In this document: positions 1 through 64,000 of the stretch, piece by piece | Numbering within the stretch: the first letter of the stretch is position 1 | How the letters are laid out: the number at the start of each line of letters is the position of its first letter | From: Bacteroidales bacterium | GTDB taxonomy: Bacteria; Bacteroidota; Bacteroidia; Bacteroidales; WCHB1-69 | Length of the DNA stretch: 64,000 bases | Direction of reading: 5' to 3' | NCBI GenBank assembly: GCA_017395245.1 | Contig: JAFPVR010000114.1 | Coordinates: 645 to 64,644 of the forward strand | The notes under the pieces: generated by a model | The model's input: the letters and a program-made list of their open reading frames with translations, nothing else | The model's database searches: none | Told to the model about the DNA's origin: nothing | Position numbers and translations under genes: made by a program

Positions 1-1619
1 GACTGCTCATCGGCTTCGGTGAAATCACGGCCTTCGATGATGTCGATGCCCATAAAGCGCAGGAAGTTCCACGAAACAGGATAAACCTGCCAACCGGCAT
101 CCTCGCCCCGCACTTTGCGGCCCCAGCTCATGCGTGAATCCTGTATGAAAGGTCCGTCACCCCAAGCGACATCCTTGATGGCGGCATCGGCTTTCAACTT
201 ACTCTCCACCGCCTCGCGGTTGTTGGCAAGATTCAACGAGACCTGCGACTGCAACAGACATTCTTGATCGAAGCCCATTTCGTGGTTCATCATGAAACGG
301 CGTTGCTCGTGAACGAATATCGCACAGATTATCAGCACAATGGAAACAGTGAACTGCAGACCAATCAGACCGATGCGGAAAGCCTTTCCCTTTTGCGTAG
401 AGCCGAAAGATCCTTTCAATGCAAAGGCTGGGTTGAACGAGGTGGCGAACAAGGCGGGATAAATACTGGCAGCTACGGAGATGAGCAATGCCAAGCCGAT
501 AGTCAATGCAACGACGCCACCATTTTGTCCGAAATCAAGTGAAGTGTCAATCAATGAAGCCAATGTAGATTGCTTGAAGAGGATAACCACACCTACAGCA
601 AGTGCCAAAGATATAGCCACCATCAGCACCGACTCTCCCACCGATGACATCACCAACTGAAAACGACTGCTGCCCAGTATCTTGCGTGTATTGACACTTC
701 TCAGTTTCAACGGCACCATCGCGAAAAAGAAGTTAATGTAGTTGATGAAGGCGATGACCACCACGAAGATGGCGATGATGAGCAGGGTCATCGTGGTGGT
801 TTTGTTTCCCGCCTTGCCAGGGGCAAAATACGAATTGCTGTCGAAGTACATATCGGTCAATCGCACAGGATAAAGTCCAAACTTGACATCCTCGTCGGTG
901 GCCTCTTTTCCCATCATTTCATTAAAAAAGCGTCTGACTACAGGCTTTGACACTTCGACAATCGCATTGGGATCTGCACCTTTGCGAAGCTTCAGAAAAT
1001 AGTTGAACGAAAACTCGCTCCAATCATCGGTGTAATTATCGCCCAAATCAGCCAGCATTTCGAAAGAGGAAAGGTCGCTGTGCTTCGGCATATCTTTGTA
1101 GATGACCACAATAGATATATCCCGCCACTCCGATCCATTGAAGAATTTCATAACGTCACCCACCTGGACACCAAGGCGTTTTGCCGCCGATTCCGAAAGA
1201 GCGAAGCCAGTACCGGTCAAATCGTCCCAATTGCCAGCCACCAATTCGAACCCGAACACGTCACGGGCACCTTTGTTCATGACAGCTATTGAGATGGACA
1301 CAGGCGATTGCTCATCGCTTACACGAACTGTGATGGGATTGCCTGTGATTCCACCACAGCCACCGACTTCAATGTCAGGGGTGGCGTTGACAACATATTC
1401 CCCCAGGGGTCGGCAAAGTAAAGAGGAATATTCACTTTGGTTGATTTCCTTCTTGGTAAGGACATAAATCCGGTCGCTGTCCTTAAGCGCCTTGTTGTAG
1501 GACAGGTCGTGGTGCACCTGCACGAGGATGATGTAGAGGGCGGCGAAGGCGGCCGTCAGCCCGAGTATGTTGAGGGCTGACGAGACGGCTTGGGTTCTGG
1601 ATTGTTTGATGATTCGCAT
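1..1619 (-). CDS. ABC transporter permease, FtsX/MacB-like (partial; 3' end lies beyond window start)
   Basis: Missing from the ORF track because its stop lies left of position 1. The minus-strand ATG at 1619-1617 opens a frame (MRIIKQSRTQAVSSALNILGLTAAFAALYIILVQVHHDLSYNK...) that stays open to position 1. It is paralogous to the three complete FtsX-type ORFs in the window. Confidence 0.8.
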   Translation of the reverse strand, partial: MRIIKQSRTQAVSSALNILGLTAAFAALYIILVQVHHDLSYNKALKDSDRIYVLTKKEINQSEYSSLLCRPLGEYVVNATPDIEVGGCGGITGNPITVRVSDEQSPVSISIAVMNKGARDVFGFELVAGNWDDLTGTGFALSESAAKRLGVQVGDVMKFFNGSEWRDISIVVIYKDMPKHSDLSSFEMLADLGDNYTDDWSEFSFNYFLKLRKGADPNAIVEVSKPVVRRFFNEMMGKEATDEDVKFGLYPVRLTDMYFDSNSYFAPGKAGNKTTTMTLLIIAIFVVVIAFINYINFFFAMVPLKLRSVNTRKILGSSRFQLVMSSVGESVLMVAISLALAVGVVILFKQSTLASLIDTSLDFGQNGGVVALTIGLALLISVAASIYPALFATSFNPAFALKGSFGSTQKGKAFRIGLIGLQFTVSIVLIICAIFVHEQRRFMMNHEMGFDQECLLQSQVSLNLANNREAVESKLKADAAIKDVAWGDGPFIQDSRMSWGRKVRGEDAGWQVYPVSWNFLRFMGIDIIEGRDFTEADEQ

Positions 1620-1647
1620 AATGGTAAATCTATAGCTGCAAATCCCA

Positions 1648-1663
1648 TACAGCAACCGTGCCA
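1648..1663 (-). promoter_or_regulatory. TGGCAC box, weak sigma-54 -24/-12-like (TGGCACGGTTGCTGTA)
   Basis: 52 nt downstream of dyad pair B and 28 nt upstream of ATG 1619. The -12 position reads TGT rather than TGC. Confidence 0.3.
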
Positions 1664-1714
1664 AACTGTGAAGTCATTGACGTTAAGCAGAATACAATAT
1701 GAATACCGCAAAAA

Positions 1715-1754
1715 GCGTAAACATCCTTTACAGCAGTGTAAGGATTCTTTACAC
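1715..1754 (-). promoter_or_regulatory. paired dyads TGTAA-N7-TTACA x2 (site B)
   Basis: Gene-sense sequence is GTGTAAAGAATCCTTACAC-TGC-TGTAAAGGATGTTTACGC. It has the same layout as sites A and C. Confidence 0.5.
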
Positions 1755-1757
1755 GCC

Positions 1758-2825
1758 CTATTCTTTACAATTGAAATAAATATCCAAATGGCCTGTTGCC
1801 CCATCCTGACATTGGACACATACTCCTACAGGAAGAGTCCCTGCATTATACCATCGCGTCAAATCAACGTATGGGGTTTTGTCATGCCGATCCGGGACAA
1901 TCCAAATTTCAATCGACTCCGCATCGCGAACCAGCCACTCCGGGATAACGGTTTTTACTTTCCAGCGACCGTAAGACATTTTACATGCAACTTCGAAACA
2001 CTTCCGCTCCTCTTTGACGTGAAAATCTTCAATTGGGATAACATTTCCAACGTATCGAACTTCTTTGATTTTATCCGCAAAAGACAATTTTTCGCTTTTT
2101 CCCCCAGTTTTCCCGCCCCATGCCTCAATCAAATCCCACACTACAGGCATCACCTTCACAATAGGTTTCACATTCCCTTCTCTTACAGCTTTTTCCACAG
2201 AGAAATGAATCCTATTGAAACGCTGAACATTCCGAACCGTGTCGTTTGAACAGGAATGACGGAACGGGTCATTCGCGACACCGCCAGGGAATGCTCCTGA
2301 ATAAAAAGACCATCCCCATCCATCCAAAATTGGCGGCTCATCGCTGACACAAGTGTCGGGACGGGCGGTCTTCACAGCCAAACGGTAAAGTTCCGTCAAA
2401 GGAGCCGCCAAACTATCGGGTAACTTGATCGAACGACGTTTGGTCTTTACCTTCTCTACTTCTTCAAAGATTGGATTGCCAGCCGAATCGATCATCGCGG
2501 AACCATCTGGATTCAGGCGAACACCGGGTATGTCAATAAACGTCTTACACTCCACCAGCGTCAACTTATGAGTCTTATGGCTATAGGAGTAACCGTAATC
2601 AGGTTTTTCAATCCCTGGAATGTAGAGGCATCCGAAATCATAGTCCTTGACGAGCAAATAGTCTTTTCTACATGAATCCCAATAAAGGAATCTGGCGTCT
2701 TTGTCATCGTAATACGGGGCAAACACCCGCTGAGCATGAAGTTTAAACGAAAAAGCTATGGAAGTAAACAAGATAACGACCATCATTAACAAGCCGTCAT
2801 GGATTAAAGATCTGTTGTATCTCAT
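1758..2825 (-). CDS. hypothetical protein with N-terminal hydrophobic anchor/signal
   Basis: ORF 1758..2858. I prefer the ATG at 2825 (MRYNRSLIHDGLLMMVVILFTSIAFSF...), 23 nt downstream of a TACTTTTG box. No family recognised. Visibly AT-richer than the flanking FtsX genes. Confidence 0.55.
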   Translation of the reverse strand: MRYNRSLIHDGLLMMVVILFTSIAFSFKLHAQRVFAPYYDDKDARFLYWDSCRKDYLLVKDYDFGCLYIPGIEKPDYGYSYSHKTHKLTLVECKTFIDIPGVRLNPDGSAMIDSAGNPIFEEVEKVKTKRRSIKLPDSLAAPLTELYRLAVKTARPDTCVSDEPPILDGWGWSFYSGAFPGGVANDPFRHSCSNDTVRNVQRFNRIHFSVEKAVREGNVKPIVKVMPVVWDLIEAWGGKTGGKSEKLSFADKIKEVRYVGNVIPIEDFHVKEERKCFEVACKMSYGRWKVKTVIPEWLVRDAESIEIWIVPDRHDKTPYVDLTRWYNAGTLPVGVCVQCQDGATGHLDIYFNCKE

Positions 2826-2847
2826 CTTGACATAGGAATTGTTTCTG

Positions 2848-2855
2848 CAAAAGTA
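2848..2855 (-). promoter_or_regulatory. Bacteroidota sigma-A -7 box (TACTTTTG)
   Basis: Matches TAnnTTTG, 23 nt upstream of ATG 2825. Confidence 0.55.
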
Positions 2856-2884
2856 CAAAATATTATGATATCAATGCGTGTTGT

Positions 2885-2956
2885 TTCCTTGATGGGAATT
2901 TGGATACCCTTTTCGCTCTAAACCGTTATCTGGACCATTTTGCACATATCAATTAA
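2885..2956 (+). pseudogene. 3'-terminal remnant of a paralogue of the 107-aa gene at 7629..7952
   Basis: Reads FLDGNLDTLFALNRYLDHFAHIN-stop. Compare FLDGDLDTLAALNRYLDHFAHIN-stop at 7881-7952. No upstream coding part remains. Confidence 0.7.
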
Positions 2957-2969
2957 CATTTTCAAGTAA

Positions 2970-3020
2970 CTACTCCTTCTTCAACGCCTCCGCCGGGTTC
3001 GTCTTCGCGGCGCGCAACGT
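2970..3020 (-). pseudogene. 3'-terminal remnant (17 codons) of an FtsX permease gene
   Basis: The reverse strand reads TLRAAKTNPAEALKKE-stop, the conserved C-terminus of the intact permeases (..LRAARTNPAEALKKE at 4672, ..ARANPAEALKKE at 7966). It is cut off by the stop of the ATPase gene at 3031. Confidence 0.75.
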
Positions 3021-3030
3021 AGCTGACAAT

Positions 3031-4452
3031 TCAGTCGGCAAACAGATCGTCCAGCGTAACCTGATATTGGACAGAGACGGAATATTCGTTATGAAAGAGA
3101 CCGAATGGAGTGATCCAAGTGGGAAGAATACCGTTTCGGGTCTTGGTCTCCCGGACGAATGCCGCCGTACGGTTACGGACTTTCAGGTCCTCATTGGAAG
3201 TGATGGTGTATTCTGATTGGGTGTATTTGATTTCGCAGAGGTTAACAAGACGATCGGCACGTTCGATAATCATATCCACTTGGGCACGTGGAGCTGTGGA
3301 ACTTCGCCATGAGTAATATTCAACGGCAATCTTGTCAAGGCCAAGAGCATGTCGTACCTGCCTAATATGAACCATGCACACATGCTCGAAGGCTAATCCT
3401 TGCCAACTGTTGAGAACTGGGGTGTTGAGACGCTGCTCCCAATAATCTTCAGTAGTTAGCTTTTTGGAGAAGGTGAGATGAAAAAGTGTAAAAAGGTCAA
3501 CCAGCTGGTAATAGGCCTCGTTAGTCTTTAGCCTGCCTCCAATTTTGGTCACATATCGGCGGATGATGTCGCAATATTCCAGATTTTCAAGCTGTTTACT
3601 CAGCGTCCCGCTGGATGATATTTTCAGTTTTTCTGCAATTTCTCCTCTCGTGAGTCCCTGCTTGTTCTTGCCTAATATCTCAACAATGCGAATGTAAGAC
3701 TCTGGCGACTTGAACAGAGAGGCGTAAAGACGTTGATACTCCTGTCCAAGTTCAGAATTTTTATGGAAATAGAGTCTGTCGATGTTTTGGGCAAGGCTCT
3801 CTTGAGGGTTGAGCAAACTGAGGTAATAGGGCACGCCCCCAAGCATCATGTAAGTCTCGACAATCATCTGCCGTGGCCAGTGGATTTTTTTAGTCTGCAG
3901 ATAGGATTCGGTTTCTGCTAACGTAAACTGTCTCAAATAAATAGTGTGTGTGGTTCGGTCATGGAGCCCTCCGTGGTCATTGACTATGTTTTCAATCATC
4001 CAAGAGGTGGCGGAACCGCAAACAATAAGTATGACATCTTTACGTAATGCGGCCCAAGTGTTCCAAAAATGTCCTAAAGCACGGACAAAGCCGGACTTGG
4101 GCGTATCAAAGCAAGGGAGCTCGTCAATATAGATAACCTGACGACCTTTGTGCAGCTGTCTCTCTAAAACAGATTTGAGTCCCTCAAATGCTTCGAGCCA
4201 AGTTTTGGGCTGAGGTCCCGTATAACCAACAGCAATCAAGGCACTCGTAAAGGCAAAGAGTTCCTCTTCACGGGTGCCTTTTAGGATACCCGTGGCGGAG
4301 AAGGCGAACTTGTTGTCGAAAAATTGTTGTATCAGATAAGTCTTGCCCACGCGCCGACGCCCGTAAACGGCCACAAATTCAGCTTTTCCAGAATCTTTAA
4401 TGTCTTGTAACATTTTGATTTCCTGTTTTCTGCCGATAAAATTTTTATCCAT
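3031..4452 (-). CDS. AAA-type ATP-binding protein (Arch_ATPase/DUF234-like)
   Basis: 473-aa ORF. The N-terminus FIGRKQEI...FVAVYGRRRVGKTYL carries a Walker A P-loop, typical of this ATPase family in Bacteroidales. It has its own TATCTTTG box at 4484-4477 and is AT-richer than its flanks. Confidence 0.75.
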   Translation of the reverse strand: MDKNFIGRKQEIKMLQDIKDSGKAEFVAVYGRRRVGKTYLIQQFFDNKFAFSATGILKGTREEELFAFTSALIAVGYTGPQPKTWLEAFEGLKSVLERQLHKGRQVIYIDELPCFDTPKSGFVRALGHFWNTWAALRKDVILIVCGSATSWMIENIVNDHGGLHDRTTHTIYLRQFTLAETESYLQTKKIHWPRQMIVETYMMLGGVPYYLSLLNPQESLAQNIDRLYFHKNSELGQEYQRLYASLFKSPESYIRIVEILGKNKQGLTRGEIAEKLKISSSGTLSKQLENLEYCDIIRRYVTKIGGRLKTNEAYYQLVDLFTLFHLTFSKKLTTEDYWEQRLNTPVLNSWQGLAFEHVCMVHIRQVRHALGLDKIAVEYYSWRSSTAPRAQVDMIIERADRLVNLCEIKYTQSEYTITSNEDLKVRNRTAAFVRETKTRNGILPTWITPFGLFHNEYSVSVQYQVTLDDLFAD

Positions 4453-4476
4453 AACAATACCGTTTTATGACAGGTG

Positions 4477-4484
4477 CAAAGATA
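4477..4484 (-). promoter_or_regulatory. -7 box (TATCTTTG)
   Basis: Matches TAnnTTTG, 25 nt upstream of ATG 4452. Confidence 0.55.
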
Positions 4485-4601
4485 CAATTTTATTCGGATA
4501 GTTCGCCAAAACAAATAAAAATAATTAAAAATGGCGAAATATAGGATATATAAATCGCCATTTTCAAAGTTTTTGATTAGTTTTGGTGACAGATACAGCC
4601 G

Positions 4602-4628
4602 GTAGAGACGCAAAATTTTGCATCTCAC
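4602..4628 (-). repeat. GTAGAGACGC-family inverted-repeat hairpin (possible terminator/RNA-stabilising hairpin)
   Basis: Sequence gtagagacgcaaaattttgcatctcac. The imperfection is a U-G wobble in the minus sense. Lies 44 nt downstream of the FtsX stop at 4672. Confidence 0.55.
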
Positions 4629-4671
4629 AATGCCAAAAAAGTCATACCTTTCGCAAGGTGATCCAAGGTTT

Positions 4672-7065
4672 CTACTCCTTCTTCAGCGCCTCCGCCGGGT
4701 TCGTCCGCGCGGCGCGGAGGGTCTGCCAAAGCACCGAGAGGAAGGCCATCAGCGCGGTGAGCAGGACCGCCACGGCGAAGACCCAGCCGTAATGCTCGAT
4801 GCGGTAGGCGAAACGTTCCAAGTATTTGCCACTGAGCCAAACGGAGATTGGAATGCCGATGACGGAGGCGATGCCCACGAGAAGCATGTAGCCTCTGACG
4901 TTGCGCCACAGCTCGCGACGCACATCGCTGCCGAAGGTTTTCCGGATGGCGATGCTCTTCGTGTTCTCGCCGCTATAGTAGGTGCTCATGGCGACGAGAC
5001 CGAGCAGGGAGATCAAGACGGATAGCAGCATGAACAGTTCGAGCAGGCGCATGGCCATTTTTGCAGGTTGCAGCGACAAGTTGTTAAGGTCCTTCACATA
5101 GCCGTTCTCTGCGGCTTCGACGACCATGCCGTTCTGTTCTTCGGAATAGGCACGGTAGGCTTGCATGATGGCTTTTTCGGTCTCTTTGTAATCGCCTGAA
5201 ACATCAATCATTACGCCGTTGCCCCAAGTCAAATCCTCCGCCTTGGCGATGATGATTGCCGAAAACTGGTTGGGTTCAGACGACGCAGCCGAGCGTGTCG
5301 GGATGTCCTCATAAACACCGCCCACGGTCTCGGGTCGAGAGCCATTGATGCGCATGTGTCGGGGGTAATAATGCATCGTTGAGTCGTTCAAAGCGAGTTT
5401 TTCGGCCAAAGTCTTCGACATCCAGACCGAATTGGTTTTTGGCACGCCGAAATCCTCAACAACCTGCAAACCGAGCATATCGAAATACGACTCGTCGCAC
5501 AGGATGAGTTGTATATTCACATTTTCGCCGTCGGGCGTTTTGACGCTGGTGCCCATGTTTAACTTTCCCGCAAAGCCGCGTCCGTAGCCCACTGCTTTCA
5601 CGTTCGGGATCTTCTCCAAACGGTCGATGAGAGGTGCTATATCGGAATAGTCCGCCACCCAGCATTGCAACGAATACAAGCCCTCCGAGCGCATGTTAGT
5701 GGGACGGTTCATCATGTGGCGCATCTGCACCTCCATCAGGATTGCCATGGCAATCAGGACGATGGTGATGGTGTTTTGGAACACGATGAACACCTTGCTG
5801 AACACCCTTTTGGTTTGAATCCGATAAGTGCCGCGCACCACGTTGATTGGCTCGAAACGCGAAGCGATGGCCGCTGGCGCGACGCCCGCCAAAGTGCCCA
5901 ACAGCACAACCGCCACAAGATATGCTGCCACAATGCCCGCCGACCACTCAAATCGAACAGGAACAAACTGCTCAAACGTCTCAGCATCGATACCCGTCTC
6001 GCCATCTGAAACGGCTCTTAGCAAGTCGTTTATCATCGGGAGCAAGGCGACAGCCAGCAGCAAGGCCAGCACGAAACAAACCGCCGTAAACGTCACAGAC
6101 TCAGTGATGTACTTCATCACAATACGGCCTTTCGTGGCACCGTGAAGCCGTCGTGTAGCCATCTCCTTGGCACGCTTTCCCGAGAGTGCCATGTTGAGGT
6201 TGACATAGTTGAAAATGGCCGAAAGCAAGAGCAACAAAACCACCACCGTAAGCATTTGCAGCACCGACTTGTTGCCTTTCTTGAACACCCACTGGCTATC
6301 ATTGAAAAAAACCTCTGGCAAGTTATAGATTGGCATAGCCTTCACGAAACCGTCGGAATAATTGGGAAGTCCGACCGCCTCGACTTTTTTCGCAAGCTGC
6401 TCACGGTCAGTGCCTTCATGGACTTTTATCAAGGTCATGTATTGCCCAATGGAACTGAAAGGCTCTTGGTTTCCCGAGGCATACAGCTCTTCAAATTCAG
6501 GATTGAAAAGCACATCAGTGTAAGGCACCATCGAGTTGGCGGCATCCTTAAACACGCCACAAACCACGCCTTCAATTTTTTCATCGAAATAACTGACTTT
6601 GAGCGGTTTACCAATAGCATCGCCATTGAAGGCGCGGTTGGCAAGTGACTCAGACACGAGACAATGCCCTTTGAGGCGGAACTCGTCGAGATTGCCGTCA
6701 ATCAAAATGAGACTTGGGAAGAGTTCAAAAAGCTCCGGGTCGGCCTCGGTGATGAAGGCTCTGACAGGCTGCTCGTCGCCGAAGGTGATGTAGCCGTCAT
6801 AGTCGGAGCCAGAGATGCGACACACGGCTTCAGCCTCGGGAAGCTTGTCCTCAAAGACGGCCTTGTCCCACCACGACAGCGACATAAAATCCTGGCATCC
6901 TACGGCATAAATCCTATCTCGATAAGGATTGCCGTAGGCCACGGAATACTGTTGATACACATAATTGCCAATCAGGATGACGAACGCAAGGCTCACCACC
7001 AGTCCCACCGCCTCGACGGCGGTGTAGAGTTTGTTTCTGCTGAGTAATTTAAGGTAGCTTTTCAT
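4672..7065 (-). CDS. ABC transporter permease, FtsX/MacB-like (two-domain, ~800 aa)
   Basis: ORF 4672..7089. Start moved to ATG 7065 (MKSYLKLLSRNKLYTAVEAVGLVVSLAF...), which matches the N-terminus of the 13630 paralogue. Two blocks of FtsX-type TM helices with large extracytoplasmic domains. Ends RTNPAEALKKE. Confidence 0.85.
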   Translation of the reverse strand: MKSYLKLLSRNKLYTAVEAVGLVVSLAFVILIGNYVYQQYSVAYGNPYRDRIYAVGCQDFMSLSWWDKAVFEDKLPEAEAVCRISGSDYDGYITFGDEQPVRAFITEADPELFELFPSLILIDGNLDEFRLKGHCLVSESLANRAFNGDAIGKPLKVSYFDEKIEGVVCGVFKDAANSMVPYTDVLFNPEFEELYASGNQEPFSSIGQYMTLIKVHEGTDREQLAKKVEAVGLPNYSDGFVKAMPIYNLPEVFFNDSQWVFKKGNKSVLQMLTVVVLLLLLSAIFNYVNLNMALSGKRAKEMATRRLHGATKGRIVMKYITESVTFTAVCFVLALLLAVALLPMINDLLRAVSDGETGIDAETFEQFVPVRFEWSAGIVAAYLVAVVLLGTLAGVAPAAIASRFEPINVVRGTYRIQTKRVFSKVFIVFQNTITIVLIAMAILMEVQMRHMMNRPTNMRSEGLYSLQCWVADYSDIAPLIDRLEKIPNVKAVGYGRGFAGKLNMGTSVKTPDGENVNIQLILCDESYFDMLGLQVVEDFGVPKTNSVWMSKTLAEKLALNDSTMHYYPRHMRINGSRPETVGGVYEDIPTRSAASSEPNQFSAIIIAKAEDLTWGNGVMIDVSGDYKETEKAIMQAYRAYSEEQNGMVVEAAENGYVKDLNNLSLQPAKMAMRLLELFMLLSVLISLLGLVAMSTYYSGENTKSIAIRKTFGSDVRRELWRNVRGYMLLVGIASVIGIPISVWLSGKYLERFAYRIEHYGWVFAVAVLLTALMAFLSVLWQTLRAARTNPAEALKKE

Positions 7066-7078
7066 ATCATTTGGTTTT

Positions 7079-7256
7079 AGGTTCCACACTGCGCTGCGTT
7101 TGTGTCACAGTCTCCACACTGCGCCGCGCCTTGTCGTTATCGCTGTCTCCGCAGTCCGGACTTTTCTGTCTTGTCAAGCCCCACACTACGGCTTCGCCTT
7201 GTGTGGGGTTAATTGCGCTTCGCGCGTTTTGCCTCTCCGAGGCTGCTCAAGGAAGA
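7079..7256 (-). repeat. structured 5'-leader repeat L1 (expanded; extra degenerate CCACAC modules)
   Basis: The core at 7179-7256 is gccccacactacggcttcgccttgtgtggggttaattgcgcttcgcgcgttttgcctctccgaggctgctcaaggaag. Two degenerate hairpin modules lie at 7082-7178. It ends 14 nt before ATG 7065. Confidence 0.8.
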
Positions 7257-7267
7257 TGATATTTTAT

Positions 7268-7275
7268 TATTTTTG
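7268..7275 (+). promoter_or_regulatory. -7 box (TATTTTTG)
   Basis: 16 nt upstream of ATG 7291, which implies a very short leader. Confidence 0.5.
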
Positions 7276-7290
7276 CCGAAAAAATGATTT

Positions 7291-7629
7291 ATGCAGGTAC
7301 TTACTGAAAAAATATCAAGAGAACAACTTAAAGAATTGGCATCCAATACTTTCATTGATATGATTAAGTGTGTGGCCGATGTGAGAAAAGGTCTTCTTGC
7401 TGTAGATGCAGAGCTCCATGCTGACTTGGAGTCGATGTTACTCGAGAACGGTTCGGAGCAGGAAAATCTTTGGGGTTTCAACCTGTATCCAGAAGAAACA
7501 GGGGATGACTTCATTGAATTCGACTCCTTAATCAATATCCGTTCTTGGCAAGGCAACCGCAGCCGTGATGTTGAGAATCCAGAAGTCAGGGAACAAATAA
7601 AATCCATCGTTTCAAAATTCGTTGAATAA
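7291..7629 (+). CDS. small conserved hypothetical protein (112 aa; possibly DUF5674-like, recalled from memory only)
   Basis: ORF follows a TATTTTTG box at 7268-7275. Its stop overlaps the next start (TAATG, 7627-7631). Confidence 0.6.
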   Translation: MQVLTEKISREQLKELASNTFIDMIKCVADVRKGLLAVDAELHADLESMLLENGSEQENLWGFNLYPEETGDDFIEFDSLINIRSWQGNRSRDVENPEVREQIKSIVSKFVE

Positions 7630-7952
7630 TGCAGCACGAGACACTCAGTAACGGAGCGTGGGCCGATATGCCCTTTCCAAAACAGATGGCCAATATTGGG
7701 AGCGAAACTTATCGTGCCACGAAATGGCTCGCCAAGGGCCGTCGCGACAACGCCGAAAAGGCTTTTGAGCGGATGCAGGAGCTCATCGACTTGACCATCG
7801 CATACGGTAGGCATGGGCAACCCAACCGCAAAGCCCTCCTGAAAGAGCTCTGCCGATTCCGGGAACTTTACTGCGGGGCTTTCCTTGATGGGGATTTGGA
7901 CACCCTTGCCGCGCTCAACCGTTATTTGGACCATTTTGCACATATCAATTGA
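7629..7952 (+). CDS. small hypothetical protein (107 aa)
   Basis: Translationally coupled to 7291..7629. A remnant copy of its last 23 codons survives at 2885-2956. Confidence 0.55.
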   Translation: MQHETLSNGAWADMPFPKQMANIGSETYRATKWLAKGRRDNAEKAFERMQELIDLTIAYGRHGQPNRKALLKELCRFRELYCGAFLDGDLDTLAALNRYLDHFAHIN

Positions 7953-7965
7953 TCTTTTCAAGTAA

Positions 7966-10308
7966 CTATTCCTTCTTCAGCGCCTCAGCAGGGTTAGCCC
8001 TCGCAATTCTGACACTACTCATAACGACTACAATTGCTACGATGAGAAGAACCACGGTTGCGCCAAAGATGAAATACAACGGCGAGAGGCTGATGCGCTC
8101 GGCAAATTGTTCAAGCCATTTGTCGGCAACAAAATAGGCGAAAACACACGCAAAAATCGACATAATAAGAGATAACTTCAACACACCCCAAGCAAAAATG
8201 CTTAGCACATCTCTCTCTGTAGCACCGTTAATTTTGCGGATGGCCATTTCTTTGCTCCGACGACTCGACTCATCGCGTATGAAACCGATGAGACCCAACA
8301 TGGCAATCATCAATGCAAAAATGGAACCGATGAAAACGGTGTTGCGCATCTTGCGACTATCTTCGTATGCCGAATGCATTTCGTCTGCATATACTTTCAG
8401 CTGTACATCTTTTCCATCAAGGGCCTTAGAAATGGTTTCCTTCAGTTTCCCCATCGTGGTTTCATCCATTTTATTCACTTTGAAAACCAGATGCGGCATA
8501 TAAGACTCTCCGTCCTCCAAACTGCCGTAGAAACGCACGCTCGGTCGGGTATCCATATCCAAGAGGCTACCCAAGCGATAGTCGCGGTAAACACCCGTAA
8601 TAGTGAACGATTTAAGATTTGTCAAAGAGTTTTCGTGTCCAGTAATCATAATCTGTTTCCCCACCGCTCCATCGCTCCAGTCCGTGAAGTCATTCATTCG
8701 TTTCACGAAACTCTCGCTCACCACCACTTCATTGGAATCGGCCGGTGCGCGACCGTCAACAAACTCCATTCCGAAAAGAGCATAGAATTGCGCTGTGGCC
8801 TCGTACTGGTCGGCCACGTTGAACAATTCACGATCGTCGCCGGGAAGATATATGTTGTCGCCATTCGACCAAATGTAAGGAAGACCATAGCTTGCTGCAA
8901 TGTGTGTCACTTCAGAAAGTTGGCCAAGAGCATTCACCACACGTTGTTGAGCCTCTTGATTCCCGTCGTACATATCCACAAATAGTACATTCTCATAATT
9001 GTAGCCCGGGTCGTCGTTCATCATTTTATGATATTGCGAAGCGATGACCATCAGCATCGAAACGACAAATACATTGATAAACACCTGAACGCCAAGCAGT
9101 CCTATTTTCCATCGCCGCGAGTTTTCCGTATAATTGCGGAAGGCCACCGAAACGGGAATGCGCATGTAAAGCTGCGCAGGAACGAAAACGGAAACGAACA
9201 GCACAAGCAACAGCACAGCCACAATAGTCCAAATGCTTTGGGGAACAAGTAATGTCCCAAATGGCACACCCAACAAGTTCTGTATCAATCCTTTTGTGGC
9301 AAAAATAATGACAGCTGCCAAAACGAGTGCCGACAACAGATGTACAATCGACTCCCGAGCTAGTAAACCATAAATACTGAAAGCGTTCGCTCCATAGCAC
9401 TTTCGTACCCCAATTTCTTTGGCACGATGCACCATAGACGAAATTGTGATCAGGATATAATTGAGTAAGCTGATGACAATCAGCATTGTTGCAATAACGG
9501 AAAGCAAAATCACCATTGAATGCACCGAAGACTCCTTGAGGTGGGTTTTACCAAATGGTGCAAGATAATACCACAGCTTCATGCCGTTCTTCTCAAACTC
9601 CTCCAATGGCTGATGAGCCTCCTGCATCCTACGGATGGCATCATTGAGCGATTGGGGATCAACACCTTGTTGCAATTTCACAAATCCCACATAGCGGTCG
9701 TTACCGACCCAGTTCTCCGTGCTGCTTTTTGAATAACTCTCCATCGACAGCAACATGTCGGCATCTATGGAACCATTTTTAGGAAAATCCTTGAATACGC
9801 CCTCAATAGTCATTTTCAACAAAGGAACATCCTCGTTGTAGATGATTTTGCCCATACATTCCTCCACGCCGCCCATTTTTTTTGCAAACGACTCCGACAC
9901 CATCAGACACAGCGGCTCAGACAGCACTTTCTCCGGATTGCCAGCCAGAATGGGACGGTCAAAAACGCGGAAGAAGCATGAATCGGCCAAACGGAGATTT
10001 CCGGTGATGACATTGCCGGCCTCGTCCAAATAACGGTCACTATTGAAATAGAAGGTCATTCGAGTGGCTTCTTCCACTCCCGGCACCTCTGCCTTGAATC
10101 CAAATGCCACCGCTCCACTCACCTGAGGGAAATCTTTGGATTCGCCCTGTAGTTCGTAACCAGAACGGATGCAATATATACGGTCCACATCTTTATAGAA
10201 ACTGTCGTACGACAACTCGAAACACACCTTGGCAATCAGCACAATGCCAATAGCGAGTCCCACCCCGAGGGAGAGTATCTGGATTAGGAGATTACTTTTT
10301 CGATACAT
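7966..10308 (-). CDS. ABC transporter permease, FtsX/MacB-like
   Basis: ORF 7966..10434. Start moved to ATG 10308 (MYRKSNLLIQILSLGVGLAIGIVLIAK...), because the upstream extension translates a hairpin repeat. Ends ARANPAEALKKE. Confidence 0.85.
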   Translation of the reverse strand: MYRKSNLLIQILSLGVGLAIGIVLIAKVCFELSYDSFYKDVDRIYCIRSGYELQGESKDFPQVSGAVAFGFKAEVPGVEEATRMTFYFNSDRYLDEAGNVITGNLRLADSCFFRVFDRPILAGNPEKVLSEPLCLMVSESFAKKMGGVEECMGKIIYNEDVPLLKMTIEGVFKDFPKNGSIDADMLLSMESYSKSSTENWVGNDRYVGFVKLQQGVDPQSLNDAIRRMQEAHQPLEEFEKNGMKLWYYLAPFGKTHLKESSVHSMVILLSVIATMLIVISLLNYILITISSMVHRAKEIGVRKCYGANAFSIYGLLARESIVHLLSALVLAAVIIFATKGLIQNLLGVPFGTLLVPQSIWTIVAVLLLVLFVSVFVPAQLYMRIPVSVAFRNYTENSRRWKIGLLGVQVFINVFVVSMLMVIASQYHKMMNDDPGYNYENVLFVDMYDGNQEAQQRVVNALGQLSEVTHIAASYGLPYIWSNGDNIYLPGDDRELFNVADQYEATAQFYALFGMEFVDGRAPADSNEVVVSESFVKRMNDFTDWSDGAVGKQIMITGHENSLTNLKSFTITGVYRDYRLGSLLDMDTRPSVRFYGSLEDGESYMPHLVFKVNKMDETTMGKLKETISKALDGKDVQLKVYADEMHSAYEDSRKMRNTVFIGSIFALMIAMLGLIGFIRDESSRRSKEMAIRKINGATERDVLSIFAWGVLKLSLIMSIFACVFAYFVADKWLEQFAERISLSPLYFIFGATVVLLIVAIVVVMSSVRIARANPAEALKKE

Positions 10309-10335
10309 ATAATTGATGTTTGGTTTCTGCAATTT

Positions 10336-10364
10336 AAGGTGGGTCTGTAGAGACGCGCATGGTG
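10336..10364 (-). repeat. GTAGAGACGC-family hairpin
   Basis: TGTAGAGACGC-gcatggt-GCGTCTCTACA, an 11-bp stem. Lies between the ABC ATPase stop (10415) and the FtsX start (10308). No U-tract. Confidence 0.6.
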
Positions 10365-10414
10365 CGTCTCTACAAAATCCCTTCAATATGTTATTAACCA
10401 AATTTAATATGGCA

Positions 10415-11095
10415 TCACAGTTCCGGCAGCACATCCTCCACGATGTGGCCGTCGAAGAGGTTGATGATGCGGTCGGCGTAGCCCGCGTCGCGCTGCGAGT
10501 GGGTGACCATCACGATGGTGGTGCCCTCCTTGTGGAGCTCGGTGAGCAGGTCCATCACCTCCTTGCCGTTCTTGGAGTCGAGGTTGCCGGTGGGTTCGTC
10601 GGCGAGGATGAGCTTGGGGTTGGCGACCACGGCGCGGGCGATGGCCACACGCTGCTGCTGTCCGCCCGACAACTGCTGCGGGAAGTGCTTGGCCCGGTGG
10701 GTGATGGCCATCCGCTTCATCATCGCCGTGACCCGCTCCTTGCGCTCCGACGCGCTGATGTTCAGGTAGCGCAGCGGCAGCTCGATGTTCTCATAGACGT
10801 TCAGCTCGTCGATGAGGTTGAAGCTCTGGAACACGAAGCCGATGTTGCCTTTGCGGAACTTGGTGCGCTCCTTCTCCTTCAGGCTGCCGACCTGCTGGCC
10901 GAGCAGCTCGTAGGTGCCCTCGGTGGGGTTGTCCAGGAGGCCGAGGATGTTGAGCAGCGTGGATTTGCCGCAGCCCGACGGCCCCATGACGGCGACGAAC
11001 TCGCCGTCGTTGATGGTGAATGACACCCCGTCCAACGCGAGGGTCTCGATGTCTTCCGTGCGGAAGATTTTGGTGAGGTTTTGTACTTTGATCAT
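10415..11095 (-). CDS. ABC transporter ATP-binding protein (MacB/LolD-type)
   Basis: 226 aa. Walker A GPSGCGKST, ABC signature LSGGQQQRVAIARA, Walker B LILADEPTGNLD. Confidence 0.9.
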   Translation of the reverse strand: MIKVQNLTKIFRTEDIETLALDGVSFTINDGEFVAVMGPSGCGKSTLLNILGLLDNPTEGTYELLGQQVGSLKEKERTKFRKGNIGFVFQSFNLIDELNVYENIELPLRYLNISASERKERVTAMMKRMAITHRAKHFPQQLSGGQQQRVAIARAVVANPKLILADEPTGNLDSKNGKEVMDLLTELHKEGTTIVMVTHSQRDAGYADRIINLFDGHIVEDVLPEL

Positions 11096-11123
11096 AATAT
11101 AAGGTATTTTGATGTTTCTATAC

Positions 11124-11215
11124 GCCCCACATTACGCTCCTCCGTCGCTCATGTGGGGTTATTAGCACTTCGTGCGTTTTGTCCCTCCGGGACTGCTCAA
11201 GGAAGTGGTTATTAT
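11124..11215 (-). repeat. structured 5'-leader repeat L2
   Basis: All three stems are changed by compensatory pairs (CCCCACAT/ATGTGGGG, GCAC/GTGC, GTCCC/GGGAC). 29 nt before ATG 11095. Confidence 0.8.
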
Positions 11216-11234
11216 ATTGGGGTTTTACGTTCAT

Positions 11235-11283
11235 AAATCTCAAGTCTTAAATCTCAAGTCTTAAGTCTCAAATCTCACGTCTC
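11235..11283 (-). repeat. 7-nt tandem array (7 units; gene-sense GAGAyKT/AAGACTT) overlapping the FtsX stop codon
   Basis: Plus strand: aaatctc aagtctt aaatctc aagtctt aagtctc aaatctc acgtctc. The stop tca is at 11282-11284. Confidence 0.85.
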
Positions 11284-13630
11284 AATTCGCTTTCAGCGCC
11301 CTCGCGGGGTTGGTCTTCGCTGCTCGTAACGTCTGCCATAACACCGAGAGGAAGGCCAGCAACAGGGTGACCACAACCGCCACGACAATGATCCAGCCGT
11401 AATGTTCGATTCGGTAGGCGAAACGTTCCAAGTATTTGCCGCTAAGCCAAACCGCAATGGGAGCTCCGATGATGGCGGCGATTCCGACGAGCATCATATA
11501 ACTCTTCACCGTGCGCAGCAACTCGCGGTTGACATCGCTGCCGAAGACCTTGCGGACGGCAATACTGTGGCTTCCTTCATCGCAATAGTAGGTGCTCATG
11601 GCGACGAGGCCGAGCAGCGACAGCAACACCGACAAGCCCATGAAAATCTCCAACAGCCGCACGGTGCGCTTGGCTGGCTCCAACGACTTAAGATTCAGGT
11701 CGTCCACATAACCGCAATCGTCCTGTCCCGCAAAGGGTTCCCCATCCTTTTCCGCCCACTGCTGGCACTGTTTCAGGATAATCTTCCGAGCCTCCGAATG
11801 GTCGCCGATGGTTCTGACAAATAGATCGCTTGCCCATGTCAACTTCCGGGTTTCCTGTACCAGTACACCCACGTTCTGGTTGCTTAAGCCATCCGGAGAG
11901 GCCGCGCTCTCCCCCGGGAAATCTTTAAGCATTCCGCCGATGTAGTCGGCATCCTGATTCATCATGATTGCAAGTTTTTTCGGCATGGTAACGGAAGTGT
12001 CAGAAGCCCCGCTTTTGGCAAAGGCGTGTTCACCAAGCCAGAGCGAGTTGGCGAGTGGATGGCCGAAATCTTCCACCACTTCGAAACCTAACATGCGAAA
12101 ATAAGCGCTGTCACCGATGAGCAACTTCAAGATAAAATCTTCCTCGTCCAAACGTATGCCGACAGAATAAGCCGCGCTTCCGGGAAATCCTCGCCCTATG
12201 CCAACCTCTTTGACACAAGGCAGTTGCGCTATTTCATCGGCTAAAGTAGCCAAATGAGGCACAGAATACCAGATGCCGCTGATGTAAAACAAGTCTTTCG
12301 TGTTCGCATGGGTGGGACGCCTGATCATGTGCCACATCTGAACCTCCATCACGATGGCAATGGCTATCAGTATAACAGACAGGACGTTCTGGAAGACGAT
12401 GAAGATTTTGTTGAGCCACATCTTGCTGTGATGGCGAAATGTACCCCGCACCACATCAATGGGTTCGTAATACGATGCATACAGTGCGGGTAACCATCCC
12501 GAGAGTGTTCCCATCAGCAAGATTCCGCTCAGATACGCGACTATATAAGTCGGTTTCGTCATCAACTGCAATTGAATGTCGCTTTCCGGTGTTGCACTGG
12601 CCAACAGCCAGTTCATCACGGGAACAAGGGCGTGAGCCAACAAAAAGGCAAAACCGAAACATACTGCCGTGAACAACACAGATTCGATAATAAGTTTGCC
12701 CATGACGGAGAGTTTCTGTGCCCCCAAAAGCCTGCGGGTAGCCATCTCCTTGGCGCGTTTACCCACCAAAGCCATATTGAGGTTGACGTAGTTGATGAGT
12801 GCCGACAGAAGGAGAAGGAACACCACCGCCGACAATATCCGTATGCTGCTGAGGTTGCCGCTGCGTAATACATAATCGTTCTCAGTGCGGAAGAACATCT
12901 CCTTGAAACTGAATATTTTAAGTTCTTTATTTATCCACGATCCATAGTTTTGACGGCATACTTCAAGTATTTGTGCCTTGAAATCTTCTTCGTTGGTGTT
13001 TTCCATCCTGCGAATAAAGGTCTTCGTGCCGTCCACGCTGTGGAAAGGTTCGCGCCCAGCCCACCATTTCTCATTCACCGGAATCAATACATCAATGTGG
13101 GCAACCAAGGTGTTTTCCGGACCATCCATAATGCCGCAAATGATGTATTCCTCATCCTCTCCTTCTATGACGAAACGTTGTCCTATAAGGTCGCCCTTTT
13201 TCTCCAGACTGTTCGCGAAACTCCGGCTGACAATGGCGTTATGGGTGCCGTCGAACGGGATGGCTGTGCCCTCCACAAGGCTAAACTGGGGAAAGATCTT
13301 GAAGAACTCCGCATCCACCTGACGAACTTCCGCTTCATAGTTTTTTTTGTGGTAAGAAATCTCGTCGGTGGCATAGCCAAAGCGAGCTATAGCCTCGATT
13401 CCAGGCACCTGCGCTTCGATGGAGGACTTATCCCACACTGAAAGTCCCAAGTTGGAGGTGGTGCCGAGGCCGTAAATGCGGTCATGGCCAGGTTGCTGAT
13501 ACACGACGGCCAGATGTTGGGCCACGTAACTGCCGATTAGGATGACGAAGGCGAGGCTCACGACGAGCCCCACCGCTTCGACGGCGGTGTAGAGTTTGTT
13601 GCGACTGAGGAATTTGAGGTAGCTCTTCAT
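11282..13630 (-). CDS. ABC transporter permease, FtsX/MacB-like
   Basis: ORF 11282..13651. Start moved to ATG 13630 (MKSYLKFLSRNKLYTAVEAVGLVVSLAF...). Same architecture as 4672..7065. Confidence 0.85.
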   Translation of the reverse strand: MKSYLKFLSRNKLYTAVEAVGLVVSLAFVILIGSYVAQHLAVVYQQPGHDRIYGLGTTSNLGLSVWDKSSIEAQVPGIEAIARFGYATDEISYHKKNYEAEVRQVDAEFFKIFPQFSLVEGTAIPFDGTHNAIVSRSFANSLEKKGDLIGQRFVIEGEDEEYIICGIMDGPENTLVAHIDVLIPVNEKWWAGREPFHSVDGTKTFIRRMENTNEEDFKAQILEVCRQNYGSWINKELKIFSFKEMFFRTENDYVLRSGNLSSIRILSAVVFLLLLSALINYVNLNMALVGKRAKEMATRRLLGAQKLSVMGKLIIESVLFTAVCFGFAFLLAHALVPVMNWLLASATPESDIQLQLMTKPTYIVAYLSGILLMGTLSGWLPALYASYYEPIDVVRGTFRHHSKMWLNKIFIVFQNVLSVILIAIAIVMEVQMWHMIRRPTHANTKDLFYISGIWYSVPHLATLADEIAQLPCVKEVGIGRGFPGSAAYSVGIRLDEEDFILKLLIGDSAYFRMLGFEVVEDFGHPLANSLWLGEHAFAKSGASDTSVTMPKKLAIMMNQDADYIGGMLKDFPGESAASPDGLSNQNVGVLVQETRKLTWASDLFVRTIGDHSEARKIILKQCQQWAEKDGEPFAGQDDCGYVDDLNLKSLEPAKRTVRLLEIFMGLSVLLSLLGLVAMSTYYCDEGSHSIAVRKVFGSDVNRELLRTVKSYMMLVGIAAIIGAPIAVWLSGKYLERFAYRIEHYGWIIVVAVVVTLLLAFLSVLWQTLRAAKTNPARALKAN

Positions 13631-13644
13631 ATATTTTTGTTTTA

Positions 13645-13718
13645 GCCCCACACTGCGCTTCGCTTGTATGGGGTTATTAGCGCTTCGCGCGTCTTGCCTC
13701 TCCGAGGCTGCTTAAGGA
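13645..13718 (-). repeat. structured 5'-leader repeat L3
   Basis: 15 nt before ATG 13630. The single stem change gives a U-G wobble in gene-sense RNA and a C-A mismatch in antisense. Confidence 0.8.
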
Positions 13719-13767
13719 TTTATTTTTTTTATAAACATCCATACATCGTTCTTCATCATTCTCATAC

Positions 13768-13783
13768 ATCATTTTCCGTGCCA
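13768..13783 (-). promoter_or_regulatory. TGGCAC box, weak sigma-54 -24/-12-like (TGGCACGGAAAATGAT)
   Basis: 52 nt downstream of dyad pair A. The -12 position reads TGA. Followed by leader repeat L3 and ATG 13630. Confidence 0.3.
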
Positions 13784-13834
13784 AAAACATAAACCATTGG
13801 TTGTCAATTCTCTAAACATCTAACAAAAGGGCCG

Positions 13835-13875
13835 CTGTAAAGATTTCTTACAGCAGGTGTAAGGTTTCTTTACAG
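13835..13875 (-). promoter_or_regulatory. paired dyads TGTAA-N7-TTACA x2 (site A)
   Basis: Gene-sense sequence is CTGTAAAGAAACCTTACAC-CTGC-TGTAAGAAATCTTTACAG. Confidence 0.5.
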
Positions 13876-13920
13876 GTATCACCATTTTATTAAAGGTCAT
13901 CATTGAAACTTTCATAATGG

Positions 13921-13937
13921 CAAAAATACTATTTTTG
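13921..13937. promoter_or_regulatory. back-to-back -7 boxes (CAAAAATA-C-TATTTTTG), one per strand
   Basis: Near-palindrome giving TATTTTTG on both strands. The minus copy faces FtsX 13630. The plus copy faces the candidate sRNA region. Confidence 0.4.
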
Positions 13938-14077
13938 GGACTTGCCATTGCCCCTTTGCAAAACAACTTCCTTGGCGCAATCCCATAAAGAAACAAAGAT
14001 TACGCCAGAATTCTACCACAAGGTTGGCGCAATCTCATATTTACGAAAACCAAAGCGTTGTCCATAACCAACAGTTT

Positions 14078-14120
14078 ATACACAAAAGTGTTGCCTATAG
14101 ACAACACTTTTGTGTATTTT
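14078..14120 (+). terminator. plus-strand intrinsic terminator-like hairpin
   Basis: 16-bp stem atACACAAAAGTGTTG-cctataga-CAACACTTTTGTGTat followed by TTTCG. The T-run is on the plus-strand side only. Confidence 0.5.
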
Positions 14121-14156
14121 CGAATTCTATTCTAAAAAAGCATATACTATCCCCAT

Positions 14157-14198
14157 CATTCATAATTCATAATTCATAATTCTTAATTCTTAATTTCC
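14157..14198 (-). repeat. 7-nt tandem array (6 units; gene-sense AAGAATT/ATGAATT) overlapping the HlyD stop
   Basis: Plus strand: cattcat aattcat aattcat aattctt aattctt aatttcc. Stop at 14183-14185. Confidence 0.85.
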
Positions 14199-15445
14199 AA
14201 CACTTCCGCCTCCCCATACCCGTCATACGACGACGTAATCACCCTCTCGCCCGGCTCCAGTCCTTCCAAAACCTCGTAGTACTGCGGATTCTGGCGACCG
14301 ATGCGTATCTCTCGCTTCACGGCACGTTTGCCGTCGGGGGAGACCACGTATATCCACTTGCCGCCGGTCTTTTGGTAGAAGGCGCCGCGCGGGATGAGCA
14401 CCGCCTCCACCGGCTGACCGAGCTGCAGGTTCAGGTAGAACGTCTGACCGTTGCGGATATTTTCCGGCTGACCGTCCGCAAATTTGAAGTCGGCCTTGAA
14501 CTTGCCGTCACGAACCTCGGGATAGACCTTGCGTATCAGCACGTTGCACTTGTCGCCCTGCCGCTCGAAGTCGGCCTCCAACCCTGCCGTCACCCGGTCG
14601 ATGTAGTGCTCGTCAATCAGGGCCTCGATCTTGTAGTTGTCCTGATTGTTAATCTGTCCGACCTTACTGCCCATCGCGACAGACTGTCCGAGCACCACAT
14701 CCACCAGGCCAAGTTCCCCGTCAATCGGAGCCTTGATGGTGAGATTGTCTTTACGCTGCCTAATCATCTGCATGTTGAGTTTCATGTTCTCCAAACTTTC
14801 GTGCATCTGCCGGATCTCCACCGAACGGTAGAGGCTGTCTTGCTTGGCGCGGTTCTCCACCAGCGTGAGGCGGTCTTTGGCCAACTGGTAGTCCTCCTCG
14901 GCCTGCAGAAAAGCCTCTCGGGCTATGAGGTTGTCGTCGTACAGCGACTTCTGCGCCTCGTAGGTGCGTTTCTTGCGGCGCACCTCCATCTGCAGCTGCA
15001 ACTTTTCCTGCTGCAGGGTCAGCTTCTGCTGCTCCATCTGGATCATCGTGTTGCGGAGGATGTTCTCCTTTTCGGCCAGGTCGGCTTCAGCATTGAGAAT
15101 CTGCATATCAAGACTTTCGTTGCTGAGTATCAGGATGATGTCGCCCTCACGGACGTGTGCGCCCTCCTCCGCGACGATTTCCTTCACTACCCCACCCTCC
15201 AACGGGCTAAGCTGCACGGTGGTCATCGGCACCACGCGCCCGCTCACGCGGATGTAGTCGTTGAACTCGCCCCGCCGCACCTCGCTGACGGTGATGGCTT
15301 CTCCGCCCACACGCAACTTCCTGGCGTCATCGCGCAGTGCCAGCCACCCGATGAAGACGAGCAGCAGTGCCCCGCCCCAGTAGGGCAACGCCTTGCGGGT
15401 GAAGAGTTTCCGGAATCCTTTTTTTTGCTCTATCGCTCTATCCAT
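14183..15445 (-). CDS. HlyD-family / efflux periplasmic adaptor subunit
   Basis: 420 aa with an N-terminal TM anchor, a long coiled-coil (QQEKLQLQMEVRRKKRTYEAQ...) and beta-barrel/lipoyl-like flanks. Located between the TolC-like and ABC genes. Confidence 0.85.
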   Translation of the reverse strand: MDRAIEQKKGFRKLFTRKALPYWGGALLLVFIGWLALRDDARKLRVGGEAITVSEVRRGEFNDYIRVSGRVVPMTTVQLSPLEGGVVKEIVAEEGAHVREGDIILILSNESLDMQILNAEADLAEKENILRNTMIQMEQQKLTLQQEKLQLQMEVRRKKRTYEAQKSLYDDNLIAREAFLQAEEDYQLAKDRLTLVENRAKQDSLYRSVEIRQMHESLENMKLNMQMIRQRKDNLTIKAPIDGELGLVDVVLGQSVAMGSKVGQINNQDNYKIEALIDEHYIDRVTAGLEADFERQGDKCNVLIRKVYPEVRDGKFKADFKFADGQPENIRNGQTFYLNLQLGQPVEAVLIPRGAFYQKTGGKWIYVVSPDGKRAVKREIRIGRQNPQYYEVLEGLEPGERVITSSYDGYGEAEVLEIKN

Positions 15446-15450
15446 TTAAT

Positions 15451-15478
15451 GGTTATTGGTTATGGGTTATAGGTTATT
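15451..15478 (-). repeat. 7-nt tandem array (4 units; gene-sense NATAACC) spanning the TolC stop and ending 5 nt before the HlyD ATG
   Basis: Plus strand: ggttatt ggttatg ggttata ggttatt. Confidence 0.85.
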
Positions 15479-16801
15479 GAAGCTGATACCAGCGTAATAT
15501 CGCACCACCCACGTCTTCAGAAACAGCTGCAACCGCGCGTTGAGGAGGTCGGCAACGGCGGTGAGGTGGTTGTCGGCAACGGTCTGGTAGTCAAGGGCGG
15601 AGATGAGGCCCTGTTCGAACTGGCGGACGCTCATGGCGTACAGCTGCTGCTGTAAGGCAGCGTGCTGCTGGGCTTGCTGGAGGGCAGCAGCGGCTCCGTC
15701 GCGGTCGGCAAGGGCGCGATGAATCTCGGCCTCAACGGTTTGCCGGGCCTGCGCGTATCGAGCTTCGGCACGGTCGCAGTCGTTGCGACGACGAGCAATC
15801 TCCGTCTGCCGCGACAGCCGGTTGTAGATCGGGATATTCAGCGAAAGCTGCACATACTCACCACCGTTGTTGGCAATCTGCTGTCCGTATGGGGCGGTCA
15901 CATAGTCCGTTCGACCAGGATAGGTGAAGTACGTAGAGGACCAGCCGCCATTCAGCGACAGCGAGGGTAGCAGCTGCCAGCGGGCGGTCTTGAGGGCGAG
16001 GCGGGCGGTCTGCCGCTCATTTTCGGCTATGATTACAGCGGGCAGACGATCTGCCGCCCGACTCACCTCCATCGTGTGCACCGCATCCGACAGCGACGTG
16101 TCCGCCTCCACATCCGTAACGGAAAACGGCTGTTCAGTCGGATATAACATAATGTCTTTCAACGTGATATAGGCATTCTGAAGCTGATTTTCACAGACGA
16201 TGTACTTGTATTTACGGTCGGAGAGTTCCGCCTCCATCTGTAGCACGTCCGCCTGCGACTTCTGCCCCAAATCTTTCTGTCGTTGTGCAAGCCGCAGAGC
16301 CGTCTCCGCTGTCTCCATCTGCGCCTGCACTGTCCTCGACAACTCCGTGAAATAGAGCACATTGCAGTAGGCTTCTATCGTGGCAAGCGTGATTTTGTCC
16401 TCCGTCTGCTGAATTCTCGTCACACCCGTCGCCTCCGCAATCTTCGTGATTTTCATGTTGTTGATTGCGCGAAAGCCGTTAAAGAGGGTGATACCTGCGG
16501 ATAGACTGTAGCCATTGTGGAAGGAGGTGGTGTTGCTGTAGGTATTGGTCTCAGGGTCAATGGAGCGCCCGAAGTTGGAATAGGCGTATGTATTGGCGTC
16601 AATCTCCGGGGTGAAAGCGTTGAGGATGGCGTTTCGGCGGGCCAGCTGCGCGTCCCCGAGGTCGGCCTGGAACACGCGCACCTCCGCTGAATGCGACAGC
16701 GCGTAACGTACGCAGTCGCGCAGGGTCATCATTGCCGTGTCCTGCGCGTGCGCCGCCCCGAACATCATCATCAACAGGATTATTATCGTTTTTTTGAACA
16801 T
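15467..16801 (-). CDS. TolC-family outer-membrane efflux protein
   Basis: ORF 15467..16831. Start moved to ATG 16801 (MFKKTIIILLMMMFGAAHAQ, signal peptide). Shows the repeated alpha-helical/beta-strand OEP pattern. Confidence 0.85.
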   Translation of the reverse strand: MFKKTIIILLMMMFGAAHAQDTAMMTLRDCVRYALSHSAEVRVFQADLGDAQLARRNAILNAFTPEIDANTYAYSNFGRSIDPETNTYSNTTSFHNGYSLSAGITLFNGFRAINNMKITKIAEATGVTRIQQTEDKITLATIEAYCNVLYFTELSRTVQAQMETAETALRLAQRQKDLGQKSQADVLQMEAELSDRKYKYIVCENQLQNAYITLKDIMLYPTEQPFSVTDVEADTSLSDAVHTMEVSRAADRLPAVIIAENERQTARLALKTARWQLLPSLSLNGGWSSTYFTYPGRTDYVTAPYGQQIANNGGEYVQLSLNIPIYNRLSRQTEIARRRNDCDRAEARYAQARQTVEAEIHRALADRDGAAAALQQAQQHAALQQQLYAMSVRQFEQGLISALDYQTVADNHLTAVADLLNARLQLFLKTWVVRYYAGISFNNL

Positions 16802-16825
16802 AGGATTTCCATTTGATGACAATGA

Positions 16826-16841
16826 TGCCAAAAGGATGCCA
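16826..16841 (-). promoter_or_regulatory. sigma-54-like -24/-12 element (TGGCATCCTTTTGGCA; GG-N10-GC spacing exact)
   Basis: 53 nt downstream of dyad pair C and 24 nt upstream of the tolC-like ATG at 16801. Confidence 0.45.
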
Positions 16842-16893
16842 AAAACATATCACACTGATTATCAAATAATCAGCAAAAACAGAAAAGAAAAAA

Positions 16894-16933
16894 GTGTAAG
16901 AAAAACTTACAGTATGTGTAATGGAATTTTACG
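16894..16933 (-). promoter_or_regulatory. paired dyads (C/T)GTAA-N7-TTACA x2 (site C)
   Basis: Gene-sense sequence is CGTAAAATTCCATTACA-CATAC-TGTAAGTTTTTCTTACAC. Confidence 0.5.
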
Positions 16934-16960
16934 ATGAATAGAAATAATTATCAGAATGGA

Positions 16961-17030
16961 CATTACATACTTCATTCATAATTCATAATTCTACATTCTT
17001 CATTCTACATTCCTAATTCTTAATTATCAG
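16961..17030 (-). repeat. 7-nt tandem array (~10 units; gene-sense NNGAATK) overlapping the EamA stop
   Basis: Plus strand: cattaca tacttca ttcataa ttcataa ttctaca ttcttca ttctaca ttcctaa ttcttaa ttatcag. Confidence 0.8.
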
Positions 17031-17885
17031 CAGCACCGCCGCCAAAATCAGCGCGATGCCCAGGACGAGGCGGGTGGTGAAGAGGCCGTCGAAGACGAAG
17101 ACGGAGATGCAGACAGCCGTGACGGGTTCGAGGGCGCCCATGATGGCCGTGGGGGTGGAGCCGGCGTTCTGGATGCCGATGTTGAGCATCGTCATGGCGA
17201 TGATGGTCGGCACAATGGCCACCATACATATCCAACCGAAGGCCGTCCAGCTCGGGATGGGCATGAGGTGACTGCCCGGCACGCAGAAGGAATAGATTCC
17301 GATGATAACCGCCGCAAAAGCCATGATGTAGAAGGTCATCTTGAAGGGCGGCATGGAGATGTGCGTGCGGTTCACCACGACGATATAGATGGCGTAGGTG
17401 AGCGAGGAAATCAGTACCAAAACGACGCCCCACAGCGACATTTTCACTTCACCATCGCCTTGATACAACAATAGTATTCCAATGACACTCAACACGATAG
17501 AGATTATCATCATCGGGGTGGTGCGCTCCTTGAAGAAGACCGCCATAATGACCGCCACCATCACGGGATAAGCGAACAAGATGGTAGAGGCGACCCCGGA
17601 ATCGAGGTGCTTGAACGAGGTATAGAGCGACAGTGCGGAGGCCGCGAAGAGCACCCCCAACGAGAGCAACACCTTGAACTCGTATTTCGTAATCTTGAAC
17701 GGCACTTTCTGCACTAACAAAATGATTGCCAATATGATAACCGCGAATGTAAACCGGTAAAATATCACGCTCGGCGGATTGAATCCCTCCTGGTACAAAA
17801 ACAACGCCCCCAACGGGTTGGTTCCGTACGCTATTGCCGCGATGATGCCGGCGATATATCCTTTTATCTTTGATTGTTCTGGCAT
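17013..17885 (-). CDS. EamA/DMT-family transporter
   Basis: 290 aa with about 10 predicted TM helices in the duplicated EamA arrangement. Confidence 0.8.
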   Translation of the reverse strand: MPEQSKIKGYIAGIIAAIAYGTNPLGALFLYQEGFNPPSVIFYRFTFAVIILAIILLVQKVPFKITKYEFKVLLSLGVLFAASALSLYTSFKHLDSGVASTILFAYPVMVAVIMAVFFKERTTPMMIISIVLSVIGILLLYQGDGEVKMSLWGVVLVLISSLTYAIYIVVVNRTHISMPPFKMTFYIMAFAAVIIGIYSFCVPGSHLMPIPSWTAFGWICMVAIVPTIIAMTMLNIGIQNAGSTPTAIMGALEPVTAVCISVFVFDGLFTTRLVLGIALILAAVLLIIKN

Positions 17886-17900
17886 AGTTTATTTGTTACC

Positions 17901-17975
17901 GCCCCACACTGCGGCTTCGCCTTGTGTGGGGTTATTTGCGCTCCGCGCGTTTTGCCTCTTCGAGGCTGCTCAAGG
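17901..17975 (-). repeat. structured 5'-leader repeat L4
   Basis: 16 nt before ATG 17885. Confidence 0.8.
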
Positions 17976-18023
17976 TATTATGTTTATTATAATTGTTGCT
18001 TTTCGGACCATCATTGTACATTG

Positions 18024-19337
18024 TTACGGGGCCATATTATAATATTCCTCCAGCATGTCGTCCTCCATTTGGGCGAGGGTAGCATTGATGTAGTGTTTCA
18101 GCAAGTACTTGTCGCCGTGGGTGTTGCAGATGCGGCGGAGGGCTTCGTTGACCTCGCGGACGGTGCCGACGCACTCGAAGGGCTTGATCTTGGAGAGGCC
18201 GGAGAGTTCGTCGAAGGTCTGCTCCAAGGTCGGGTCGTCGAGGAGGTCGTGGCCGAAAATCTCCTGCAGTTGGGCATCTGGAATAAATGGCGAGAGAATA
18301 ATGTACGCGAAGAGGCATTTCGGACAGTGACCGCACCACTTGTTTTCCTTGCTGCCGACATTGCAGCTCTTGAAAACGGGAAAATACTGAGGATATTGCG
18401 CGAAACGCTCGGCAATCTGCAGCTCGTTGAGCGGACGCAGGTGACTGTAATAGTGGTTACTATCGCCCATCCAGTCTTGGACGTAATCGCGGAAGTCGGT
18501 CTCGAACTCCAACGACTTGGAGTACTGGTGGTTGATGTAGGTACCGGGGATAGTCGGCTCGTTCGCGCTCGACTCGTTCGAGAGGGCCACGTCGCGGATG
18601 CCGGTAACCGCGCTCAGCAGCACCGAGTAGAAGGCTAACATCGCGGAGAACGGTGTGTGTCCGTTGAGGTAGCCGTTCGCGTTGAGTTCCAATAGTTTGC
18701 GGTCGATCTCGCGATGGAGAATCAGAATCTGCACCTCGCGGTCGAAGCCAGCCACACGAGCACAGTCGAGGGTCGCACCGCGCGGGTTGATGATGAACGG
18801 CACCACCTTGCGCGTACGACGGAGGTCCTCCAACGTCACCACGGAATCCTTGCCTCCGCCAATGGGAACAATCACGGAATCAGTGTCTTGCGCCTTCGGA
18901 TAAGTCAGCGCAGAAGAGGGCCTTGCATCCACTGGGAACACAAAGTTCAGGAACTGCAGATGGTCGGTCTCGATACTGTTCTTGTACATGAACTCTCCCA
19001 GCCCGTACCAGTAGAGTTTGCGCCACCACCATTGCTGATCCTCGTCCAGCGAATAGGGCTTGATGAGGATGGTGGGACAGCAGGCGCACTTCCAGTAGCT
19101 GATCAGCTCGATCATGCCAATATGGAAGATAACGCCTTCCAACTGCTTGAGGTCGAAGGTGTTCCAGTCGGGGGTATGCTCCCCGGCGGACAGCACCATC
19201 TTCGGGACGAAATGGATCTCCTCCCCTATCGAAAAATGGAAAACGAGGTGCAAGTCCCCGTTTTCGATGCCATATTGATACCCCTCATACGTAAATACGG
19301 GGTGCTTCTCGCGTAATTCGTCAAATTTTGCGTTCAT
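18024..19337 (-). CDS. PP-loop (adenine-nucleotide alpha-hydrolase)-like protein of unknown function
   Basis: 437 aa. Contains VPIGGGKDS (SGGxDS-type PP-loop) and a C-terminal CGHCPKC cysteine cluster. TACTTTTG box at 19386-19379. Confidence 0.55.
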   Translation of the reverse strand: MNAKFDELREKHPVFTYEGYQYGIENGDLHLVFHFSIGEEIHFVPKMVLSAGEHTPDWNTFDLKQLEGVIFHIGMIELISYWKCACCPTILIKPYSLDEDQQWWWRKLYWYGLGEFMYKNSIETDHLQFLNFVFPVDARPSSALTYPKAQDTDSVIVPIGGGKDSVVTLEDLRRTRKVVPFIINPRGATLDCARVAGFDREVQILILHREIDRKLLELNANGYLNGHTPFSAMLAFYSVLLSAVTGIRDVALSNESSANEPTIPGTYINHQYSKSLEFETDFRDYVQDWMGDSNHYYSHLRPLNELQIAERFAQYPQYFPVFKSCNVGSKENKWCGHCPKCLFAYIILSPFIPDAQLQEIFGHDLLDDPTLEQTFDELSGLSKIKPFECVGTVREVNEALRRICNTHGDKYLLKHYINATLAQMEDDMLEEYYNMAP

Positions 19338-19378
19338 TATACTTCTAATGAGTTATTTCCTATTTTGAGAATCAGCGG

Positions 19379-19386
19379 CAAAAGTA
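19379..19386 (-). promoter_or_regulatory. -7 box (TACTTTTG)
   Basis: 42 nt upstream of ATG 19337. Confidence 0.55.
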
Positions 19387-19410
19387 CTATTTTTTCGTAC
19401 ATGAAATGGA

Positions 19411-20049
19411 TTATGGAAGAATCGGGAAACATTTTCTGAACAATGTTGTATCTACGAATAATTCAACGATCTCATTCTGTTTTTCCTCATTAGGAAAAAG
19501 CGTGCTGGAAGACAACAAGTAGATACACTTATCATCTGCATCATAATATTTTGCATAAACACTACTTACCCGATAATTGCTATCCAAATGGACCCACAAC
19601 ATCGGATAGGATTTGAGGATGCTCATTAGGAAGAATGGCTTCTTCGTGTAAGTAAGCGTAATATTTTTTTCTATGGTCTTCATCATTTCCCTGTTTGTTT
19701 CACAACAATAATTCGTATCTTGATAGATACTGTCCATCACATGAATAATATCCGTTTCTTTTGTCATTTTAATATCAGAAACATTACGCGATTGTTTGCA
19801 AGTCAGATCATGGCAACCAAGATCACTACTAAAGGAGCACGGTTGACCTAACACCAAAACCACGCTATCAAGTGGCATTCCTATATAAATCCGCTCAATA
19901 TCGCAATATTGTATCGCATGCATGTTCGCATGGGTGTCTCTGCAAGAATCCATCATGACCAAAATCGGATAAAGTACCAATGCTATTAAATAAATACGTC
20001 GTACCTTTTTTGTGATTACCATTTTACTGTGCTTATAAACATACTTCAT
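19411..20049 (-). CDS. hypothetical protein (Cys-rich, possible lipoprotein; AT-rich gene)
   Basis: 212-aa ORF. Hydrophobic N-terminus ending ..LVMMDSC (lipobox-like). No family recognised. Lies in a markedly AT-rich islet. Confidence 0.45.
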   Translation of the reverse strand: MKYVYKHSKMVITKKVRRIYLIALVLYPILVMMDSCRDTHANMHAIQYCDIERIYIGMPLDSVVLVLGQPCSFSSDLGCHDLTCKQSRNVSDIKMTKETDIIHVMDSIYQDTNYCCETNREMMKTIEKNITLTYTKKPFFLMSILKSYPMLWVHLDSNYRVSSVYAKYYDADDKCIYLLSSSTLFPNEEKQNEIVELFVDTTLFRKCFPILP

Positions 20050-20241
20050 GCTAACGCCACATATCAGCGAATATTATGTTTGTGCACGTCATTTTTCAGA
20101 ACTCAACCGACCATTTCTTGCGGAAAGCCACTTCAAAAATTAACTATTCAAACTCGAATAGTTAAATTCAAAACATCAACACATTGGTTTCCAGAAACTA
20201 AAAAAAATCACAAAACTATTGACAAACGGGTCTTTTTGTTG

Positions 20242-20249
20242 TATATTTG
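20242..20249 (+). promoter_or_regulatory. -7 box (TATATTTG)
   Basis: 44 nt upstream of ATG 20293, with a TTG about 23 nt further upstream. Confidence 0.5.
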
Positions 20250-20292
20250 CAGTCTAAAATTTATTAAAACCACAAACGAAATTTTCAGTATT

Positions 20293-21030
20293 ATGGAAAT
20301 AAAAAGATTCGGTTACTACTGGTTAGACACTTGGGTGCTGGCAAACGTGATTCAACTGGCCACGCAGGAGTTTTGCATGCGGCACCTAAACCGCAAGAAC
20401 GACCCCTGCGGTCGCCAATACGACCAGATGACCCAAGCAGCACGCTCCGTACCCGCTAATATTGCAGAAGGTGGCTCCCGGCATTACACTTCAAGAGAGA
20501 CCGAGATGAAGCTCACAGACGTGGCTCGTGCAAGCCTCGCAGAGCTGGGCAATGACTTCCTAAACTGGCTTCTGTTAGGAGAGAATGTGCCGTGGTCGGT
20601 GAAATCGGAGGAACACCTAGCAGTTACGGCAATCCAACTTGACCGCCCCTCCTACAAAGATGACGTGCAGCATCTGAGCAGCATCCACATTTTGGCGCAA
20701 AAGCGGAAATTCGACAAATGGCTTCGTTCGGGGGATTCTATCGTGGAAGCAAACTGCCTGCTGGTCCTTTGCCACCGACTAATCCTGATGCTAAACAAAC
20801 AGCTGGCAAACCTGCTGGCTTCGTTCAAAGAAGAAGGCGGCTTTACCGAGACCCTGACCGCTGAACGACTCGCCTACAGGACAGCGCAAAGCATCAAAGC
20901 TGATGCGCCAAAATGCCCTAAATGCGGCAAGCCCATGATCAAACGCGTCGCCAAGAGGGGGCTTAACGCCGGAAACGAGTTCTGGAGCTGCAGCGGATAC
21001 CCAGATTGCAACGGGACGAGGAATATGTAA
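20293..21030 (+). CDS. four-helix-bundle (23S rRNA IVS / Avd-like family) protein fused to a topoisomerase-type C4 zinc ribbon
   Basis: The ORF-track start at 20029 is AT-rich read-through. The ATG at 20293 (MEIKRFGYYWLDTWVLANVIQLAT..ANIAEGGSR..) follows a TATATTTG box at 20242-20249. The C-terminus is CPKCGKPMIKR...FWSCSGYPDCNGT. Confidence 0.65.
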   Translation: MEIKRFGYYWLDTWVLANVIQLATQEFCMRHLNRKNDPCGRQYDQMTQAARSVPANIAEGGSRHYTSRETEMKLTDVARASLAELGNDFLNWLLLGENVPWSVKSEEHLAVTAIQLDRPSYKDDVQHLSSIHILAQKRKFDKWLRSGDSIVEANCLLVLCHRLILMLNKQLANLLASFKEEGGFTETLTAERLAYRTAQSIKADAPKCPKCGKPMIKRVAKRGLNAGNEFWSCSGYPDCNGTRNM

Positions 21031-21056
21031 GGTCGGGAAGTTGTTTATGTCGACAT

Positions 21057-21094
21057 GGTGACATGTCAACGTGTCAACACGTCGACATGTCACC
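21057..21094. terminator. long hairpin between convergent genes (20293..21030 and argS)
   Basis: GGTGACATGTCaACGTGT-ca-ACACGTcGACATGTCACC, built from TGTC(A/G)AC-type 8-mers, followed by A8 on the plus strand (T8 precedes it on the minus strand). Confidence 0.5.
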
Positions 21095-21114
21095 ATAAAA
21101 AAAACGACCCTACC

Positions 21115-22902
21115 TTACATCTTTTCCGGAACATCAACCCCTAACAGTCCCATCCCACTCCGCAGCACCAATGACACCCAGCGGGAAAGTTTAAGGCGCA
21201 AAAGGCGCTTTGCGGCGTCTTCTTCCTTGAAAATCGGAGTGTCCTGATAGAAGTGGTTGAATTGCTTGGCCAGGTCGTAGCAGTAGTTTGCGATGAGCGC
21301 GGGACTGAAGTTGTCACCGGCAACCGACACGGTCTTCGGGTATTGGTACAACAGGTTGATTAAGGTCTTTTCTTCCTCATTGAGAGCAATTTGCGGCAAC
21401 TTGGCGGCGAGGTCGATGCCGTTTTCCGCGCCCTTGCGCAGCATCGAGCGAATGCGGGCATGCGTATATTGGATAAACGGTGCCGTGTTGCCGTTGAAGT
21501 CGATGGATTCCGCCGGGTTGAAGAGCATATTTTTGGTCGGATCCACCTTGAGGATGAAGTACTTGAGAGCACCCAACCCGATCATCTCGTAGAGTTTGTC
21601 GGCCTCTTCGGGGGTGAACTGGAACTTGCCTAATGCCTCGGTGCTCTTCTTGGCCTCCTCGTACATGGCGTCCATGAGGTCGTCGGCATCCACTACCGTG
21701 CCCTCGCGGGACTTCATCTTGCCCGATGGCAGCTCCACCATCCCATAGGACAAATGGTAGATAAACCCACCGAAGGGCTTCTCCAACTTCTTGGACAACA
21801 CCAACTTGAGCACGTCGAAGTGGTAGTTCTGTTCGTTGCCGACCACATAGATCATCTTCTGCGGATGGAACTCTTCGTAACGCAGTTGCGCGGTACCCAA
21901 ATCCTGCGTCATATAGACAGAAGTGCCGTCTTTGCGCAACAATACCTTTTCGTCCAAACCTTCATCCGTGAGATCCACGCGCACAGAGCCGTCCTCATGT
22001 TTATAGAACGCGCCCTTGTCCAATCCCTCCTGCACCAGGCTCTTGCCCAACAGGTAAGTCTGGGACTCATAATACGTCTTGTCGAAGTGGATGCCCAAAC
22101 GTTCGTAAGTCTGGTCGAAGCCGGCATAGACCCATCCGTTCATCGTTGCCCACAATTCACGGACTTCCGGATCGCCCGCCTCCCACTTGCGAAGCATCTC
22201 ACGAGCCTCCAAAATCAGGGGAGCTTTGTCTTTCGCCTCGTCTTCCGAAAACCCTTGTTCAACAAGCTCTTTCTGTTCTTCTTTATAATGCTGGTCAAAA
22301 ACGACATAGTACTTGCCAACAAGGTGGTCTCCCTTCATGCCAGAGTTCTCGGGAGTCTCGCCATTGCCGTATTTCAACCACGCCAGCATCGACTTGCAGA
22401 TGTGGATACCGCGGTCGTTGACCAAGTTAACTTGTACTACAGGATGGCCGCACGCCTTCAAGATCTGCGACACGGAATGACCGAGCAGGTTGTTGCGGAT
22501 ATGTCCGAGGTGCAACGGCTTGTTGGTATTCGGCGACGAGTACTCAATCAGTACGGGGGCCTCATCGTAAGTCTCCAGCCGACCATAACCCTCATTATCA
22601 GACTCTTGCTCCAACAGTTGCAGCCAAAAATCCTCCTTGACTTGCAGGTTCAGATAGCCTTTCACCACGTTGAAATCTTGGATACAATCCAGATTTTCAA
22701 GCAGTTGCTGACCGATTTCCGCACCGAGCACGTCGGGCGACTTGCGGGCGGTCTTCACCCACGGGAACACCACGACGGTGAGGTCGCCGGTGAAACCTTT
22801 GCGGGTGGGCTGCACGAGATTCGCATCGGGTTCGATGTCAATGTTGTACAGGTTCTTTAGAGCGTTTTGTAACGCGATGGCGATTTGGGTCTCTAGTATC
22901 AT
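21115..22902 (-). CDS. argS: arginine--tRNA ligase
   Basis: 595 aa. Class-I HIGH region SSPNTNKPLHLGHIRN and the full-length ArgRS layout, ending ..PEKM. Confidence 0.95.
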   Translation of the reverse strand: MILETQIAIALQNALKNLYNIDIEPDANLVQPTRKGFTGDLTVVVFPWVKTARKSPDVLGAEIGQQLLENLDCIQDFNVVKGYLNLQVKEDFWLQLLEQESDNEGYGRLETYDEAPVLIEYSSPNTNKPLHLGHIRNNLLGHSVSQILKACGHPVVQVNLVNDRGIHICKSMLAWLKYGNGETPENSGMKGDHLVGKYYVVFDQHYKEEQKELVEQGFSEDEAKDKAPLILEAREMLRKWEAGDPEVRELWATMNGWVYAGFDQTYERLGIHFDKTYYESQTYLLGKSLVQEGLDKGAFYKHEDGSVRVDLTDEGLDEKVLLRKDGTSVYMTQDLGTAQLRYEEFHPQKMIYVVGNEQNYHFDVLKLVLSKKLEKPFGGFIYHLSYGMVELPSGKMKSREGTVVDADDLMDAMYEEAKKSTEALGKFQFTPEEADKLYEMIGLGALKYFILKVDPTKNMLFNPAESIDFNGNTAPFIQYTHARIRSMLRKGAENGIDLAAKLPQIALNEEEKTLINLLYQYPKTVSVAGDNFSPALIANYCYDLAKQFNHFYQDTPIFKEEDAAKRLLRLKLSRWVSLVLRSGMGLLGVDVPEKM

Positions 22903-22923
22903 TTTGATTATGGGTTATGGTGT

Positions 22924-23000
22924 GCCCCACACTGCGGCTTCGCCTTGTGTGGGGTTAATTGCGCTTCGCGCTTTTTGCCTCTTCGAGGCTGCTTAAGGAA
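22924..23000 (-). repeat. structured 5'-leader repeat L5 (archetype)
   Basis: Gene-sense sequence: TTCCTTAAGCAGCCTCGAAGAGGCAAAAAGCGCGAAGCGCAATTAACCCCACACAAGGCGAAGCCGCAGTGTGGGGC. 22 nt before the argS ATG at 22902. Confidence 0.85.
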
Positions 23001-23029
23001 TATGTTTAAATGTAGCTGGGTTAACGCAA

Positions 23030-23059
23030 TGTAGAGACGTGCCACGGCGCGTCTCTACA
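23030..23059 (-). repeat. GTAGAGACGC-family hairpin
   Basis: tGTAGAGACG...CGTCTCTACa, downstream of the FKBP stop (23118) and just before leader repeat L5. Confidence 0.6.
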
Positions 23060-23117
23060 CGTATTATATGGTTTGTTTGTTGTGGAGCCGCCATAATATG
23101 ACGGCTCTACGGGAAAA

Positions 23118-23789
23118 TTATTCGAAGGAAATCAATTCCACGTCGAAAATCAGGGTGGCGCCGCCGGGGATCATGCCGCCTGCACCTTGTTCGCCGTAAG
23201 CGAGGTTATAGGGGATGAAGAGACGGTATTTAGAGCCGGGGGTCATCAGCTGGAGGCCTTCCGTCCAACCGGGAATCACTTGGTTGAGGCCGAAAGTGAT
23301 GGGCTCGCCGCGATCCACGGAGGAGTCGAACACGGTGCCGTCAAGGAGTTTGCCGGTGTAGTGGACCGTAACCTTGCTGGTGGCCGTCGGATGCTCGCCC
23401 TTGCCCTCTTGCAGCACCATGTACTGCAGACCGGAGGCCGTCTCCTTCACATCGGGGTTCTTCTTATTCTCTTCAAGGAACTTCGCGCCCTTGGCAATCT
23501 CGGCGGCAGTCCCGCTCTGTCTCTTGGCCTGCAAGTCCTCTTGGAGCTCAGCAAAAATCTGCTGCATCTGCTCGTCCGTGAACTTGTTCGTGCCGGCGTA
23601 AGCGTCCTTGATGCCCTGCACGAAAGCATCGTAATCCAGTTCCACGCCGTCGTGGCTCATGCCGTTGCCAACGTTGAAGCCGATGGCGTAGCTGCTTTTC
23701 TGTTGTTTCGTCATTTCTGTCTGTGATTTTGCGGAAAAGCCCAGGCACACAAGCGCGAGAACCATTCCGATGGTGAACATTTTTTTCAT
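23118..23789 (-). CDS. FKBP-type peptidyl-prolyl cis-trans isomerase (secreted, FkpA/Mip-like)
   Basis: 223 aa. Signal peptide, an FKBP_N-like helix, and an FKBP core (..FDSSVDRGEPITFGLNQVIPGWTEGL..GATLIFDVELISFE). Confidence 0.9.
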   Translation of the reverse strand: MKKMFTIGMVLALVCLGFSAKSQTEMTKQQKSSYAIGFNVGNGMSHDGVELDYDAFVQGIKDAYAGTNKFTDEQMQQIFAELQEDLQAKRQSGTAAEIAKGAKFLEENKKNPDVKETASGLQYMVLQEGKGEHPTATSKVTVHYTGKLLDGTVFDSSVDRGEPITFGLNQVIPGWTEGLQLMTPGSKYRLFIPYNLAYGEQGAGGMIPGGATLIFDVELISFE

Positions 23790-23872
23790 TTTTCCTATGT
23801 TTTTAATTTATTTCAACGATGGGGTGGACAGCCTGAACCGCCCAAGGTTTAGCCTTTTTTTCAAAGCGGCCG

Positions 23873-23880
23873 CAAAAATA
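23873..23880 (-). promoter_or_regulatory. -7 box (TATTTTTG)
   Basis: 84 nt upstream of the FKBP ATG at 23789. Confidence 0.5.
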
Positions 23881-23930
23881 CACTTTTTTCTGCAACATCC
23901 ATTCAACTTTTTCGTTAATGGCAAGTCTAC

Positions 23931-23996
23931 TGACTTTGACCTTTGACTATTGACTTTGACCTTTGACTTTGACTATTGACTTTGACTGTTGACCTC
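23931..23996 (+). repeat. 6/7-nt tandem array TGAC(T/C)TT / GACTAT (about 10 units) upstream of mpl
   Basis: Sequence: tgactttgacctttgactattgactttgacctttgactttgactattgactttgactgttgacctc. Confidence 0.8.
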
Positions 23997-24031
23997 TATA
24001 ACCAATAACCTATAACCCATAACCATTAAAA
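23997..24031 (+). repeat. 7-nt tandem array NATAACC (5 units) ending 4 nt before the mpl ATG
   Basis: tataacc aataacc tataacc cataacc attaaaa. This is the same heptamer family as 15451-15478 and the two units at 22905-22918. Confidence 0.85.
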
Positions 24032-24035
24032 AAGA

Positions 24036-25400
24036 ATGAAAGTACATTTTATCGCCATTGGGGGCAGTGCCATGCACAATTTGGCCATCGCCCTGAAAAT
24101 CAAAGGTTTCGATGTTACAGGCTCGGACGATGAAATCTTCGATCCCGCCAAGAGTCGACTCGCCAAATACGGCATCCTGCCCGACGACATCGGCTGGCAC
24201 CCTGAAAAGATAACCCCGGACCTCGACGCCATCATACTTGGCATGCACGCCCGAGAGGACAACCCCGAACTTCTGAAAGCCAAAGAGTTGGGAATCAAAA
24301 TCTTCTCCTATCCCGAATATCTCTACGAGCAAAGCAAAGACAAAACCCGCGTGGTGGTCGGCGGCAGCCACGGCAAGACCACCATCACCTCCATGATCAT
24401 CCACGTGCTGCAACATTGCGGCATCGACTGCGACTACATGGTCGGGGCGCAGCTGGAGGGCTTCGAGGTCATGGTACGGCTTTCCGACACGGCCAAGGTC
24501 ATGGTCATCGAGGGCGACGAGTACCTCACCTCTCCCATCGACCGCCGCCCCAAATTCCACGTCTACCAGCCCACTGTCGGCATCATCAGCGGCATCGCGT
24601 GGGACCACATCAACGTCTTCCCGACCTTCGAAAACTACGTGGAACAGTTCGAAATCTTCGCCAAGATGATACCGCAAGATGGACAACTCATTTACTGCCA
24701 AGAAGATGAAGAACTCCGAAAACTTGGTGCAAAAATCACGAACACAACCTGCAAGCCCTACGGTGTACATCCCTACACCATCCGCGACGGGATAACCTAC
24801 CTGACCCATGACGGCCAGGAGACTCCGCTGTTGATTTTCGGAAAACATAACCTGATGAACCTCAATGCGGCCCGGTTGGCCTGCAACGCCATCGGTGTCA
24901 CCGATGGACAATTCTACGAGGCAATCGCCACGTTCAAGGGCGCCTCAAAACGATTGGAATTGGTCGCGAATAGCGCGGACTGCGCTGTTTACAAGGATTT
25001 TGCGCATTCCCCGTCGAAACTCAAGGCCACCATCAACGCCGTGCGGGAACAGTATCCCGACCGCAAGCTCGTGGCCTGCATGGAGTTGCACACGTTCAGC
25101 AGCCTCACCGAGGAGTTCCTGCGGCAATACGCCCACGCGATGGACGAGGCTGATACGGCTATAGTATACTACTCCCCCGCCGCCGTGGCGCACAAAAAAC
25201 TGCCGCCCATTCATCCGGAAGCCATCTTCAATGCCTTCCAACGCCGTGATCTGCTTATATATAATGAATCTGAAAAGATGAAAAACGACCTACTGTCAAT
25301 GGATTGGCGCGGTTCCGTACTGCTTTTGATGTCGTCCGGAAATTTTGACGGAATAAATTTGAACCAGTTCGGCGAAAAAATTATATCTTTGCAGGCTTAA
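24036..25400 (+). CDS. mpl: Mur-ligase family protein, Mpl-like (UDP-MurNAc:tripeptide ligase)
   Basis: 454 aa. N-terminus MKVHFIAIGGSAMHNLAIAL..., ATP site GGSHGKTTITSMI, and the Mur ligase middle and C-terminal layout. Confidence 0.75.
   Translation: MKVHFIAIGGSAMHNLAIALKIKGFDVTGSDDEIFDPAKSRLAKYGILPDDIGWHPEKITPDLDAIILGMHAREDNPELLKAKELGIKIFSYPEYLYEQSKDKTRVVVGGSHGKTTITSMIIHVLQHCGIDCDYMVGAQLEGFEVMVRLSDTAKVMVIEGDEYLTSPIDRRPKFHVYQPTVGIISGIAWDHINVFPTFENYVEQFEIFAKMIPQDGQLIYCQEDEELRKLGAKITNTTCKPYGVHPYTIRDGITYLTHDGQETPLLIFGKHNLMNLNAARLACNAIGVTDGQFYEAIATFKGASKRLELVANSADCAVYKDFAHSPSKLKATINAVREQYPDRKLVACMELHTFSSLTEEFLRQYAHAMDEADTAIVYYSPAAVAHKKLPPIHPEAIFNAFQRRDLLIYNESEKMKNDLLSMDWRGSVLLLMSSGNFDGINLNQFGEKIISLQA
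25384..25391 (+). promoter_or_regulatory. -7 box (TATCTTTG) inside the mpl 3' end
   Basis: 57 nt upstream of ATG 25448. Confidence 0.5.
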
Positions 25401-25447
25401 ATTTCGAGCACTAAAAAAAGTAAAAAAACAACAAAAAATAATTGACA

Positions 25448-26545
25448 ATGAAAAAGTTAAGTTTATTATTGGTAGCGGTTGTCACCTGCATATTCTGCAT
25501 GGCTCAACCGGAAATCAAGTTTGAGAACACCACCTACGACTTCGGCAAAATCAAGGAAGAGGGTGGCAAAGTGACCGGCAAGTTCATCTTCACGAACGTC
25601 GGCAATGAGCCGCTGGAACTCACCAACGTGCGTCCAGGCTGCGGCTGCACAGCTGCCAATTACACCAAAGGGGCCATCGCTCCTGGTGAGAAAGGCTACA
25701 TCGAGGCCACTTACAACCCCTACAACCGTCCCGGCGCCTTCAACAAGAACATCCGCGTGACGACCAACGAGCCGAAATTCCTGGAAAACGACAAGGCCAC
25801 CCCGCACATGATTTTCATCAAGGGCGAGGTCATCAAACGCCCCCCGACAGAGTTCGAATTGGCCGGTTACACCAAGACCAGCGGTATGCTGCGCATCAAA
25901 GAACCCGATGTTGCACACAACATGCTGAACACCGAGAGCGTGAACGACACCTTCTACGTGCGTAACTTCTGGACGAAACCCATCTCCATCAAGTTAGACA
26001 AGGCAGGTGAGTACGTCAACGAAGTCAACCGCAACTTCGGCAGCGAGCTGAACCCCGGTCAGGAAGGCTACATCGTGTTGAAGTATGATGCCGCCAAGCG
26101 CGATGCTTTCGGCCAGCAGAAAGACATGGTCACCTTCACCACCAACGACTCCCTCGAGCAGACGAAGCGCGTGCATTACGCCATCAACATCAAGGAGGAT
26201 TTCTCCAAGATGACCCCGAAACAACTGAAGAAAGCCCCCGTTTCGTCCGTGAGCGCACAAGAGATCAACTTCGGAGACATGCAGAAGAACACCTCCAAGA
26301 CCGAAACCATCACGATCCAAAACACGGGCAAGGATCCGCTGATTATCCGCAAACTGGAGCCTTCCAACTCCCTCTTCTCGGCCAATTCCAGCATGATGGT
26401 GATTCCGTCCGGCGCCACAGCCGAGATTACGGTCACGTTCAAGGCCCCCAGCCGTCCCAGCACGCAAAATGCTACTTTCGACATTATCACCAACGATCCT
26501 GTGAACCCTATCCGCACCCTCAACATGGTCGCGAAGGTTCATTAA
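25448..26545 (+). CDS. DUF1573 domain-containing secreted protein (tandem Ig-like DUF1573 modules)
   Basis: The ORF-track start at 25442 is a TTG. The ATG at 25448 gives MKKLSLLLVAVVTCIFCMAQ. Contains the DUF1573 hallmark ..LELTNVRPGCGCTAA... Confidence 0.8.
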   Translation: MKKLSLLLVAVVTCIFCMAQPEIKFENTTYDFGKIKEEGGKVTGKFIFTNVGNEPLELTNVRPGCGCTAANYTKGAIAPGEKGYIEATYNPYNRPGAFNKNIRVTTNEPKFLENDKATPHMIFIKGEVIKRPPTEFELAGYTKTSGMLRIKEPDVAHNMLNTESVNDTFYVRNFWTKPISIKLDKAGEYVNEVNRNFGSELNPGQEGYIVLKYDAAKRDAFGQQKDMVTFTTNDSLEQTKRVHYAINIKEDFSKMTPKQLKKAPVSSVSAQEINFGDMQKNTSKTETITIQNTGKDPLIIRKLEPSNSLFSANSSMMVIPSGATAEITVTFKAPSRPSTQNATFDIITNDPVNPIRTLNMVAKVH

Positions 26546-26573
26546 CAGCGATTGTTTCACATTATCCAAAAAT

Positions 26574-26607
26574 CCCCGCATCCGAAAGGTTGTGGGGATT
26601 TTTGTTT
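26574..26607 (+). terminator. intrinsic terminator of the DUF1573 gene
   Basis: CCCCGCATCC-GAAA-GGTTGTGGGG hairpin (GNRA loop, one G-U pair, one T-T mismatch) followed by ATTTTTGTTT. Confidence 0.75.
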
Positions 26608-26633
26608 GGCTTCGTAGAAACACGAACGTTTGC

Positions 26634-26661
26634 GTAGAGACGCAAAATTTTGCGTCTCTAC
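26634..26661. repeat. GTAGAGACGC-family hairpin (perfect 14-bp palindrome)
   Basis: GTAGAGACGCAAAA/TTTTGCGTCTCTAC, overlapping the ALDH stop at 26658. Sits between convergent genes. Confidence 0.6.
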
Positions 26662-28076
26662 CGTTCAAACCACCGCAAGAATTTCATTTTCCATTCGCCG
26701 GCCTTGCCCGTGTAGGGGTGCTCGCGCAAGGAGAGATTGAAACGGGTGCGGCCCATGAGGACCGTCTGCGGGTGCGTAAACTCGCGGAAGCCCCACTCGC
26801 CATGGTAGGCGCCCATGCCCGAATGGCCCGTGCCATTGAACGGCACACCCTTGACCATCAGGTGGATGCAGACCTCGTTGACACATCCGCCCCCGTATTG
26901 CTGCGACTGCATCACGCGATTGGCCCATCGCATATTCTTGGTGAACAGATACATGGCCAACGGATGCTCACGGTCGGCGATAGTCTCCATCATCGCATCG
27001 ACCTCGCTGTCCGGGAAGGGGACGACGGGCAGCAGCGGACAGAACAGTTCGTGCATCACGATGGGCTCGTCTTGGTTCACAGGGTAGATGATGGTGGGCG
27101 CATATTTGCAGCTCGCTCTGTCGCCAAAGCCGCCAAAGACGATGCGGTCGCGGTATTCGTCTGCCTGTGCCGCACATTTGTCGTAAGCGGCCTCCGTAAT
27201 GAGTTTGGGGTATTCTTCGTTCGCAATCGGATTTTCACCGATCTGCTTCGTAAAGGCTTTCTTCAACTCCTCCAAGAAGGGCTCAGCCACCTCTTTCGCC
27301 ACCGCTATCTGGTTGATGTTAATGCAAATCTGTCCGGCGTTGAGAATCTTGAAGAAGGCAATCTTGCGGGCCGCGTCCTTGAGGTCGGCATCCTTGCGCA
27401 CAACACACCAGTTGCCGGTCTCACCGCCCAGCTCCAACGCCACAGGCGTGAGGTTCTTGGCCGCCTCCGCCATCACGTGCTTGCCCACGGCTGGTGAACC
27501 AGTGTAGAAGATTTTGTCGAAACGTTGCGCGAGACATAGATCCGCCACGTCGTGACCGCCGTCAATGAGGGTGACGTACTCGGGAGGGAAAAGCTCCGCG
27601 AAGAAGCGTTTCATCACGCCAGTGCAGGCCGATGATTTGCTGCTGGCCTTGATGACGACCGTGTTGCCGCCGCACATCGCCGCCGCCACCACCCCGATGG
27701 TAAGCAGAATCGGGAAGTTGAACGGGCTAATGACCAACGAGACACCGTAGGGCAATTTATAGACTTTGGTGACGGTGCTCGGAAAGCACATCAGCCCGCT
27801 GTAGTGTCGTTCGGGCCGCGCCCAACGCCGCAAGCCCCGAATCATCTCGTTGATTTCCACAACGATGGGGCCTACATCGCAGAGAAAAGCCTCTGCCCTA
27901 CTCCGCCCGAGGTCTGCGGTCAGCGCATCCTCAAACTCAGTGGCGTGCGCAATGACCGCCGCCTTGAGTTTCTTAAGCTGTTGTATCCGCCATTTGACAG
28001 ACAACGTCGCGCCCGTGCGGAAGAACTTGCGCTGGGCGGCGACGATTTCTTTTATTTCAGTTTCAGTATATGACAT
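26658..28076 (-). CDS. aldehyde dehydrogenase family protein
   Basis: 472 aa. Contains ..VALELGG.. and the catalytic-Cys context FKILNAGQICININ. Length is typical of class-3-like ALDH. Confidence 0.9.
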   Translation of the reverse strand: MSYTETEIKEIVAAQRKFFRTGATLSVKWRIQQLKKLKAAVIAHATEFEDALTADLGRSRAEAFLCDVGPIVVEINEMIRGLRRWARPERHYSGLMCFPSTVTKVYKLPYGVSLVISPFNFPILLTIGVVAAAMCGGNTVVIKASSKSSACTGVMKRFFAELFPPEYVTLIDGGHDVADLCLAQRFDKIFYTGSPAVGKHVMAEAAKNLTPVALELGGETGNWCVVRKDADLKDAARKIAFFKILNAGQICININQIAVAKEVAEPFLEELKKAFTKQIGENPIANEEYPKLITEAAYDKCAAQADEYRDRIVFGGFGDRASCKYAPTIIYPVNQDEPIVMHELFCPLLPVVPFPDSEVDAMMETIADREHPLAMYLFTKNMRWANRVMQSQQYGGGCVNEVCIHLMVKGVPFNGTGHSGMGAYHGEWGFREFTHPQTVLMGRTRFNLSLREHPYTGKAGEWKMKFLRWFER

Positions 28077-28096
28077 AGTTTCTGGCTTTTCCGTTC

Positions 28097-28124
28097 ATAA
28101 CTACTAACTGCTAACTACTAACTC
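28097..28124 (-). repeat. 7-nt tandem array (4 units; gene-sense TAGTTAG) overlapping the Fe-ADH stop
   Basis: Plus strand: ataacta ctaactg ctaacta ctaactc. Lies between the Fe-ADH stop (28111) and the ALDH start (28076). Confidence 0.85.
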
Positions 28125-29313
28125 GTTCCAGCACCCTCATAACATCCTCATTGCTGAAGGTCATCGGGGCGGAATAGTTGATGGAGTCGGCAGCGATCAT
28201 GCGCGTGAGCTCCTCGTAATCAGCAGATTGCACGGGCGAGTTCAACTTATCCAAGCCGCAGGTGACAATCAAGTCGGATACGGCCTGCAGGAATTTGTCA
28301 GCGGCGTGACGATCGTCGGTGTGGTCGTCCGCCAACTGGCAGTAGCGAGCCATCATCGCATATTTCGACAGGCAGGCAGCCTTTTGGTATTGCAACACGG
28401 GCAACATCATCAGGGTGATAGCCTGGCCGTGCGGGACGTGGTATTTGGCTCCGATGCTGTGCGCGAAGGCATGTATGTAACCCGCCAGCTGCGTGTTGAT
28501 GGCGTTGCCGCCGTACATGGCCGCGCGGCACATCGCCAATCGCGACTCGATGTTATCGGGCTCGCGCATCACCACGGGCAGATGCTGCAGAATCAGCCGC
28601 ACACCCTCCAGAGAATGGTACGCATCTTCCACATAGACTGCCACATCGCTCAGCGTACCCTCCACCACGTGACTAAGGGCATCCATTCCGCAGGCAGCGG
28701 TCACCATCTGAGGTGCATGGACGGTGAGCTCGCTGTCGAGAATCACGTGCGTCACATCCAGCCCGACCAGCACAGTGGAGCCCTTCGTGCCGCGCGCGTT
28801 GGTCACGACCGCACCCACGGTCACCTCCGCGCCCGTACCAGCCGTAGAGGGCACAGTGATCATCGGTAACGTCTTGCCTGGCACCACCAAAAACTTGCGC
28901 AACAAGGTTTTAGTACTAAGATGCGGCAGTTTCACACCAGCGGCGATCATCTTGCACGTGTCCATCACCGATCCACCTCCAAGAGCAATTACGCAATCGG
29001 CTTGGCATTCCATCGCAATTTTTCGACCTTCATCAATCAGCGCGATATTCGGTTCGGAGTTGATGTTGGCAAAGAGGGTGCATCCTACCCCAACCTCCTC
29101 CAACGACTGCACAATTTTCTGCTCATAGCCGAGCTTTTGCAAGGTCTGATCGGTCACTAACAGCACCTGTTTGTAACCGCACTCCTCGCAAATTTCGCCA
29201 ATCTTCACCCGCGCCCCGTGGCCTTCCACAACCTGTGGTTCAGGCAACGGCACGCGGTGGATCACCTTGCCCGGAAGTTTATGTATCTGTTTTCTAAAAC
29301 GATATGTATCCAT
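28111..29313 (-). CDS. iron-containing alcohol dehydrogenase
   Basis: 400 aa. Contains ..ALGGGSVMDTCK.. and the His-rich metal site (HAFAHSIGAKYHVPHG). Confidence 0.9.
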   Translation of the reverse strand: MDTYRFRKQIHKLPGKVIHRVPLPEPQVVEGHGARVKIGEICEECGYKQVLLVTDQTLQKLGYEQKIVQSLEEVGVGCTLFANINSEPNIALIDEGRKIAMECQADCVIALGGGSVMDTCKMIAAGVKLPHLSTKTLLRKFLVVPGKTLPMITVPSTAGTGAEVTVGAVVTNARGTKGSTVLVGLDVTHVILDSELTVHAPQMVTAACGMDALSHVVEGTLSDVAVYVEDAYHSLEGVRLILQHLPVVMREPDNIESRLAMCRAAMYGGNAINTQLAGYIHAFAHSIGAKYHVPHGQAITLMMLPVLQYQKAACLSKYAMMARYCQLADDHTDDRHAADKFLQAVSDLIVTCGLDKLNSPVQSADYEELTRMIAADSINYSAPMTFSNEDVMRVLERVSS

Positions 29314-29317
29314 AATG

Positions 29318-29728
29318 TTAGTACTCGTCGTACCCGCCGTCCTTGTCCGTCAAATGGATGACGATGACGTCAAACATCGGGTAATCCTTGTATTCCACGA
29401 AAAAGGAGACCTCCTCCGTGAATTTTTTCGGAAACTTGATGCCCAACAGAGAGTCTCTTTTGATTCTGCTTTTTGTTCCGCTTTTGGTGTTCGAATCCGA
29501 ATCCCCCTTTTCCTTCAGCGTGTAGTCGCCATAGACCTCCTTTTCGGTGCTGTCGGCATTGAGTACGACCACTCGGCAATGGAAATCCGTGTAGGAGGTC
29601 TCGTTCACGACCTTCACTTGGTTGTAGGTTTTCTCTTCGCCCTTCACTGTGAAGGTCAACATTGGTTGTTGGGCGAAAACGGCCATCGCGGCCATCACGA
29701 TAAATACGGATAAAATTGTTCTTTTCAT
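29318..29728 (-). CDS. small secreted hypothetical protein
   Basis: 136 aa with signal peptide MKRTILSVFIVMAAMAVFAQQ. Its stop is 4 nt before the Fe-ADH start. Confidence 0.55.
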   Translation of the reverse strand: MKRTILSVFIVMAAMAVFAQQPMLTFTVKGEEKTYNQVKVVNETSYTDFHCRVVVLNADSTEKEVYGDYTLKEKGDSDSNTKSGTKSRIKRDSLLGIKFPKKFTEEVSFFVEYKDYPMFDVIVIHLTDKDGGYDEY

Positions 29729-29795
29729 TTTTTATGGGTAATTATTTTTCTTCTTTTATCGTCTCTTTCACCCCAAAATCTCATTACGTCTAATG

Positions 29796-31229
29796 TTAGT
29801 CGCGCACGCAGCGCACGGAAAAGCCGAGAACCTTGGTGAGGGAACCGGGCAGGAAAGTGCCTACGCCCGATCCGTCGCTTTTGATTTTGAACCAAAACGC
29901 ATAGGTCGCATTGTATTCTGTAGCAGTCCAAAAGAACGCACAGTTGCCAAAATTGTGGTAGTAATTGGGGTTTCCACCCACGTCACCGGTGCCGAAACCA
30001 CCGGCAGGACGAGCCGAAAAGCCCGTGGCGTTGTTGCTGCCTGGGTCGTTGCCCACTTCACAGAACCCAGTACTGGAATCCCACCCTGTGCTGTCTGCTA
30101 ACGCTTTGGCAATGAGAATGTTGTTGTTAAGGCCACACACATATTCCTCTCGACTGCCCACATATTCGGTGAGTTGTGTCCATTCTGTATAGCTTGGCAC
30201 ATGCCAACCTGTCGGACAGATACCCTGCACCCCACTCGGATTGCCATTGCTACCGCCTGCCCCGTGCATTACCGCAGCCCAATTGTACAGGTAACCGTAA
30301 ATGGAGACATTGCTTGCCTCCCCGTCGGGTGCAAAGCGATAGGGGTCATGACTGACCGTGTCAAGCATGGGGATAATCGCATTATCGGCGAAATGCGTTG
30401 TCCGTAAGTTCTCCTTCATCCAGCACTGCGTGCCGAGCATCACCGTGTTATAGACATTGCCGTCGATGTCGGTAAGGGTGGGTGTGCCGGGACAGGGCAA
30501 GGCATCGGTACTGCCTTGAGACGCAGCAAACATCAGGACAATCGTCTCCGAGCCGTTCTGCGCCCGCGTCACATGCTCGCTCTCCACTTCTACACCGTTG
30601 ATGGTGGCAAACCCAACGTATTCCATCTGGTCGCCGAGATCAAACGGGTTGTCGGTTTGGCTGCGGATGCCGGATTTGGTCTGTAGAGTCGACTCATTAT
30701 TCACCCCCATCACGTCGGCAAATTCAATTATATTGCCGCCGCCGTTGCCCCTGTTCACTATTTTCACCGAGACGGCACGCCCGTTCTGCCGAGCCGTCAG
30801 GAAATAGATACCCGCCGTAGAGAGGGTGACACGAATCTCGTGTGTGCCCGGTTGCACGAGCGAATAATGATTCGTTCCTACGACACGTCCAGTAATGTCT
30901 GTAATTTCCACCGCCACATCGCCCCGCTCAGCCACATAGAGCTTTGCGAATGTGGTACCGTCGAATGGGTTCGGGTTGTTTTGCGACAATGCGAATCCGC
31001 CGTCCTTGACAAATTCATCAATGCCGTTCCCGTTCTGCATCACCAATACCGTGTCTTCGGGTGATGTCAGCGTATCTTGCCAGCCCTTGGTAAGGTTACT
31101 GATGACCACGCGGTCAAGAGGCACATTTTGGTTGTTGGCGTCACGTCCGGTGAAGGTCAGCGTCACCGTCTGCGCCGAAGCTACCATAACCAGCAGCATG
31201 ATTGAAATCGAAGTGATATATTTTTTCAT
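29796..31229 (-). CDS. FISUMP (Fibrobacter succinogenes major paralogous, TIGR02145-type) domain protein with internal T9SS-CTD-like module
   Basis: The ORF-track start at 31247 is a TTG. The ATG at 31229 (MKKYITSISIMLLVMVASAQ) lies 23 nt after a TATTTTTG box. FISUMP hallmark DIDGNVYNTVMLGTQCWMKENLRT...GICPTGWHVPS. Confidence 0.8.
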   Translation of the reverse strand: MKKYITSISIMLLVMVASAQTVTLTFTGRDANNQNVPLDRVVISNLTKGWQDTLTSPEDTVLVMQNGNGIDEFVKDGGFALSQNNPNPFDGTTFAKLYVAERGDVAVEITDITGRVVGTNHYSLVQPGTHEIRVTLSTAGIYFLTARQNGRAVSVKIVNRGNGGGNIIEFADVMGVNNESTLQTKSGIRSQTDNPFDLGDQMEYVGFATINGVEVESEHVTRAQNGSETIVLMFAASQGSTDALPCPGTPTLTDIDGNVYNTVMLGTQCWMKENLRTTHFADNAIIPMLDTVSHDPYRFAPDGEASNVSIYGYLYNWAAVMHGAGGSNGNPSGVQGICPTGWHVPSYTEWTQLTEYVGSREEYVCGLNNNILIAKALADSTGWDSSTGFCEVGNDPGSNNATGFSARPAGGFGTGDVGGNPNYYHNFGNCAFFWTATEYNATYAFWFKIKSDGSGVGTFLPGSLTKVLGFSVRCVRD

Positions 31230-31251
31230 AAGGTCAGAATATTTCAAGGCG

Positions 31252-31259
31252 CAAAAATA
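31252..31259 (-). promoter_or_regulatory. -7 box (TATTTTTG)
   Basis: 23 nt upstream of ATG 31229. Confidence 0.55.
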
Positions 31260-31299
31260 GCATTTTTAATGGATATTGGATTTGGTATTGAAAAAGTTT

Positions 31300-31446
31300 A
31301 AGTCTTAAGTCTCAAGTCTCAAGTCTTAAGTCTCAAGTCTTAAGTCTCAAGTCTTAAGTCTCAAGTCTTAAGTCTCAAGTCTTAAGTCTCAAGTCTTAAG
31401 TCTTAAGTCTTAAGTCTTAAGTCTCAAGTCTTAAGTCTCAAGTCTC
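31300..31446 (-). repeat. 21-unit perfect-period heptamer array AAGTCT(T/C) (gene-sense RAGACTT)
   Basis: 147 bp with no indels and only T/C alternation at position 7. Lies between the DUF3667 stop (31472) and the FISUMP promoter box (31259-31252). Confidence 0.95.
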
Positions 31447-31471
31447 AAATTATCCCGTCGTTTCATTGTCT

Positions 31472-32410
31472 TCATCCGAACTTCTTTACACAAACGCCAA
31501 CAAGAAGCACCCCAAAGATGATGAACAAAATGAACAGCACAAAAATAGTCACGAAAGCGACGGTAAACTTCAAGATGGTACGCCACCAGCTGTAGCCGCT
31601 GAACTGTTTGAGAGGAATCAACGTGAGGAAGAAGGCGTACGAGGAGAGCCTTCCCAGGCAGAAGAAGTCAAACACAATGCTGTAGATGGTGTACATGTTG
31701 GTGGTGTAGAGCAGCATGACAAAGAACTCGGAATAACGCAAGTCGGGGATGTTTGGACTGCGCCGGAAGAAAAAAAAGAGAATTCCTGACATCATAACCA
31801 GCAGCAGCAATATGTTCATGGCGGGGTAATTCTTCGCAAAAAGCACCGCCTTATCAAAGACACCATAGAGAATCTCCTTGATACGGTTAGATTCGGGATT
31901 CTCCTTCTCGCCAATCCCCGAAAGATCTATTTCCACCACTTGCCTAGCCTCGGCTTGTTCCTCCTCTTTCACCTCCTGAACAGCGGATTCAAAATCGTCA
32001 GAAAACGAGAAATTCTCCCCTTTGATGTTCAGTCCGTGGGTCACAAGCAGGGATACGGCAAAGAGCAGGAAGTACATCTTGAAAGGGGCGAAATAGGAGG
32101 CCCTCATGCCACGAAGATAGTCGAGAATCAGGTAACCGGGACGCAGGAGAAGATTGCCCATGGTGCGGAACATACCACGCTCCCCGAGACCATAAGCATC
32201 AATAAAGCTCGCCACGGCCACCTTCCATGAGAAACGAGTGGTGGTTGCCGGCTGTCCACAGCGGGGACAGAAACTGCCGGTGTAATGGTCGTGGCAGTTC
32301 AAACACTCGTGCTCATCCTGGGACATCGGAGCAACTTCCCGAGGTCTCACCTGCCATGCCTTGAACTGCCGATACTTCTCTTTGAGATCGAATTTCTTCT
32401 TCTTTACCAT
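31472..32410 (-). CDS. DUF3667-like membrane protein (N-terminal zinc ribbon + TM helices)
   Basis: ORF 31472..32485. ATG 32410 gives MVKKKKF...CLNCHDHYTGSFCPRCGQ. The start is uncertain because the -7 box sits only 5 nt upstream; the alternative is MSQDEHEC at 32326. Confidence 0.6.
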   Translation of the reverse strand: MVKKKKFDLKEKYRQFKAWQVRPREVAPMSQDEHECLNCHDHYTGSFCPRCGQPATTTRFSWKVAVASFIDAYGLGERGMFRTMGNLLLRPGYLILDYLRGMRASYFAPFKMYFLLFAVSLLVTHGLNIKGENFSFSDDFESAVQEVKEEEQAEARQVVEIDLSGIGEKENPESNRIKEILYGVFDKAVLFAKNYPAMNILLLLVMMSGILFFFFRRSPNIPDLRYSEFFVMLLYTTNMYTIYSIVFDFFCLGRLSSYAFFLTLIPLKQFSGYSWWRTILKFTVAFVTIFVLFILFIIFGVLLVGVCVKKFG

Positions 32411-32414
32411 GGCG

Positions 32415-32422
32415 CAAAAATA
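32415..32422 (-). promoter_or_regulatory. -7 box (TATTTTTG)
   Basis: Immediately after the thrS terminator and only 5 nt before ATG 32410. Confidence 0.45.
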
Positions 32423-32436
32423 CGATTTTTTCGCAT

Positions 32437-32469
32437 TATAAAAATGGGGAACCCTTTCGAATCCCCCAT
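32437..32469 (-). terminator. intrinsic terminator of thrS
   Basis: Minus sense reads ATGGGGGATTC-GAAA-GGGTTCCCCAT followed by TTTTATAA. Confidence 0.7.
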
Positions 32470-32504
32470 TAGTCTCAAGTCTCAAGTCTTAAGTCTTAAT
32501 TCTC
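32470..32504 (-). repeat. 7-nt tandem array (5 units, RAGACTT family) overlapping the thrS stop
   Basis: Plus strand: tagtctc aagtctc aagtctt aagtctt aattctc. Stop at 32496-32498. Confidence 0.85.
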
Positions 32505-34433
32505 CAATTCCGCCTTGATGGCATTATTGATGAGGGTCACAAAGCCCTCCAACGGCATCGTGCCGTCGTTGATATTGCCGTGACGGCGCACGGAGACGGT
32601 GCCGTCCTTCTCCTCATTCTCGCCCACGATGACCATGTAGGGCACCTTGGCGGTTTCGGCGTCGCGGATCTTGCGGCCGGTCTTCTCGCTGCGCTCGTCG
32701 ATGTAGCAGCGGATGTCCTGCTCGTCCAACGCGGCCTGCACCTTGCGTGCGTAGTCCATGTACTTCTCGCTGATGGGCAGGATAACAACCTGGTCGGAGG
32801 TAAGCCACAACGGGAAGTTGCCGCCAGTGTGCTCCAGCAACACGGCCACAAAACGCTCCATGGAGCCGAACGGGGCGCGGTGGATCATCACCGGACGTTT
32901 CTTCTGACCGTCGGCATCGGTATATTCCAAACCGAAACGCTCGGGCAGGTTGTAATCGACTTGGACAGTACCCAGCTGCCACTCACGACCGATGGCATCC
33001 TTCACCATGAAGTCGAGCTTCGGACCGTAGAACGCAGCCTCGCCCTCCACCTCGATGGTGTTCAGACCCTTCTCGGCAGCAGCCTCGATGATGGCACGTT
33101 GCGCCTTCTCCCAATTCTCGTCCGTACCGATGTATTTCTCCTTATTGTTGGGGTCGCGCAAGGAAACCTGAGCCTTGTAGTTTTCGAACTTCAGAGTCTT
33201 GAAGATGTAGAGGATGATGTCGATGACCTTGCAGAACTCCTCCTTGATCTGATCAGCGGTGCAATAGAGATGCGCATCATCCTGCGTAAAGCCTCTAACC
33301 CTGGTCAGACCGTGCAGCTCACCGCTCTGCTCGTAACGATAGACGGTGCCGAACTCCGCGAGACGGAGGGGCAGTTCCTTGTACGAGCGCGGACGGGCGG
33401 CGTAAATCTGGCAGTGGTGCGGGCAGTTCATCGGCTTGAGGAAGAACTCCTCGCCCTCCTGAGGGGTAGTAATCGGGCGGAAGGAGTCCGCACCGTATTT
33501 GGCATAGTGGCCGGAGGTCTTATAGAGGTTGACGTTACCGATATGCGGGGTGATAACCTGCTGGTAGCCATACTTTTTCTGCACTTTGCGGAGGAACTGT
33601 TCGAGGCGGTCGCGCAGGGCGGCACCCTTGGGCAGCCACAACGGCAGACCCTGACCCACGAGCGGGGAGAAGGTGAACAATTCCAGCTCACGACCCAACT
33701 TGCGGTGGTCGCGTTTGGCGGCCTCTTCAAGGAGAGCCAAATATTCGTCGAGTTCTTTCTTCTTCGGGAAAGTGACGGCGTAGATACGGGTCAGTTGTTT
33801 GCGCTTCTCGTCGCCGCGCCAGTAAGCACCCGCTGTCTTCAGCAGCTTGATGGCCTTGATGGCGGAGGTATCGTGCAAGTGCGGACCACGGCAAAGGTCG
33901 GTGAAGGGACCGCTCTCGTAGAACGAGATCTGGCCATCTTCAAGACCGTCAATGAGTTCGAGTTTGTACTCATCTCCCTTCTTGGTGAAATAATCCAGAG
34001 CCTCCGCTTTCGGCACTTCGCGGCGCACGAACTGGATTTTCTGGGAGGCCAGTTCCTTCATCTTCTCCTCGATTTTCGGGAAGTCGTCGGAGGAGATGCT
34101 GTAGTCCATGAAGTCGATGTCGTAGTAGAAGCCGGTCTCAATGTGGGGTCCGATACCGAACTTCACACCCGGGTACAGCGACTCGATGGCGGCGGCCATG
34201 AGGTGCGCGGAACTGTGCCAGAAGGTGTCCTTTCCTTCGCGGTCGTTCCACGTGTAGAGGGTGAGGGTGGCGTCCTCGTTGATGGGTTTGTCGAGTTCCA
34301 CCAGTTGGTCGTTCACTTTAGCAACCAGCACGTTACGGGCCAGTCCTTCGCTAATGGCCTGCGCCACCTCGTAGGGGGTGCAGCCTTTTTCCATTTGTTT
34401 GACAGAGCCGTCAGGCAATGTAATGTTGATCAT
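32496..34433 (-). CDS. thrS: threonine--tRNA ligase
   Basis: 645 aa with an N-terminal TGS domain ([13 protein letters not shown]...), editing domain, class-II core and anticodon-binding domain. Confidence 0.95.
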
Positions 34434-34468
34434 ATCAATACTTTTTATCCATTTTCAAAAAAAGTCGG

Positions 34469-34476
34469 CAAAAGTA
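34469..34476 (-). promoter_or_regulatory. -7 box (TACTTTTG)
   Basis: 36 nt upstream of the thrS ATG at 34433. Confidence 0.55.
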
Positions 34477-34507
34477 CGAATTTTTCGGATATGGGGAGAC
34501 GGGATTT

Positions 34508-37500
34508 TTACTTCACCCACACCTCATCCACGAACAACCAGGCCTGCTGGCCGGCACTCAGATGCCACTCGGGAAGCTTGCCGTAGTTTCGGATGACAAT
34601 CTTCACGTAGCGGGCATTGGCCTTGCCACGGACTTCAACGTCTTGGATATGTGCGCCTTCGGTGCGCGGGACGTTCACCTCCGTCTTGCCGAAGAGCTTG
34701 TAGTCCTTGCCATCGTCGGAGATGTAGACCTCCATGGCCGTCGGGTAGAAGATCCAGGCGCGCTGCTCCTCCAACACGCCCGCACCGACCTTGCTAACCG
34801 CTTTCTTCTCCCGCAGGTCGAGAATCACCTCGCAGTCGGTGGTGAAGCCCTGCCAGCCTCCGATGCGGTAGTTGACCTTGCCGCGCAGGTTGTCCACCAA
34901 CCCCGCGTCGCCGCCGGCATAGTACTGCGGATTGGGCATGGTGACGTATGTCAAATCCTTGTCGCGGGTGTAGCGCACGTAATGCGCCTCCGCCACCTGG
35001 CTGGTCTTACCCTTCACATCCACCGCCACCGCCTTGATGGTCATGTCTTTGTCAACCAAAATAGGCTCCTTATAGAGGATACCGGTCTTCGGTGAGGGTT
35101 CGCGTCCATCGGTGGTGTAGAATATGGCATAGCCTCCGTCGCCATCCACCGGCACGGCGTGTATCTGAGCTTTCAAATCGCGCTTCGCATCCGGCTTCAC
35201 CTCATCCTGCTTCTCCCTTTTTGGGGCGACGTTCTTATGGGTCATATCCATCACCTCCGGCATCATCAGTGCAATGCGGGTCTGGTCCTGGAAGGAGACC
35301 TTGTCGGTGGAGAAGACCGGCACCGGCACAATGGCCATCTTCGGGTCTATACGCGTCACGGGCATGTTGCCTGCGCCTCTGCCCCAGGCCTCGCCGGGTT
35401 TGTCACCCATCGTGAACACCAGTTCACCACCCTTGGAAATCTCCTCGTATGTGAGGTAGGAACGGGTCAGCGGTTTGCCGTTCAACGTCACCGTCTGGAT
35501 ATACGGTTTGTCGCCATTCTTGATGATAGTCAGAGGTTTGGATTTTTCCAATTGGAGATCTACGCGATCGAAGAGCGGATAGCCGATGATGTACTGGTTG
35601 CTGCCCGGACAGACGGGATAGAAGCCCACCGCGCTGAGCACGTACCACGCCGACATCTGGCCGCAGTCCTCGTTGCCGCACAATCCGTCGGGCTTGGAAG
35701 TGTAGAGTTCCGTGAGGATTTTCTTGACCATCTCCTGCGTTTTGTCGGGACGGCCCACGAAGTTGTAGAGGTAGGCGGCGTGATGGCTCGGTTCATTGCC
35801 GTGGGCATACTGCCCGATGACGCCGGTGATGTCGCTTTGCTGGCGACCGGCCATCTCGGAGGAGGAGTTGAAGAGGCGGTCGAGGAACATTTCCATCTTC
35901 TTAGGACCGCCCATCATGTCGATGTAGCTGTTGAAATCGTGCGGCACGTACGTGGTGTATTGCCAACAGTTGGCCTCGGTGTAGAAATTGTTGACCTCGC
36001 GCGGGTTGAACGGGGTCATAAAGCCGCCGTTCATCCTGCCGCGCATGAAACCGCTCGGATCCATAATGTTTTTATAGGACTGTGCACGACGGATGTATTC
36101 GTCATAAACCTTCTGATTTCCAATGGCTTTGGCATACATAGCAATACACCAGTCGTCGTAAGCATACTCCAATGTCTTCGACACGGACTCGTTCTCCATG
36201 TCACCCGGCACGAAGCCGTATTTGACGTACTCGGGACGACCAAGTTTGTTGAGGTTGGCCGTGGCAATCATCGCCTCCAACATCTCGTCGGCAGGGAAAT
36301 CGTTGATGCCCTTCTGGTAGGCATCGAAGACAACGGGGACGGCATGGTAACCAATCATACACCAGGTTTCAAACGCCGACAGCTCCCACATGGGCAGGTA
36401 ACCCGACTGGCGGTACTGGTTCATAAACGTGTAGAGGAAGTCCGCGCTGCGTTTGCGGTCGATGATGTTGAGCAGCGGATGCAGGGCGCGATAGGTGTCC
36501 CACAGGGAGAAAACGGTGTACATCTTCCTGTCCCCATCCACATGGTGGATTTTCTGATCTTCACCACGATAGCGGCCGTCAAGGTCGGAATAAAGATACG
36601 GCGAGGTAAAGCAATGATACAAAGCCGTATAGAAGGTCTTAAGATATTCGGTGTTTTTGGAAACAACTCTGATTTTGCCCAGTTCCTTGTTCCAAATCTC
36701 CGTCGCCTGCTTATGCACACGGTCGAAGTTGAAATCGGCAACCTCGGTCTGGTTGTTGACAGCCCCACTCATATCGACGGCGGAGATGGCCACCTTGACC
36801 ACCACCTGCGTGACTCTCTCGTCGAAATAGAGAACCGCCTTGCAATTGGTACCCTTTATCTCTTTGACGTTCACAGGTTTGTCATCTTGATAATAAACGA
36901 CTTCCGTGGGATTGACGGAGGTTTTGAGGGAGAAGGCGCAGTACTGGTCGTCATTCCAAGCTTCGGAACGGCGGAATCCCACCAAATCATTGGCTTTAAG
37001 GGTCATATAGCTCTCAAGCGTTTTATCGCGATGCTTCAAATCGACAATAATGCCGTGCTTGCCGTCCTTGGGGAAGGTGTAGCGGTGCACACCCACGTAG
37101 TTAGCAGCGGTCATCTCGGCATTGATACCGTTGTCGAATTTCACTGCGTAGTAACCGGGCTCAGCCTTCTCGTTGGCATGAGAGAAAGCGAGGGCGTACT
37201 TCTCGTTGATGACAGAGGGCTCGCCGACAAACGGGGTGACGAGAATGTCGCCGTAGTCCTCGCAGCCGGTACCATTGAGGTGGGTGTGCGAGAAGCCGTA
37301 GATGCGGTTGTCGCTGTAGTGGTAGGCGGAACAGCCGTCCCAGCCCTCCAAACGCGAGTCCGGACTAAGCTGGATGGCGCCAAACGGCAGGATGGCACCG
37401 GGATAGGTGTGTCCATGCTCGGCAGTACCCACGAACGGGTTGACATACTGCGACTGCGCATTGCCGACAAAAACGGCGATAATCAGCGCAAACAGAATCA

Positions 37501-37516
37501 AAGTTGTCTTTTTCAT
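34508..37516 (-). CDS. GH92-family glycoside hydrolase (alpha-mannosidase-like) with C-terminal CHB_HEX_C-like and discoidin (F5/8 type C)-like domains
   Basis: 1002 aa. Signal peptide, then the GH92 N-terminal hallmark YVNPFVGTAEHGHTYPGAILPFGAIQLSPDS. The C-terminal ~250 aa resemble carbohydrate-binding modules. Confidence 0.88.
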   Translation of the reverse strand: MKKTTLILFALIIAVFVGNAQSQYVNPFVGTAEHGHTYPGAILPFGAIQLSPDSRLEGWDGCSAYHYSDNRIYGFSHTHLNGTGCEDYGDILVTPFVGEPSVINEKYALAFSHANEKAEPGYYAVKFDNGINAEMTAANYVGVHRYTFPKDGKHGIIVDLKHRDKTLESYMTLKANDLVGFRRSEAWNDDQYCAFSLKTSVNPTEVVYYQDDKPVNVKEIKGTNCKAVLYFDERVTQVVVKVAISAVDMSGAVNNQTEVADFNFDRVHKQATEIWNKELGKIRVVSKNTEYLKTFYTALYHCFTSPYLYSDLDGRYRGEDQKIHHVDGDRKMYTVFSLWDTYRALHPLLNIIDRKRSADFLYTFMNQYRQSGYLPMWELSAFETWCMIGYHAVPVVFDAYQKGINDFPADEMLEAMIATANLNKLGRPEYVKYGFVPGDMENESVSKTLEYAYDDWCIAMYAKAIGNQKVYDEYIRRAQSYKNIMDPSGFMRGRMNGGFMTPFNPREVNNFYTEANCWQYTTYVPHDFNSYIDMMGGPKKMEMFLDRLFNSSSEMAGRQQSDITGVIGQYAHGNEPSHHAAYLYNFVGRPDKTQEMVKKILTELYTSKPDGLCGNEDCGQMSAWYVLSAVGFYPVCPGSNQYIIGYPLFDRVDLQLEKSKPLTIIKNGDKPYIQTVTLNGKPLTRSYLTYEEISKGGELVFTMGDKPGEAWGRGAGNMPVTRIDPKMAIVPVPVFSTDKVSFQDQTRIALMMPEVMDMTHKNVAPKREKQDEVKPDAKRDLKAQIHAVPVDGDGGYAIFYTTDGREPSPKTGILYKEPILVDKDMTIKAVAVDVKGKTSQVAEAHYVRYTRDKDLTYVTMPNPQYYAGGDAGLVDNLRGKVNYRIGGWQGFTTDCEVILDLREKKAVSKVGAGVLEEQRAWIFYPTAMEVYISDDGKDYKLFGKTEVNVPRTEGAHIQDVEVRGKANARYVKIVIRNYGKLPEWHLSAGQQAWLFVDEVWVK

Positions 37517-37582
37517 TTTATTGTTATTTTTTATTTGTTATTATCGTTTTGTCAACGTTATAAAAATTTAAAAATCATTTCC

Positions 37583-40500
37583 TTACAGCACCGTAATACT
37601 TCCCACCAACTTCTGCGGCCGTCCTGCCGTGTCCGTGTACTCAATCACATAGTTGTAAATCGTCTGATACTGGGTCTGGCCACGGTACTCGCCGTACCAA
37701 CGGAAATTCTTGTCCGTGCTGTAGAAGACCAGCTCGCCCCAACGGTTGTAGATGTAGACCTTGAAGAGGTTGATGTTGGAGGTGAAACCTTCCGGAATGT
37801 AGAAACAGTCGTTGAGGCCGTCCCCGCGTGAGGGGGTGATGGCATTGGGAAGCACAAGCTCGTAGTGGCAGCCTTCCACCCGGATATGCGCCGTCGCGCT
37901 GCAGCCACCCTCCGTGGCTGTCACCGAGTAAATGCCCGGCGATGTCACCACGATGGTCGTGGCTGTTTCGCCCGTGCTCCATACGTAGTCCGTCATCGGG
38001 CTCAAAACTGTCAGCGAGGCCTCGTTGTACTCGCAGAAGTCTTCCGTCAGCATCTCAATGCGCAAGGCCGTGTCAATGATTGTAAGCTGCAACGTCACCA
38101 CGCTGTCGCAACCATTGACCGTCTGCAGGTTCTGCACGCGTGTGAGCTCACCCGCCCCTATCGTCTCCTGCGGGCTGATGGCGAAGCCGTTCGCGTTGTA
38201 GCCCTCACCTTCGCAGACCGTGGCTTCGACAAGTTCAGCCACCACTGGGTTGACCGTCAAAAGCAGGACAACCATGCTGTCGCAGTGACCTGTGGCATGG
38301 TGTTGCTCGAAGGTGTAAACGCCCGCTTCCACAGTCTGATCCGCAGTAACATCAAAGTTGTATTCTGTATAAGTTTCACCTTGGCAGACACTTGCGGTAA
38401 CCGTATCGACAGAATTCGGCCATACATTGACCGTCACTACATTGCTATAGACCGTGCCGCAACTCTGACTCACCCATGCGCGACGCAACGAGAAAGCGTA
38501 GGCCGCGGTGTTCGGATAGGTGTAGCCCTGGGCATTGGCCGTACCGGGCGCAGGAGCCCAGTCCGTGCCGTTCGTGCTTATCTGCCACTGGTAGCCGCCA
38601 TTGTTGCCGCCCGAAGCCACCGTGCCCGTGAAGGGGGCAATGTCCTCGCCGTCGCACACCTCCTGCGAGGCGGCGATAGTGCCGGGTGTCAACTCGCCAT
38701 TCAGCGTATTGAGCGTCACCGTAGCGGTGGCTGTACAGCCAATGTGGTCTGTCACCGTGAAGGTGTACGTCCCCGCCGGACGGTTGCTGATGGAGGTTGT
38801 CATGGCGATATTCGTACCCGAGGCGTTCGTCCAAGCGTAGGTCATCGGGGTCTGCCCGCCTGTAACCGAAGCTGTGGCAGAACCCGTGGATTCGCCGTAG
38901 CAGGTGATGTGGGTGACATTACCGATGTTGGCAGAAATATTGTCCACAGAGAGGTGATACGTCACCACGCTGTCGGCCCCGTGCGAGGTGAGCAGCGTCA
39001 CCACGTGCGTGCCCGCCGCCGTGAAACTGTACCCGTGCCAGGTGTACGGCAGGTCGTCGGCGCAGACGGTGGTGTCGACGGTGGTCGTCACGTTCTGATA
39101 TACGGTCAGATGAATTGTCAGGACGCTGTCGCAGCCGAGTGTGTTTGTGAAATTTTGGGTGTAGGTGCCCGCTTCGATATACGAGATTTCGTTATATTGA
39201 AGGGGCAGGGCATTTTCGATGACAGCCGTGTCGATTGTGGCGTTCGTGACATGGTTCACGGTCAAATGCATCGTCACCACCGAGTCGCAGCCGAGAACAT
39301 TGGCATACGTATGCGGGTAATCGCCGGAAGTGGTGTACGTCACGCCACTCCATACAAAGCTTTCGCATACAGTGGTATCCAGCTCCGAATAGACGGAGGC
39401 CCGGAATGTGACGACAACCGAGGTATCCACCGAGCATCCGGATGTATCATAAATAGTGAAAGTATAGACAATAGTGGTGTCGTGGTCGAGATCCGCCGGC
39501 GGTTGGATGGTGAAGACCGAGTCGTTTACGGGTGTCACCCACGGACCTTGCGCTGTGGAGTAGTCAAAGACAAAGGTTGCTTCCGGCAACGCTTCGGTAC
39601 TCAAGGCCAATTCCCAACCGAAGATGTAGCCGTTGTCCACGCTCCAGCCGTCCATCACCTCGATAAACCAAGAGCCGTTCAGCGGACAACCTATCAGGTT
39701 GCTAAACGAATCGTCGGGATGGTAGAAGTGCGTGCCGGCCGCCACATTGGAGGAATCAACAATGCCATTATGCTCGTTTTCAGCACGGTAAATCAGGCTT
39801 CCCTCGCCCGGCGCATACGTGTAGCCCTGCGTAGTGTTGTTCGACCAGCAGTAATTCCATCCATTGCCCGGTTCGTTTCCAAAAGCAGTCGGGTCGCAAG
39901 TGCTCACGGAATAGTCGTATGCATCCCCTAAGAAGGTGCCCACATCCAGATTTGATCCGCTCTGCCAGCCGCGCGACGAAGGCGCTATCTGCGAGTTGCA
40001 ACTTGAACTACCCCAGCCTCCATATTTCAACAAATCCGCTTTTTGTCCATTGGGACAGGTGATATTAATATAAAGGTCGCCAATCCAGGAGTGCTCCATG
40101 TTGAGACGCACGTAGTAAATGTCGTCCACGCTCTCTATCGTGTCGCCGGGGGCGTAGGCCGAGAAGGTCAGCGGCGACTGGTAGGAACAACCGTATGGGT
40201 CACAGGAATATCCGTCGGGCAGGAAGATGGTGTCGGACAAAGTGAGCGTTGTCTCCCGGTTGCCCAAGAGGATATTGCTGCCCGGCTGGTAGCCCACCGT
40301 CACTGTATAAGCGCTGCCCGCGCAGAGCGAAGTGTCTATATCCACCGAAATGATCGGGTCATAAGTGGATGATACATAGTGTTCTGCGGTAACAGAGCAT
40401 CCGTAATTGTCTACTACCGTCACCGAGTAGAGACCTGCGGCGGTCACCGTAATGGACTGTGTCGTGTCGCCGGTATTCCACATATAGGAAGAGGCGTAGT

Positions 40501-43500
40501 CGGCGGTAAGGGCCACCGACGAATCCAAACACATCACAGAAGGACCTGCAATATGGTACGGAATGACGGGATAGGTGTTCAGCGTCATCACCACCGTGCT
40601 GTCCGCACCGGTAGCGGCGGCAAGGACCGCGTTCTGTGTGCCTGTCTCTGTAAAAGTGACCCCGTTCCAGGTGAACGGCAGCTCACTTTCGCAAACGGTG
40701 GAGTCAATCTCGGATGTCACGTTGGGGAAGACCGTCAGCGTGAGGGTGAGGATACTGTCGCAGCCAGAGACATTTGTTAAATACTGGATGTAAATGCCTT
40801 CTTCGATATACGAGATTTCGTTATATTGATAGGGCAATGCGTTTTCGACAATGGCCGTGTCGATAGTGCCGTAGGTGGTCGGAAGCATGGTCACCGTCAT
40901 GGTGATGGTGCTGTCCGCACCGGTATGGGCCAGGATGGTGGTCGTCTTCGTGCCCGCCACCGTGAACACGCTGTCGTTCCACGTGAACGGAAAGGCGGTT
41001 TCGCAGACGGCGGAATCGAGCTCGGAAGTGACGTTGGGGAAAACATTTAGGTTAACTGTCAGGATACTGTCACAGCCTGAAGCATTTGTTAAGTATTGGG
41101 TGTAGATGCCGGCTTCGACATACGTGCTGTCGTTATATTGATAAGGCAGGGCATTTTCGATGACGGCCAGTGTCACCGTGCCGTAGGTCGTCGAGGATTC
41201 CGTCACCGTCATCACCACTACGCTGTCCGCGCCCGTGGCGGCCTGCAGCAACACGCTGTCGGTGCCCGCCGCCGAAAACACCACGCCGTTCCAGGTAATC
41301 GGGAAACCGCCCTCGCAGACGATGGAATCCACCTCGACCATAACGTTAATCTGGAGGGTAAGAACACTGTCGCAACCCGCTGCATTCGTCAGGTATTGGG
41401 TGTAAATGCCAGCTTCGACATACGTGCTGTCGTTATATTGGATGGGCAGGGTGTTCACGTTGACGAGGGTGTCGAATGTGCCGTAGGTGGTCGGGAGCAT
41501 CGTCACCGTCATGGTGATGGCGCTGTCCGCACCGGTGTGGGCCAGAATCGTGGTAACTTTCGTACCGGCTTCCGTAAACACGCTGTCGTTCCATGTAAAC
41601 GGGAAGGCGGTTTCGCAGACGGCGGAATCAAGTTCCACTATAACGCCAAGATGGAGGGTGAGAATACTGTCGCAGCCGGCCGCATTCGTCAGCAATTGGG
41701 TATAGATACCTGCTTCGACATACGTGCTATCGTTATATTGATAGGGCAAGGCGTTTTCGATGACAGCCGTGTCGAAGGTGCCGTAGGTGGTCGGAGTCAC
41801 CGTCAGGGTCATCACCACGGTGCTGTCCGCGCCTTCTGCGGACAGAATGGTGGTGGTCTTCGTGCCCGCCGCCGTGAACACGCTGTCGTTCCAGGTGATG
41901 GGCAATTCGCCTTCGCAAACGACGGAGTCAACGAACGTGGTCACGTTCTCGTAAACATTGATAACGACGGTAAGGACGCTGTCGCAGCCGGCCGCGTTCG
42001 TCAGGTATTGGGTGTAGGTACCGGCTCCGGCACACGTACTGTCGTTATATTGATAGGGCAAGGCATTTTCGATGACGGCCAGCGTCACCGTGCCGTAGGT
42101 CGTCGGGGATTCCGTCACCGTCATCACCACCACGCTGTCCGCGCCCGTGGCGGCCTGCAGCAACACACTGTCGATGCCCGCCGCCGCAAACACCACGCCG
42201 TTCCAAGTGATCGGGAAACCGCCCTCGCAAACGACGGAGTCGAGATAGTTCGTCACGTTGGGGTAAACCGTCAGGGAGAGGGTGAGGATGCTGTCGCAAC
42301 CGGCGGCATTTGTGAGGTATTGGGTGTAAGTGCCGGCTTCGACATACGTGCTGTCGTTATATTGATAAGGCAAGGCGTTTTCGACAACAGCCGTGTCAAA
42401 GGTGCCGTAGGTGGTCGGAAGCACGGTGAGATTCATCGTGATGGTGCTGTCCGCGCCGGTGTGGGACAAGATCGTGGTCATTTTTGTTCCCGCTGCAGTG
42501 AAGATGCTGTCGTTCCAAGTGATGGGAAGCTCGCCCTCGCAGACGGTGGAGTCGATTTCAGAAGTCACATTCGGGAAAACCGCCAGGGTGAGGGTGAGGA
42601 TGCTGTCGCAGCCTAAAGAATTCGTCAAATATTGGGTGTAAGTACCAGCTTCGATATACGAGATGTCGTTATATTGATATGGTAGGGCATTTTCGATGAC
42701 GGCCGTATCGAAAGAGCCATAGGTAGTCGGAATCATCGTCACCGTCATGGTAATGGTGCTGTCCGCGCCCGTGTGGGCGAAGATGTTGGTCGTCTTCGTG
42801 CCTGCCGCCGTAAATACGCTGTCGTTCCAGGTAAACGGGAAGGCTGTTTCACAGACGGCGGAATCGAGCTCGGAAGTGACATTGGGGAAGACCGTCAGAG
42901 TGAGCGTGAGGATACTGTCGCAGCCGGCAGAATTCACCAGCATCTGGGTGTAGGTTCCGGCTTCGACATACGAGATTTCGTTATGTTGATAAGGCAGGGC
43001 ATTTTCGATGACCGCCGTGTCGAGGGTGCCGTAGGTGGTCGGAATGACGGTCAGCGTCATCGTGATGGTGCTGTCCGCGCCGGTATGGGCCGGAATGGTG
43101 GTCGTTATCGTTCCTGCTGCATTGAAGATGCTGTCGTTCCAGATGACTGGGAGCTCGCCTTCGCAGACGGTGGAGTCAATTTCAGCGGCAACATTCGGAA
43201 AAACCGTCAGGGTAATGGTGAGGAGGCTGTCGCAGCCGGCAGCATTTGTCAAGTACTGGGTGTAAGTGCCTGCTTCGACATACGTGCTGTCGTTATAGTG
43301 ATAGGGCAAGGCGTTTTCGACGATGGTCGTGTCGAAGGTGCCGTAGGTGGTCGGGACTACGGAAACATTCATCACCACCAGGCTGTCCGCACCGGTGGAA
43401 GCCGTCAAAATGGCCACCAGCGTGTCCGCCTGCGTGAACGTCACTCCGTTCCAGATGAACGGCAGCGCACCCTCGCAAATGGTGCTGTCCGCCGCATTGG

Positions 43501-46500
43501 TCACGTTGCTCAGCACATTCAACACAATGGTCAGCGTACTGTCGCAGCCCTCTGCATTGGTCAGCAATTGCGTGTAAGTGCCCTCCCCATAATAAATGCT
43601 GTCGTTGAGATGATACGGCAGGTTGTTTTCCAGAATGGTGATGGTCAGGGTGTCGGCAGTGGCCGCATGCACCGTCAAGGTCAGCGTCACCAAACTGTCG
43701 CAGCCATGCACGGTGGCGAACGGATACTGGATAACGGACCATGCGGGCGTTCCAACACCGAAAGTCGTATCAATCAAACCGTTGACATAGTGATACGGCA
43801 GGTCATTCTCGCAGAGGGTGAGACTGGTATCGGTGAAAGCGGAGTGGTTCACCGTCAAATGCAGCGTCACCACCGAGTCGCAACCGTTGGCCGCCGTGAG
43901 ATAGTAGCGACTGGTATCGTTGCTCTCGTAATAGGTCACACCGTCAATCCACGTCAGCGAGTCGCACACCTCAACCTCATAAACGGAACTGGCAACCGGC
44001 ATGCCCGCCAAAGTCAGATGCACCACACTGTCGCAACCGTCAACTGTCGGGAGGGTGATGAGGTGGGTGCCCGCATCTGCGAGGAGCGTATCGTGGTAAA
44101 GGTACGGGAAGTCATTGACGCAAACCCCGATGGTGTCCGCCACCTCGTAAACAGGCAGGAAAACGAGTCGCAGCACCGTGGTACTGTCGCAACCGCCCGC
44201 CGCCGTGTCGTGGCGGATAAACAGGTCGTTGCTGTCGGAAACGTTCGTCAGCTCAAAGCCGAAACGGTTATATTCGGTAATATTGGCGCACAGCGTGTCA
44301 TAAATCTGCACGTAGCTGTATTCCTGCGGGTAAAGGGTCCGGCACCAATTCAGCTCGCCGCAACCGCCAGTGGCCGTGACGCAGATGTCCATCGAATCGG
44401 CATAGACCCCGAACAGCAACGTAATACTATAGGGATCCTCTACCGGCAGCACAATGAGACTGTCGGGCACTGTCCACACCACATTCTGCAACCCTGAAAG
44501 GGAATCGATCGTGTAGGTGTATTCGCCACCCTGGCAAGGCCAGCCCTCGCCCTCGATGGCGGGCGGATTGTCCGTGTTGGGTGTGACAGAAAGCTGCAAA
44601 ATAACCAGACTGTCACAACCATAACTGTCATGCCCGGCCACTATCGTATCCTGATAAAGTCCAGTCTCTGTTGGGGTTATATCAAATCCATACGTTGTAT
44701 AATGATTATTGACACAGATGGTGTCTTCTATAATCCGATAGTTTTCACGCACCTCCAACTCCAAGACATAGGTGCTGTCACAATAACTCGACTCGGAGTT
44801 CGCACTGCGGGTGAAGGTATGGTGGCCCGCTGCGGGTGTCAGCACTTCGAAGCCATACCCCAAATAGTCTTGACCCTGACAAATGGAATCGTAATAGGTG
44901 ATGGTCGGACCCTCCACCACGCGGATGCGGGCATAAAGGTTCGAGCAGAAGACCGCGCCGTTGCTGGTGATGTAGAGCGTGGCAGCCACCGTGTAGGTGC
45001 CCGCCTCAGCATAGCTATGAACCGTCTGCATGCCGGTCACCGTCGGGGTGCTGTCGCCGAAATTCCAGACCACGCTGTCGCAAGGATAGTTGACTTCCAC
45101 ATTGAAGTTGATGGGCTCATACGGACAGAACTTGGTGCCCGGCGGCAGGTCGGTGTTGAGGATACCGTTCACGTAGAGCTGCTCTTTGAGCGGTACGGCC
45201 TTAGAACCAGCAGCATAGCCGTACGACTCGTGGAAGCCGAGGCCGTAGCAGTGGGCGATGAAGCCACCGTCGCAATGCAGCGTGTGCGTGCCGTTGGCGA
45301 TATGCCGGCGCACGAACGCGTAAGAGGTGTTGCCGACCACGGGTGCGAACTGCCCACCGATATTGACACCGTCGAGGGTCACGCCACTGGTTTCGGCAGC
45401 CGGCACCACAATGTTGACGTAGTGGTCGGTGATGCCCGGCGAGTTGAAGGTTGCAAAGGTGATGTCGTTGAGCATCTGCTCGGTAGGCGGAATCCAAACC
45501 ATCGACGGGTCACTGCGTTCCCGCGGATTGCCCTGCACGGCACCGGCAATGTAGAGATAGACACCGACAGGCTCGGAAGTCTCCAAATAGCAGGAGCCCT
45601 CGTTGCCGGGAAGCTGGAATTCATACGTCTGGCGCGACTGGATAGTGGCCAGCAGCGTGCCATTCTTACGGATTTCAGTGTTGTCACGCAGCGCAGTCAC
45701 CCGCACCACATCAAAATTCTGACTCTCCGTGGAGGTGATGGCAAAATTGCGGCCCCAATACTTGACGCCGATGGCCTGCTCCACCAAATGGTCGGAGTAG
45801 GAGTTGTCGATGGGCACCAGAGCGCAGACGTTGCCGTTGAAGACCGCCACCGGCTTGTTGTCATGCGACTGGATCAGCGTACCCGACAGGTCGCCGAGCG
45901 TGCCGCCATACTGCGACAACCCGAGGTAGGTCTGGCCCGCCTGCAACGTCACCGTGAAGGTCTGCTGCGCGGGATGGCCGCCCTGCAACGCCCGCGACGG
46001 CGTGATGTCCACCTCCGTGTTGTCCACCGTTGCCACAATGACGAACTCCGCATTCATCATCGGCATGTAGGTTTGCAGGACATATTCGTCGGACAAAGCC
46101 TCCACAGGCAGCACGTCGGTGACATCAAAGCTGCTGGTGTTGTAGTTGGCGGCATAGACCGACACCGAATCTGTGGTCTCCACCAAGAGGCCGAAATCGC
46201 CCGCCACATCCGCCACCTGCGGATAGGCCTGCGACACGGGGATTGTGACAGTGGTCACGGAATGGTCGGCGACGGCAAACGGCATACTCCAGCCGGTGCG
46301 CGGGTTGCTCACCGTACCGGTACAAGCGTCCTCAGCCGAAATGTTCAGCGTAATCGTGGGCGTGTGGAAGTGGTTACGCAGATACGACAGCCAGAAGGTC
46401 TTGCCCACCGATGCCGGCGAGCCCAACGAATCGGACAACATCGACGACGGAATCACATACACCGATGCCGTATCGACGCACTCGCCGCCGTTGCTGGCAA

Positions 46501-49500
46501 TGACCGTGTATTCCGTCGGCAAAAGCGGAGACACCTGCACCACATTTGTGTCCTCGTTGCTGTGCGACCAATAGTAATGCTGCGCCCCGGGCGTGGCCGT
46601 GAGCTGGATGTAGTAGCCTTGACAGTTGTCAGTGGGCACCTCCAAAGCGTAAACCGTGGTGTTCAGCGTCTCGAACGTCACCTCATAAGCACCCTGATCC
46701 ACGATATTGCCGCAGGCGATGCGCGGGTCATCCTTCAAATCTGTGGGCCATGAAACCCATTGGTTGTCACCCGCATCCACCGCCGGCGACTGTGCCGTCA
46801 GCGTGTAATCGTCGGCATCGTTCGTGAAAACGCCAGGCGTGTCGTCCAATAAATTGTGGTCGCCGATAATGTTGCCGCCCACGTTGAGCGCATGGCCGGG
46901 GTTGTAGATGACAATGTTGTTGTACATCCGCAGTTTCAGTGCGTTGGTGATGGAATCGTTACCGCCGGTACCCGTGGTGTCTGTGCCGGAACCGCCGCCA
47001 GAGCCACCGCCTCCGCCGGGATCACCGCCGGAGCCTCCACCGGAACCACCTTCGTTAGAACCTCCACCAAAATCGTCACCATTGACCGCATAAAGTTCAA
47101 CCGTATCGTGCGAGCGCAACTCGTATGCACCGATGTCGATGACCTCTGCGAAGATACGGTCTTTCGTGACCATATCCTTCGACCAGCTTGCGCAATCGTT
47201 ATTTCCCTGATTGACCGCCGGGGAATTCGGTCGCGGCCGATAGTCAAAACGCCGGTCAACAAACAACGTGTCATGGACACCTACAATATTATAGGCAGGA
47301 ACCTCATCAAGGTTAATGTCCTGCGAGTACTTGTTGTTGACAATTATATTGTTACACAAGACCAGAGCATCCGTATCCAACGTCAAAACCGTTGTAAGTT
47401 TCTGCGTGTCAATATATTGTTCAAAAGCACCTATATCCACAATTTCCTCATAGATACGAATATTGTCCTCCATATCACTTCCCCACCCCACACAGGCGTT
47501 GCTGCCGGCATTCACCGCAATACTCGTCGGACGCAAACGGTAGTTATAATCGTTATCCACAAACAGCGTATCATTGTCCAACACAATATTGTTTTCAGGT
47601 ATATCACTAATATTCAGATTGTTGGAATACTTGTTATTGATAATAATATTGTTGCAGAGCGTCCAATCCGTACCAGTTTCATCCCCAAGGAAGGCGATGG
47701 CCGTATCATACTCGACCCGAGGCTCGAACGCGCCGATGTCGATAACGTTCTCATAGACACGGGTTTTCTCGCACAGGTCGGAAGCTAACGTGCAACAGAT
47801 GTTGTCACCCGCATTGACAGCCGCAGAACTCGACCTCGGCGTGTAGTCGTAGATGCTGTGAACGAACAAATCCTCGCCTGCGGAGAGAATATTGTGCCCC
47901 GCATCCACCTGGGCGTTCGTGCTGACCGCATTCGGATTGTTGACGATAATGTTGTTGCAGAGCGTCAGCGTGTGGTTCTCTTTTTGCAACACGGCGACCA
48001 CGGAATCCTCCTCCGCGGTGGATTGTTCAAACGCACCGAAATCAATGGTATCCTGATAGATACGATTAACATCAGCCATATCCAAGCCCAATAGACAGCA
48101 GTCGTTGTTGCCCACGTTGATGACAATGGAGTTCTCTCGCGGCGTGTAGTCCAGCACATTGTCGCGGAACACGTCGTGATGATCCACCAACAAGTTGAAA
48201 GCGGAAACCTCGTCATCGCTCACGGGGTTGGTACCGCTGTTGTTGATAATAATGTTGTTGCAGAGGTTCAGCTGATGGCCTTCCCGCCCGTACACCACAA
48301 AAATATCGGAATCGGAGAAGTGGGTAATCTCATACGCGCCGATGTCAATGATGTCCATGTAAATACGAGCGCCATCCTTGAGGTCGGTCGCCAACGGACA
48401 GCAATCGTTGTTGCCCTGGTTGACCGCCGCACTGGTCGGACGAGGCATATAGTTCAACTCGTTGTCCCTGAACACCTGATTATTGTCAATCAACAGATTG
48501 TTGCCCGGCGTGTTCATGTCGTTCACGCTAAAGGAACGCATATTGTTGATAATGATATTGTTGCAAACCGTCATCTGATGGTTTTCCTCCTGGAACACCG
48601 CCACATACTGCGGCTCCGGCCAGAACTCAAAGGCGCCGATGTCAATGGTATCTTGAATAATACGATCACGCTTGGCAATATCCTCCGGCAGGTCGTTGCA
48701 GCCGTTGCGGCCCCGGTTCACGGCAGGAGAGACCTCAATCAGCCGGAAATCATGATTCGCGTCGCGGAAAATCGCCACGGTATCCTGAATCAAATTGCAA
48801 TACGCCGTGTCGAAGCCGAACCAGGTGTTCGTGTTGGCAGCAAAACGATTGTTGACGATGATATTGTTGCAAAGGTACAAGGAGGCGGATGTCCGTTCGC
48901 AAACGATGCCGTTGTAGTCGGGATCCATGTAGCCACCACCGTCGCCTCCCCAGCTGCCACCGCCGCCGCCGCCACCGCCACCTCCGGCATAGTTGGTGTC
49001 GTAATAAACGGGGTTTTCGAACGCACCGATGTCGATACGGCCACCGCTGATACGGGTTACCGTGTCAATATCGGTGGACAGACCGTTACAGCCGTTGTCG
49101 CCGGCATCCACTGCGTCGGAGTGCATAGTCAGACGGAAGTCCAAAAGTTCGTCGCGGAACACCTCCACGAGGTCGTTGACGATGTTGCTTTCCGGCACCG
49201 GCGAGAAGTTGACGTTGGGCGCATGCGGCGAGTTCAGAATGATGACGTTATTGCAGAGATTCAGCGTGGTGCCGGAATCCTGATACACCACCGCCCGCTG
49301 GTTGTCAATGTAAATCTCGAACGCGCCGAGATCAATCACTTCATGCAGTACACGTGTCGTGTCCACCAGATCAAACGCCCACGTACAGCAGGGATTCGAA
49401 CCGGCATCCACGGCAATAGAGCCATCCAACAACTTGTAGTTCTGATACTTGTCAACAAAGACATAGTCATTGTCCACCGTTAAATTGTGCGGACCCGCCG

Positions 49501-51130
49501 CCACGTTCACATTGCTGTCGACGGAATGGTTATTGCTCAGGATATTGTTACAGAAGGTCAGGTTGCCATTCTCCTCTTGGTAGATGCCAAACTGCCGCGG
49601 CCAGAAACGCCGCTCAAACGCACCGATATCGATTAACTCATTTTCCACACGAGGCGCTCCCGCAAGATCAAGTGTTTCGGACATGCAGGTGTTGCTTCCC
49701 GCGTCAATGGCCACGCTGCTGTCGGCCAGCATGAAAAGTGTAAGGTCGCCGACAAAAACGCCGGAACCGTTCTGCACCAGGTTATTGTCATTCACCGTCA
49801 CATTGACATTTGAGTCGGCGTAGTTGTTGATTATGATGTTGTTACAGAAGTGCAAGACAGCCGTACCTTCCTTCAGCACAGGGTAGTTGACGACCGGCGG
49901 ACGGTACTCATACGCGCCAATATCAATAGTGCCGTTCAACACACGATCCTCGCCGTTCAGGTCGCTGGCGATTCCCGACGCGCAGGTATTCTGCCCCGCA
50001 TCAATAATCGGGCTCTGTGCCTTCGGCCGGAAGTTGATGTATAGATTCAAGAAGACTTCCGCACTGTCTGTCAGGAAGTTGTTAGCCTCCACCGCTACGT
50101 TGATATTCGTGTCGGCGTGATTGTTCATGATAATATTGTTGCAGAAATGGAGGTCTCCTGTACCTTCCTTAAACACAGGGTAATAGGCACGGTCGTAGCG
50201 GATTTCGAAAGCACCGAGATCCACCGTATAGTTCATCACACGCCCTTCGCCGGTAAGATCCGTAGCGATGGTGGAAGCGCAATTGTTATTGCCCGCATCC
50301 ACCGTCACACTATGCGACTGCACACAGAAATTGGCGTATGGGTGGAGAAACACCTGCTCGCTGTTGGCCACAAAATTGTAAGCTGTCACCGCAACATTGA
50401 CATTGCTGTCCGCATGGTTGTTGATGATGATGTTGTTACAGAAGGTCAAGTTCCCATTCGTCTCCTGAAAGACAGGGAATTGATCCTCCACATAGCGGGT
50501 TTCGAAAGCACCGATATCTACCGTGTCGTGCTGCACGCGCACATTGCCGGAAAGGTCAGTGGGTATAATGCCGGCACAGCTATTGCTTCCGACGTTCACC
50601 ACAGGCGCATCCGACTTCGGGTGGAAGTTCAGATGGTCGTTAAGAAACACGCCGGAGCCGTCGGCAAGGTAGTTATTCGACAAAAGCGTCGCATTGACAT
50701 TGTCCCCACTGAAGTTGTTGATAATAATGTTATTGCAGAACGTCAGCGTGCCTTCAACATCCTGAAAAACCGCATAGTTGACGAAATAAGGATACTCGAA
50801 AGCGCCGAGATCAACGGTGTCGTTATACTTGCGAAGGATGCCGTTCAAATCGTACAGCCATGTGGCGTAAGTGTTGCTGCCAAGGTTGTAGACCAGCGAC
50901 GGCATCACGATGTGGAAGTCGGTATGGCTGTTGGCGAAGAGGGGATACTGGCCGAAGAGGTTGTAGGTGGCGTTGACGTTGGAGGGACTGTCCCCGTTGT
51001 TGACGACCACGTTGTTGCGCACCGACAGCGAGCCACCGTCCTCCATCAGGAGGGCGTAACCCGACTGCGCCCTTCCTGTGAGGAAGGCCGCGACGGTAAG
51101 CAGACACAACAACAGGGCACGTCTCATCAT
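37583..51130 (-). CDS. giant (4,515 aa) T9SS type-B (gliding-motility C-terminal domain) surface protein
   Basis: Domain order from the N-terminus: signal peptide MMRRALLLCLLTVAAFLTGRAQS; 14 tandem ~95-aa beta-helix-type modules each ending D(I/L/F/Q)GA(F/Y)E; two Gly-rich linkers; an IgGFc-binding-N-terminal-like region (FWLSYLRNH..); a PKD-like module (WNFGDS..); about 10 tandem 104-aa Cys-bracketed repeats; a proprotein-convertase P-domain-like module (MEHSWIGDLYINITCPNG); a SprB-type repeat (ITCYGESTGSATASVTGG); and a C-terminal sorting domain (LVLPNAITPSRGDGLNDCFYI...). Confidence 0.85.
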   Translation of the reverse strand: MMRRALLLCLLTVAAFLTGRAQSGYALLMEDGGSLSVRNNVVVNNGDSPSNVNATYNLFGQYPLFANSHTDFHIVMPSLVYNLGSNTYATWLYDLNGILRKYNDTVDLGAFEYPYFVNYAVFQDVEGTLTFCNNIIINNFSGDNVNATLLSNNYLADGSGVFLNDHLNFHPKSDAPVVNVGSNSCAGIIPTDLSGNVRVQHDTVDIGAFETRYVEDQFPVFQETNGNLTFCNNIIINNHADSNVNVAVTAYNFVANSEQVFLHPYANFCVQSHSVTVDAGNNNCASTIATDLTGEGRVMNYTVDLGAFEIRYDRAYYPVFKEGTGDLHFCNNIIMNNHADTNINVAVEANNFLTDSAEVFLNLYINFRPKAQSPIIDAGQNTCASGIASDLNGEDRVLNGTIDIGAYEYRPPVVNYPVLKEGTAVLHFCNNIIINNYADSNVNVTVNDNNLVQNGSGVFVGDLTLFMLADSSVAIDAGSNTCMSETLDLAGAPRVENELIDIGAFERRFWPRQFGIYQEENGNLTFCNNILSNNHSVDSNVNVAAGPHNLTVDNDYVFVDKYQNYKLLDGSIAVDAGSNPCCTWAFDLVDTTRVLHEVIDLGAFEIYIDNQRAVVYQDSGTTLNLCNNVIILNSPHAPNVNFSPVPESNIVNDLVEVFRDELLDFRLTMHSDAVDAGDNGCNGLSTDIDTVTRISGGRIDIGAFENPVYYDTNYAGGGGGGGGGGSWGGDGGGYMDPDYNGIVCERTSASLYLCNNIIVNNRFAANTNTWFGFDTAYCNLIQDTVAIFRDANHDFRLIEVSPAVNRGRNGCNDLPEDIAKRDRIIQDTIDIGAFEFWPEPQYVAVFQEENHQMTVCNNIIINNMRSFSVNDMNTPGNNLLIDNNQVFRDNELNYMPRPTSAAVNQGNNDCCPLATDLKDGARIYMDIIDIGAYEITHFSDSDIFVVYGREGHQLNLCNNIIINNSGTNPVSDDEVSAFNLLVDHHDVFRDNVLDYTPRENSIVINVGNNDCCLLGLDMADVNRIYQDTIDFGAFEQSTAEEDSVVAVLQKENHTLTLCNNIIVNNPNAVSTNAQVDAGHNILSAGEDLFVHSIYDYTPRSSSAAVNAGDNICCTLASDLCEKTRVYENVIDIGAFEPRVEYDTAIAFLGDETGTDWTLCNNIIINNKYSNNLNISDIPENNIVLDNDTLFVDNDYNYRLRPTSIAVNAGSNACVGWGSDMEDNIRIYEEIVDIGAFEQYIDTQKLTTVLTLDTDALVLCNNIIVNNKYSQDINLDEVPAYNIVGVHDTLFVDRRFDYRPRPNSPAVNQGNNDCASWSKDMVTKDRIFAEVIDIGAYELRSHDTVELYAVNGDDFGGGSNEGGSGGGSGGDPGGGGGSGGGSGTDTTGTGGNDSITNALKLRMYNNIVIYNPGHALNVGGNIIGDHNLLDDTPGVFTNDADDYTLTAQSPAVDAGDNQWVSWPTDLKDDPRIACGNIVDQGAYEVTFETLNTTVYALEVPTDNCQGYYIQLTATPGAQHYYWSHSNEDTNVVQVSPLLPTEYTVIASNGGECVDTASVYVIPSSMLSDSLGSPASVGKTFWLSYLRNHFHTPTITLNISAEDACTGTVSNPRTGWSMPFAVADHSVTTVTIPVSQAYPQVADVAGDFGLLVETTDSVSVYAANYNTSSFDVTDVLPVEALSDEYVLQTYMPMMNAEFVIVATVDNTEVDITPSRALQGGHPAQQTFTVTLQAGQTYLGLSQYGGTLGDLSGTLIQSHDNKPVAVFNGNVCALVPIDNSYSDHLVEQAIGVKYWGRNFAITSTESQNFDVVRVTALRDNTEIRKNGTLLATIQSRQTYEFQLPGNEGSCYLETSEPVGVYLYIAGAVQGNPRERSDPSMVWIPPTEQMLNDITFATFNSPGITDHYVNIVVPAAETSGVTLDGVNIGGQFAPVVGNTSYAFVRRHIANGTHTLHCDGGFIAHCYGLGFHESYGYAAGSKAVPLKEQLYVNGILNTDLPPGTKFCPYEPINFNVEVNYPCDSVVWNFGDSTPTVTGMQTVHSYAEAGTYTVAATLYITSNGAVFCSNLYARIRVVEGPTITYYDSICQGQDYLGYGFEVLTPAAGHHTFTRSANSESSYCDSTYVLELEVRENYRIIEDTICVNNHYTTYGFDITPTETGLYQDTIVAGHDSYGCDSLVILQLSVTPNTDNPPAIEGEGWPCQGGEYTYTIDSLSGLQNVVWTVPDSLIVLPVEDPYSITLLFGVYADSMDICVTATGGCGELNWCRTLYPQEYSYVQIYDTLCANITEYNRFGFELTNVSDSNDLFIRHDTAAGGCDSTTVLRLVFLPVYEVADTIGVCVNDFPYLYHDTLLADAGTHLITLPTVDGCDSVVHLTLAGMPVASSVYEVEVCDSLTWIDGVTYYESNDTSRYYLTAANGCDSVVTLHLTVNHSAFTDTSLTLCENDLPYHYVNGLIDTTFGVGTPAWSVIQYPFATVHGCDSLVTLTLTVHAATADTLTITILENNLPYHLNDSIYYGEGTYTQLLTNAEGCDSTLTIVLNVLSNVTNAADSTICEGALPFIWNGVTFTQADTLVAILTASTGADSLVVMNVSVVPTTYGTFDTTIVENALPYHYNDSTYVEAGTYTQYLTNAAGCDSLLTITLTVFPNVAAEIDSTVCEGELPVIWNDSIFNAAGTITTTIPAHTGADSTITMTLTVIPTTYGTLDTAVIENALPYQHNEISYVEAGTYTQMLVNSAGCDSILTLTLTVFPNVTSELDSAVCETAFPFTWNDSVFTAAGTKTTNIFAHTGADSTITMTVTMIPTTYGSFDTAVIENALPYQYNDISYIEAGTYTQYLTNSLGCDSILTLTLAVFPNVTSEIDSTVCEGELPITWNDSIFTAAGTKMTTILSHTGADSTITMNLTVLPTTYGTFDTAVVENALPYQYNDSTYVEAGTYTQYLTNAAGCDSILTLSLTVYPNVTNYLDSVVCEGGFPITWNGVVFAAAGIDSVLLQAATGADSVVVMTVTESPTTYGTVTLAVIENALPYQYNDSTCAGAGTYTQYLTNAAGCDSVLTVVINVYENVTTFVDSVVCEGELPITWNDSVFTAAGTKTTTILSAEGADSTVVMTLTVTPTTYGTFDTAVIENALPYQYNDSTYVEAGIYTQLLTNAAGCDSILTLHLGVIVELDSAVCETAFPFTWNDSVFTEAGTKVTTILAHTGADSAITMTVTMLPTTYGTFDTLVNVNTLPIQYNDSTYVEAGIYTQYLTNAAGCDSVLTLQINVMVEVDSIVCEGGFPITWNGVVFSAAGTDSVLLQAATGADSVVVMTVTESSTTYGTVTLAVIENALPYQYNDSTYVEAGIYTQYLTNASGCDSILTVNLNVFPNVTSELDSAVCETAFPFTWNDSVFTVAGTKTTTILAHTGADSTITMTVTMLPTTYGTIDTAIVENALPYQYNEISYIEEGIYIQYLTNVSGCDSILTLTLTVFPNVTSEIDSTVCESELPFTWNGVTFTETGTQNAVLAAATGADSTVVMTLNTYPVIPYHIAGPSVMCLDSSVALTADYASSYMWNTGDTTQSITVTAAGLYSVTVVDNYGCSVTAEHYVSSTYDPIISVDIDTSLCAGSAYTVTVGYQPGSNILLGNRETTLTLSDTIFLPDGYSCDPYGCSYQSPLTFSAYAPGDTIESVDDIYYVRLNMEHSWIGDLYINITCPNGQKADLLKYGGWGSSSCNSQIAPSSRGWQSGSNLDVGTFLGDAYDYSVSTCDPTAFGNEPGNGWNYCWSNNTTQGYTYAPGEGSLIYRAENEHNGIVDSSNVAAGTHFYHPDDSFSNLIGCPLNGSWFIEVMDGWSVDNGYIFGWELALSTEALPEATFVFDYSTAQGPWVTPVNDSVFTIQPPADLDHDTTIVYTFTIYDTSGCSVDTSVVVTFRASVYSELDTTVCESFVWSGVTYTTSGDYPHTYANVLGCDSVVTMHLTVNHVTNATIDTAVIENALPLQYNEISYIEAGTYTQNFTNTLGCDSVLTIHLTVYQNVTTTVDTTVCADDLPYTWHGYSFTAAGTHVVTLLTSHGADSVVTYHLSVDNISANIGNVTHITCYGESTGSATASVTGGQTPMTYAWTNASGTNIAMTTSISNRPAGTYTFTVTDHIGCTATATVTLNTLNGELTPGTIAASQEVCDGEDIAPFTGTVASGGNNGGYQWQISTNGTDWAPAPGTANAQGYTYPNTAAYAFSLRRAWVSQSCGTVYSNVVTVNVWPNSVDTVTASVCQGETYTEYNFDVTADQTVEAGVYTFEQHHATGHCDSMVVLLLTVNPVVAELVEATVCEGEGYNANGFAISPQETIGAGELTRVQNLQTVNGCDSVVTLQLTIIDTALRIEMLTEDFCEYNEASLTVLSPMTDYVWSTGETATTIVVTSPGIYSVTATEGGCSATAHIRVEGCHYELVLPNAITPSRGDGLNDCFYIPEGFTSNINLFKVYIYNRWGELVFYSTDKNFRWYGEYRGQTQYQTIYNYVIEYTDTAGRPQKLVGSITVL
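40575..43650 (-). repeat. about 10 tandem copies of a ~312-bp (104-aa) coding repeat inside the giant ORF
   Basis: Recurring peptide ..TTYGTFDTAVIENALPYQYNDSTYVEAGTYTQYLTNAAGCDSILTLTLTVFPNVTSE(I/L)DS(T/A)VCE..P(I/F)TWNDS(I/V)FTAAGTK.TTIL.HTGADSTITMT(L/V)T... The antisense ORF track shows the same peptide recurring about every 300 nt. Confidence 0.85.
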
Positions 51131-51133
51131 CGA

Positions 51134-52489
51134 TTAGTCGCCGTTACCCTCCGTTTCAACGTCTTTCACGCAACGCACGGACAGACCATGATAAATATGC
51201 CGATCGCCGGACATGAGCCCGCGTTCCGAATAACCCAGATAACGAACGTATGTGTAATCCGTACTTGACTCTTTGCGCGCCGAGGTCATAAAGTAGCAGT
51301 TGTAGTTAAACGCGCCGAGATTATTGTTATATACACCTGCGGGCTGGGCAGTGAAAAGCGTGATATTATTGGATGTCATGTCGTTACCTACTGCGCAAGA
51401 GGTGGTGGAGGTGTTCCAGTGGTCGGTGGAGGCCAATGCCTTGCCGACATAGTCAGCGTTGTTTCCGCAGAGGTTGTTGGCATCGTATTTGAGGAACGTA
51501 ACCATCTGGTCGAACTCGGCGGGTGACGGCAGATGCCAGCCCTCAGGACAAATGCCCTGCATGCCACTCGGGTTCAAGGTGGAGCCTGTGGAGCTATTGG
51601 TGCCCCGCCAAGCGGCCGTCCGGTTGTAGAGCAGTCCGTACACCTGCGTTTCCGCCTCGGAAGTATAGGGGTTATAGTAACGAGGATCGGAAGTATTGCT
51701 GGTGCCTTGCACGATCTCCGCCCCGTCGCTGTAGTGCTTGGTGCGGAGGTTCTCGCGCATCCAGCACTGGTCACCGATAACCACGGTCTTGTAAACGTTT
51801 CCGTCATAGTCGGCCACGGTGCCGCAATTGGTACCGTAGTTCTGGGTGATGGTGTTGTTGACGATGTTGCCGGTGGTGCCCGCCATGCCGAAACCGTTGT
51901 CGGCGCGGTTATAGCAAAGCACGCTGTTGAGCAGCTGGCCGTTGTTCTGCACGTAGGCGCCGCCGCCCTTGGCCTGGCTGGTCTCCGCCGTGTTGTAGGC
52001 CATGTTGTTCATCAGCACACAGTGGGTGACTTTGCCACCGTCGATAAGTGCGCCCGCGCCGTTACCCGTGGTGCGCCCGTAGCGAACGACACAGCCTTCA
52101 AGCGTCCCGCGCACCGTGGCAATGCGATGCGTGTAGTCGCCCGACAGGATGGTGCAAAGCGTCGGGTTCACCCAGTTGCTATTGTAACCCGGCGCTAACT
52201 TGTGCGTCGTGTCCGTGCCCGCGCTGGTGAGTTCGTAGCCGCCCATGACCATCACGCCGTTGGGGATGGTGATTTCCGACGTCAGCGTGTATTCGCCCAC
52301 CATCAGGTGGATAACGGTGTTGTTGTTGGCGTTGGTGAGCGCGGCCTGCAGTGTGTAGGCATTCTCCCAGCTCAGGCCGTTGGCACTGCCCGCACCGGCA
52401 GGCGTGGCGTACAGATGGGTCTGCGCCTGCGCGCCGATCCCCCACCCTGCCAGCAGGATTATGGTCCATAGTAGTTTTTTTCTGTTCAT
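51134..52489 (-). CDS. FISUMP-domain protein with N-terminal beta-helix-like module
   Basis: 451 aa with signal peptide. Contains ..GGGAYVQNNGQLLNSVLCYNRADNG.. then DYDGNVYKTVVIGDQCWMRENLRT..GICPEGWHLPS. Its stop is 3 nt before the giant ORF start. Confidence 0.8.
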   Translation of the reverse strand: MNRKKLLWTIILLAGWGIGAQAQTHLYATPAGAGSANGLSWENAYTLQAALTNANNNTVIHLMVGEYTLTSEITIPNGVMVMGGYELTSAGTDTTHKLAPGYNSNWVNPTLCTILSGDYTHRIATVRGTLEGCVVRYGRTTGNGAGALIDGGKVTHCVLMNNMAYNTAETSQAKGGGAYVQNNGQLLNSVLCYNRADNGFGMAGTTGNIVNNTITQNYGTNCGTVADYDGNVYKTVVIGDQCWMRENLRTKHYSDGAEIVQGTSNTSDPRYYNPYTSEAETQVYGLLYNRTAAWRGTNSSTGSTLNPSGMQGICPEGWHLPSPAEFDQMVTFLKYDANNLCGNNADYVGKALASTDHWNTSTTSCAVGNDMTSNNITLFTAQPAGVYNNNLGAFNYNCYFMTSARKESSTDYTYVRYLGYSERGLMSGDRHIYHGLSVRCVKDVETEGNGD

Positions 52490-52521
52490 ATTCTTGGTAT
52501 TACTTGTTATCGACTTTGCTT

Positions 52522-52596
52522 CTCCACACTGCGCTCCGCTTGTGTGGAGTTAATTGCGCTTTGCGCGTTTTGCCTCTCCGAGGCTGCTTAAGGAAG
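52522..52596 (-). repeat. structured 5'-leader repeat L6
   Basis: Stem CTCCACAC/GTGTGGAG shows a compensatory change. 33 nt before ATG 52489 and only 15 nt after the preceding stop at 52612. Confidence 0.8.
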
Positions 52597-52611
52597 CTTT
52601 TATTCTGCATT

Positions 52612-54309
52612 TTAATCATTCTTAAGGCACCGCACGGAAAAGCCGTAGGACATGTTCCGGGTGTGGCGGGTGAAAGAGCTGCTGTAGTAATAGTATTCCC
52701 GTTGCCATAGTTCTGAGCCGCTCCGGGTGGAAGACCAAATGCTGGTAAATTCGCCAAAGCTGTAGTATGAAGTTCCAGAGTATTCCTTGTAGCCGGTAGG
52801 ATATGCGGAAAACCAAGTGGCATTGTTCTGGGTCTGTTGCTGATAACCCACACAGCACTGAGAATTGCTGTTCGCCCATCCGGAATTATTGGAGAGTGCC
52901 TTGACAATAGAATTCGTATTGTTACCACAGCGGTATTTGGGCTGGGCACCCACGTAATTCGTGAGTTGCGTCAGCTCGGCATCCGTAGGGACGTGCCAGC
53001 CGTCGGGACAAAGGTTCTTGAGCGAATCCGTGCCGCACTTGACCTCCAAATAGAGACCCGCATACTGCGAGCTTCCGTTGGAGTAGAATCGCAACGTGAG
53101 GGCACCGGCAGTGGAATTCACAGAGAAAATACCCGTGCCCCCATATTCGCCTATCAGATTGTCCGTACCCACACCATCGTACACGTAAAGTTTGTCGCAA
53201 CAGTTCTCTGTCACGTAACGGCCGCTCAGCGACAGCTGCTGTCCCTCCTCTCCGGGCAACACCACCAGATAGCCGTTGCAGTTACTGGAATAATACGCGT
53301 TCTCGCCGCCATTGTCGTAAATCCGCATGCCACAGGTGGTGACAGTATCCCATCCCGTGACAGGCATATTGTAAACGGACGTGCTGGTGGCGGGCGCCAA
53401 TCCCAAAACGGCATAACCATTGTAAAGGTATCCGTATTTCTGGAGTATTTCGGCATTCATATAGTTGTAGTAGCCATCAAAACGCAGCGTGTTCGCCAAT
53501 TCATCGCCACTGGTGTAGAGCGGGATGTACGTTCCATCGCTGAAGTGGGTGGTGCGGAGACTTTCGCGCATCCAGCACTGGTCACCGATGACGACGGTCT
53601 TATAGACGTTGCCGTCGTAGTCCTGCACGGGACCGCAGCCTAACGGGGTGTTATTGGTGATGGTATTGTTAATAAGCGTGGAGCCGCTGCCGGCCACTCC
53701 CGCCCCGTCGTCGGCACGGTTTTGGGTTACGACACAGTTCAGCAGCTGCGCGTTGTTGCGCACGTAGACACCGCCGCCTCGTGCTGTACCGTCCAACGGG
53801 TCAATGGCGTCGCACTCCTTGATAACGCAGTGGCGGGCAATGCCGCCGTCGAGAAAGAGACCGCCGCCAAAGCCGTCGGTATAGCCGTTGCGCACCACAC
53901 AGCCGTCAATGACGCCGCCTACCCAGGCTATGCGGTGCGTGCCCGCGCCCGAGATAATGGAACAGTAGGTCGTGTCCGTCCACCGGCTGTTCACGCCGGG
54001 GAAACGCCGCAGGTTGGTATCCGTGCTGTGGGAATCTGTGCGGTAGCCGCCCCGCACGGTCACGCCGGCGGGAATCGTCACCTCGGCGGTGAGACCGTAG
54101 TCACCCACCATCATGTAGACATCGCCGCTGCCAACGCCGGTGCTGTCGACAATCACCGCCAGCGCGGCAGGCAGGGTCCGTTTGGCCGTCTCCCAGGTCT
54201 GACCGCTATTGCCGTCATTCCCGTGCGAGGACGACACGAACACCTGCGCGGGTGCCTGCAGCATGCATGCGCATAACATCAAAATCGGAATTATTCTCTT
54301 TATACTCAT
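52612..54309 (-). CDS. FISUMP-domain protein with beta-helix-like N-terminus and inserted CUB-like module
   Basis: 565 aa. Contains DYDGNVYKTVVIGDQCWMRESLRT and NLCPDGWHVPT, separated by a ~110-aa insert (TCGMRIYDNGG...DKLYVYDGVGTDNLIGEYGG...LTLRFYSNGSSQYAGLYLEV). Confidence 0.8.
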   Translation of the reverse strand: MSIKRIIPILMLCACMLQAPAQVFVSSSHGNDGNSGQTWETAKRTLPAALAVIVDSTGVGSGDVYMMVGDYGLTAEVTIPAGVTVRGGYRTDSHSTDTNLRRFPGVNSRWTDTTYCSIISGAGTHRIAWVGGVIDGCVVRNGYTDGFGGGLFLDGGIARHCVIKECDAIDPLDGTARGGGVYVRNNAQLLNCVVTQNRADDGAGVAGSGSTLINNTITNNTPLGCGPVQDYDGNVYKTVVIGDQCWMRESLRTTHFSDGTYIPLYTSGDELANTLRFDGYYNYMNAEILQKYGYLYNGYAVLGLAPATSTSVYNMPVTGWDTVTTCGMRIYDNGGENAYYSSNCNGYLVVLPGEEGQQLSLSGRYVTENCCDKLYVYDGVGTDNLIGEYGGTGIFSVNSTAGALTLRFYSNGSSQYAGLYLEVKCGTDSLKNLCPDGWHVPTDAELTQLTNYVGAQPKYRCGNNTNSIVKALSNNSGWANSNSQCCVGYQQQTQNNATWFSAYPTGYKEYSGTSYYSFGEFTSIWSSTRSGSELWQREYYYYSSSFTRHTRNMSYGFSVRCLKND

Positions 54310-54353
54310 CTCTGTATATGTTCGTTCATCTCATCATCGTTTCATTATCCTCT

Positions 54354-54535
54354 TTCACCCAGGGCTCACTTCGTTCACCCTCACCTCTCCTTCACCCAGG
54401 GTGCTCACTTCGTTCACCCTCACCTCTCCTTCACCCAGGGCTCACTTCGTTCACCCTCACCTCTCCTTCACCCAGGGCTCACTTCGTTCACCCTCACCTC
54501 TCCTTCACCCAGGGCTCACTTCGTTCACCCTGGGC
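54354..54535 (-). repeat. 37-39-bp tandem repeat, 4 full + 1 partial units, in the leader of FISUMP 52612..54309
   Basis: Unit is ttcacccagggctcacttcgttcaccctcacctctcc (unit 2 has +tg). In gene sense each unit can fold as (C/G)AGGG-TGAACGAAGTGAG-CCCTG. The promoter-proximal partial unit (first in gene sense, 54504-54535) has a 7-bp stem, CCCAGGG/CCCTGGG. Confidence 0.9.
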
Positions 54536-54546
54536 TGACATACGAC

Positions 54547-54569
54547 GCCCTTACAGGGCTTTCAAGGAA
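54547..54569 (-). repeat. divergent leader-repeat 5' module (TTCCTTGAAAGCCCTGTAAGGGC)
   Basis: Shares the TTCCTTGA boundary and a GCCC-TGTAA-GGGC hairpin. Here the 37-bp tandem array takes the place of the usual hairpins. Confidence 0.45.
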
Positions 54570-54587
54570 TTATGTTTCAATATATTA

Positions 54588-54596
54588 GGGGGGGGG
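54588..54596. repeat. G9 (C9 in gene sense) homopolymer tract
   Basis: Sequence attaGGGGGGGGGtaacg. Intergenic, just upstream (gene sense) of an AT-rich box and the TTCCTTGA leader boundary. Confidence 0.9.
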
Positions 54597-54607
54597 TAAC
54601 GTTTACT

Positions 54608-54642
54608 CATTCTTCATTCTTCATTCTACATTCTTCATTCTG
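54608..54642 (-). repeat. 7-nt tandem array (5 units; gene-sense NAGAATG) immediately after a FISUMP stop
   Basis: Plus strand: cattctt cattctt cattcta cattctt cattctg, then the stop tca at 54643. Confidence 0.85.
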
Positions 54643-55986
54643 TCAGTCTTTCACGCAGCGGACGGAAAAACCGTATCGCTGGTCAATGTAAGAACTGTGC
54701 AAGTAATTATGGTAATTAAACATGTATCGATAATATGCGGAGCTTCCATAGAGGCTTGAAGTCCAGAAAACCGCTTGGGCTTTCCAATCACTGTAATAGT
54801 TGCTTGTGTTGAAATAGCCCACAGCATATATGCCGAACAGGGAGGCGTTGTTGGCGGACGGCTGGCAACCCACATTGCAAGTAGTGTTATTATCGTTCCA
54901 AAGTGTTTTGGCGGCCAGCGCCTTGCCGTAATTGTTATTGTTGCCGTTGCACCAATATCTCGGTACGCTCTGCACATAATTGACCAATTGGTCCCATTCA
55001 GCATTGCTCGGCACGTGCCAGCCATTTGGACAGATGCCCTGCACACCACTTGGGTTGGCGTTGGAGGAGGCCGCGCCGTGCATCACCGCCGCCCAGTTGT
55101 ATAGATAACCGCAGCGAATGAAAATGCTGGGGTCGGCCTGATGGTCATTCTCAGACACATAACCCCTGTAGCGGTATGGATCCGTGGAGGAGCACACCGT
55201 TCCCTCGGGTATGAGGGTGCCGTCGGCGAAACGGGTGGTGCGGAGGTTCTCGCGCATCCAGCATTGGTCGCCAAGCACAACCGTATGGTAGAGATTGCCG
55301 TCGTAATCGGCCACCACGCCGCAGTCAGTGGGCCGGTTGCGGGTGATCGTGTTGCTGATGAGACTGCCATTGCCGCCAGCCGCGCCCGCACCCTTGTCGC
55401 CCCGGCACTCCGTGACCACACAGTTGAGCAACGTACCGCCATTCCGCACATAAGCACCGCCGCCCTCGGCAGGTGTTCCGTCAGGATCCTCGTTGTAGGC
55501 GTCGCACTCCTTGAGGACGCAGTAGCGCACGACCGCATTAGTCCCGTCAATGAGGACGCCACCGCCGTAGGTGCTCGTAAACCCGTGACGGATCACACAG
55601 CCGTCCAAAGCACCGTTCACAGTGGCAATGCGGTGGACGCCCGTGCCCGTAACGATAGTGCACCAGTTGGTATCCGCCCAGTGGAGGTTCGCACCCGGGA
55701 GCCGCCGTTGCGAGGTGTCGGTGCCGGTCGATGTCGGATCGTAGCCGCCCATGACGGTCTTCCCTTGCGGGATGACCAGCTCCGCATCCGTGCTGTACGC
55801 ACCTGCCTTCACAAAGACCGTACCGCCCGGCTGTGCAAGACCCGCCGCGAGCGTCTTCTTCGCAGTCTCCCATGAGGTACCCGCGCCGCTGTCGTCGGTA
55901 GCGGAGGAGGAGACGTAGATATTCTGCGCATGGACGCATGTCACCCATACGCACAGCACGACGAGGGCCAGCATGTGCCGCATCAT
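54643..55986 (-). CDS. FISUMP-domain protein with N-terminal beta-helix-like module
   Basis: ORF 54643..56136. Start moved to ATG 55986 (MMRHMLALVVLCVWVTCVHAQ), because the upstream 50 codons translate the leader repeat. Contains DYDGNLYHTVVLGDQCWMRENLRT. Confidence 0.8.
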   Translation of the reverse strand: MMRHMLALVVLCVWVTCVHAQNIYVSSSATDDSGAGTSWETAKKTLAAGLAQPGGTVFVKAGAYSTDAELVIPQGKTVMGGYDPTSTGTDTSQRRLPGANLHWADTNWCTIVTGTGVHRIATVNGALDGCVIRHGFTSTYGGGVLIDGTNAVVRYCVLKECDAYNEDPDGTPAEGGGAYVRNGGTLLNCVVTECRGDKGAGAAGGNGSLISNTITRNRPTDCGVVADYDGNLYHTVVLGDQCWMRENLRTTRFADGTLIPEGTVCSSTDPYRYRGYVSENDHQADPSIFIRCGYLYNWAAVMHGAASSNANPSGVQGICPNGWHVPSNAEWDQLVNYVQSVPRYWCNGNNNNYGKALAAKTLWNDNNTTCNVGCQPSANNASLFGIYAVGYFNTSNYYSDWKAQAVFWTSSLYGSSAYYRYMFNYHNYLHSSYIDQRYGFSVRCVKD

Positions 55987-56002
55987 GCCCCATTCTTCGC
56001 GC

Positions 56003-56115
56003 GCCCCACACTGCGGCTTCGCCTTGTGTGGGGTTATTTGCACTGCGTGCGTGTTGCCTTGCCACCCCGCCCTTCGGGCACCCCTCCAAAGGAGGGGAAT
56101 TGGCTGCTTAAGGAA
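56003..56115 (-). repeat. structured 5'-leader repeat L7 (module-swapped variant)
   Basis: The CCCCACAC hairpin and the GCAC-TGC-GTGC hairpin are kept. The GCCTC hairpin is replaced by GCCC-TTC-GGGC plus CCCCTCC-AAA-GGAGGGG. 17 nt before ATG 55986. Confidence 0.75.
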
Positions 56116-56117
56116 AT

Positions 56118-56161
56118 CATATTCAGCATTCATCATTCAGCATTCATCATTATACATTGAA
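56118..56161 (-). repeat. 7-nt tandem array (~6 units; gene-sense NNGAATG) immediately after a FISUMP stop
   Basis: Plus strand: cattcat cattcag cattcat cattata cattgaa, then the stop tca at 56162. Confidence 0.8.
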
Positions 56162-58471
56162 TCAGTCTTTTACACAGCGGATAGAAATCCAATAATTCTT
56201 GTTCACATTGGTGGAATTGAGGTTCGCATCGTCGTATCGAACCCTGAACCGATAGGCATCCCCGTCATTGTACTGGGTGGCGGACCAGTAGGATGCCTCC
56301 ACCGCGAAATCGGAAAAGTTGTTGTTCCACCAGAAGCCTGCCGGCATGGCCGTGAAGCCAGTGGCATTGTTGCCGGACTGGTTGTAGCCAGGATTGCAGC
56401 TGCTCCAGGAGTAGTTCTGCCAACCGGAGGTGGCGGCAAGCGACCGCCCGATATAGGCCGAGTTGTTGTCGCAACGGTTGGCGGGCAGGCTCCCAACATA
56501 CGTAGCCAGCTGTTCCCACTCTGAACGGCTCGGCAAGTGCCAAGCGTTCGGACAAACACCCTGCACGTAAGAGGGATTTCCGTTGGAGGAGGTGGCACCG
56601 TTCATCACCCCGGACCAGTTGTAGAGCAGGCCGTATGTGCTCTGAGTGGCCGCCTGACCATTCGGGTACTTATGATCCACCTCGCCACCCGCGGCATAGT
56701 GCTTGGTGCGGAGGTTCTCCTTCATCCAGCACTGTTGCCCGATCAGCACAGTGTTATAAGTGTTGCCGTCGTAGTCGGTGACGGTGGGTGCGCCAGGACA
56801 GGGCTGTCCGGCCGTGGTGAACGTGACGGTCTCCCCGTAGGCTGTCCCAATGGCGTTGGTGGCGTAGGCTCGAACGTAATAGGTGGTGTTGGCGGAAAGT
56901 CCAGTCAGGTTGCTGACGAAGTTGCCCACGCCATTACCGTCGGTGGTGTGGTTGCCGCTCACGGTCGGGTTCTCCTCCGTGCCCCAACAAACGCCTCTGG
57001 CCGTCACCACTGAGCCGCCGTCGGAGGTGATATTGCCGCCGCACGTGGCTGAAATGGCCGACACGTTCGTCACCGGCGAGGTGGTGATCACCGGCACCGT
57101 CTGCCCATCTACATTCGCAATCGTCGCATCACGCAGGCAGCGCACCGAACAACCATATTCCTTATTGAAATTTGATTTGTCCACAGTCGACCAAGTGCAG
57201 TAAAGACCGACAAAATAGCCAGAATTCACACTATATTGCGTAGCAGTCCAATAACGCGCATCATCCTTGGGATATTGGAACCCGCTGTTCCAATATCCGC
57301 CCGGGTATGCTGTAAAGCGGGTGGCGTTGTTCGAAGACTGGTTCCAACCGATAACGCAGGTACTGTTAGAACCATTCCAACCCGAATTCGACGCGAGCGA
57401 CTTGGCAATATGGGTACTATTATTGTTGCAAGCATACATCGGCATAGAGGAAACATAGTCGAAAAGCAACAGCCACTCCGCACGGGAAGGAAGATGCCAG
57501 CCGTCAGGACAGATGCCCTGTACGCCGCTCGGATTGCCATTGGAGGAAGCGGCCCCGTTCATGACGGCGTGCCAGTTGTAGAGCAACCCGCTCTTGGCGA
57601 TATTCAACGCCGTGTTTTCATAATAGCATGAGGTGCTCTGACTCGCAGTCGCTAACGGGATGGCGTTGCCGTCGGGAAAGTGGGTGACACGCAGGTTCTG
57701 CTTCATCCAGCACTGGGTGCCGATGAGCACGGCATCATAATAGTTGCCGTCGACATCGACCACATAACCACAGCTGATCGGGGCATTTCGGGTGATGGTG
57801 TTGTTGATGAGAGAACCGTCCTCACCGGCCACGCCCACCCCATTGTCGGCGCGGCACTCCGTGACCACGCTGTTGATGAGCACGCCGTTGTTGCGCACAT
57901 ACACGCCGCCGCCCTCCGCGCTGTAGTCATCGTCGTCGATGGCATCGCACTCCTTGACTACGCAGTAACGGGCCATACCGCCATCGAGGAGCAGACCGCC
58001 GCCGATGGTGGAGGAATGACCCATACGTACCACACAACCTTCAAGGGTACCGTTCACTGTGGCGATACGGTGGTTGCCCGCGCCGGAGATGATGGTACAC
58101 CATGTGTTGTCTGTCCAGTGGGCATTCACGCCGGGCAACCGCCGCAGCGTGGTGTCCGTACCCTCGGAAATCTGCTGGTAGCCGCCCTTCACGATGACGC
58201 CCTGCGGAATGATGAACTCGGCCGTGGTGGCATAGTCGCCCGCCATCACATAGACGATGCCGTTTGTGCCAGCCGCCACAATACCCGCTTGGACAGTTTG
58301 TTTAGCTGTTGTCCACGAGGAACCGTCGCCGGAATCGTCCGTCGCCGCAGAAGAGACAAACACAACGGTCTGCGCCCCGGCAGAGAAAAACAAGCCAAAG
58401 CACAACATCAAACACAACCAATTGACTATTAAAATATTGCTATTTCTAAAAAAAGTAAACCTATCCGCCAT
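56162..58471 (-). CDS. double-FISUMP-domain protein (beta-helix-like N-terminus, Fn3/Ig-like middle)
   Basis: The ORF-track start at 58519 is a TTG. The ATG at 58471 (MADRFTFFRNSNILIVNWLCLMLCFGLFFSAGAQ) lies 19 nt after a TATATTTG box. Two FISUMP cores: DVDGNYYDAVLIGTQCWMKQNLRV and DYDGNTYNTVLIGQQCWMKENLRT. Confidence 0.8.
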   Translation of the reverse strand: MADRFTFFRNSNILIVNWLCLMLCFGLFFSAGAQTVVFVSSAATDDSGDGSSWTTAKQTVQAGIVAAGTNGIVYVMAGDYATTAEFIIPQGVIVKGGYQQISEGTDTTLRRLPGVNAHWTDNTWCTIISGAGNHRIATVNGTLEGCVVRMGHSSTIGGGLLLDGGMARYCVVKECDAIDDDDYSAEGGGVYVRNNGVLINSVVTECRADNGVGVAGEDGSLINNTITRNAPISCGYVVDVDGNYYDAVLIGTQCWMKQNLRVTHFPDGNAIPLATASQSTSCYYENTALNIAKSGLLYNWHAVMNGAASSNGNPSGVQGICPDGWHLPSRAEWLLLFDYVSSMPMYACNNNSTHIAKSLASNSGWNGSNSTCVIGWNQSSNNATRFTAYPGGYWNSGFQYPKDDARYWTATQYSVNSGYFVGLYCTWSTVDKSNFNKEYGCSVRCLRDATIANVDGQTVPVITTSPVTNVSAISATCGGNITSDGGSVVTARGVCWGTEENPTVSGNHTTDGNGVGNFVSNLTGLSANTTYYVRAYATNAIGTAYGETVTFTTAGQPCPGAPTVTDYDGNTYNTVLIGQQCWMKENLRTKHYAAGGEVDHKYPNGQAATQSTYGLLYNWSGVMNGATSSNGNPSYVQGVCPNAWHLPSRSEWEQLATYVGSLPANRCDNNSAYIGRSLAATSGWQNYSWSSCNPGYNQSGNNATGFTAMPAGFWWNNNFSDFAVEASYWSATQYNDGDAYRFRVRYDDANLNSTNVNKNYWISIRCVKD

Positions 58472-58489
58472 AATGACAATTTTAGGCGG

Positions 58490-58497
58490 CAAATATA
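58490..58497 (-). promoter_or_regulatory. -7 box (TATATTTG)
   Basis: 19 nt upstream of ATG 58471, just after the stop of the second giant gene. Confidence 0.55.
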
Positions 58498-58547
58498 CAT
58501 TTTTTATGACAAGAAACAATCAGATATTAACAAAAAAATGTGCATTA

Positions 58548-61500
58548 CTACAGCACCGTGATTTGCCCCACCAACCGTTGCGGTCGTCCCGCCGTGTCAG
58601 TATATTCTATCACGTAGTTGTAAACGGTCTGGTACTGCGTCTGGCCGCGGTACTCGCCGTACCAACGGAAGTTCTTGTCCGTGCTGTAGAAGACCAGCTC
58701 GCCCCAGCGGTTGTAGATGTATACCTTGAAGAGATTGATGTTGGGGATGAAACCCTCCGAAATGTAGAAGCAGTCGTTGAGACCGTCGCCGCGCGAGGGG
58801 GTGATGGCATTGGGGAGCACCAGCTCGTAGTGGCAACCCTCCACCCGGATACGCGCCGTCGCGCTGCAACCGCCCTCCGAGGCCGTCACCGTGTATATGC
58901 CCGGCGATGACACCACGATGGTCGTGGCCGTCTCGCCCGTACTCCACACATAATCCTGCATCGGACTCAACACCGTCAACGCCGCCTCGTTGTGTTCGCA
59001 GAAGTCGTCCGTCAGCATCTCAATGCGCAAGGCCGTGTCGATGACCGTGAGCTGCAACGTCACCACGCTGTCGCATCCGTTGACTGTCTGCAGGTTTTGT
59101 ACTCGGGTGAGAACACTCTCCCCTATCGTCTCCTGCGGACTGACGCTGAAGCCGTTCGCATCGTAGCCTTCGCCCTCGCAGACCGTGGCTTCGACAAGCT
59201 CTGCCACCGTGGGATTGACCGTCAGCAGCAAGATCACCGCGCTGTCGCAGTGGCCCGTGGCATGGTGCTGTTCGAAAGTGTATTCGCCCGCCTCGGATGT
59301 TTGGTCGGCGGGAACGTTGAAGTTGTATTCGTCGTAAATCTCACCCTGACAGATACTTGCGCTTATCGTGTCGCTGGAGTTCGGCCATACGCTGACCGTT
59401 ACCGTATTGCTGTAGACCGTGCCGCAAGTCTGGCTCACCCATGCGCGCCGCAGTGAGAACGAATTCGTGGCTGAATTCGGGTAGGTGTAAGTCTGGGCGT
59501 TGTTCGTGCCCGGTGCGGGAGTCCAGTCCGTGCCGTTCGTGCTTATCTGCCACTGGCAGCTGCCATTGTCGCCACCCGAGGCCACCGTGCCAGTAAACGG
59601 GGCGATGTCCTCGCCGTCGCACACCTCCTGCGAGGCGGCGATGGTGCCGGGTTGCAGTTCGCCATTCAGCGTATTGAGCGTCACCGAGGCCGTGGCCGTA
59701 CAGCCAACATGGTCGGTCACCGTGAAAGTGTACGCACCCGCCGGACGGTTGCCGATGGAAGTCGTAGTGGCTATATTCGTGCCCGAGGCATTCGTCCAGG
59801 CGTAGGTCATCGGGGTCTGCCCGCCTGTAACCGAGGCTGTGGCAGAACCGGTGGATTCACCGTAGCAGGTGATGTGGGTGATATTGCCGATGTTGGCCGC
59901 GATGTTATCCACCGAGAGATGATACGTCACCACGCTGTCAGCCCCGTGCGAGGTGAACAGCGTCACCACGTGCGTGCCCGCCGCCGTGAAGTTGTGTCCG
60001 TGCCAGGTGTAGGGCAGGTCGGCGGCGCAGACGGTGGTGTCGACGATGGTAGTAACATTCTGATAAACAGTCAGGTGGATTGTCAGGATGCTGTCGCAGC
60101 CGAGTGTGTTTGTGAAATTTTGGGTGTAGGTGCCCGCTTCGATATACGAGATTTCGTTATATTGAAGGGGCAGGGCATTTTCGATGACCGCCGTGTCGAT
60201 TGTGGTGTACGACAGCGGATTGACGTGTAGCGTCATAGTCACCACGCTGTCCGCGCCGGTGTGGGCCAAAATTGTGGTGGTTTTCGTGCCTGCCGCCGTG
60301 AACACGCTATCGTTCCAAGTCAAAGGCAGGGCGGCTTCGCAGACAGTGGAGTCTACTGAGACGGACACGTTCTCAATAACGTCTATAAGGACAGTAAGGA
60401 CACTATCGCAGCCGGCGGCGTTCGTCAGGTATTGGGTGTAGGTTCCTGCTTCGAAATACGAAATATCGTTATATTGACATGGCAGGGAATTTTCGATAAC
60501 TGCTGTGTCGAAAGTGCCATAAGTCGTCGGAATTATCGTGAGGGTCATCGTGATGGTGCTGTCGGCGCCGGTGTGGGCCGGAATCATGGTCGTTTTCGTG
60601 CCCGCCGCCGTGAACACGCTGTCGTTCCAGGTGAACGGGAAGGCGGTCTCGCAGACGGCGGAATCGAGTTCGGAAGTGACGTTGGGGAAGACTGTCAGGT
60701 TAACGGTTAGGATGCTGTCGCAGCCGGCGGCGTTTGTAAGGTGTTGGGTGTAGGTGCCGGCTTCGATATACGAGATTCCGTTATATTGAAGGGGCAGGGC
60801 GTTTTCGACAACAGCGGTATCGAAGGTGTTGTATGACAGCGCATTGACGTGAAGGTTCATCACTACGACGCTATCCGTGCCGTCGGAAGCGGTGATGGTG
60901 GCGGTCTGCGTGCCCGCCACCGTGAACTCCACCCCGTTCCAGATGAACGGCAACGCATCGGCACAAACGGTGCTGTCTGTCTGTCCCGACACATACACTG
61001 TCACGGAGTCTGTCACATTGCAGAAATTGAGCGGGCTGAACTGAATGTCATCGACCCCGAAGTCGTTGCCACCGCCCGTGGTGTTCTGGTTGAGAATGGT
61101 GAGCGTGGCCGTCGTGTTTTCACCACTGTACCACACCTCATAGTAACGGTTCCAGACGCTTGTGCTGGACGGTGAATGGAATATCTCGCCAAGCTGCGTG
61201 GCGTTCACACTAAACTGAAGCCGCGCCAAGGAAGAATATCCTCCCACAAGTGTGCAGACCCAGGCCGAAAAAGCGTAGGATGTGTGCGGTATCACGGGCA
61301 CCGTCTGGGTCCAAAGGTTAGTGCCGGCAACGGTGGCCCCGTTGACAATCATGTAGAGGCCGCTTCCTGTGGTATGGTCATACCAGTTGGGGAAGTTGCC
61401 GTGGTGGTCGTGGGCGTTGGTTCCCACGTAATAGTTGCCTTCCGGCCAAAGGTTCGAATTGTACTGGTAGGCCGTGGTGAAACCCGTATTGCCGCTTTCA

Positions 61501-64000
61501 AAGTCCCCGTTCGTGACAACACTGTTCCCCTCATTGAATGCCGTAATGTAATAGGTGGTCGTGGCTGTCGGAGCGACGGTGAGGTTGCCGCCGCTGGAAA
61601 GGGGATTGCCGTCGGCATCGGTCCAAGCCATAATGTCCGCACCGGTCGCCCAAAGGTTGACACTCGCACCAGGCATAATCACCGTATCGGCACTGTGCGT
61701 CAAAACGGGAAGTGCTACCACATGCAAGGTCATCACCACCGTGCTGTCCGCGCCCGTAGCCGCCTGCAACGTCACGCTGTCCGTGCCCGCCGCCGTGAAC
61801 GATACCCCGTTCCAAGTGACCGGCAGGTCGCTTTCGCAGACGGTGGAGTCGAGCTCGGTGGTGACATTCGGGAAGACCGTCAGCGTTACGGTCAGGATGC
61901 TGTCGCAACCGGCCGCGTTCGTCAGGTGTTGGGTGTAAGTGCCGGCTTCGACATACGAGATTTCGTTATATTGAAGGGGCAAGGCATTTTCGATGACGGC
62001 AGTGTCGAAATTGCTGTATGACAGTGCATTGACATGTAGCGTCATGGTCACTATGCTGTCCGCGCCGGTGGAGGCAGCCAGCGTGGCCGTCTGCGTGCCC
62101 GCCTGCGTGAACGTCACCCCGTTCCATTCGTATGGCAACTCACTTTCACAGATAGTCATCGTGTCAACCACATTGTAAATCACTGACACGCACACCGAGT
62201 CCGTGACAAAGCACTCGGGCATCGGGGCAAAAACAATGTCATCAAGACCGAAATCGTTGCCCTGCCCGTTGGTGTTCTGGTTCAATATCGTGATAGTGGC
62301 GACGGTATCGTTCCCGCTGTTCCAGAAATCGTGGAATTTCACCCACTGGTAGAGTGTAGACGGGGCCTCAAAGATCGGCCCAAGCTGCACCCCGTTCACC
62401 ACAAATTGCAGACGGGCGACAGAGATGTCGGAGGCACACAGTGAAACGATTTGCGCTGAGAAATCGTAAGAGGTGTTGGGCTGCACATTCACGGTCTGGC
62501 TCCATACGGTCGCATTGGGGTAGCTGGCCCCATCTACAATCATAAACAACCCGTCGCCGCCATATCCGTACTGGTGTTGCAGCGGCCACACATTGTGCGC
62601 ATCCTCATTAATCACAAAATTGCCGAACCCCAAATTGTGCTGGGACGGATTGGCCACATAGTTGTAATCGGTCGTGAAACCGGTATAGCCCGCCTCAAAA
62701 CCTCCGTTCACCACCACATTATCTTGTTCAGCAGGGGCCGCATAGCCCGTCACCTGATAGCACGTAGACTGTAAAGGAGTCGCCAACGGTGTCGCGGAAT
62801 TGGGATCCGACAGGCCGTCCGTCGGGAACCATTGGTAATAGTCGGCACCCGATGCCCAAAGCGACACCGATGTGCCAAAGATAATGGTTGTGTCGGGCGA
62901 AAGGGTGAGCTCCGGCAGGGGGATGACAACAAGATGCAGCGTGTCAACACTCGGACAGCCGTCGGCGTTGGTGTATTCGTATGTATAGACACCCGATGCC
63001 GTGTACGCGCTGTCGTGCCATTCGTAACTATCGCAAGCCGTCTCAGTTGTGGCATTGTGCGTACCGTGATGAACGGTCAGGTGCAACGTCACGATGGAGT
63101 CGCAGCCGCCGGCCGCAGTAAAGGTCTGCGGGTAGTCGCCTGATTCGGTGTAGTTCGTACCATTCCAGTTGTAACTTTCACAGGCGGTGACTTCGACAAG
63201 CTCAGTCACCGTGGGTATCACCGTCAAGAGCATGGTGATGGTGCTGTCCGCGCCATTAGCGGCCAGAACAGTGGTGGCTTTCGTACCCGCCGCCGTGAAG
63301 ATGCTGTCGTTCCAGGTCAAAGGCAGGGCAGTTTCACAGACGGTGGAGTCTAATGAAACGGACACGTTCTCGAAAACATCTATAACGACGGTGAGGATGC
63401 TGTCGCAACCGGCCGCGTTCGTCAGGTGTTGGGTGTAAGTGCCGGCTTCGACATACGAGATTTCGTTATATTGATAAGGCAGGGCGTTCTCCAAAACAAC
63501 AATGTGGATAGTGGTGTCCGTGGGACTGTTCACCGTCAGGTTCAGCGCAGAGACGCTGTCACAGCCCGCCGCACTCACGAAGTGGCGCACATACTGGCCG
63601 CTCGTTGTGTAGAGGCTGTCGTTCCACACGAAACCCTCACAGACGACCGTGTCCAACTCCGTGTGGCGGATTGTGTAGAAGTTGACACTGACCGTGGTAT
63701 CGTAAGCGCAACCCGTGGTGTCATACACCGTGAAGGTATAGACAATAGTGGTATCGTGGCTGAGATTTGCCGGCGGGTCGATCTGGAAGAGGGAGTCCGA
63801 CAGTGCTGTAATCCACGGACCGTCGGCAGTGGCGTACGCCAGCTCGAAGGAGATGTCCGGCAGCATCTCGCTGCTCAGCGCCAGCTCCCAACCGAAGATG
63901 TAGCCGTTGTCCGAGCTCCAGCCGTCCTGCACCTCGATGTACCATGGACCGTTGAGCGGGCATCCAATCAGGTTGCTGAACGGGTCGTCCGGGTGGTAGA
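58548..64000 (-). CDS. second giant T9SS type-B surface protein (partial; 5' end beyond window end)
   Basis: The frame stays open past the ORF-track Met at 63932 to the window edge. Bases 63933-64000 encode ..HPDDPFSNLIGCPLNGPWYIEV, homologous to the P-domain end of the first giant. The C-terminal ~550 aa are nearly identical to 37583-39240. Confidence 0.85.
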   Translation of the reverse strand, partial: YHPDDPFSNLIGCPLNGPWYIEVQDGWSSDNGYIFGWELALSSEMLPDISFELAYATADGPWITALSDSLFQIDPPANLSHDTTIVYTFTVYDTTGCAYDTTVSVNFYTIRHTELDTVVCEGFVWNDSLYTTSGQYVRHFVSAAGCDSVSALNLTVNSPTDTTIHIVVLENALPYQYNEISYVEAGTYTQHLTNAAGCDSILTVVIDVFENVSVSLDSTVCETALPLTWNDSIFTAAGTKATTVLAANGADSTITMLLTVIPTVTELVEVTACESYNWNGTNYTESGDYPQTFTAAGGCDSIVTLHLTVHHGTHNATTETACDSYEWHDSAYTASGVYTYEYTNADGCPSVDTLHLVVIPLPELTLSPDTTIIFGTSVSLWASGADYYQWFPTDGLSDPNSATPLATPLQSTCYQVTGYAAPAEQDNVVVNGGFEAGYTGFTTDYNYVANPSQHNLGFGNFVINEDAHNVWPLQHQYGYGGDGLFMIVDGASYPNATVWSQTVNVQPNTSYDFSAQIVSLCASDISVARLQFVVNGVQLGPIFEAPSTLYQWVKFHDFWNSGNDTVATITILNQNTNGQGNDFGLDDIVFAPMPECFVTDSVCVSVIYNVVDTMTICESELPYEWNGVTFTQAGTQTATLAASTGADSIVTMTLHVNALSYSNFDTAVIENALPLQYNEISYVEAGTYTQHLTNAAGCDSILTVTLTVFPNVTTELDSTVCESDLPVTWNGVSFTAAGTDSVTLQAATGADSTVVMTLHVVALPVLTHSADTVIMPGASVNLWATGADIMAWTDADGNPLSSGGNLTVAPTATTTYYITAFNEGNSVVTNGDFESGNTGFTTAYQYNSNLWPEGNYYVGTNAHDHHGNFPNWYDHTTGSGLYMIVNGATVAGTNLWTQTVPVIPHTSYAFSAWVCTLVGGYSSLARLQFSVNATQLGEIFHSPSSTSVWNRYYEVWYSGENTTATLTILNQNTTGGGNDFGVDDIQFSPLNFCNVTDSVTVYVSGQTDSTVCADALPFIWNGVEFTVAGTQTATITASDGTDSVVVMNLHVNALSYNTFDTAVVENALPLQYNGISYIEAGTYTQHLTNAAGCDSILTVNLTVFPNVTSELDSAVCETAFPFTWNDSVFTAAGTKTTMIPAHTGADSTITMTLTIIPTTYGTFDTAVIENSLPCQYNDISYFEAGTYTQYLTNAAGCDSVLTVLIDVIENVSVSVDSTVCEAALPLTWNDSVFTAAGTKTTTILAHTGADSVVTMTLHVNPLSYTTIDTAVIENALPLQYNEISYIEAGTYTQNFTNTLGCDSILTIHLTVYQNVTTIVDTTVCAADLPYTWHGHNFTAAGTHVVTLFTSHGADSVVTYHLSVDNIAANIGNITHITCYGESTGSATASVTGGQTPMTYAWTNASGTNIATTTSIGNRPAGAYTFTVTDHVGCTATASVTLNTLNGELQPGTIAASQEVCDGEDIAPFTGTVASGGDNGSCQWQISTNGTDWTPAPGTNNAQTYTYPNSATNSFSLRRAWVSQTCGTVYSNTVTVSVWPNSSDTISASICQGEIYDEYNFNVPADQTSEAGEYTFEQHHATGHCDSAVILLLTVNPTVAELVEATVCEGEGYDANGFSVSPQETIGESVLTRVQNLQTVNGCDSVVTLQLTVIDTALRIEMLTDDFCEHNEAALTVLSPMQDYVWSTGETATTIVVSSPGIYTVTASEGGCSATARIRVEGCHYELVLPNAITPSRGDGLNDCFYISEGFIPNINLFKVYIYNRWGELVFYSTDKNFRWYGEYRGQTQYQTVYNYVIEYTDTAGRPQRLVGQITVL

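Follow-up and report, generated by a model that had tools for sequence, protein, structure and literature searches.

How rows of tandem seven-base units come to stand at the ends of bacterial genes, often with the stop codon inside them, is the question raised by the gene for an HlyD protein in an uncultured rumen Bacteroidales bacterium, whose gene spacers are rich in such units and change quickly. An earlier note on the same DNA, a stretch of 64,000 nucleotides analyzed here in full (the window), had listed nine arrays of this kind and had suggested that they act as a backstop for stray ribosomes or as binding sites for an oligomeric RNA-binding protein. The alternatives considered below also include other roles in the transcript, the copying of arrays between sites, and repeat expansion in places where it does no harm.

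The period of seven is a property of the window as a whole. A periodicity scan returned eight runs at period 7 and six at period 14, with zero or one run at each remaining period from 4 to 15, and TRF was concordant; 7 (with 14) is the sole enriched tandem period of the window. In 1.3 Mb of thrS neighborhoods, there were 64 runs at period 7, 44 at period 14 and at most 14 at any other period. All nine arrays listed earlier were recovered at their coordinates and beside correctly named genes, but three more had been missed, namely the TTGAC-type array, the plus-strand NATAACC array and the weak array before the GH92 gene (Table 1), none of which is at a stop codon. The last of these falls under the threshold of the periodicity scan. 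The 12 window arrays are spread over 11 of 30 intergenic regions and make up 13% of the 4,080 non-coding bases; all 12 are intergenic or overlap just the last codons of a gene. They range from 4 to 22 units by TRF and the periodicity scan (3 to 22 overall). Across the lineage, 68 of 72 arrays are non-genic, and no array was found inside an ORF body. Four of the window arrays belong to the GAATK family, three to RAGACTT and two to NATAACC, while the lineage holds more than 15 unrelated families with no common NAG/UAG register, including the AT-rich units TTCAAAG and TTTCAGT. Compound arrays are made of adjacent blocks that differ by one or two substitutions. An assembly artefact was ruled out, since separate assemblies, made from different samples, contain the same arrays. 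At the gathering threshold, no Rfam family matched at any array.

Table 1. Tandem heptanucleotide arrays of the window, with the basis on which each was identified.
Array	Position	Strand	Basis
RAGAYTT, ~7 units	11234..11285	-	TRF period 7/14
AAGAATT/ATGAATT/ATGAATG, ~6 units, HlyD end	14154..14198	-	TRF, sequence context
NATAACC, 4 units + ATTAA, TolC stop to HlyD ATG	15446..15479	-	sequence context
Degenerate GAATK, ~10 units, EamA	16961..17030	-	TRF, sequence context
TTGAC-type, mixed 6/7-nt units (period 13)	23927..23995	+	TRF
NATAACC, 4 units + ATTAA	23998..24029	+	TRF, sequence context
NAGTTAG, 4 units, spans Fe-ADH TAG stop	28097..28124	-	TRF, sequence context
RAGACTT, 22 units, after DUF3667	31294..31448	-	TRF score 234
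RAGACTT, 4 units, thrS	32470..32504	-	sequence context
Weak AATAACA/AATAAAA, ends at GH92 ATG	37516..37542	-	TRF score 37-47
GAATGAA/GAATGTA, ~6 units, Fib_succ_major	54607..54650	-	TRF, sequence context
GAATGMT, ~6 units (period 14), Fib_succ_major pair	56117..56161	-	TRF, sequence context

At six genes (FtsX, HlyD, TolC, EamA, Fe-ADH and thrS), the gene's own stop codon belongs to the periodic stops of the array, as had been claimed. The TGA of the FtsX/MacB gene is that of the first unit of its array, which carries seven sense stops at a spacing of exactly 7 nt and is the same in two same-species contigs (L001 and L002). The final codons of HlyD (..EIKN) and its TAA stop are encoded by the array, whose RNA is unstructured (MFE -0.9 kcal/mol) and is followed about 40 nt downstream by a hairpin. 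The EamA TAG lies in the third unit of an array that is identical in four same-species contigs and shorter in strain L087. The TAA of thrS starts its array, which is invariant in nine same-species contigs, and an intrinsic-terminator hairpin follows directly (32470-32443). The Fe-ADH array ends in an ATG (28098-28096), the start of the aldehyde dehydrogenase gene having been modelled elsewhere (28076). Of the two Fib_succ_major arrays, the first begins 1 nt past a TGA stop, and the second comes after the TGA of one gene and extends past the ATG of the next (56136). The exact 7-nt phasing described earlier does not hold for the EamA array and the second Fib_succ_major array (56117), where stops are spaced by 3-9 nt.

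Other arrays are related to starts, promoters or divergent regions. The TolC array does touch the TolC stop, as reported, and begins inside that codon; however, it reaches the HlyD ATG, and its family is always start-proximal, here just upstream of the HlyD start (MFE 0). The plus-strand member of the family ends 6 nt upstream of the Mur ligase ATG (24036), and its orientation tracks this downstream gene, not the strand of the other arrays. The adjacent TTGAC-type array, conserved in L087, is in the divergent FKBP/Mur ligase region with no stop codon nearby, upstream of the -7 box of the FKBP promoter at 23880. The DUF3667 array begins 23 nt past the stop; TTTTT comes after it, and the -7 promoter box of the next gene (31259) is downstream of it. 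As RNA, its 22 units form a long imperfect hairpin (-66.1 kcal/mol, z = -14.2) with an A/U-rich stem, an A·A mismatch every 7 nt and a following UUUUU, which the terminator scan did not call. Short contigs terminate inside this array, and in one strain gene content breaks at its 3' end. Strong folding is confined to the RAGACUU arrays, and the other families do not fold, which rules out a single structural role for all arrays. Scans for terminators and sigma-70 promoters gave hit counts near the shuffled expectation, the thrS terminator being their only useful result; where arrays lie upstream of promoters, the -7 boxes are outside the arrays.

Comparison with relatives reveals how readily the arrays change. 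Related rumen Bacteroidales commonly have them, with 64 arrays in 727 kb where ThrS is at least about 70% identical, and they are absent from more distant Bacteroidota, where none was found in 580 kb. Density is uneven among close relatives, and some loci with 93-98% ThrS identity have zero arrays. GAATK-type arrays also occur in very diverse public contigs; their core pattern at period 7 has at least 120 matches each in metagenome and in viral contigs, counts that are not comparable with other periods, as period 6 also gives at least 120 viral matches and period 8 gives 101. Synteny of the thrS neighborhood is too poor for conservation to be judged by orthology, and several junctions of the window are shared only by L008. 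Among strains, unit number is 2, 3, 4 or about 10 in the HlyD array and 20 or 22 in the DUF3667 array. In the TolC-HlyD spacer, three unrelated arrays are found among strains with 94-100% identical HlyD, and the L008 ortholog of Fe-ADH carries an AATTAAG array at the stop that bears NAGTTAG in the window. At the thrS stop, L009 and L012 have AAAATTR/GAATTAA arrays in the same place as the RAGACTT array of the window, and L007, L008, L010, L011 and L025 have no array there.

Changes of this kind reach into the protein. HlyD homologs that are at least 94% identical end in EVLEIKN, EVLEMKNVE, EVLEMR, EVLEM or EVLEIKNYEL, while orthologs at 79-85% identity end in EVLVF or EVLIF, and the one of the latter group that was examined (L092) has no array at its gene end. 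Predicted HlyD lengths span 418 to 430 residues. These endings demonstrate, at the level of predicted proteins, that the array overwrote native C-terminal codons of HlyD.

On balance, the arrays are probably heptanucleotide microsatellites of the STRR type (long simple-sequence repeats), generated by slippage, filtered locally, and multiplied in one rumen Bacteroidales lineage. The arrays consist of head-to-tail 7-nt units, are non-coding, vary in unit number and belong to families dispersed over many sites, as STRR-type repeats do. Whole-unit differences between strains and blocks related in single steps point to slippage as the generator. Replication strand slippage would add or remove 7-nt units and 14-nt double units, and point mutations in a unit would then be spread or lost by further slippage, so that arrays would change in length and drift through sequence families. 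Since 7 is not a multiple of 3, an array within a gene would shift the frame, and arrays would thus survive only in spacers, that is, between stop and terminator, between cistrons, in 5' leaders, and upstream of promoters. On the 3' side of a gene, an array could grow into poorly constrained last codons; with a stop triplet in the unit, the ORF would end within three units, which would put the annotated stop within the array or on its margin. Beside start codons, mainly G-poor, A-rich and unstructured units would persist, as in the normal Bacteroidetes initiation region, and local filtering of this sort would give rise to a pattern of family by position. Selection would be the filter, and the arrays would have no required function. 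The start context fits this idea, as the ordinary start region has much A (59-66% at positions -13 to -11) and little G. However, the microsatellite model gives no account of why the unit is 7 rather than 5, 8 or 10 bases, and local slippage alone does not predict that families recur at non-orthologous sites. The strong orientation bias of the NATAACC and GAATK families also speaks against it.

This bias counts in favor of some families acting in the transcript as spacer or leader modules, which is possible but rather less likely. According to this proposal, the G-less, unstructured NATAACC and CCTTAAA arrays before ATG would be Shine-Dalgarno-independent translation leaders, which ribosomal protein S1 or a single-strand binder of the cold-shock type could hold, with a protein about every 6-7 nt. 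After stops, purine-rich GAATK arrays would part the terminating ribosome from the terminator or the next start, and slippage would tune expression. Each of the eight distinct NATAACC instances with three or four units reads in sense and stands 5-11 nt ahead of the ATG of a long ORF, and the module (a)gcttc-(NATAACC)3-4-att[ac]a..ATG, with its conserved flanks, is also found in the window at 23998 and, before genes that are not orthologs, in L007, L008 and L090. A strain-specific gene is preceded by four CCTTAAA units ending in its ATG, and both of these start-proximal families fold at an MFE of about 0, matching the A-rich, G-poor start context. Furthermore, GAATK arrays that abut a long upstream ORF are in sense in 11 cases and antisense in one, and the arrays at thrS and in L009 and L012 are placed precisely between stop and terminator hairpin. 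The same roles have been proposed for the TAACTGA repeats and the Nostoc heptamers discussed below. Nevertheless, unit number and family vary in near-identical strains, many orthologous junctions have no array, G-containing units (NAGTTAG and GAAGWCA) also adjoin start codons, and some arrays lie upstream of promoters. A broader version, which we regard as doubtful, is that the lineage uses position-specialized heptad arrays as modular untranslated-region elements of tunable length. G-less NATAACC/CCTTAAA cassettes with conserved flanks may then have been copied before starts as Shine-Dalgarno-independent leaders, and purine-rich or hairpin-forming arrays at gene ends may serve as insulators or as spacers before terminators. 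The reader may be a general binder of single-stranded RNA that covers about 7 nt, and template switching may move arrays between genes.

Copying at the DNA level has also been considered in its own right. Arrays with short flanks would be pasted from site to site, for example by template switching at microhomology, and would also be hot spots for rearrangement and exchange of gene cassettes. In keeping with this, 19 non-orthologous array pairs share an exact 22-mer, an identical 27-mer is found at the Fe-ADH end of the window and the TolC/HlyD junction of L090, and, in four genomes, NATAACC arrays at different genes have their non-repeat flanks in common. The sequence AATTAAGAATTAAGAATTATGAAT follows CTGGAAA at both the HlyD end of the window and the Fe-ADH end of L008, and alternating GAATGAA/GAATGTA units, as in the first Fib_succ_major array, are also present at non-orthologous sites (16974 in the window, L021 and L008). 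In addition, gene content shifts exactly at array ends in L663, L088 and L091, and synteny breaks directly after thrS. Sharing of 22- to 27-mers within a family is, however, no great surprise, given how alike the units are; rearrangements break in intergenic DNA in any case, and no enzyme or mobile-element signature was found. Copy-and-paste is thus an improbable explanation for the arrays as a whole.

The proposal that the arrays are selected because their stops in three frames would halt ribosomes after read-through or a frameshift fares worse, although its premise is sound in the window. As the earlier note had stated, each gene-sense unit holds TAA, TAG or TGA, which is the case in all 11 scored window arrays: about 83 stop triplets occur in gene sense over about 76 units, compared with about 36 in antisense, and every one of these arrays has stops in all three frames. 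The arithmetic behind the claim is also correct, as 7 is coprime to 3 and a repeated stop-bearing unit therefore places a stop in each frame. The A/G variation in RAGACTT preserves TAA or TGA. Moreover, the interval from -21 to +12 nt around the upstream stop contains 22 of the 40 co-directional clusters, where uniform placement would give 11.4. The asserted link to stop codons accordingly holds for about half of the arrays, at roughly twice chance, while others are upstream of an ATG or in divergent regions, the latter with at least eight array clusters. Among co-directional arrays of the lineage, 22 have stops in the sense direction alone and nine in the antisense alone, a bias that, like the 11 of 11 window arrays, may count against the microsatellite model.

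Wider counts of the stops themselves point both ways. In the lineage, 73% of units have a stop in sense and 44% in antisense, about 50% being expected, and 62% of array orientations contain one. ORF ends that passed a coding-score filter abut 25 stop-bearing and 11 stop-less orientations, which matches the base rate of 89:55; in other words, about 30% of the stop-abutting arrays in relatives (11 of 36 coding-ORF ends) have no stop in the unit. A paired orientation test that is independent of content gave 20 versus 17 in metagenome contigs, 38 versus 11 in viral contigs and 13 versus 10 in the lineage, and hence no consistent sense-stop effect. An ORF-only orientation test in diverse contigs was dropped as biased, because ORFs run on through stop-less arrays. 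The stop content of the arrays seems close to what AT-rich heptamers yield anyway, and most of their contact with stop codons appears to follow from the limits on where repeats can survive. Like fail-safe stops and the "ambush" idea, the arrays do place extra stops past the primary one, in and out of frame, but here these are a by-product of a repeated AT-rich unit, and a published survey of bacteria in general detected no selection for additional fail-safe stops (PMC6764699). A single unit would suffice, so that 22 are not needed, and arrays also exist where no ORF ends. Unit number and family change in near-identical strains and the same junctions of close relatives are free of arrays, which argues against a required backstop and leaves this function very unlikely. 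HutP reads UAG every 7 nt on RNA, and regularly spaced triplets with one RAG or UAG per unit do occur in several families here, but the other proposal of the earlier note, an oligomeric reader of the HutP/TRAP type, is the least credible of all, since more than 15 unrelated families share no triplet or NAG/UAG register (ATGAATT, NATAACC, CTTTGAA and CTGAAAA being without RAG), and, in addition, unit number ranges from 3 to 22, the arrays are not in leader terminator/antiterminator structures, and no such protein was seen among the window genes.

The microsatellite type favored here is already known from cyanobacteria and sulfur bacteria. TAACTGA heptamer direct repeats have been described in marine Beggiatoaceae, some cyanobacteria and five Bacteroidetes, some of them overlapping the stop of the upstream gene, with the three-frame stops explicitly noted and S1, Csp and CsrA proposed as binders (MacGregor, 2015; PMC4679880). 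The arrays of the window resemble them as intergenic tandem 7-nt units with a patchy spread among lineages, in overlapping upstream stops with stops in three frames, and, for NATAACC and also NAGTTAG and CCTTAAA, in lying forward just upstream of starts. However, that system has a single unit sequence, whereas more than 15 families are present here; TAACTGA was not found among the arrays, the nearest unit being NATAACC with its common TAAC. Unlike the TAACTGA repeats, many arrays are at gene ends far from any start, as are the GAATK and RAGACTT arrays at HlyD, EamA, thrS and 54607. The strain polymorphism and the rewriting of C-terminal tails go beyond what that system offers.

In Nostoc, TTTTGAA/TTCAAAA arrays are found near start codons and promoters (bioRxiv 10.1101/2022.06.06.494920). 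As with cyanobacterial STRR sequences, several heptamer families each occupy many intergenic sites per genome, near starts and promoters, and there are similar AT-rich units (TTCAAAG and TTTCAGT), although the phylum and the unit sets are different. Deletion of a cyanobacterial array changed reporter output. As summarized in PMC4679880, heptanucleotides are the most abundant class of long simple-sequence repeats in most surveyed prokaryotic genomes (Mrazek et al., 2007), and such repeats are non-coding, with a unit length that is not a multiple of three and a proposed origin in slippage (PMC4679880). Compared with these, the density in the window is very high. The arrays also recall the phase-variation (contingency) repeats of host-adapted bacteria, in that unit number varies by strain and several neighboring genes are surface or efflux genes, but they lie outside ORFs, are not between the promoter -33 and -7 elements, and flank housekeeping genes (thrS and Mur ligase) as well. 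No paper on such arrays in rumen Bacteroidales was found.

Because many close strains have been sequenced from rumen metagenomes, this lineage is an unusually dense natural data set for heptanucleotide arrays, in which the gain and loss of units, the swapping of families, the rewriting of C-termini and the coincidence with gene-content breakpoints are all visible. The arrays have practical consequences as well: they break short-read assemblies, and, by moving predicted starts and stops, they inflate the diversity of protein clusters such as that of HlyD. They could, in turn, serve as strain markers. If the NATAACC start module is functional, it would bear on how translation starts in Bacteroidetes without Shine-Dalgarno pairing.

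Tandem repeat searches with TRF revealed a period-7 array at every one of the nine sites at stop codons that had been named in an earlier note, and three further arrays were found elsewhere in the window (see the table). In a self-match scan of the window, period 7 gave eight runs and period 14 gave six, with zero to one run for each other period from 4 to 15. Only 6.4% of the window is non-coding; arrays make up 13% of this share and are present in 11 of the 30 intergenic regions. The gene names proposed from the sequence were upheld by Pfam, and in the 11 arrays scored, every unit read in gene sense contains TAA, TAG or TGA, each array placing stops in all three frames. The roughly 76 units hold about 83 stops in this sense, compared with about 36 on the antisense strand. 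In the case of HlyD, the stop codon is the second TAA of the array sequence itself. With arrays at all sites, a distinct period, the stops and the gene names in agreement, the earlier description is therefore correct and far above chance.

Coordinates of arrays and other elements in the window
Feature	Position	Strand	Details
HlyD array	14154-14198	minus	GGAAATTAAGAATTAAGAATTATGAATTATGAATTATGAATGATG
HlyD ORF	14183-15445
TTGAC array (additional)	23927-23995	plus	TRF, mixed period 6/7
Additional array	23998-24029		TRF
22-unit RAGACTT array	31294-31448	minus	23 nt past DUF3667 stop
thrS intrinsic-terminator hairpin	32470-32443		thrS array fits exactly between stop codon and hairpin
-7 box, example	32422	minus	TAnnTTTGC
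Additional array, weak	37516-37542		TRF
Double-hairpin element	7180-7207, 11126-11157, 17903-17930, 22926-22953, 52523-52548, 56005-56032; also near 13640		about 75 nt
37-nt tandem repeat	54350-54560		4.9 copies, 96% identity; between two Fib_succ_major genes
Acido-Lenti-1 RNA (RF01687)	54508-54560	plus	last 37-nt copy; Rfam, 38.9 bits (threshold 37)
Coding tandem repeat	40663-43354		about 312 nt (104 aa), about 72% identity; in 4515-aa ORF 37583-51130
Coding tandem repeat	60085-60953		about 312 nt (104 aa), about 72% identity; in partial 1794-aa ORF 58548-63932

Uncultured rumen Bacteroidales MAGs from cattle, goat and yak, RUG312 and RGIG2805 among them, encode proteins that share 98% identity with the ThrS of the window. 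Scanning 80 thrS neighbourhoods (1.3 Mb in total) for periods 4-15 gave 64 runs of period 7, 44 of period 14 and at most 14 of any other period. All 64 period-7 runs come from the 727 kb that belong to relatives with a ThrS identity of about 70% or more, and none was found in 580 kb of thrS neighbourhoods from more distant Bacteroidota. Density is patchy inside the lineage: three related contigs (L007, L008, L010) carry 8-10 arrays per 20 kb, while five others (L011, L013, L014, L016, L017) carry none in this neighbourhood despite ThrS identities of 93-98%. More than 15 unit families occur in the lineage, with numerous compound arrays in which adjoining blocks are one to two substitutions apart, such as TTTTTAC to TTTTCAC to ..CTAATCA. 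In the related MAG contig L010, arrays at 3047-3113 and 4902-4961 have the unit GGTTTAG, that of the plant telomere repeat TTTAGGG, a likeness that is most likely coincidental. Among the matches listed, heptamer arrays with a GAATK core also occur in very diverse metagenome (L094-L213) and viral (L214-L333) contigs; soil DNA of 60-70% GC and giant viruses are represented, and many of the contigs carry several further period-7 arrays and few of other periods.

Unit number varies between strains, as the comparison proposed in the earlier note revealed for the HlyD array. Same-species contigs differ there by one ATGAATT unit, and the HlyD stop region carries two units in L090, three in the window, four in L004, about ten of the variant ATGAATG in L087, a remnant of two units in L089, and no array in L092; in L093 another family, GAAGWCA, fills the 20-nt HlyD-FtsX spacer with three units. 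HlyD homologs of 94-100% identity range from 418 to 430 residues and end in EVLEIKN, EVLEMKNVE, EVLEMR, EVLEM, EVLEIKNYEL or EQLEIRN, and orthologs of 79-85% identity end in EVLVF or EVLIF. Together with the array DNA, these variants indicate that the array overwrote the last native codons and that the protein tail drifts along with it. A converging gene (AAA ATPase or hypothetical) is inserted right behind the HlyD array in L088, L089 and L091, cutting the array to two to three units in L088 and L091. The TolC-HlyD spacer holds three unrelated arrays among strains with near-identical flanking genes: four NATAACC units in the window, degenerate AAGAATG/CAGAATT in L087-L089, and four NAGTTAG units in L090. 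The 22-unit array has 20 units in L662, and five short contigs end within it. In L663 (3440-3700, compared with window 31248-31471), another gene takes the place of the one downstream of this array, the breakpoint falling exactly at the array's 3' end. Ahead of this alternative gene stands a separate array, CCTTAAA CCTTAAA CCCTAAA CCTTAAA CCCT-ATG, which ends at the ATG of that gene. The thrS array, on the other hand, is invariant in nine contigs, so rates of change differ by locus.

By a codon-usage gene finder trained on the window, 68 of 72 arrays in the lineage are non-genic. Compared with uniform placement in the spacer, 22 of 40 co-directional clusters lie -21 to +12 nt from the upstream stop codon (11.4 expected) and eight lie close to the downstream start codon (11.4 expected). 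The proposed attachment to stop codons thus holds as a real, roughly twofold pull toward gene ends; it is not exclusive, as at least eight clusters are in divergent and six in convergent regions. All eight distinct NATAACC arrays of three to four units are in sense orientation with the ATG of a long ORF 5-11 nt downstream, before non-orthologous genes in four genomes, with common flanks (a)gcttc ... att[ac]a. The array previously assigned to TolC exists, but is a member of this family and should be assigned to the HlyD start. The window's other NATAACC array precedes the plus-strand Mur ligase gene, indicating that orientation tracks the gene and not the chromosome strand. GAATK arrays abutting long-ORF ends are sense in 11 cases and antisense in one. 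The thrS array runs from stop codon to intrinsic terminator, and arrays in L009 and L012 are likewise placed. Both the 22-unit and TTGAC arrays lie 5' of a Bacteroidetes -7 promoter box of the form TAnnTTTGC.

The best-supported account treats the arrays as heptanucleotide microsatellites that arise by slippage and are filtered by position. Arrays would be excluded from ORFs, where they cannot persist since 7 is not divisible by 3, and would grow within spacers; they could invade the final, dispensable codons of a gene if their unit carries a stop, and beside start codons only units fitting the A-rich, G-poor, unstructured initiation region would persist. This would explain the period, lineage restriction, polymorphism, tail rewriting, arrays away from stops and most of the stop content. 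However, the choice of period 7 falls outside it, and it leaves over the strength of the NATAACC and GAATK orientation bias and the few families that recur at sites which are not orthologous, some of them with the same flanks and with the unit variants in identical order. Given these features, two alternatives stay alive, namely that arrays are RNA-level leader or spacer modules, and that they spread by copy-and-paste via template switching.

The all-frames stops pointed out in the earlier note appear mostly to be a chance product of AT-rich heptamers plus a modest bias, as the 11 of 11 stop-bearing arrays of the window represent five independent families, for each of which the base rate is about 0.62. 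In 33 of 45 co-directional arrays the consensus unit contains a stop in sense, and in 20 of 45 it contains one in antisense (about 50% and 47% for composition-matched random heptamers), with 22 units having one in sense only and nine in antisense only. This bias looks weaker under stricter tests: a paired test across the lineage, using the content-independent criterion that an ORF arrives at the array, gave 13 versus 10, and once ORFs were filtered by coding score, their ends adjoined 25 orientations with a stop and 11 without, against a base rate of 89:55 over all arrays. A translational backstop is disfavoured by this ratio and by stop-less units in arrays beginning on a gene's stop codon, namely GCTGTTG (L007), GCTTTTG (L010), GTTTATG (L025) and TATTGGC (L090). 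Selection for fail-safe additional stop codons was not detected in bacteria (Ho and Hurst, PMC6764699). A HutP/TRAP-like reader is likewise disfavoured.

The RAGACUU unit is quasi-palindromic (AAG-A-CUU), and the 22-unit array RNA is predicted to form a single long hairpin in which 6-bp helices alternate with A·A mismatches (-66.1 kcal/mol, z = -14.2), followed by UUUUU; either base at the variable A/G position retains pairing with U. In all other families the MFE is about 0, ruling out one structural role common to all arrays.

Other elements were noted in the window. The double-hairpin element (minus-sense consensus ..gcgcGAAGCGCaattaaCCCCACACaaggcgaagccgcaGTGTGGGGc..) is dispersed 10-40 nt 5' of minus-strand gene starts or right behind arrays, its left edge being AATAACC, the start-proximal array unit; it had no Rfam match at the gathering threshold. 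TAnnTTTGC boxes are readily visible 5' of many genes, and none was found upstream of the Mur ligase gene, where only the TTGAC and NATAACC arrays lie. For the DUF3667 gene, 4 nt separate the end of the box from the ATG, suggesting a leaderless or almost leaderless mRNA.

The nearest known system is the TAACTGA arrays of Beggiatoaceae, cyanobacteria and five Bacteroidetes, which are mostly intergenic, forward and directly 5' of start codons, with some overlapping the stop of the preceding gene (MacGregor, 2015; PMC4679880). Stops in all three frames were already stated for these forward repeats, and S1, Csp or CsrA were suggested as readers, without experiments (PMC4679880). As summarized there, Mrazek et al. 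(2007) surveyed prokaryotic genomes, in most of which heptanucleotides were the commonest long simple-sequence repeats, and proposed polymerase-linked slippage as their cause. In Nostoc, TTTTGAA/TTCAAAA arrays are dispersed close to start codons and promoters, and removal of one altered reporter output (bioRxiv 10.1101/2022.06.06.494920). A literature search for such heptamer arrays in Bacteroidales returned no description. The arrays are a real and striking feature of a kind already known, the heptamer arrays described as STRR or long simple-sequence repeats, here in a new host lineage, at very high density and with several families.

What the first reader, a model, noticed from the sequence alone, without database searches (positions are those of the whole stretch)
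16826..16933. Composite control module (two TGTAA-N7-TTACA dyads + TGGCAY box at fixed offset) before the tolC-hlyD genes: candidate sigma-54 promoter with enhancer sites
In gene sense, 16933-16894 reads CGTAAAATTCCATTACA-CATAC-TGTAAGTTTTTCTTACA. These are two 17-bp dyads, 22 bp centre to centre. After a 52-nt gap comes TGGCATCCTTTTGGCA (16841-16826), 24 nt before the TolC-like ATG.

The same layout recurs at 13875-13768 and 1754-1648. In all three the dyads are 21-22 bp apart and the pair midpoint lies 71-73 nt upstream of the TGGCAY box.

TGGCAY-N5-TKGYA resembles the sigma-54 -24/-12 consensus TGGCAC-N5-TTGCW. The GG-N10-GC spacing is exact at this copy. Paired dyads on the same helix face about 70-100 bp upstream are the classical arrangement for enhancer-binding-protein (NtrC-family) sites. 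No regulator gene is present in the window, so the cognate factor is unknown.
Basis: partly seen in the sequence, partly recalled or inferred. Interest (0 to 1): 0.66.

Follow-up and report, generated by a model that had tools for sequence, protein, structure and literature searches.

The report
Sigma-54 enhancer-promoter modules before efflux genes
Three copies of a conserved control module (two activator-binding palindromes, a DNA-bending-type site and a sigma-54 promoter) sit in front of the outer-membrane channel, adaptor and ABC-permease genes of a Bacteroidales export-pump cluster, and the matching two-component activator is encoded just outside the window; this is a textbook mechanism in a poorly studied regulon.

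Summary
All six TGTAA-N7-TTACA sites in the window form three pairs, each 52-53 nt upstream of TTTGGCAY and directly before a TolC or FtsX/MacB-type gene.

- An exact-pattern scan of species genomes found the dyad pair in at least 119 stretches, nearly all Bacteroidales.
- In 89 unique cases TGGCA follows 52-56 nt later.
- Unselected positions then fit the sigma-54 consensus: C/T at +5, G/A at +6, T at +12 (78 of 91), G at +13 (90 of 91). The GG-N10-G spacing is exact.
- A third element, resembling the IHF consensus, sits at a fixed place between them in 68 of 91.
- Downstream genes are TolC, HlyD, ABC ATPase or FtsX permeases in at least 62 of 89.

Relatives of this activator sit beside such pump genes in 48 of 53 metagenomic loci.

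Caveats: the -12 C is degenerate, the activator loop reads GAFTDA, and rpoN was not seen. There is no transcription-start or binding data.

Verdict: a new member of a known kind, of moderate interest.

The parts
16917..16933 (-). Module 1, distal activator-site dyad (CGTAAAATTCCATTACA)
   Evidence: One mismatch to TGTAA-N7-TTACA. Its centre is about 84 nt upstream of the T of TGGCA.
16895..16911 (-). Module 1, proximal dyad (TGTAAGTTTTTCTTACA)
   Evidence: Lies 22 bp centre-to-centre from the distal dyad. It is followed by CTTTT, as in the cross-genome consensus.
16860..16872 (-). Module 1, IHF-consensus-like site (TGATTATTTGATA, reverse orientation, 1 mismatch). It is part of the perfect hairpin CTGATTATTTGATAATCAG.
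   Evidence: A site at the same fixed position occurs in 68 of 91 modules, against a mean of 0.4 at other offsets.
16826..16841 (-). Module 1, sigma-54-type -24/-12 promoter TGGCATCCTTTTGGCA (GG 16840-16839, GC 16828-16827). Predicted start near 16815.
   Evidence: GG-N10-GC spacing is exact. The ATG at 16801 gives a leader of about 14 nt.
15467..16801 (-). TolC-family outer membrane channel gene, the first gene driven by module 1
   Evidence: Pfam OEP, 3.8e-47. The start is taken at ATG 16801. The TTG at 16831 listed would overlap the promoter.
14183..15445 (-). HlyD/membrane-fusion adaptor gene, second gene of the module 1 unit
   Evidence: HlyD_3. (DarC-like, RND_mfp).
13858..13874 (-). Module 2, distal dyad (TGTAAAGAAACCTTACA)
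13836..13852 (-). Module 2, proximal dyad (TGTAAGAAATCTTTACA)
   Evidence: With its flanks it also scores as a terminator-like hairpin (-10.9 kcal/mol).
13790..13802 (-). Module 2, IHF-consensus-like site AACCAATGGTTTA (forward orientation, 1 mismatch)
13768..13783 (-). Module 2, sigma-54-type promoter TGGCACGGAAAATGAT (GG 13782-13781, TG 13771-13770, A in place of the -12 C). Predicted start near 13757.
   Evidence: It is the only zero-mismatch hit to TGGCAYRNNNNWTG in the window.
7966..13630 (-). Unit behind module 2: duplicated FtsX/MacB-type permease (13630-11282), ABC ATPase (11095-10415) and a second permease (about 10308-7966)
1737..1753 (-). Module 3, distal dyad (TGTAAAGAATCCTTACA)
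1716..1732 (-). Module 3, proximal dyad (TGTAAAGGATGTTTACG)
   Evidence: Lies 21 bp from the distal dyad.
1648..1663 (-). Module 3, sigma-54-type promoter TGGCACGGTTGCTGTA (GG 1662-1661, TG 1651-1650, T in place of the -12 C). Predicted start near 1637.
   Evidence: The ATG at 1619 gives a leader of about 18 nt.
1..1619 (-). FtsX/MacB-type permease gene behind module 3. It runs off the left end of the window.
   Evidence: In L001 it is a 786-aa permease. It is followed by an HTH/HipA pair, then the activator, the kinase and LolA1.

Best explanation
Each of the three segments is an enhancer-dependent sigma-54 promoter. RNA polymerase with sigma-54 would sit as a closed complex on TGGCAY-N6-TG, with GG at -24 and G at -13.

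An NtrC-type response regulator is encoded about 2.8 kb left of the window. Once phosphorylated by its small membrane-anchored kinase, it would bind the two TGTAAAG-N3-CTTTACA dyads. These are centred near -88 and -110, two helical turns apart. The regulator would then assemble into an ATPase ring.

An A/T-rich site resembling the IHF consensus, centred near -46, would bend the DNA so that the ring touches sigma-54 and opens the promoter.

The three promoters switch on, in parallel, the parts of a MacB-type tripartite exporter: TolC and adaptor; permease, ATPase and permease; and a further permease.

Shown here: the sequence architecture, its conservation, and the gene linkage. Inferred: binding, looping, sigma-54 dependence, and the signal.
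For: Window statistics: all six dyad hits are the three pairs.

Cross-genome conservation:
- At least 119 stretches carry the exact dyad pair, nearly all from Bacteroidales.
- The TGGCA offset peaks at 52-55 nt, in 87 occurrences around 140 dyad-pair instances. The wider 52-56 nt range holds 89 unique modules.
- Among 91 modules, unselected positions read +5 C66/T25, +6 G64/A26, +12 T78 and +13 G90. This is the consensus TGGCACG-N4-TTGC at exact spacing.
- Dyad centres lie 61-65 and 82-87 nt from TGGCA, with a standard deviation of about 1.1 nt.
- An IHF-like match occurs at a fixed place in 68 of 91, against a mean of 0.4 elsewhere.
- The first downstream gene is FtsX in 30, TolC in 25, ABC in 6 and HlyD in 1 of 89. 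It starts about 40-60 nt after TGGCA.

Regulator:
- REC, Sigma54_activat, AAA_lid and HTH_8 domains, plus an adjacent kinase.
- It matches Aquifex NtrC1 and ZraR over its full length.
- Orthologues lie within 8 kb of the dyads in 15 of 119 loci. In several the dyads are directly upstream of the activator gene.
- 48 of 53 activator-relative loci of at least 8 kb carry pump genes.
- The half-site and palindrome sequence changes along with activator divergence.

Literature:
- Sigma-54 promoters were predicted to be enriched before FtsX permeases in Bacteroidia (PMC12316311).
- A -24/-12 motif was validated in Flavobacterium (PMC9723704).
Against: - No rpoN gene was seen in the window or in the accessible flanks.
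- The -12 C is canonical in only 36 of 91 modules. It is A in window copy 2 and T in copy 3.
- The activator's sigma-54 contact loop reads GAFTDA, not GAFTGA, in all orthologues.
- The plain promoter pattern is not enriched in the window.
- Activator relatives below about 56% identity have no TGTAA-N7-TTACA pair nearby. Some relatives at 58-60% identity arrange the half-sites differently.
- In this genome the activator gene is 4-19 kb from the three modules and sits behind an inserted HipA-type pair.
- One permease gene (start 7065) has no module.
- There is no transcription-start, expression or binding data.
Confidence: 0.85

Rival explanations
1. The box is a sigma-54 promoter, but the dyads are bound by a different activator encoded elsewhere in the genome, not by the neighbouring NtrC-type regulator.
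For: The regulator is 4-19 kb away in this genome and separated from the modules by inserted genes. Bacteroidales usually carry several such activators (my own knowledge). Some close relatives of the regulator have no exact dyad pair nearby.
Against: Orthologues with the GAFTDA loop lie within 8 kb of the dyads in 15 of 119 loci. In several lineages they sit directly next to them: L027, L030, L036, L040, L042, L084, L104 and L105. The regulator is linked to pump genes in 48 of 53 loci. The palindrome sequence shifts with regulator divergence.
Confidence: 0.07
2. The dyads are operators for an ordinary repressor or activator acting on a housekeeping-type Bacteroidetes promoter, and the TGGCA box is incidental.
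For: TTTG within TTTGGCA resembles the Bacteroidetes -33 element (my own knowledge). The sigma-70-type scan also flags 13784-13755.
Against: No TAnnTTTG-like conservation lies downstream of the box; information content is near zero from +15 to +29. By contrast, +5, +6, +12 and +13 are conserved at exact sigma-54 spacing. The dyads lie 60-85 nt upstream of the box, which is enhancer-like rather than operator-like. The only DNA-binding-domain gene seen near the cluster other than the activator is part of a HipA-type insertion. Other loci were not searched for it.
Confidence: 0.04
3. The dyads act as RNA or DNA hairpins (terminators of the upstream gene, or attenuators), or are ends of a small repeated mobile element.
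For: The proximal dyad of copy 2, taken with its flanks, scores as a terminator-like hairpin followed by a T-run (-10.9 kcal/mol). CTTT follows the proximal dyad in most genomes.
Against: The bare dyads fold weakly, at -0.2 to -4 kcal/mol. It is the sequence that is conserved, not just the pairing: TGTAAAG and CTTTACA across about 67 genomes. They keep a fixed distance to a promoter-like box and to the start codon. They also occur in divergent intergenic regions, where no gene ends.
Confidence: 0.03

Closest known systems
NtrB/NtrC with the glnAp2 enhancer (enteric bacteria)
   Same: A two-component activator with REC, AAA+ and Fis-type HTH domains. Two dyad sites lie on the same helical face about 100 bp upstream of a -24/-12 promoter. 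The activator oligomerises on the enhancer and contacts sigma-54 by looping (my own knowledge; architecture compared).
   Different: Dyad sequence: TGTAAAG-N3-CTTTACA here, against TGCACC-N5-GGTGCA. Spacing: 21-22 bp here, against about 32 bp. The targets are an export pump, not nitrogen assimilation. The kinase is membrane-anchored with no sensor domain. The NCBIfam ntrC model scores 358 bits against a cut-off of 559.
AtoS/AtoC, ZraS/ZraR, and the PEP-CTERM PrsK/PrsR regulators
   Same: These give the best named sequence matches to the activator and the kinase. All are NtrC-family two-component systems that drive one or a few sigma-54 promoters through paired palindromes.
   Different: None reaches its curated cut-off: PEP_resp_reg scores 401 against 503, AtoC 378 against 714 and ZraR 335 against 760. 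The targets and the binding motif differ.
Computationally predicted sigma-54 control of FtsX-like ABC permeases (COG0577) in Bacteroidia (PMC12316311, 2025)
   Same: The same class of genes and the same sigma factor. That study calls this link previously unrecognised.
   Different: That paper scores promoters only. It contains no mention of upstream activating sites, palindromes or IHF, and it assigns no activator to this gene family in the passages read. The enhancer motif, the bending-type site, the cognate two-component system and the multi-promoter layout are added here.
IHF-assisted sigma-54 promoters (for example nifH, Pu)
   Same: A site matching WATCAANNNNTTR lies between enhancer and promoter at a fixed position.
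   Different: The site appears in either orientation, mirrored about position -19.5 relative to TGGCA. That looks like a palindrome, AAN4TTGAT/ATCAAN4TT. No IHF or HU gene was examined here.
BceRS-BceAB-type peptide-sensing modules of Firmicutes
   Same: A histidine kinase with no sensory domain is encoded next to an ABC transporter with FtsX-type permeases that it regulates.
   Different: The regulator there is OmpR-type acting at a sigma-70 promoter. The kinase there has two membrane helices. The transporter there has no TolC or adaptor partners. No evidence here for a kinase-permease contact.

Membership tests
Sigma-54 (RpoN)-dependent promoter | GG at -24 and G(C) at -13/-12, separated by exactly 10 nt, within a TGGCAC-N5-TTGC-like sequence | tested here: met
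   With TGGCA as the anchor, +5 is C/T (91 of 91), +6 is G/A (90 of 91), +12 is T (78 of 91) and +13 is G (90 of 91). All three window copies fit at +13; copy 1 has G in place of T at +12.
Sigma-54 (RpoN)-dependent promoter | A highly conserved C at -12 | tested here: inconclusive
   Position +14 reads C 36, T 36, A 14 and G 5 of 91. The window copies read C, A and T. The element is degenerate in this regulon.
Sigma-54 (RpoN)-dependent promoter | rpoN present in the genome, and transcription dependent on it | not testable with these tools
   No rpoN in the 64-kb window or in the 7 kb beyond it.
Sigma-54 (RpoN)-dependent promoter | Transcription start about 11-13 nt downstream of the -12 element | not testable with these tools
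   No transcript data. Indirect support only: start codons lie about 40-60 nt after TGGCA in most modules.
NtrC-family enhancer (upstream activating sequence) | An activator with a sigma-54-interaction AAA+ domain and a DNA-binding HTH, encoded in the locus | tested here: met
   Domains and E-values: Response_reg 9e-20, Sigma54_activat 1.9e-68, AAA_lid_14, HTH_8 1e-11. The kinase gene overlaps it by 4 nt.
NtrC-family enhancer (upstream activating sequence) | A GAFTGA loop for contact with sigma-54 | tested here: inconclusive
   The loop reads GAFTDA (GSFTDA in one case) in the orthologues where that region aligned. F and T are kept; the second G is replaced by D.
NtrC-family enhancer (upstream activating sequence) | Paired palindromic sites 80-150 bp upstream of the start, on one helical face | tested here: met
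   Spacing is 21-22 bp. The centres lie about 62-63 and 84 nt before TGGCA, that is near -88 and -110.
NtrC-family enhancer (upstream activating sequence) | Sites and activator co-occur and co-vary across genomes | tested here: met
   (dyads adjacent to the activator gene in several lineages). (48 of 53 loci with pump genes). (TGTAAAG half-sites in close relatives, TGTCAAA/TGTCTAA palindromes in distant ones).
NtrC-family enhancer (upstream activating sequence) | Direct binding of the activator to the dyads | not testable with these tools
   Requires gel-shift, footprinting or ChIP.
IHF-assisted looping | WATCAANNNNTTR between enhancer and promoter | tested here: met
   68 of 91 modules match with at most 1 mismatch at the fixed place, against a mean of 0.4 elsewhere. 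Window copies 1 and 2 have 1 mismatch; copy 3 has 3.
IHF-assisted looping | An IHF or HU-type protein present that binds the site | not tested
   No such gene was looked for; it needs the whole genome and a binding assay.
Bce-like transporter-coupled sensing | A kinase without a sensory domain next to an FtsX-type ABC transporter | tested here: met
   The kinase is 285 aa with one N-terminal hydrophobic helix. HisKA starts at residue 78. In relatives whose activator is more than 57% identical, most complete kinases are 285-293 aa (one of 344 aa).
Bce-like transporter-coupled sensing | An OmpR-type regulator and physical kinase-permease coupling | tested here: not met
   The regulator is NtrC-type. 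Coupling cannot be tested. So this is not a Bce module; at most it is analogous to one.

The most novel reading that the evidence does not exclude
The kinase of this system has no sensory domain, and every paralogous permease unit carries its own enhancer-dependent promoter. The circuit could therefore work like the Firmicute Bce modules: the MacB-type transporter itself reports substrate load to the kinase. Here that logic would be rebuilt in a Gram-negative bacterium on a sigma-54 enhancer chassis, with a relaxed -12 element and a GAFTDA activator loop. That would make it a transporter-coupled, tightly off/on defence switch specific to gut and rumen Bacteroidales.
Probability: 0.15. Interest if true: 0.65.

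Novelty: new member of a known kind. Interest (0 to 1): 0.42.

Why it matters
Gut and rumen Bacteroidales carry many paralogous MacB-type (duplicated FtsX) permease genes together with TolC and adaptor partners. Their substrates and control are unknown.

This analysis provides:
- a concrete, testable regulon: a defined enhancer motif (TGTAAAG-N3-CTTTACA, in two copies), a fixed bending-type site, and a sigma-54 promoter variant with a degenerate -12 base;
- a named candidate two-component system that would drive it.

With these in hand one can search for the inducing signal, predict the regulon in hundreds of uncultured genomes, and build tightly regulated expression tools for Bacteroidales. 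The mechanism itself is textbook, so the value lies in annotation and regulon definition rather than in new biology.

Tried and rejected
1. A regulator inside the window. Pfam scans of most ORFs of 150 aa or more found none.
2. The plain sigma-54 pattern as evidence on its own. It is not enriched in the window.
3. Rfam. The only window hit is Acido-Lenti-1 at 54508-54560. There is nothing at the modules or at the repeated leader element.
4. Dyads as RNA hairpins or terminators. They fold weakly and are conserved in sequence, not just in pairing.
5. A Bacteroidetes housekeeping promoter. There is no conserved -7 box downstream of TGGCA.
6. Literature on this regulon. Six full-text searches found only the 2025 PSSM survey (PMC12316311) and a Flavobacterium sigma-54 motif paper. 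There was nothing in the B. thetaiotaomicron transcriptome or iModulon papers.
7. Exact dyad pairs near every activator relative. This held only for close relatives. More distant ones carry other arrangements or other palindromes.
8. Some pattern hits in other phyla are unrelated 22-bp iteron arrays (L024, L107, L115; also L038, L041, L079, L081 and L111) and were set aside.

Full report
**What is in the sequence**

Read on the minus strand, three intergenic segments share one layout. Each has two 17-bp dyads of the form TGTAA-N7-TTACA, 21-22 bp centre to centre. A 52-53 nt spacer follows, and then TTTGGCAY.

The dyad pattern, with up to one mismatch, occurs six times in the 64-kb window. Shuffles give a mean of 1.3 and a maximum of 4. 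The six hits are exactly the three pairs.

| Copy | Position | Gene immediately downstream |
|---|---|---|
| 1 | 16933-16826 | TolC-family gene (ATG 16801), then a HlyD-type adaptor |
| 2 | 13874-13768 | Duplicated FtsX/MacB-type permease, ABC ATPase, second permease |
| 3 | 1753-1648 | Another such permease, which runs off the left end |

Two corrections apply. Only copy 1 has GG-N10-GC; copies 2 and 3 read TG-A and TG-T at that place. A simple sigma-54 pattern is also not enriched in the window by itself (32 found, 35 expected).

**The regulator**

The window holds no regulator. I looked up the contigs that encode the window's 473-aa ATPase gene. This returned a contig that is 99.95% identical to the window and extends past position 1.

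In that contig, after the last permease come these genes, in order:
- a small HTH gene and a HipA-type gene;
- a 449-aa protein with Response_reg, Sigma54_activat (1.9e-68), AAA_lid_14 and HTH_8 domains;
- a 285-aa histidine kinase, overlapping the previous gene by 4 nt;
- LolA1.

The activator gene starts about 2.8 kb left of window position 1. It matches Aquifex NtrC1 over its full length (1.5e-86) and also ZraR and LuxO. It reaches no curated NCBIfam equivalog cut-off.

The kinase has one N-terminal hydrophobic helix, and its HisKA domain starts at residue 78. That leaves no room for a sensory domain.

**Cross-genome test of the module**

I scanned one genome per species for the exact pattern TGTAA-N7-TTACA-N(4,5)-TGTAA-N7-TTACR. 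Nearly all are gut or rumen Bacteroidales.

- *Offset.* Around the 140 dyad-pair instances, TGGCA peaks sharply 52-55 nt beyond the pair on one side (87 occurrences). All other offsets have 1-5 each.
- *Breadth.* This gives 89 unique modules from about 67 assemblies.
- *Promoter positions.* I anchored on TGGCA and added the three window copies. Positions I did not select for are conserved exactly where the sigma-54 consensus TGGCACG-N4-TTGC requires them: +5 is C66/T25, +6 is G64/A26, +12 is T78 and +13 is G90 of 91. Position +14, the canonical -12 C, is degenerate: C36, T36, A14, G5.
- *Dyad positions.* Dyad centres sit 61-65 and 82-87 nt upstream of the T of TGGCA, with a standard deviation of about 1.1 nt. 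That places them near -88 and -110 from the predicted start.
- *Extended dyad.* The dyads extend to TGTAAAG-N3-CTTTACA, and the proximal one is followed by CTTT.

**A third element**

Between enhancer and promoter lies a match to the IHF consensus WATCAANNNNTTR, with at most one mismatch. The forward form sits at -20/-19 relative to TGGCA. The reverse form sits at -32/-31.

Such a match is present in 68 of 91 modules. The same test at other offsets gives a mean of 0.4 and a maximum of 4. The two orientations are mirror images about position -19.5, so the underlying site looks palindromic. Window copies 1 and 2 have one mismatch; copy 3 keeps only TCAA-N4-TT.

**Target genes**

In at least 62 of the 89 modules the first downstream gene is a homologue of the window's genes: FtsX permease (30), TolC (25), ABC ATPase (6) or HlyD (1). 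It usually starts 40-60 nt after TGGCA, which implies leaders of roughly 15-35 nt. Most of the remaining modules are cut off by the ends of the fetched loci.

**Linking the activator to the dyads**

- Orthologues of the activator (44-69% identical; all with the loop GAFTDA or GSFTDA where that region aligned) lie within the 8-kb chunk in 15 of 119 loci.
- In L040, L084 and L104 the dyads are followed by TGGAAC-N5-TTGAC directly before the activator gene, which suggests autoregulation.
- In Maribacter, Prolixibacteraceae and other Bacteroidota (L027, L030, L036, L042, L105) the dyads lie 25-80 nt from the activator's start codon. In L030, L036 and L105 a canonical or near-canonical TGGCAC-N5-TTGCA-type box faces the other way.

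I also ran the reciprocal test. Eighty metagenomic loci were chosen only for encoding a relative of the activator (44-76% identity).
- 72 have the kinase next to it.
- 48 of the 53 loci of at least 8 kb also encode HlyD, FtsX or TolC homologues.
- Exact dyad pairs appear only near the closer relatives.
- Relatives at 58-60% identity have the same GTGTAAAG half-site in other arrangements (direct repeats and nested inverted repeats) before a TGGCACG-N4-GTGC box and TolC.
- Relatives at or below 54% identity carry TGTCAAA/TGTCTAA palindromes together with TGGCAC-N5-TTGAT.

So the cis motif changes along with the regulator, as expected for a cognate pair.

**Mechanism proposed**

Sigma-54 holoenzyme waits on the -24/-12 element. 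The phosphorylated NtrC-type activator binds the two dyads on one face of the helix and forms an ATPase ring. A bend at the IHF-like site brings the ring to the closed complex. The three promoters then co-induce the channel and adaptor, the permease-ATPase-permease unit, and a further permease.

Architecture, conservation and linkage are shown here. Binding, looping, sigma-54 dependence and the inducing signal are inferred.

**Points against or still open**

- rpoN was not seen in any accessible sequence.
- The -12 C is non-canonical in two of the three window copies.
- The activator loop is GAFTDA rather than GAFTGA.
- One permease gene (start 7065) has no module.
- The activator gene sits behind a HipA-type insertion in this genome.

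**Rivals**

- *RNA hairpins or terminators.* The dyads fold weakly as RNA (-0.2 to -4 kcal/mol) and are conserved in sequence, not merely in pairing. This argues against terminators or attenuators, although copy 2's proximal dyad with its flanks does resemble one.
- *Housekeeping promoter.* No conserved TAnnTTTG-type -7 box follows TGGCA, which argues against a housekeeping Bacteroidetes promoter.
- *A different activator.* Binding by another activator cannot be excluded without binding data. It is disfavoured by the adjacency and co-variation results.

**What is known**

A 2025 PSSM survey reported sigma-54 promoter enrichment before COG0577 FtsX-type permeases in Bacteroidia and called the link previously unrecognised. 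It contains no mention of an enhancer, palindromes or IHF, and the passages read assign no activator to this gene family (PMC12316311). A -24/-12 motif has been validated by mutagenesis in Flavobacterium psychrophilum (PMC9723704). I found nothing on this regulon in B. thetaiotaomicron transcriptome or iModulon papers.

**Verdict**

It is a new, well-defined member of the classical NtrC/sigma-54 enhancer-promoter class. It comes with a defined motif, a candidate regulator and a conserved pump regulon in Bacteroidales. Interest is moderate.

Noticed in passing
window 7170-7252, 13650-13722, about 17900-17975, 22924-23004, about 52500-52593 (all minus strand): A conserved element of about 75 nt occurs five times: CCTTAAGCAGCCTCGGAGAGGCAAAACGCGCGAAGCGCAATTAACCCCACACAAGGCGAAGCCGCAGTGTGGGGC. 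It is always in the sense of the gene, 10-90 nt upstream of its start (two FtsX permeases, EamA, ArgRS, a Fib_succ_major protein). It folds into three short hairpins with GAA/GGA loops, and one pair shows a compensatory change. There is no Rfam match. The exact core was found only in the same-species contigs. In copy 2 it lies in the 127-nt leader behind the sigma-54 promoter.
   Followed up: partly
window 10347-10373, 23031-23058, 26634-26661 (half copy at 4602-4610); also L001 15197-15230 and L124 about 3260-3290: A second repeated intergenic hairpin, GTAGAGACG-N9/10-CGTCTCTAC. The 9-mer GTAGAGACG occurs seven times in the window, against 0.24 expected. A related copy sits in the TolC leader of a different species (L124), just after its sigma-54 promoter.
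   Followed up: partly
L001 15365-17188 (beyond the window's left end): An HTH_3 (Xre-type) gene plus a HipA-type kinase gene, which looks like a toxin-antitoxin pair, lie between the last permease gene and the activator gene. The activator's start codon is 16 nt after the hipA stop.
   Followed up: no
window 3031-4452 and 1758-2858 (minus strand); 7284-7945 (plus strand): Unrelated genes interrupt the permease cluster: an ATPase_2/DUF4143 protein, a 355-366-aa protein with no Pfam match, and two small opposite-strand genes (one DUF5674). The permease that starts at 7065 has no dyad and promoter module of its own.
   Followed up: partly
window 37583-51130 (minus) and 58548-63932 (minus); 29796-31247, 51134-58519: There is a 4515-aa ORF, and a 1794-aa ORF with SprB repeats and a CHU_C type IX secretion signal. 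They are flanked by five paralogous Fib_succ_major-domain genes.
   Followed up: no
window 54508-54560 (plus strand): The only Rfam gathering-score hit in the window is Acido-Lenti-1 RNA (38.9 bits against a cut-off of 37). It lies between two Fib_succ_major genes.
   Followed up: no
window 16965-17012 and 13735-13765 (minus strand): GAATG/ATGAA-rich low-complexity tracts (for example aggaatgtagaatgaagaatgtagaattatgaattatgaatgaag) lie just upstream of module 1 and just downstream of the module 2 promoter.
   Followed up: no
L024, L107 (Coriobacteriia); L115 (Chitinophagaceae); L038, L041, L079, L081, L111 (one Bacteroidaceae MAG); L031; L078: The dyad-pair pattern also picked up unrelated tandem arrays of 21-22-bp palindromic units (TGTAACnTCAnGTTACA; TGTAAGTGnCACTTACAAAG). 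These have no TGGCA box and look like iterons or another regulator's sites.
   Followed up: no
L030 3654-4187 and 2386-3606; L036 5049-5603 and 5649-6896: In Prolixibacteraceae, the sigma-54 promoter that diverges from the activator gene drives a 177-184-aa protein with no Pfam match and a group-1 glycosyltransferase, rather than pump genes. An ABC ATPase gene lies beyond the kinase in L030.
   Followed up: partly

Follow-up and report, generated by a model that had tools for sequence, protein, structure and literature searches.

A modular three-hairpin repeat family of uncultured rumen Bacteroidales and its orientation at promoter-less gene junctions

Introduction

REP/BIME sequences, such as that at malE-malF, can stabilise the upstream segment of an mRNA, and the pneumococcal BOX elements (boxA, boxB in n copies, boxC) are predicted to fold stably and to be co-transcribed with neighbouring genes. 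ERIC/IRU repeats and the Correia elements of Neisseria are transcribed intergenic repeats with orientation-dependent effects on mRNA stability, processing or termination. A REP is defined as a single palindrome of 20-40 nt with a 5' GT[AG]G foot, often arranged in inverted pairs and accompanied by a flanking RAYT gene (PMC6006769). The TAACTGA-type heptamers are abundant oriented intergenic repeats lying beside the start codons of unrelated genes in organisms with little Shine-Dalgarno use, including some Bacteroidetes, and have been proposed to act post-transcriptionally (MacGregor 2015, PMC4679880).

Here we describe a genuine, previously uncatalogued repeat family of about 80 bases from uncultured rumen Bacteroidales, starting from eight copies in a 64-kb stretch of DNA (the window). 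The family resembles REP/BIME sequences, hundreds of GC-rich extragenic hairpins per genome of which many are inside operons and co-transcribed and which turn over between relatives, but it has three different hairpins in fixed order, a GCAG foot and about 96% sense orientation, no RAYT gene was seen in 875 kb, and a separate canonical double-foot REP (GTAGAGACG...CGTCTCTAC) coexists with it in these genomes. Its modular build, a fixed 5' module with tandem internal or 3' units in varying number, recalls BOX elements by description alone, these belonging to another phylum with no sequence relationship expected; to our knowledge neither confinement to promoter-less operon junctions nor a 96% orientation bias has been reported for BOX. 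ERIC/IRU and Correia elements, which share the orientation-dependent effects proposed here, are imperfect palindromes of 100-150 bp or are bounded by terminal inverted repeats, with one long hairpin cleaved by RNase E or RNase III, whereas the present element has no terminal inverted repeats, and its three short hairpins, with stems of 4-8 bp, could hardly serve as RNase III sites. The TAACTGA-type heptamers differ as unstructured 7-nt direct repeats without hairpins, a separate gap module. Arrays of such heptamers occupy the same gaps as the three-hairpin element.

Copies in the window

Seven clear copies and one divergent copy, listed in an earlier note on this DNA, were confirmed at their sites, all on the minus strand, which is the gene-sense strand. 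A search pattern leaving all stems free (CCTTRAGCAG-N11-CAARA-N12-WAWTAAC) matched six of them (7208-7252, 11158-11202, 13673-13717, 17931-17975, 22954-22998 and 52549-52593, all minus strand), while dinucleotide shuffles of the window gave no match, so that none is expected by chance. A covariance model, R1, run on the window with filters off, scored these six copies at 91.6-106.1 bits, recovered all eight, and found no further site above 10.5 bits; the repeat family is therefore real.

The focal copy, L5 (22923-23008, minus strand, counted from its A-rich lead-in through hairpin 3; 106.1 bits), lies 21 nt upstream of the argS ATG (22902), the ArgRS product being confirmed by Pfam. It consists, all on the minus strand, of a 5' single-stranded tail TTCCTTAAGCA common to all sub-families (22990-23000), hairpin 1 (GCCTC-GAA-GAGGC, 22977-22989), hairpin 2 (GCGC-GAA-GCGC, 22961-22971) and hairpin 3 (22925-22954), in which an 8-bp stem CCCCACAC/GTGTGGGG and an AA/GCA internal loop enclose an inner GGC-GAA-GCC stem.

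The remaining minus-strand copies precede other genes, each identified by Pfam. L2 (11123-11212, 91.6 bits) lies 28 nt upstream of the ATG of an ABC ATPase (11095), L3 (13644-13727, 101.6 bits) 14 nt upstream of an FtsX/MacB ATG (13630), and L4 (17900-17985, 102.4 bits) 15 nt upstream of an EamA ATG (17885), in front of a gene whose orthologue in L091 has no element. L6 (52520-52603, 98.7 bits) occupies a 122-nt gap between two FISUMP genes, in which no TAnnTTTG box was found, and begins 15 nt past the upstream stop codon, as previously described, and ends 32 nt before the next ATG (52489). L7 (56002-56121, 57.7 bits for the match 56002-56102) carries a 38-nt foreign hairpin module (about 56064-56101) within the loop of hairpin 1, and comparable insertions occur at L015:6308 and L026:1093. 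Together with L1 and the divergent copy, the genes downstream encode two FtsX/MacB proteins, an ABC ATPase, an EamA protein, ArgRS and three FISUMP proteins. The stem variants quoted for these copies were all correct: L2 changes three stems in compensatory fashion (GTCCC/GGGAC, GCAC/GTGC and CCCCACAT/ATGTGGGG), L6 has CTCCACAC/GTGTGGAG, L7 has GCAC/GTGC, and hairpin 3 of L3 (CCCCATAC/GTGTGGGG) contains a U.G wobble in the sense strand only.

L1 (core 7177-7262, minus strand, 104.5 bits) lies, as stated earlier, between divergent genes, FtsX/MacB (ATG 7065, minus) and DUF5674 (ATG 7291, plus), both confirmed by Pfam; the open reading frame 7291-7629 on the plus strand is a genuine DUF5674 gene (E = 5e-51). 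Reading the sequence downstream of the core reveals a 3' extension of extra partial hairpin-3 units (...GCGCAGTGTGGAG..., ...GCGCAGTGTGGAA; 7079-7176, minus), of a type also kept upstream of FtsX paralogues in L012, L104, L029, L077 and L092. This extension ends 13 nt before the ATG, and the core itself ends 112 nt from it. The close spacing previously claimed between element and ATG thus stands at 13-32 nt from the last hairpin for the window copies, and includes L1 only when the partial hairpins at 7079-7176 are counted.

The divergent copy (54506-54577, minus strand; 22.9 bits, E = 2e-4) is a two-hairpin relative, joining a shared TTCCTTGAA leader to GCCCT-GTA-AGGGC and then CCCAGGG...CCCTGGG. 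Its terminal hairpin is copied, as read from the sequence, in five tandem 37-nt units (54358-54533, minus) that reach the A-rich leader of a FISUMP gene (ATG 54309). These units resemble the tandem hairpin-3 units that trail canonical copies.

Fold, covariation and structured strand

RNA folding of the focal copy (-32 kcal/mol, z = -4.6) agrees with the consensus structure, and RNAalifold independently yields the same three hairpins. Across 121 aligned copies, 98.7% of 2299 stem cells are paired, while shuffling gives 91.9% and sliding the partners 25-55%; both sides have changed in 216 cells against 73 in shuffles, a value reached in none of 500 shuffles. The exchanges are spread over all three hairpins. 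In hairpin 1, pair 21-31 is CG in 83 copies and UA in 36 and pair 23-29 is UA in 62 and CG in 59, 99.5% of cells pairing; in hairpin 2, pair 40-46 is GC in 62 and AU in 54; and in hairpin 3, pair 63-82 is CG/UA/UG in 86/25/9 copies, pair 61-84 is CG/UG/UA in 94/22/1, and the inner pair 67-77 is CG in 79 and GC in 39. Among base pairs that differ between orthologous copies, 98 of 117 are still paired. The earlier proposal that paired substitutions maintain the three hairpins is thus upheld. Outside the stems, the TT of the 5' tail is conserved at 95-98% although it lies outside the search pattern, the loops are all G-N-A or G-N-N-A (GAA, GGA, GCA, GTA or GNNA), and the hairpin-3 loop ranges from 12 to 22 nt.

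Internal positions of hairpin 3, read on the gene-sense strand, contain 32 G.U against 3 A.C combinations (p = 4e-7), which with the GNA loops identifies this strand as the structured one, again as had been suggested. GNA loops are those of the classic stable DNA mini-hairpins, and because d(GCGAAGC) is best known in that form the structured molecule could be single-stranded DNA.

Distribution and comparison with known classes

With the unbiased pattern the element was recovered from ruminant MAGs of at least 23 species, nearly all of them labelled Bacteroidales, so that the host is a rumen Bacteroidales lineage and not Fibrobacter. Viral contigs scanned with the stem-free pattern gave no match. 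The canonical element corresponds to no named motif in Rfam 15, in agreement with the earlier note: the whole window gave a single match at gathering score, none on a canonical copy, a permissive scan of the focal copy returned only noise (E above 1), and 142 kb of loci with about 35 copies gave no match. A full-text literature search with the element's own sequence words retrieved unrelated primers only. The single Rfam match is to Acido-Lenti-1 (RF01687), a two-hairpin motif with no assigned function that is also annotated in Tannerella, another Bacteroidales genus; the divergent relative reaches it on the reverse strand (54508-54560, plus) with 38.9 bits against a gathering score of 37, a match that is marginal and on the strand opposite to the genes and to the one indicated here. 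The seven canonical three-hairpin copies give no Acido-Lenti-1 score.

Several known forms can be set aside. The REP/REPIN form does not apply to three distinct hairpins with a hairpin 1 foot of GCAG in 121 of 121 copies (GCAG being fixed by the search pattern), and REP-style inverted pairs are missing: within loci 54 copy pairs share a strand and 8 do not, and none forms an adjacent inverted dimer. Nor is this a MITE, as TTCCTTRAGCAG at one end is not the reverse complement of GCAGTGTGGGGC at the other and no target-site duplications are present. An integron attC site is unlikely to be involved, there being no GTTRRRY at the 3' end and no cassette context; argS and other syntenic housekeeping genes flank the element, and they stay in place where it is missing. 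The unrelated downstream genes do not fit a gene-specific cis-regulatory leader (riboswitch, attenuator or ribosomal-protein leader), the lack of a closing acceptor stem does not fit tRNA-like punctuation, and a gene for a trans-acting sRNA would have neither a promoter nor a sense terminator. An intrinsic terminator in the sense direction is not indicated either, the terminator scan flagging no site inside copies on the sense strand; it flags only their antisense strand, at 7200-7226, 17923-17949 and 22947-22971.

Placement relative to genes and promoters

Genes were called with a codon-usage caller and critical cases checked by Pfam. Orientation is clearly non-random, as the earlier note had implied: in co-directional gaps 119 copies are sense and 5 antisense (p = 2e-29), and 127 of 132 copies point the same way as the gene next to them, compared with 80% for non-adjacent genes at these loci (p = 4e-8). 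The GC skews of the two strands at four-fold sites (-0.179 vs -0.164) are too close to separate replication-linked from transcription-linked orientation.

The promoter mark in these genomes is TAnnTTTG, present on 79 of 94 gene sides of divergent gaps with a peak 21-50 nt before the ATG. This box occurs in 9 of 119 gaps with a sense copy, against 39 of 82 copy-free gaps of 100-300 nt (Fisher p = 7e-11), and in 4 of 5 gaps with an antisense copy; a box between hairpin 3 and the ATG is seen for only 4 of 133 copies. Sense and antisense copies stand at 110:1 where there is no box and 9:4 where there is one (p = 4e-4), which indicates that copy orientation depends on promoter status. Density follows the same lines: promoter-less co-directional gaps have 4.25 copies per kb, compared with 0.33 for convergent gaps, 0.13 for divergent ones and 0.39 where a promoter box is present. 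Within the window, copies are held by 6 of 15 promoter-less co-directional gaps, none of 3 convergent gaps, 1 of 3 divergent gaps and 1 of 7 gaps with a promoter box.

The earlier note had tied the element to the 5' ends of genes, and this is not supported. The median distance is 38 nt from the upstream stop codon, with many copies at 0-14 nt, and 33 nt from the ATG, the two being equally tight, and 45 of 139 copies begin within 20 nt of the upstream stop. Moreover, three or four copies are found at 3' ends in convergent gaps, three of them beside a gene that was verified. The interval between the last hairpin and the ATG is cut off sharply below 15-16 nt. In this spacer 52% of bases are A, with A at 63-70% at positions -14 to -11 and 63% at -3, a pattern in agreement with the Bacteroidetes initiation rules (PMC6847099), and the start region adjoining the element is A-rich and has no Shine-Dalgarno sequence. 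The downstream genes share no functional theme, their N-termini suggesting also TsaD-like and IspD-like proteins, lipoproteins and others, and they are not enriched in signal peptides or in secreted or membrane proteins (42% vs 49%).

These placements bear on two readings that make the element part of a transcription start. The first, favoured by the earlier note, is a 5'-terminal leader of the downstream mRNA, a stabiliser or protein-binding site on transcripts starting near TTCCTT. Copies are indeed sense-oriented and near the ATG, some lie in divergent gaps (L1, L006 and L078), TAnnTTTG occurs about 25-30 nt upstream of TTCCTT in L006 and about 100 nt upstream in L014, and the 5' tail with hairpin 1 is the most conserved module, common to the sub-families. 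However, a -7-like box ending 5-20 nt before CCTT, the distance suited to a sigma-A module, is present in only 6 of 139 copies against 4.0 in shuffles, so that a promoter at a fixed position upstream of TTCCTT is rejected, and a full -33/-7 pair (TTTG with TAnnTTTG) is found upstream of 2 of 139 copies. In addition, 92% of co-directional gaps with a sense copy hold no box, about a third of the copies begin close to the upstream stop codon (the 45 noted above), the three copies at 3' ends have no downstream gene to lead, and hairpin 1 begins about 9 nt or more past TTCCTT and would not form a flush 5'-terminal stem. We regard a leader of this kind as very improbable as a general account.

In the second, transcription would begin just past hairpin 3, and the element would be either a non-canonical promoter in its own right or the binding platform of an activator or of an alternative sigma factor. 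This reading would explain why element gaps have no canonical box, it agrees with an element that ends 15-40 nt before the ATG, in the zone where other genes have their canonical -7 boxes, it suits an orientation always toward the gene, and it would supply the promoter that the L1 and L078 copies need in divergent gaps where none is recognisable. Against this, the compensatory stems, GNA loops and G.U asymmetry point to a single-stranded structure and not to a site in duplex DNA, the spacing of the blocks varies (hairpin-3 loops of 12 to 22 nt, the 38-nt insert in hairpin 1, a swapped hairpin 2), the unpaired blocks show no conserved -33/-7-like motif, and some copies are antisense or in convergent gaps. 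Its prospects are slimmer still than those of the leader.

A probable spacer inside operon transcripts

We consider it somewhat more probable than not that the element is a high-copy, modular, structured intergenic repeat lying mostly inside operons, and a passive punctuation of the transcript rather than a gene-specific switch. Promoter boxes are missing from most gaps with a sense copy, from which we infer co-transcription, the element being carried along in the polycistronic mRNA. When a copy is in sense, A-rich linkers follow the hairpins and RNA polymerase would read through, whereas in reverse U-rich linkers follow them and the copy would be terminator-like, tolerated only at operon ends; a terminator-like antisense copy confined to operon ends would account for the orientation bias. 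Most likely the stable hairpin block would shield the 3' end of the upstream cistron and the 5' end of the downstream cistron from exonucleases after cleavage. By locking up a GC-rich spacer, the hairpins may also keep structure out of the neighbouring A-rich start region, a requirement of Bacteroidetes ribosomes. Of the three roles put forward in the earlier note the operon-internal one fits best, and a 5'-terminal leader is unlikely for most copies, given boxes in 9 of 119 gaps.

In a stronger version, a Bacteroidales lineage that makes no use of Shine-Dalgarno sequences would have the element as a dedicated signal for intercistronic expression, an RNA module (the UUCCUURAGCAG tail and three GNA-capped hairpins) recognised by a protein or the ribosome and defining processing sites and/or driving initiation at internal cistrons. 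We think this rather unlikely. Against the operon-internal reading itself, presence varies among orthologous gene pairs, 48 being discordant and 54 concordant, even at 97-99% protein identity, which shows that the element is dispensable, and junctions free of a copy function with a spacer down to 50 nt.

Modules, mobility and turnover

The family behaves in several respects as mobile DNA. The 5' tail heads variant families carrying other 3' modules, hairpin 2 is swapped for AGCTC-GGTA-GAGCT in some orthologous copies, and the hairpin modules change faster than the adjacent spacer, which suggests ectopic copying, so that conservation could reflect selection among elements and not benefit to the host. 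Spread and refreshment through some copying or gene-conversion process would be expected on the operon-internal reading also. Comparison of filled and empty orthologous sites shows the entire gap replaced, with no target-site duplications and no clean insertion boundaries. Contigs encoding identical ArgRS are 99.6-100% identical in DNA, which leaves no strain-level polymorphism to compare. On the other hand, 27 similarity clusters of downstream proteins have two or more members and most unite orthologous genes of different MAGs, placing a copy at the same junction in several species, and identity between orthologues is 0.81 for the element, 0.59 for four-fold degenerate sites and 0.43 for the spacer.

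The element could therefore be purely selfish DNA of REP or MITE type, its hairpins serving as single-stranded-DNA signals for a transposase, e.g. HUH/Y1, with no benefit to the host and placement marking only harmless sites. This conforms to the high copy number and frequent turnover of presence, to tandem and partial arrays with modules nested in one another, to a DNA-level inversion of a loop in the L065 copy, to copies at 3' ends or in antisense, and to GNA loops like those of stable DNA mini-hairpins. The strand asymmetry, too, moves with the element, the antisense L098 copy retaining its own-strand U.G, although antisense copies number just five. However, copy density in convergent gaps, the usual haven of selfish repeats, is more than 10-fold below that at promoter-less operon junctions, and copies persist at orthologous junctions whose four-fold sites are at about 0.5-0.6 identity, with 98.7% of pairs intact. 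There is no GT[AG]G foot, close inverted pair or terminal inverted repeat, a six-frame search of 875 kb, or about 2% of the genomes in question, turned up no HUH/Y1 motif, a separate canonical double-foot REP is already present in these genomes, and the pattern is without match in viral contigs. We regard a purely selfish element as less probable than the operon-internal reading. A mobile repeat was named in the earlier note as the outcome that would overturn it, and this is partly true: presence does vary between close relatives, and orientation is not random. Our best reading combines the two, a mobile repeat in operon transcripts that is tolerated or selected only in its non-terminating orientation.

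Implications

The family is absent from Rfam and recurs in at least 23 ruminant MAG species, and a model of it would improve annotation and mark sites that probably cause assemblies to break. Operon prediction in uncultured Bacteroidales could draw on the orientation rule, by which copies are sense within operons and antisense at their ends. Should the repeat be merely selfish, it would still be a clean case of transcriptional polarity filtering where and how a repeat persists. Should it be a dedicated signal, about a third of operon junctions would be under one post-transcriptional system, a bacterial equivalent of the intercistronic elements that proteins bind in chloroplasts. Under the operon-internal reading, one structured RNA module would fill roughly a third of the promoter-less junctions of this lineage, and it would offer a handle on how Bacteroidetes, with ribosomes that ignore Shine-Dalgarno sequences, express and balance their internal cistrons.

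Results and discussion

The element is a repeat of about 80 bases in which a 5′ tail (TTCCTT...GCAG) is followed by three hairpins, 1 to 3, joined by A-rich linkers. The seven clear copies (L1 to L7) and one divergent copy reported in the earlier note lie at exactly the positions given there, all on the minus strand, which codes for almost all window genes. A stem-free pattern, CCTTRAGCAG-N11-CAARA-N12-WAWTAAC, in which the unpaired blocks are fixed and every stem is free, matches six window copies and nothing in shuffled sequence, and the same six score 92-106 bits in a window scan with R1, our covariance model of the element. L7, which carries an insertion (56002-56102, minus strand), scores 58 bits and the divergent copy, a two-hairpin relative (54506-54577, minus strand), 23 bits (E = 2e-4); the next-best match beyond these eight reaches 10.5 bits. 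The focal copy, L5, upstream of argS, folds into the three predicted hairpins (-32 kcal/mol, z = -4.6). Pfam confirms the genes named downstream of the copies: FtsX/MacB (twice), an ABC ATPase, EamA, ArgRS and three FISUMP proteins.

Among 121 aligned copies 98.7% of stem cells are paired, compared with 91.9% after column shuffles and 25-55% when partners are slid by 1-3 columns. Cells changed on both sides number 216 against 73 expected, a count reached in none of 500 shuffles but tallying sequences, not events, and RNAalifold, with the fold not supplied, predicts the same structure, which bears out the earlier proposal that the stems are kept by compensatory changes. The variable pairs are clean two-state switches: in hairpin 1, pair 21-31 (CG 83, UA 36) and pair 23-29 (UA 62, CG 59); in hairpin 2, pair 40-46 (GC 62, AU 54); in hairpin 3, pair 63-82 (CG 86, UA 25, UG 9) and pair 61-84 (CG 94, UG 22, UA 1); and in the inner stem, pair 67-77 (CG 79, GC 39). 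A partly independent check is provided by copies at orthologous junctions, where 117 base pairs differ: 70 are double changes and 28 single changes that remain paired, and 19 contain a mismatch. Every loop is GAA, GGA, GCA, GTA or a GNNA tetraloop, with the first G and last A fixed and the middle free, a signature meaningful on the gene-sense strand only, and the internal positions of hairpin 3 have 32 G.U pairs to 3 A.C mismatches (p = 4e-7). The loop and G.U data fix the structured strand and are compatible with either RNA or single-stranded DNA. In one copy at a related locus (L065:5086-5172) the 15-nt loop of hairpin 3 is exactly reverse-complemented between 8-bp arms, TGCGGCTTACGCCTT replacing AAGGCGTAAGCCGCA, an inversion across the stem at the level of DNA.

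Where the element lies relative to promoters was assessed with genes called by codon usage, critical neighbours being verified with Pfam, and with the Bacteroidetes -7 box TAnnTTTG. In divergent gaps 79 of 94 gene sides carry the box; its positions peak 21-50 nt upstream of start codons, and it is a good promoter marker in these genomes. Co-directional gaps with a sense copy (median 171 nt) contain it in only 9 of 119 cases (8%), compared with 39 of 82 copy-free gaps of 100-300 nt (48%; Fisher, p = 7e-11 for the size-matched comparison), 43% of those of 60-99 nt, 15% of those under 60 nt, and 4 of the 5 gaps with an antisense copy. This deficit is the decisive result: the gene downstream of a sense copy lacks its own promoter, hence sense copies sit inside operons. 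Copies are correspondingly distributed, at 4.25 per kb in co-directional gaps without a box (32% of gaps with a copy), 0.39 in those with one (11%), 0.33 in convergent gaps (9%) and 0.13 in divergent gaps (4%), absolute fractions that are inflated by the choice of loci for holding a copy, a choice blind to gap type. In the window alone the respective gaps with a copy are 6/15, 1/7, 0/3 and 1/3.

The earlier note had tied the element to the 5′ end of the downstream gene and listed, as possible roles, a 5′-terminal stabilising structure, a processing site inside operons and a protein-binding leader. Orientation is indeed non-random, with 119 sense and 5 antisense copies in co-directional gaps (those of loci L096 and L109 are orthologous and represent one event), but the bias is strong only in promoter-less gaps (110:1; 9:4 in gaps with a promoter; p = 4e-4). 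The exclusive link to the 5′ end does not hold: copies keep as close to the stop codon before them (median distance 38 nt, 0-14 nt in about one third) as to the ATG (median 33 nt). Three copies (L081, L031 and L090) lie in convergent gaps directly behind a co-directional gene, face the 3′ ends of Pfam-verified genes (TonB_C, Por_Secre_tail and YoeB) and lead no gene. TAnnTTTG lies between hairpin 3 and the ATG in only 4 of 133 copies, and no -7 box keeps a constant spacing ahead of the element (6 of 139 copies, 4 in shuffles). We do not see a 5′ leader or regulatory motif in the element and regard the 5′-terminal leader and promoter readings as each highly improbable. The claim that copy L1 sits in a divergent gap is confirmed, ORF 7291-7629 (plus strand) being a genuine DUF5674 gene by Pfam. 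A canonical Bacteroidetes -7 box for this gene, TATTTTTG (7263-7290, plus strand), abuts the antisense end of L1; the FtsX (sense) side of the gap has no such box.

The two orientations present different signals. In the sense direction each hairpin is followed by an A-rich stretch (AAAAC, AATTAA, then the A-rich leader), in the antisense direction hairpins are trailed by UUAAUU and GUUUUG, and within copies a terminator scan picks out sites on the antisense strand only. All five antisense copies are found 5-58 nt past a stop codon and 90-124 nt ahead of the next start, which is what an operon-end terminator and subsequent promoter would look like. On the sense side the last hairpin never comes nearer than about 15-16 nt to the ATG, and the intervening spacer is 52% A and 14% G, with 63-70% A at -14 to -11 and 63% A at -3. 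This fits what has been measured for initiation in Flavobacterium johnsoniae, namely A at -3, -6, -12 and -13 together with a start region free of structure (PMC6847099). We lean, with some reserve, towards a structured repeat that resides inside operons and plays a modest role in cis. The element would be co-transcribed within polycistronic mRNA, where the reverse orientation would end transcription and so be purged; a sense copy may act as a passive structural block guarding cistron ends after cleavage, and may also hold the adjoining A-rich start region unpaired.

Grouped by similarity, the proteins downstream of copies fall into 27 clusters of at least two members, most of them orthologous genes of different MAGs, some with identical distance to the ATG, so that a copy occupies the same junction in several species. 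Identity between orthologues is 0.81 for the element, 0.59 at four-fold degenerate sites, 0.53 in the 60 nt upstream and 0.43 in the spacer, the value for the element being about that of any two random copies. The spacers of L063 and L082 are identical and their hairpins 2 different; those of L068:708 and window copy L2 are 93% identical and the tops of their hairpins 3 different. Hairpin modules are swapped faster than the adjoining spacer changes, which points to ectopic gene conversion or re-copying. Both members of 54 orthologous gene pairs have the element, 86 pairs lack it and 48 are discordant, including proteins 97-99% identical, for which the entire gap differs and the space is taken by other repeat modules. 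The element is dispensable.

It is also modular. Tail and hairpin 1 can precede alternative 3′ modules, and hairpin 3 units are multiplied in tandem. A foreign 38-nt module, AATTCCCCTCCTTTGGAGGGGTGCCCGAAGGGCGGGGT, with two small hairpins, one GAA-capped, lies in the hairpin 1 loop of three copies (L7, at 56064-56101, L015:6308 and L026:1093) and free-standing just upstream of many others, and is apparently a second small module, structured and mobile. L033:7280-8000 holds a non-coding tandem repeat, about 510 nt long, with partial tail-less copies and runs of GCAGTGTGGTG units. A purely selfish repeat would account for this turnover and modularity, yet convergent gaps, where such repeats usually find refuge, hold over 10-fold fewer copies per kb than operon junctions, and the 98.7% pairing of copies at old orthologous junctions is left unexplained; we consider this reading possible but doubtful. 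The data show a sense-oriented repeat of high copy number and conserved structure that is concentrated at operon junctions lacking a promoter, stays just clear of the start region and is mobile over evolutionary time.

Its nearest functional analogues are intercistronic REPs, the orientation-dependent ERIC and Correia elements and the modular BOX elements of pneumococci. The canonical copies match none of the families in Rfam 15, a check the earlier note had called for, and a full-text literature search with the element's sequence words found nothing relevant. The window's only Rfam match, Acido-Lenti-1 (54508-54560, plus strand; 38.9 bits, gathering score 37), falls on the two-hairpin relative only and on the strand opposite to the genes; this motif has no known function and is annotated in Tannerella too, and the family could possibly be a repeat read on the wrong strand. 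The element lacks the features that define a REP: it has no GT[AG]G foot, is not a single palindrome and forms no inverted pairs. ‘Atypical secondary structures’ are reported around Bacteroidetes RAYT subclass 2.6 genes, and Solibacter usitatus has about 600 structured repeats tied to class 3 enzymes (PMC6006769); no HUH gene was found in 875 kb of loci, about 2% of the genomes concerned. The same genomes have a canonical double-foot REP, GTAGAGACG-N10-CGTCTCTAC (36 in 875 kb), of the type listed for RAYT subclass 2.4 (PMC6006769), mostly 4-30 nt past stop codons and in some copies with 1-2 arm mismatches. Its 27-28 bp palindromes lie at window positions 10347-10373, 23031-23058 and 26634-26661, and at L101:5511 one is inserted in place of hairpin 2.

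Tandem 7-nt arrays (AAGTCTY, TTCATAA and others) fill many window gaps, usually directly past the stop codon (31290-31462, 11235-11290, 14154-14204, 16970-17030, 32467-32500, 54593-54641 and 56119-56167), and in related loci the units are AGTTAGC, GAATGAA, GAATTAA, GGCAATA and CAATGTA. Most units contain a stop codon, so three stop every frame, and the type varies even between gaps with 97% identical flanking proteins. They resemble the TAACTGA repeats of Beggiatoaceae, Cyanobacteria and some Bacteroidetes (PMC4679880). The window also encodes two giant ORFs (37583-51130, 4515 aa, and 58548-63932, at least 1794 aa, both minus strand), built of repeats of about 104 aa (300-312 nt) from families common to both.

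In a survey of one genome per species the stem-free pattern matches at least 110 stretches in at least 23 assemblies. Among the matches listed, 21 of 23 assemblies bear a Bacteroidales or Bacteroidetes label, and the source is a ruminant throughout (cattle, yak, goat, sheep, reindeer and red deer); the other two labels, Synergistales on a short contig and Fibrobacter, are presumably binning errors. The earlier reading of the host had been misled by the FISUMP genes; assembly labels place it in a rumen Bacteroidales lineage, and an identical ArgRS is encoded on contigs of several ENA metagenome assemblies. Viral contigs, 2.9 million in all, lack the pattern. In the 875 kb nhmmer finds 170 matches, 143 of them full length, and, extrapolating from eight in the 64-kb window, copies per genome are probably of the order of hundreds. 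The element is a real and well-supported family, new but of a known type, the structured intergenic repeat. A modest cis role is its candidate, unproven function, and its placement rule is unusually sharp: sense inside operons, antisense at operon ends.
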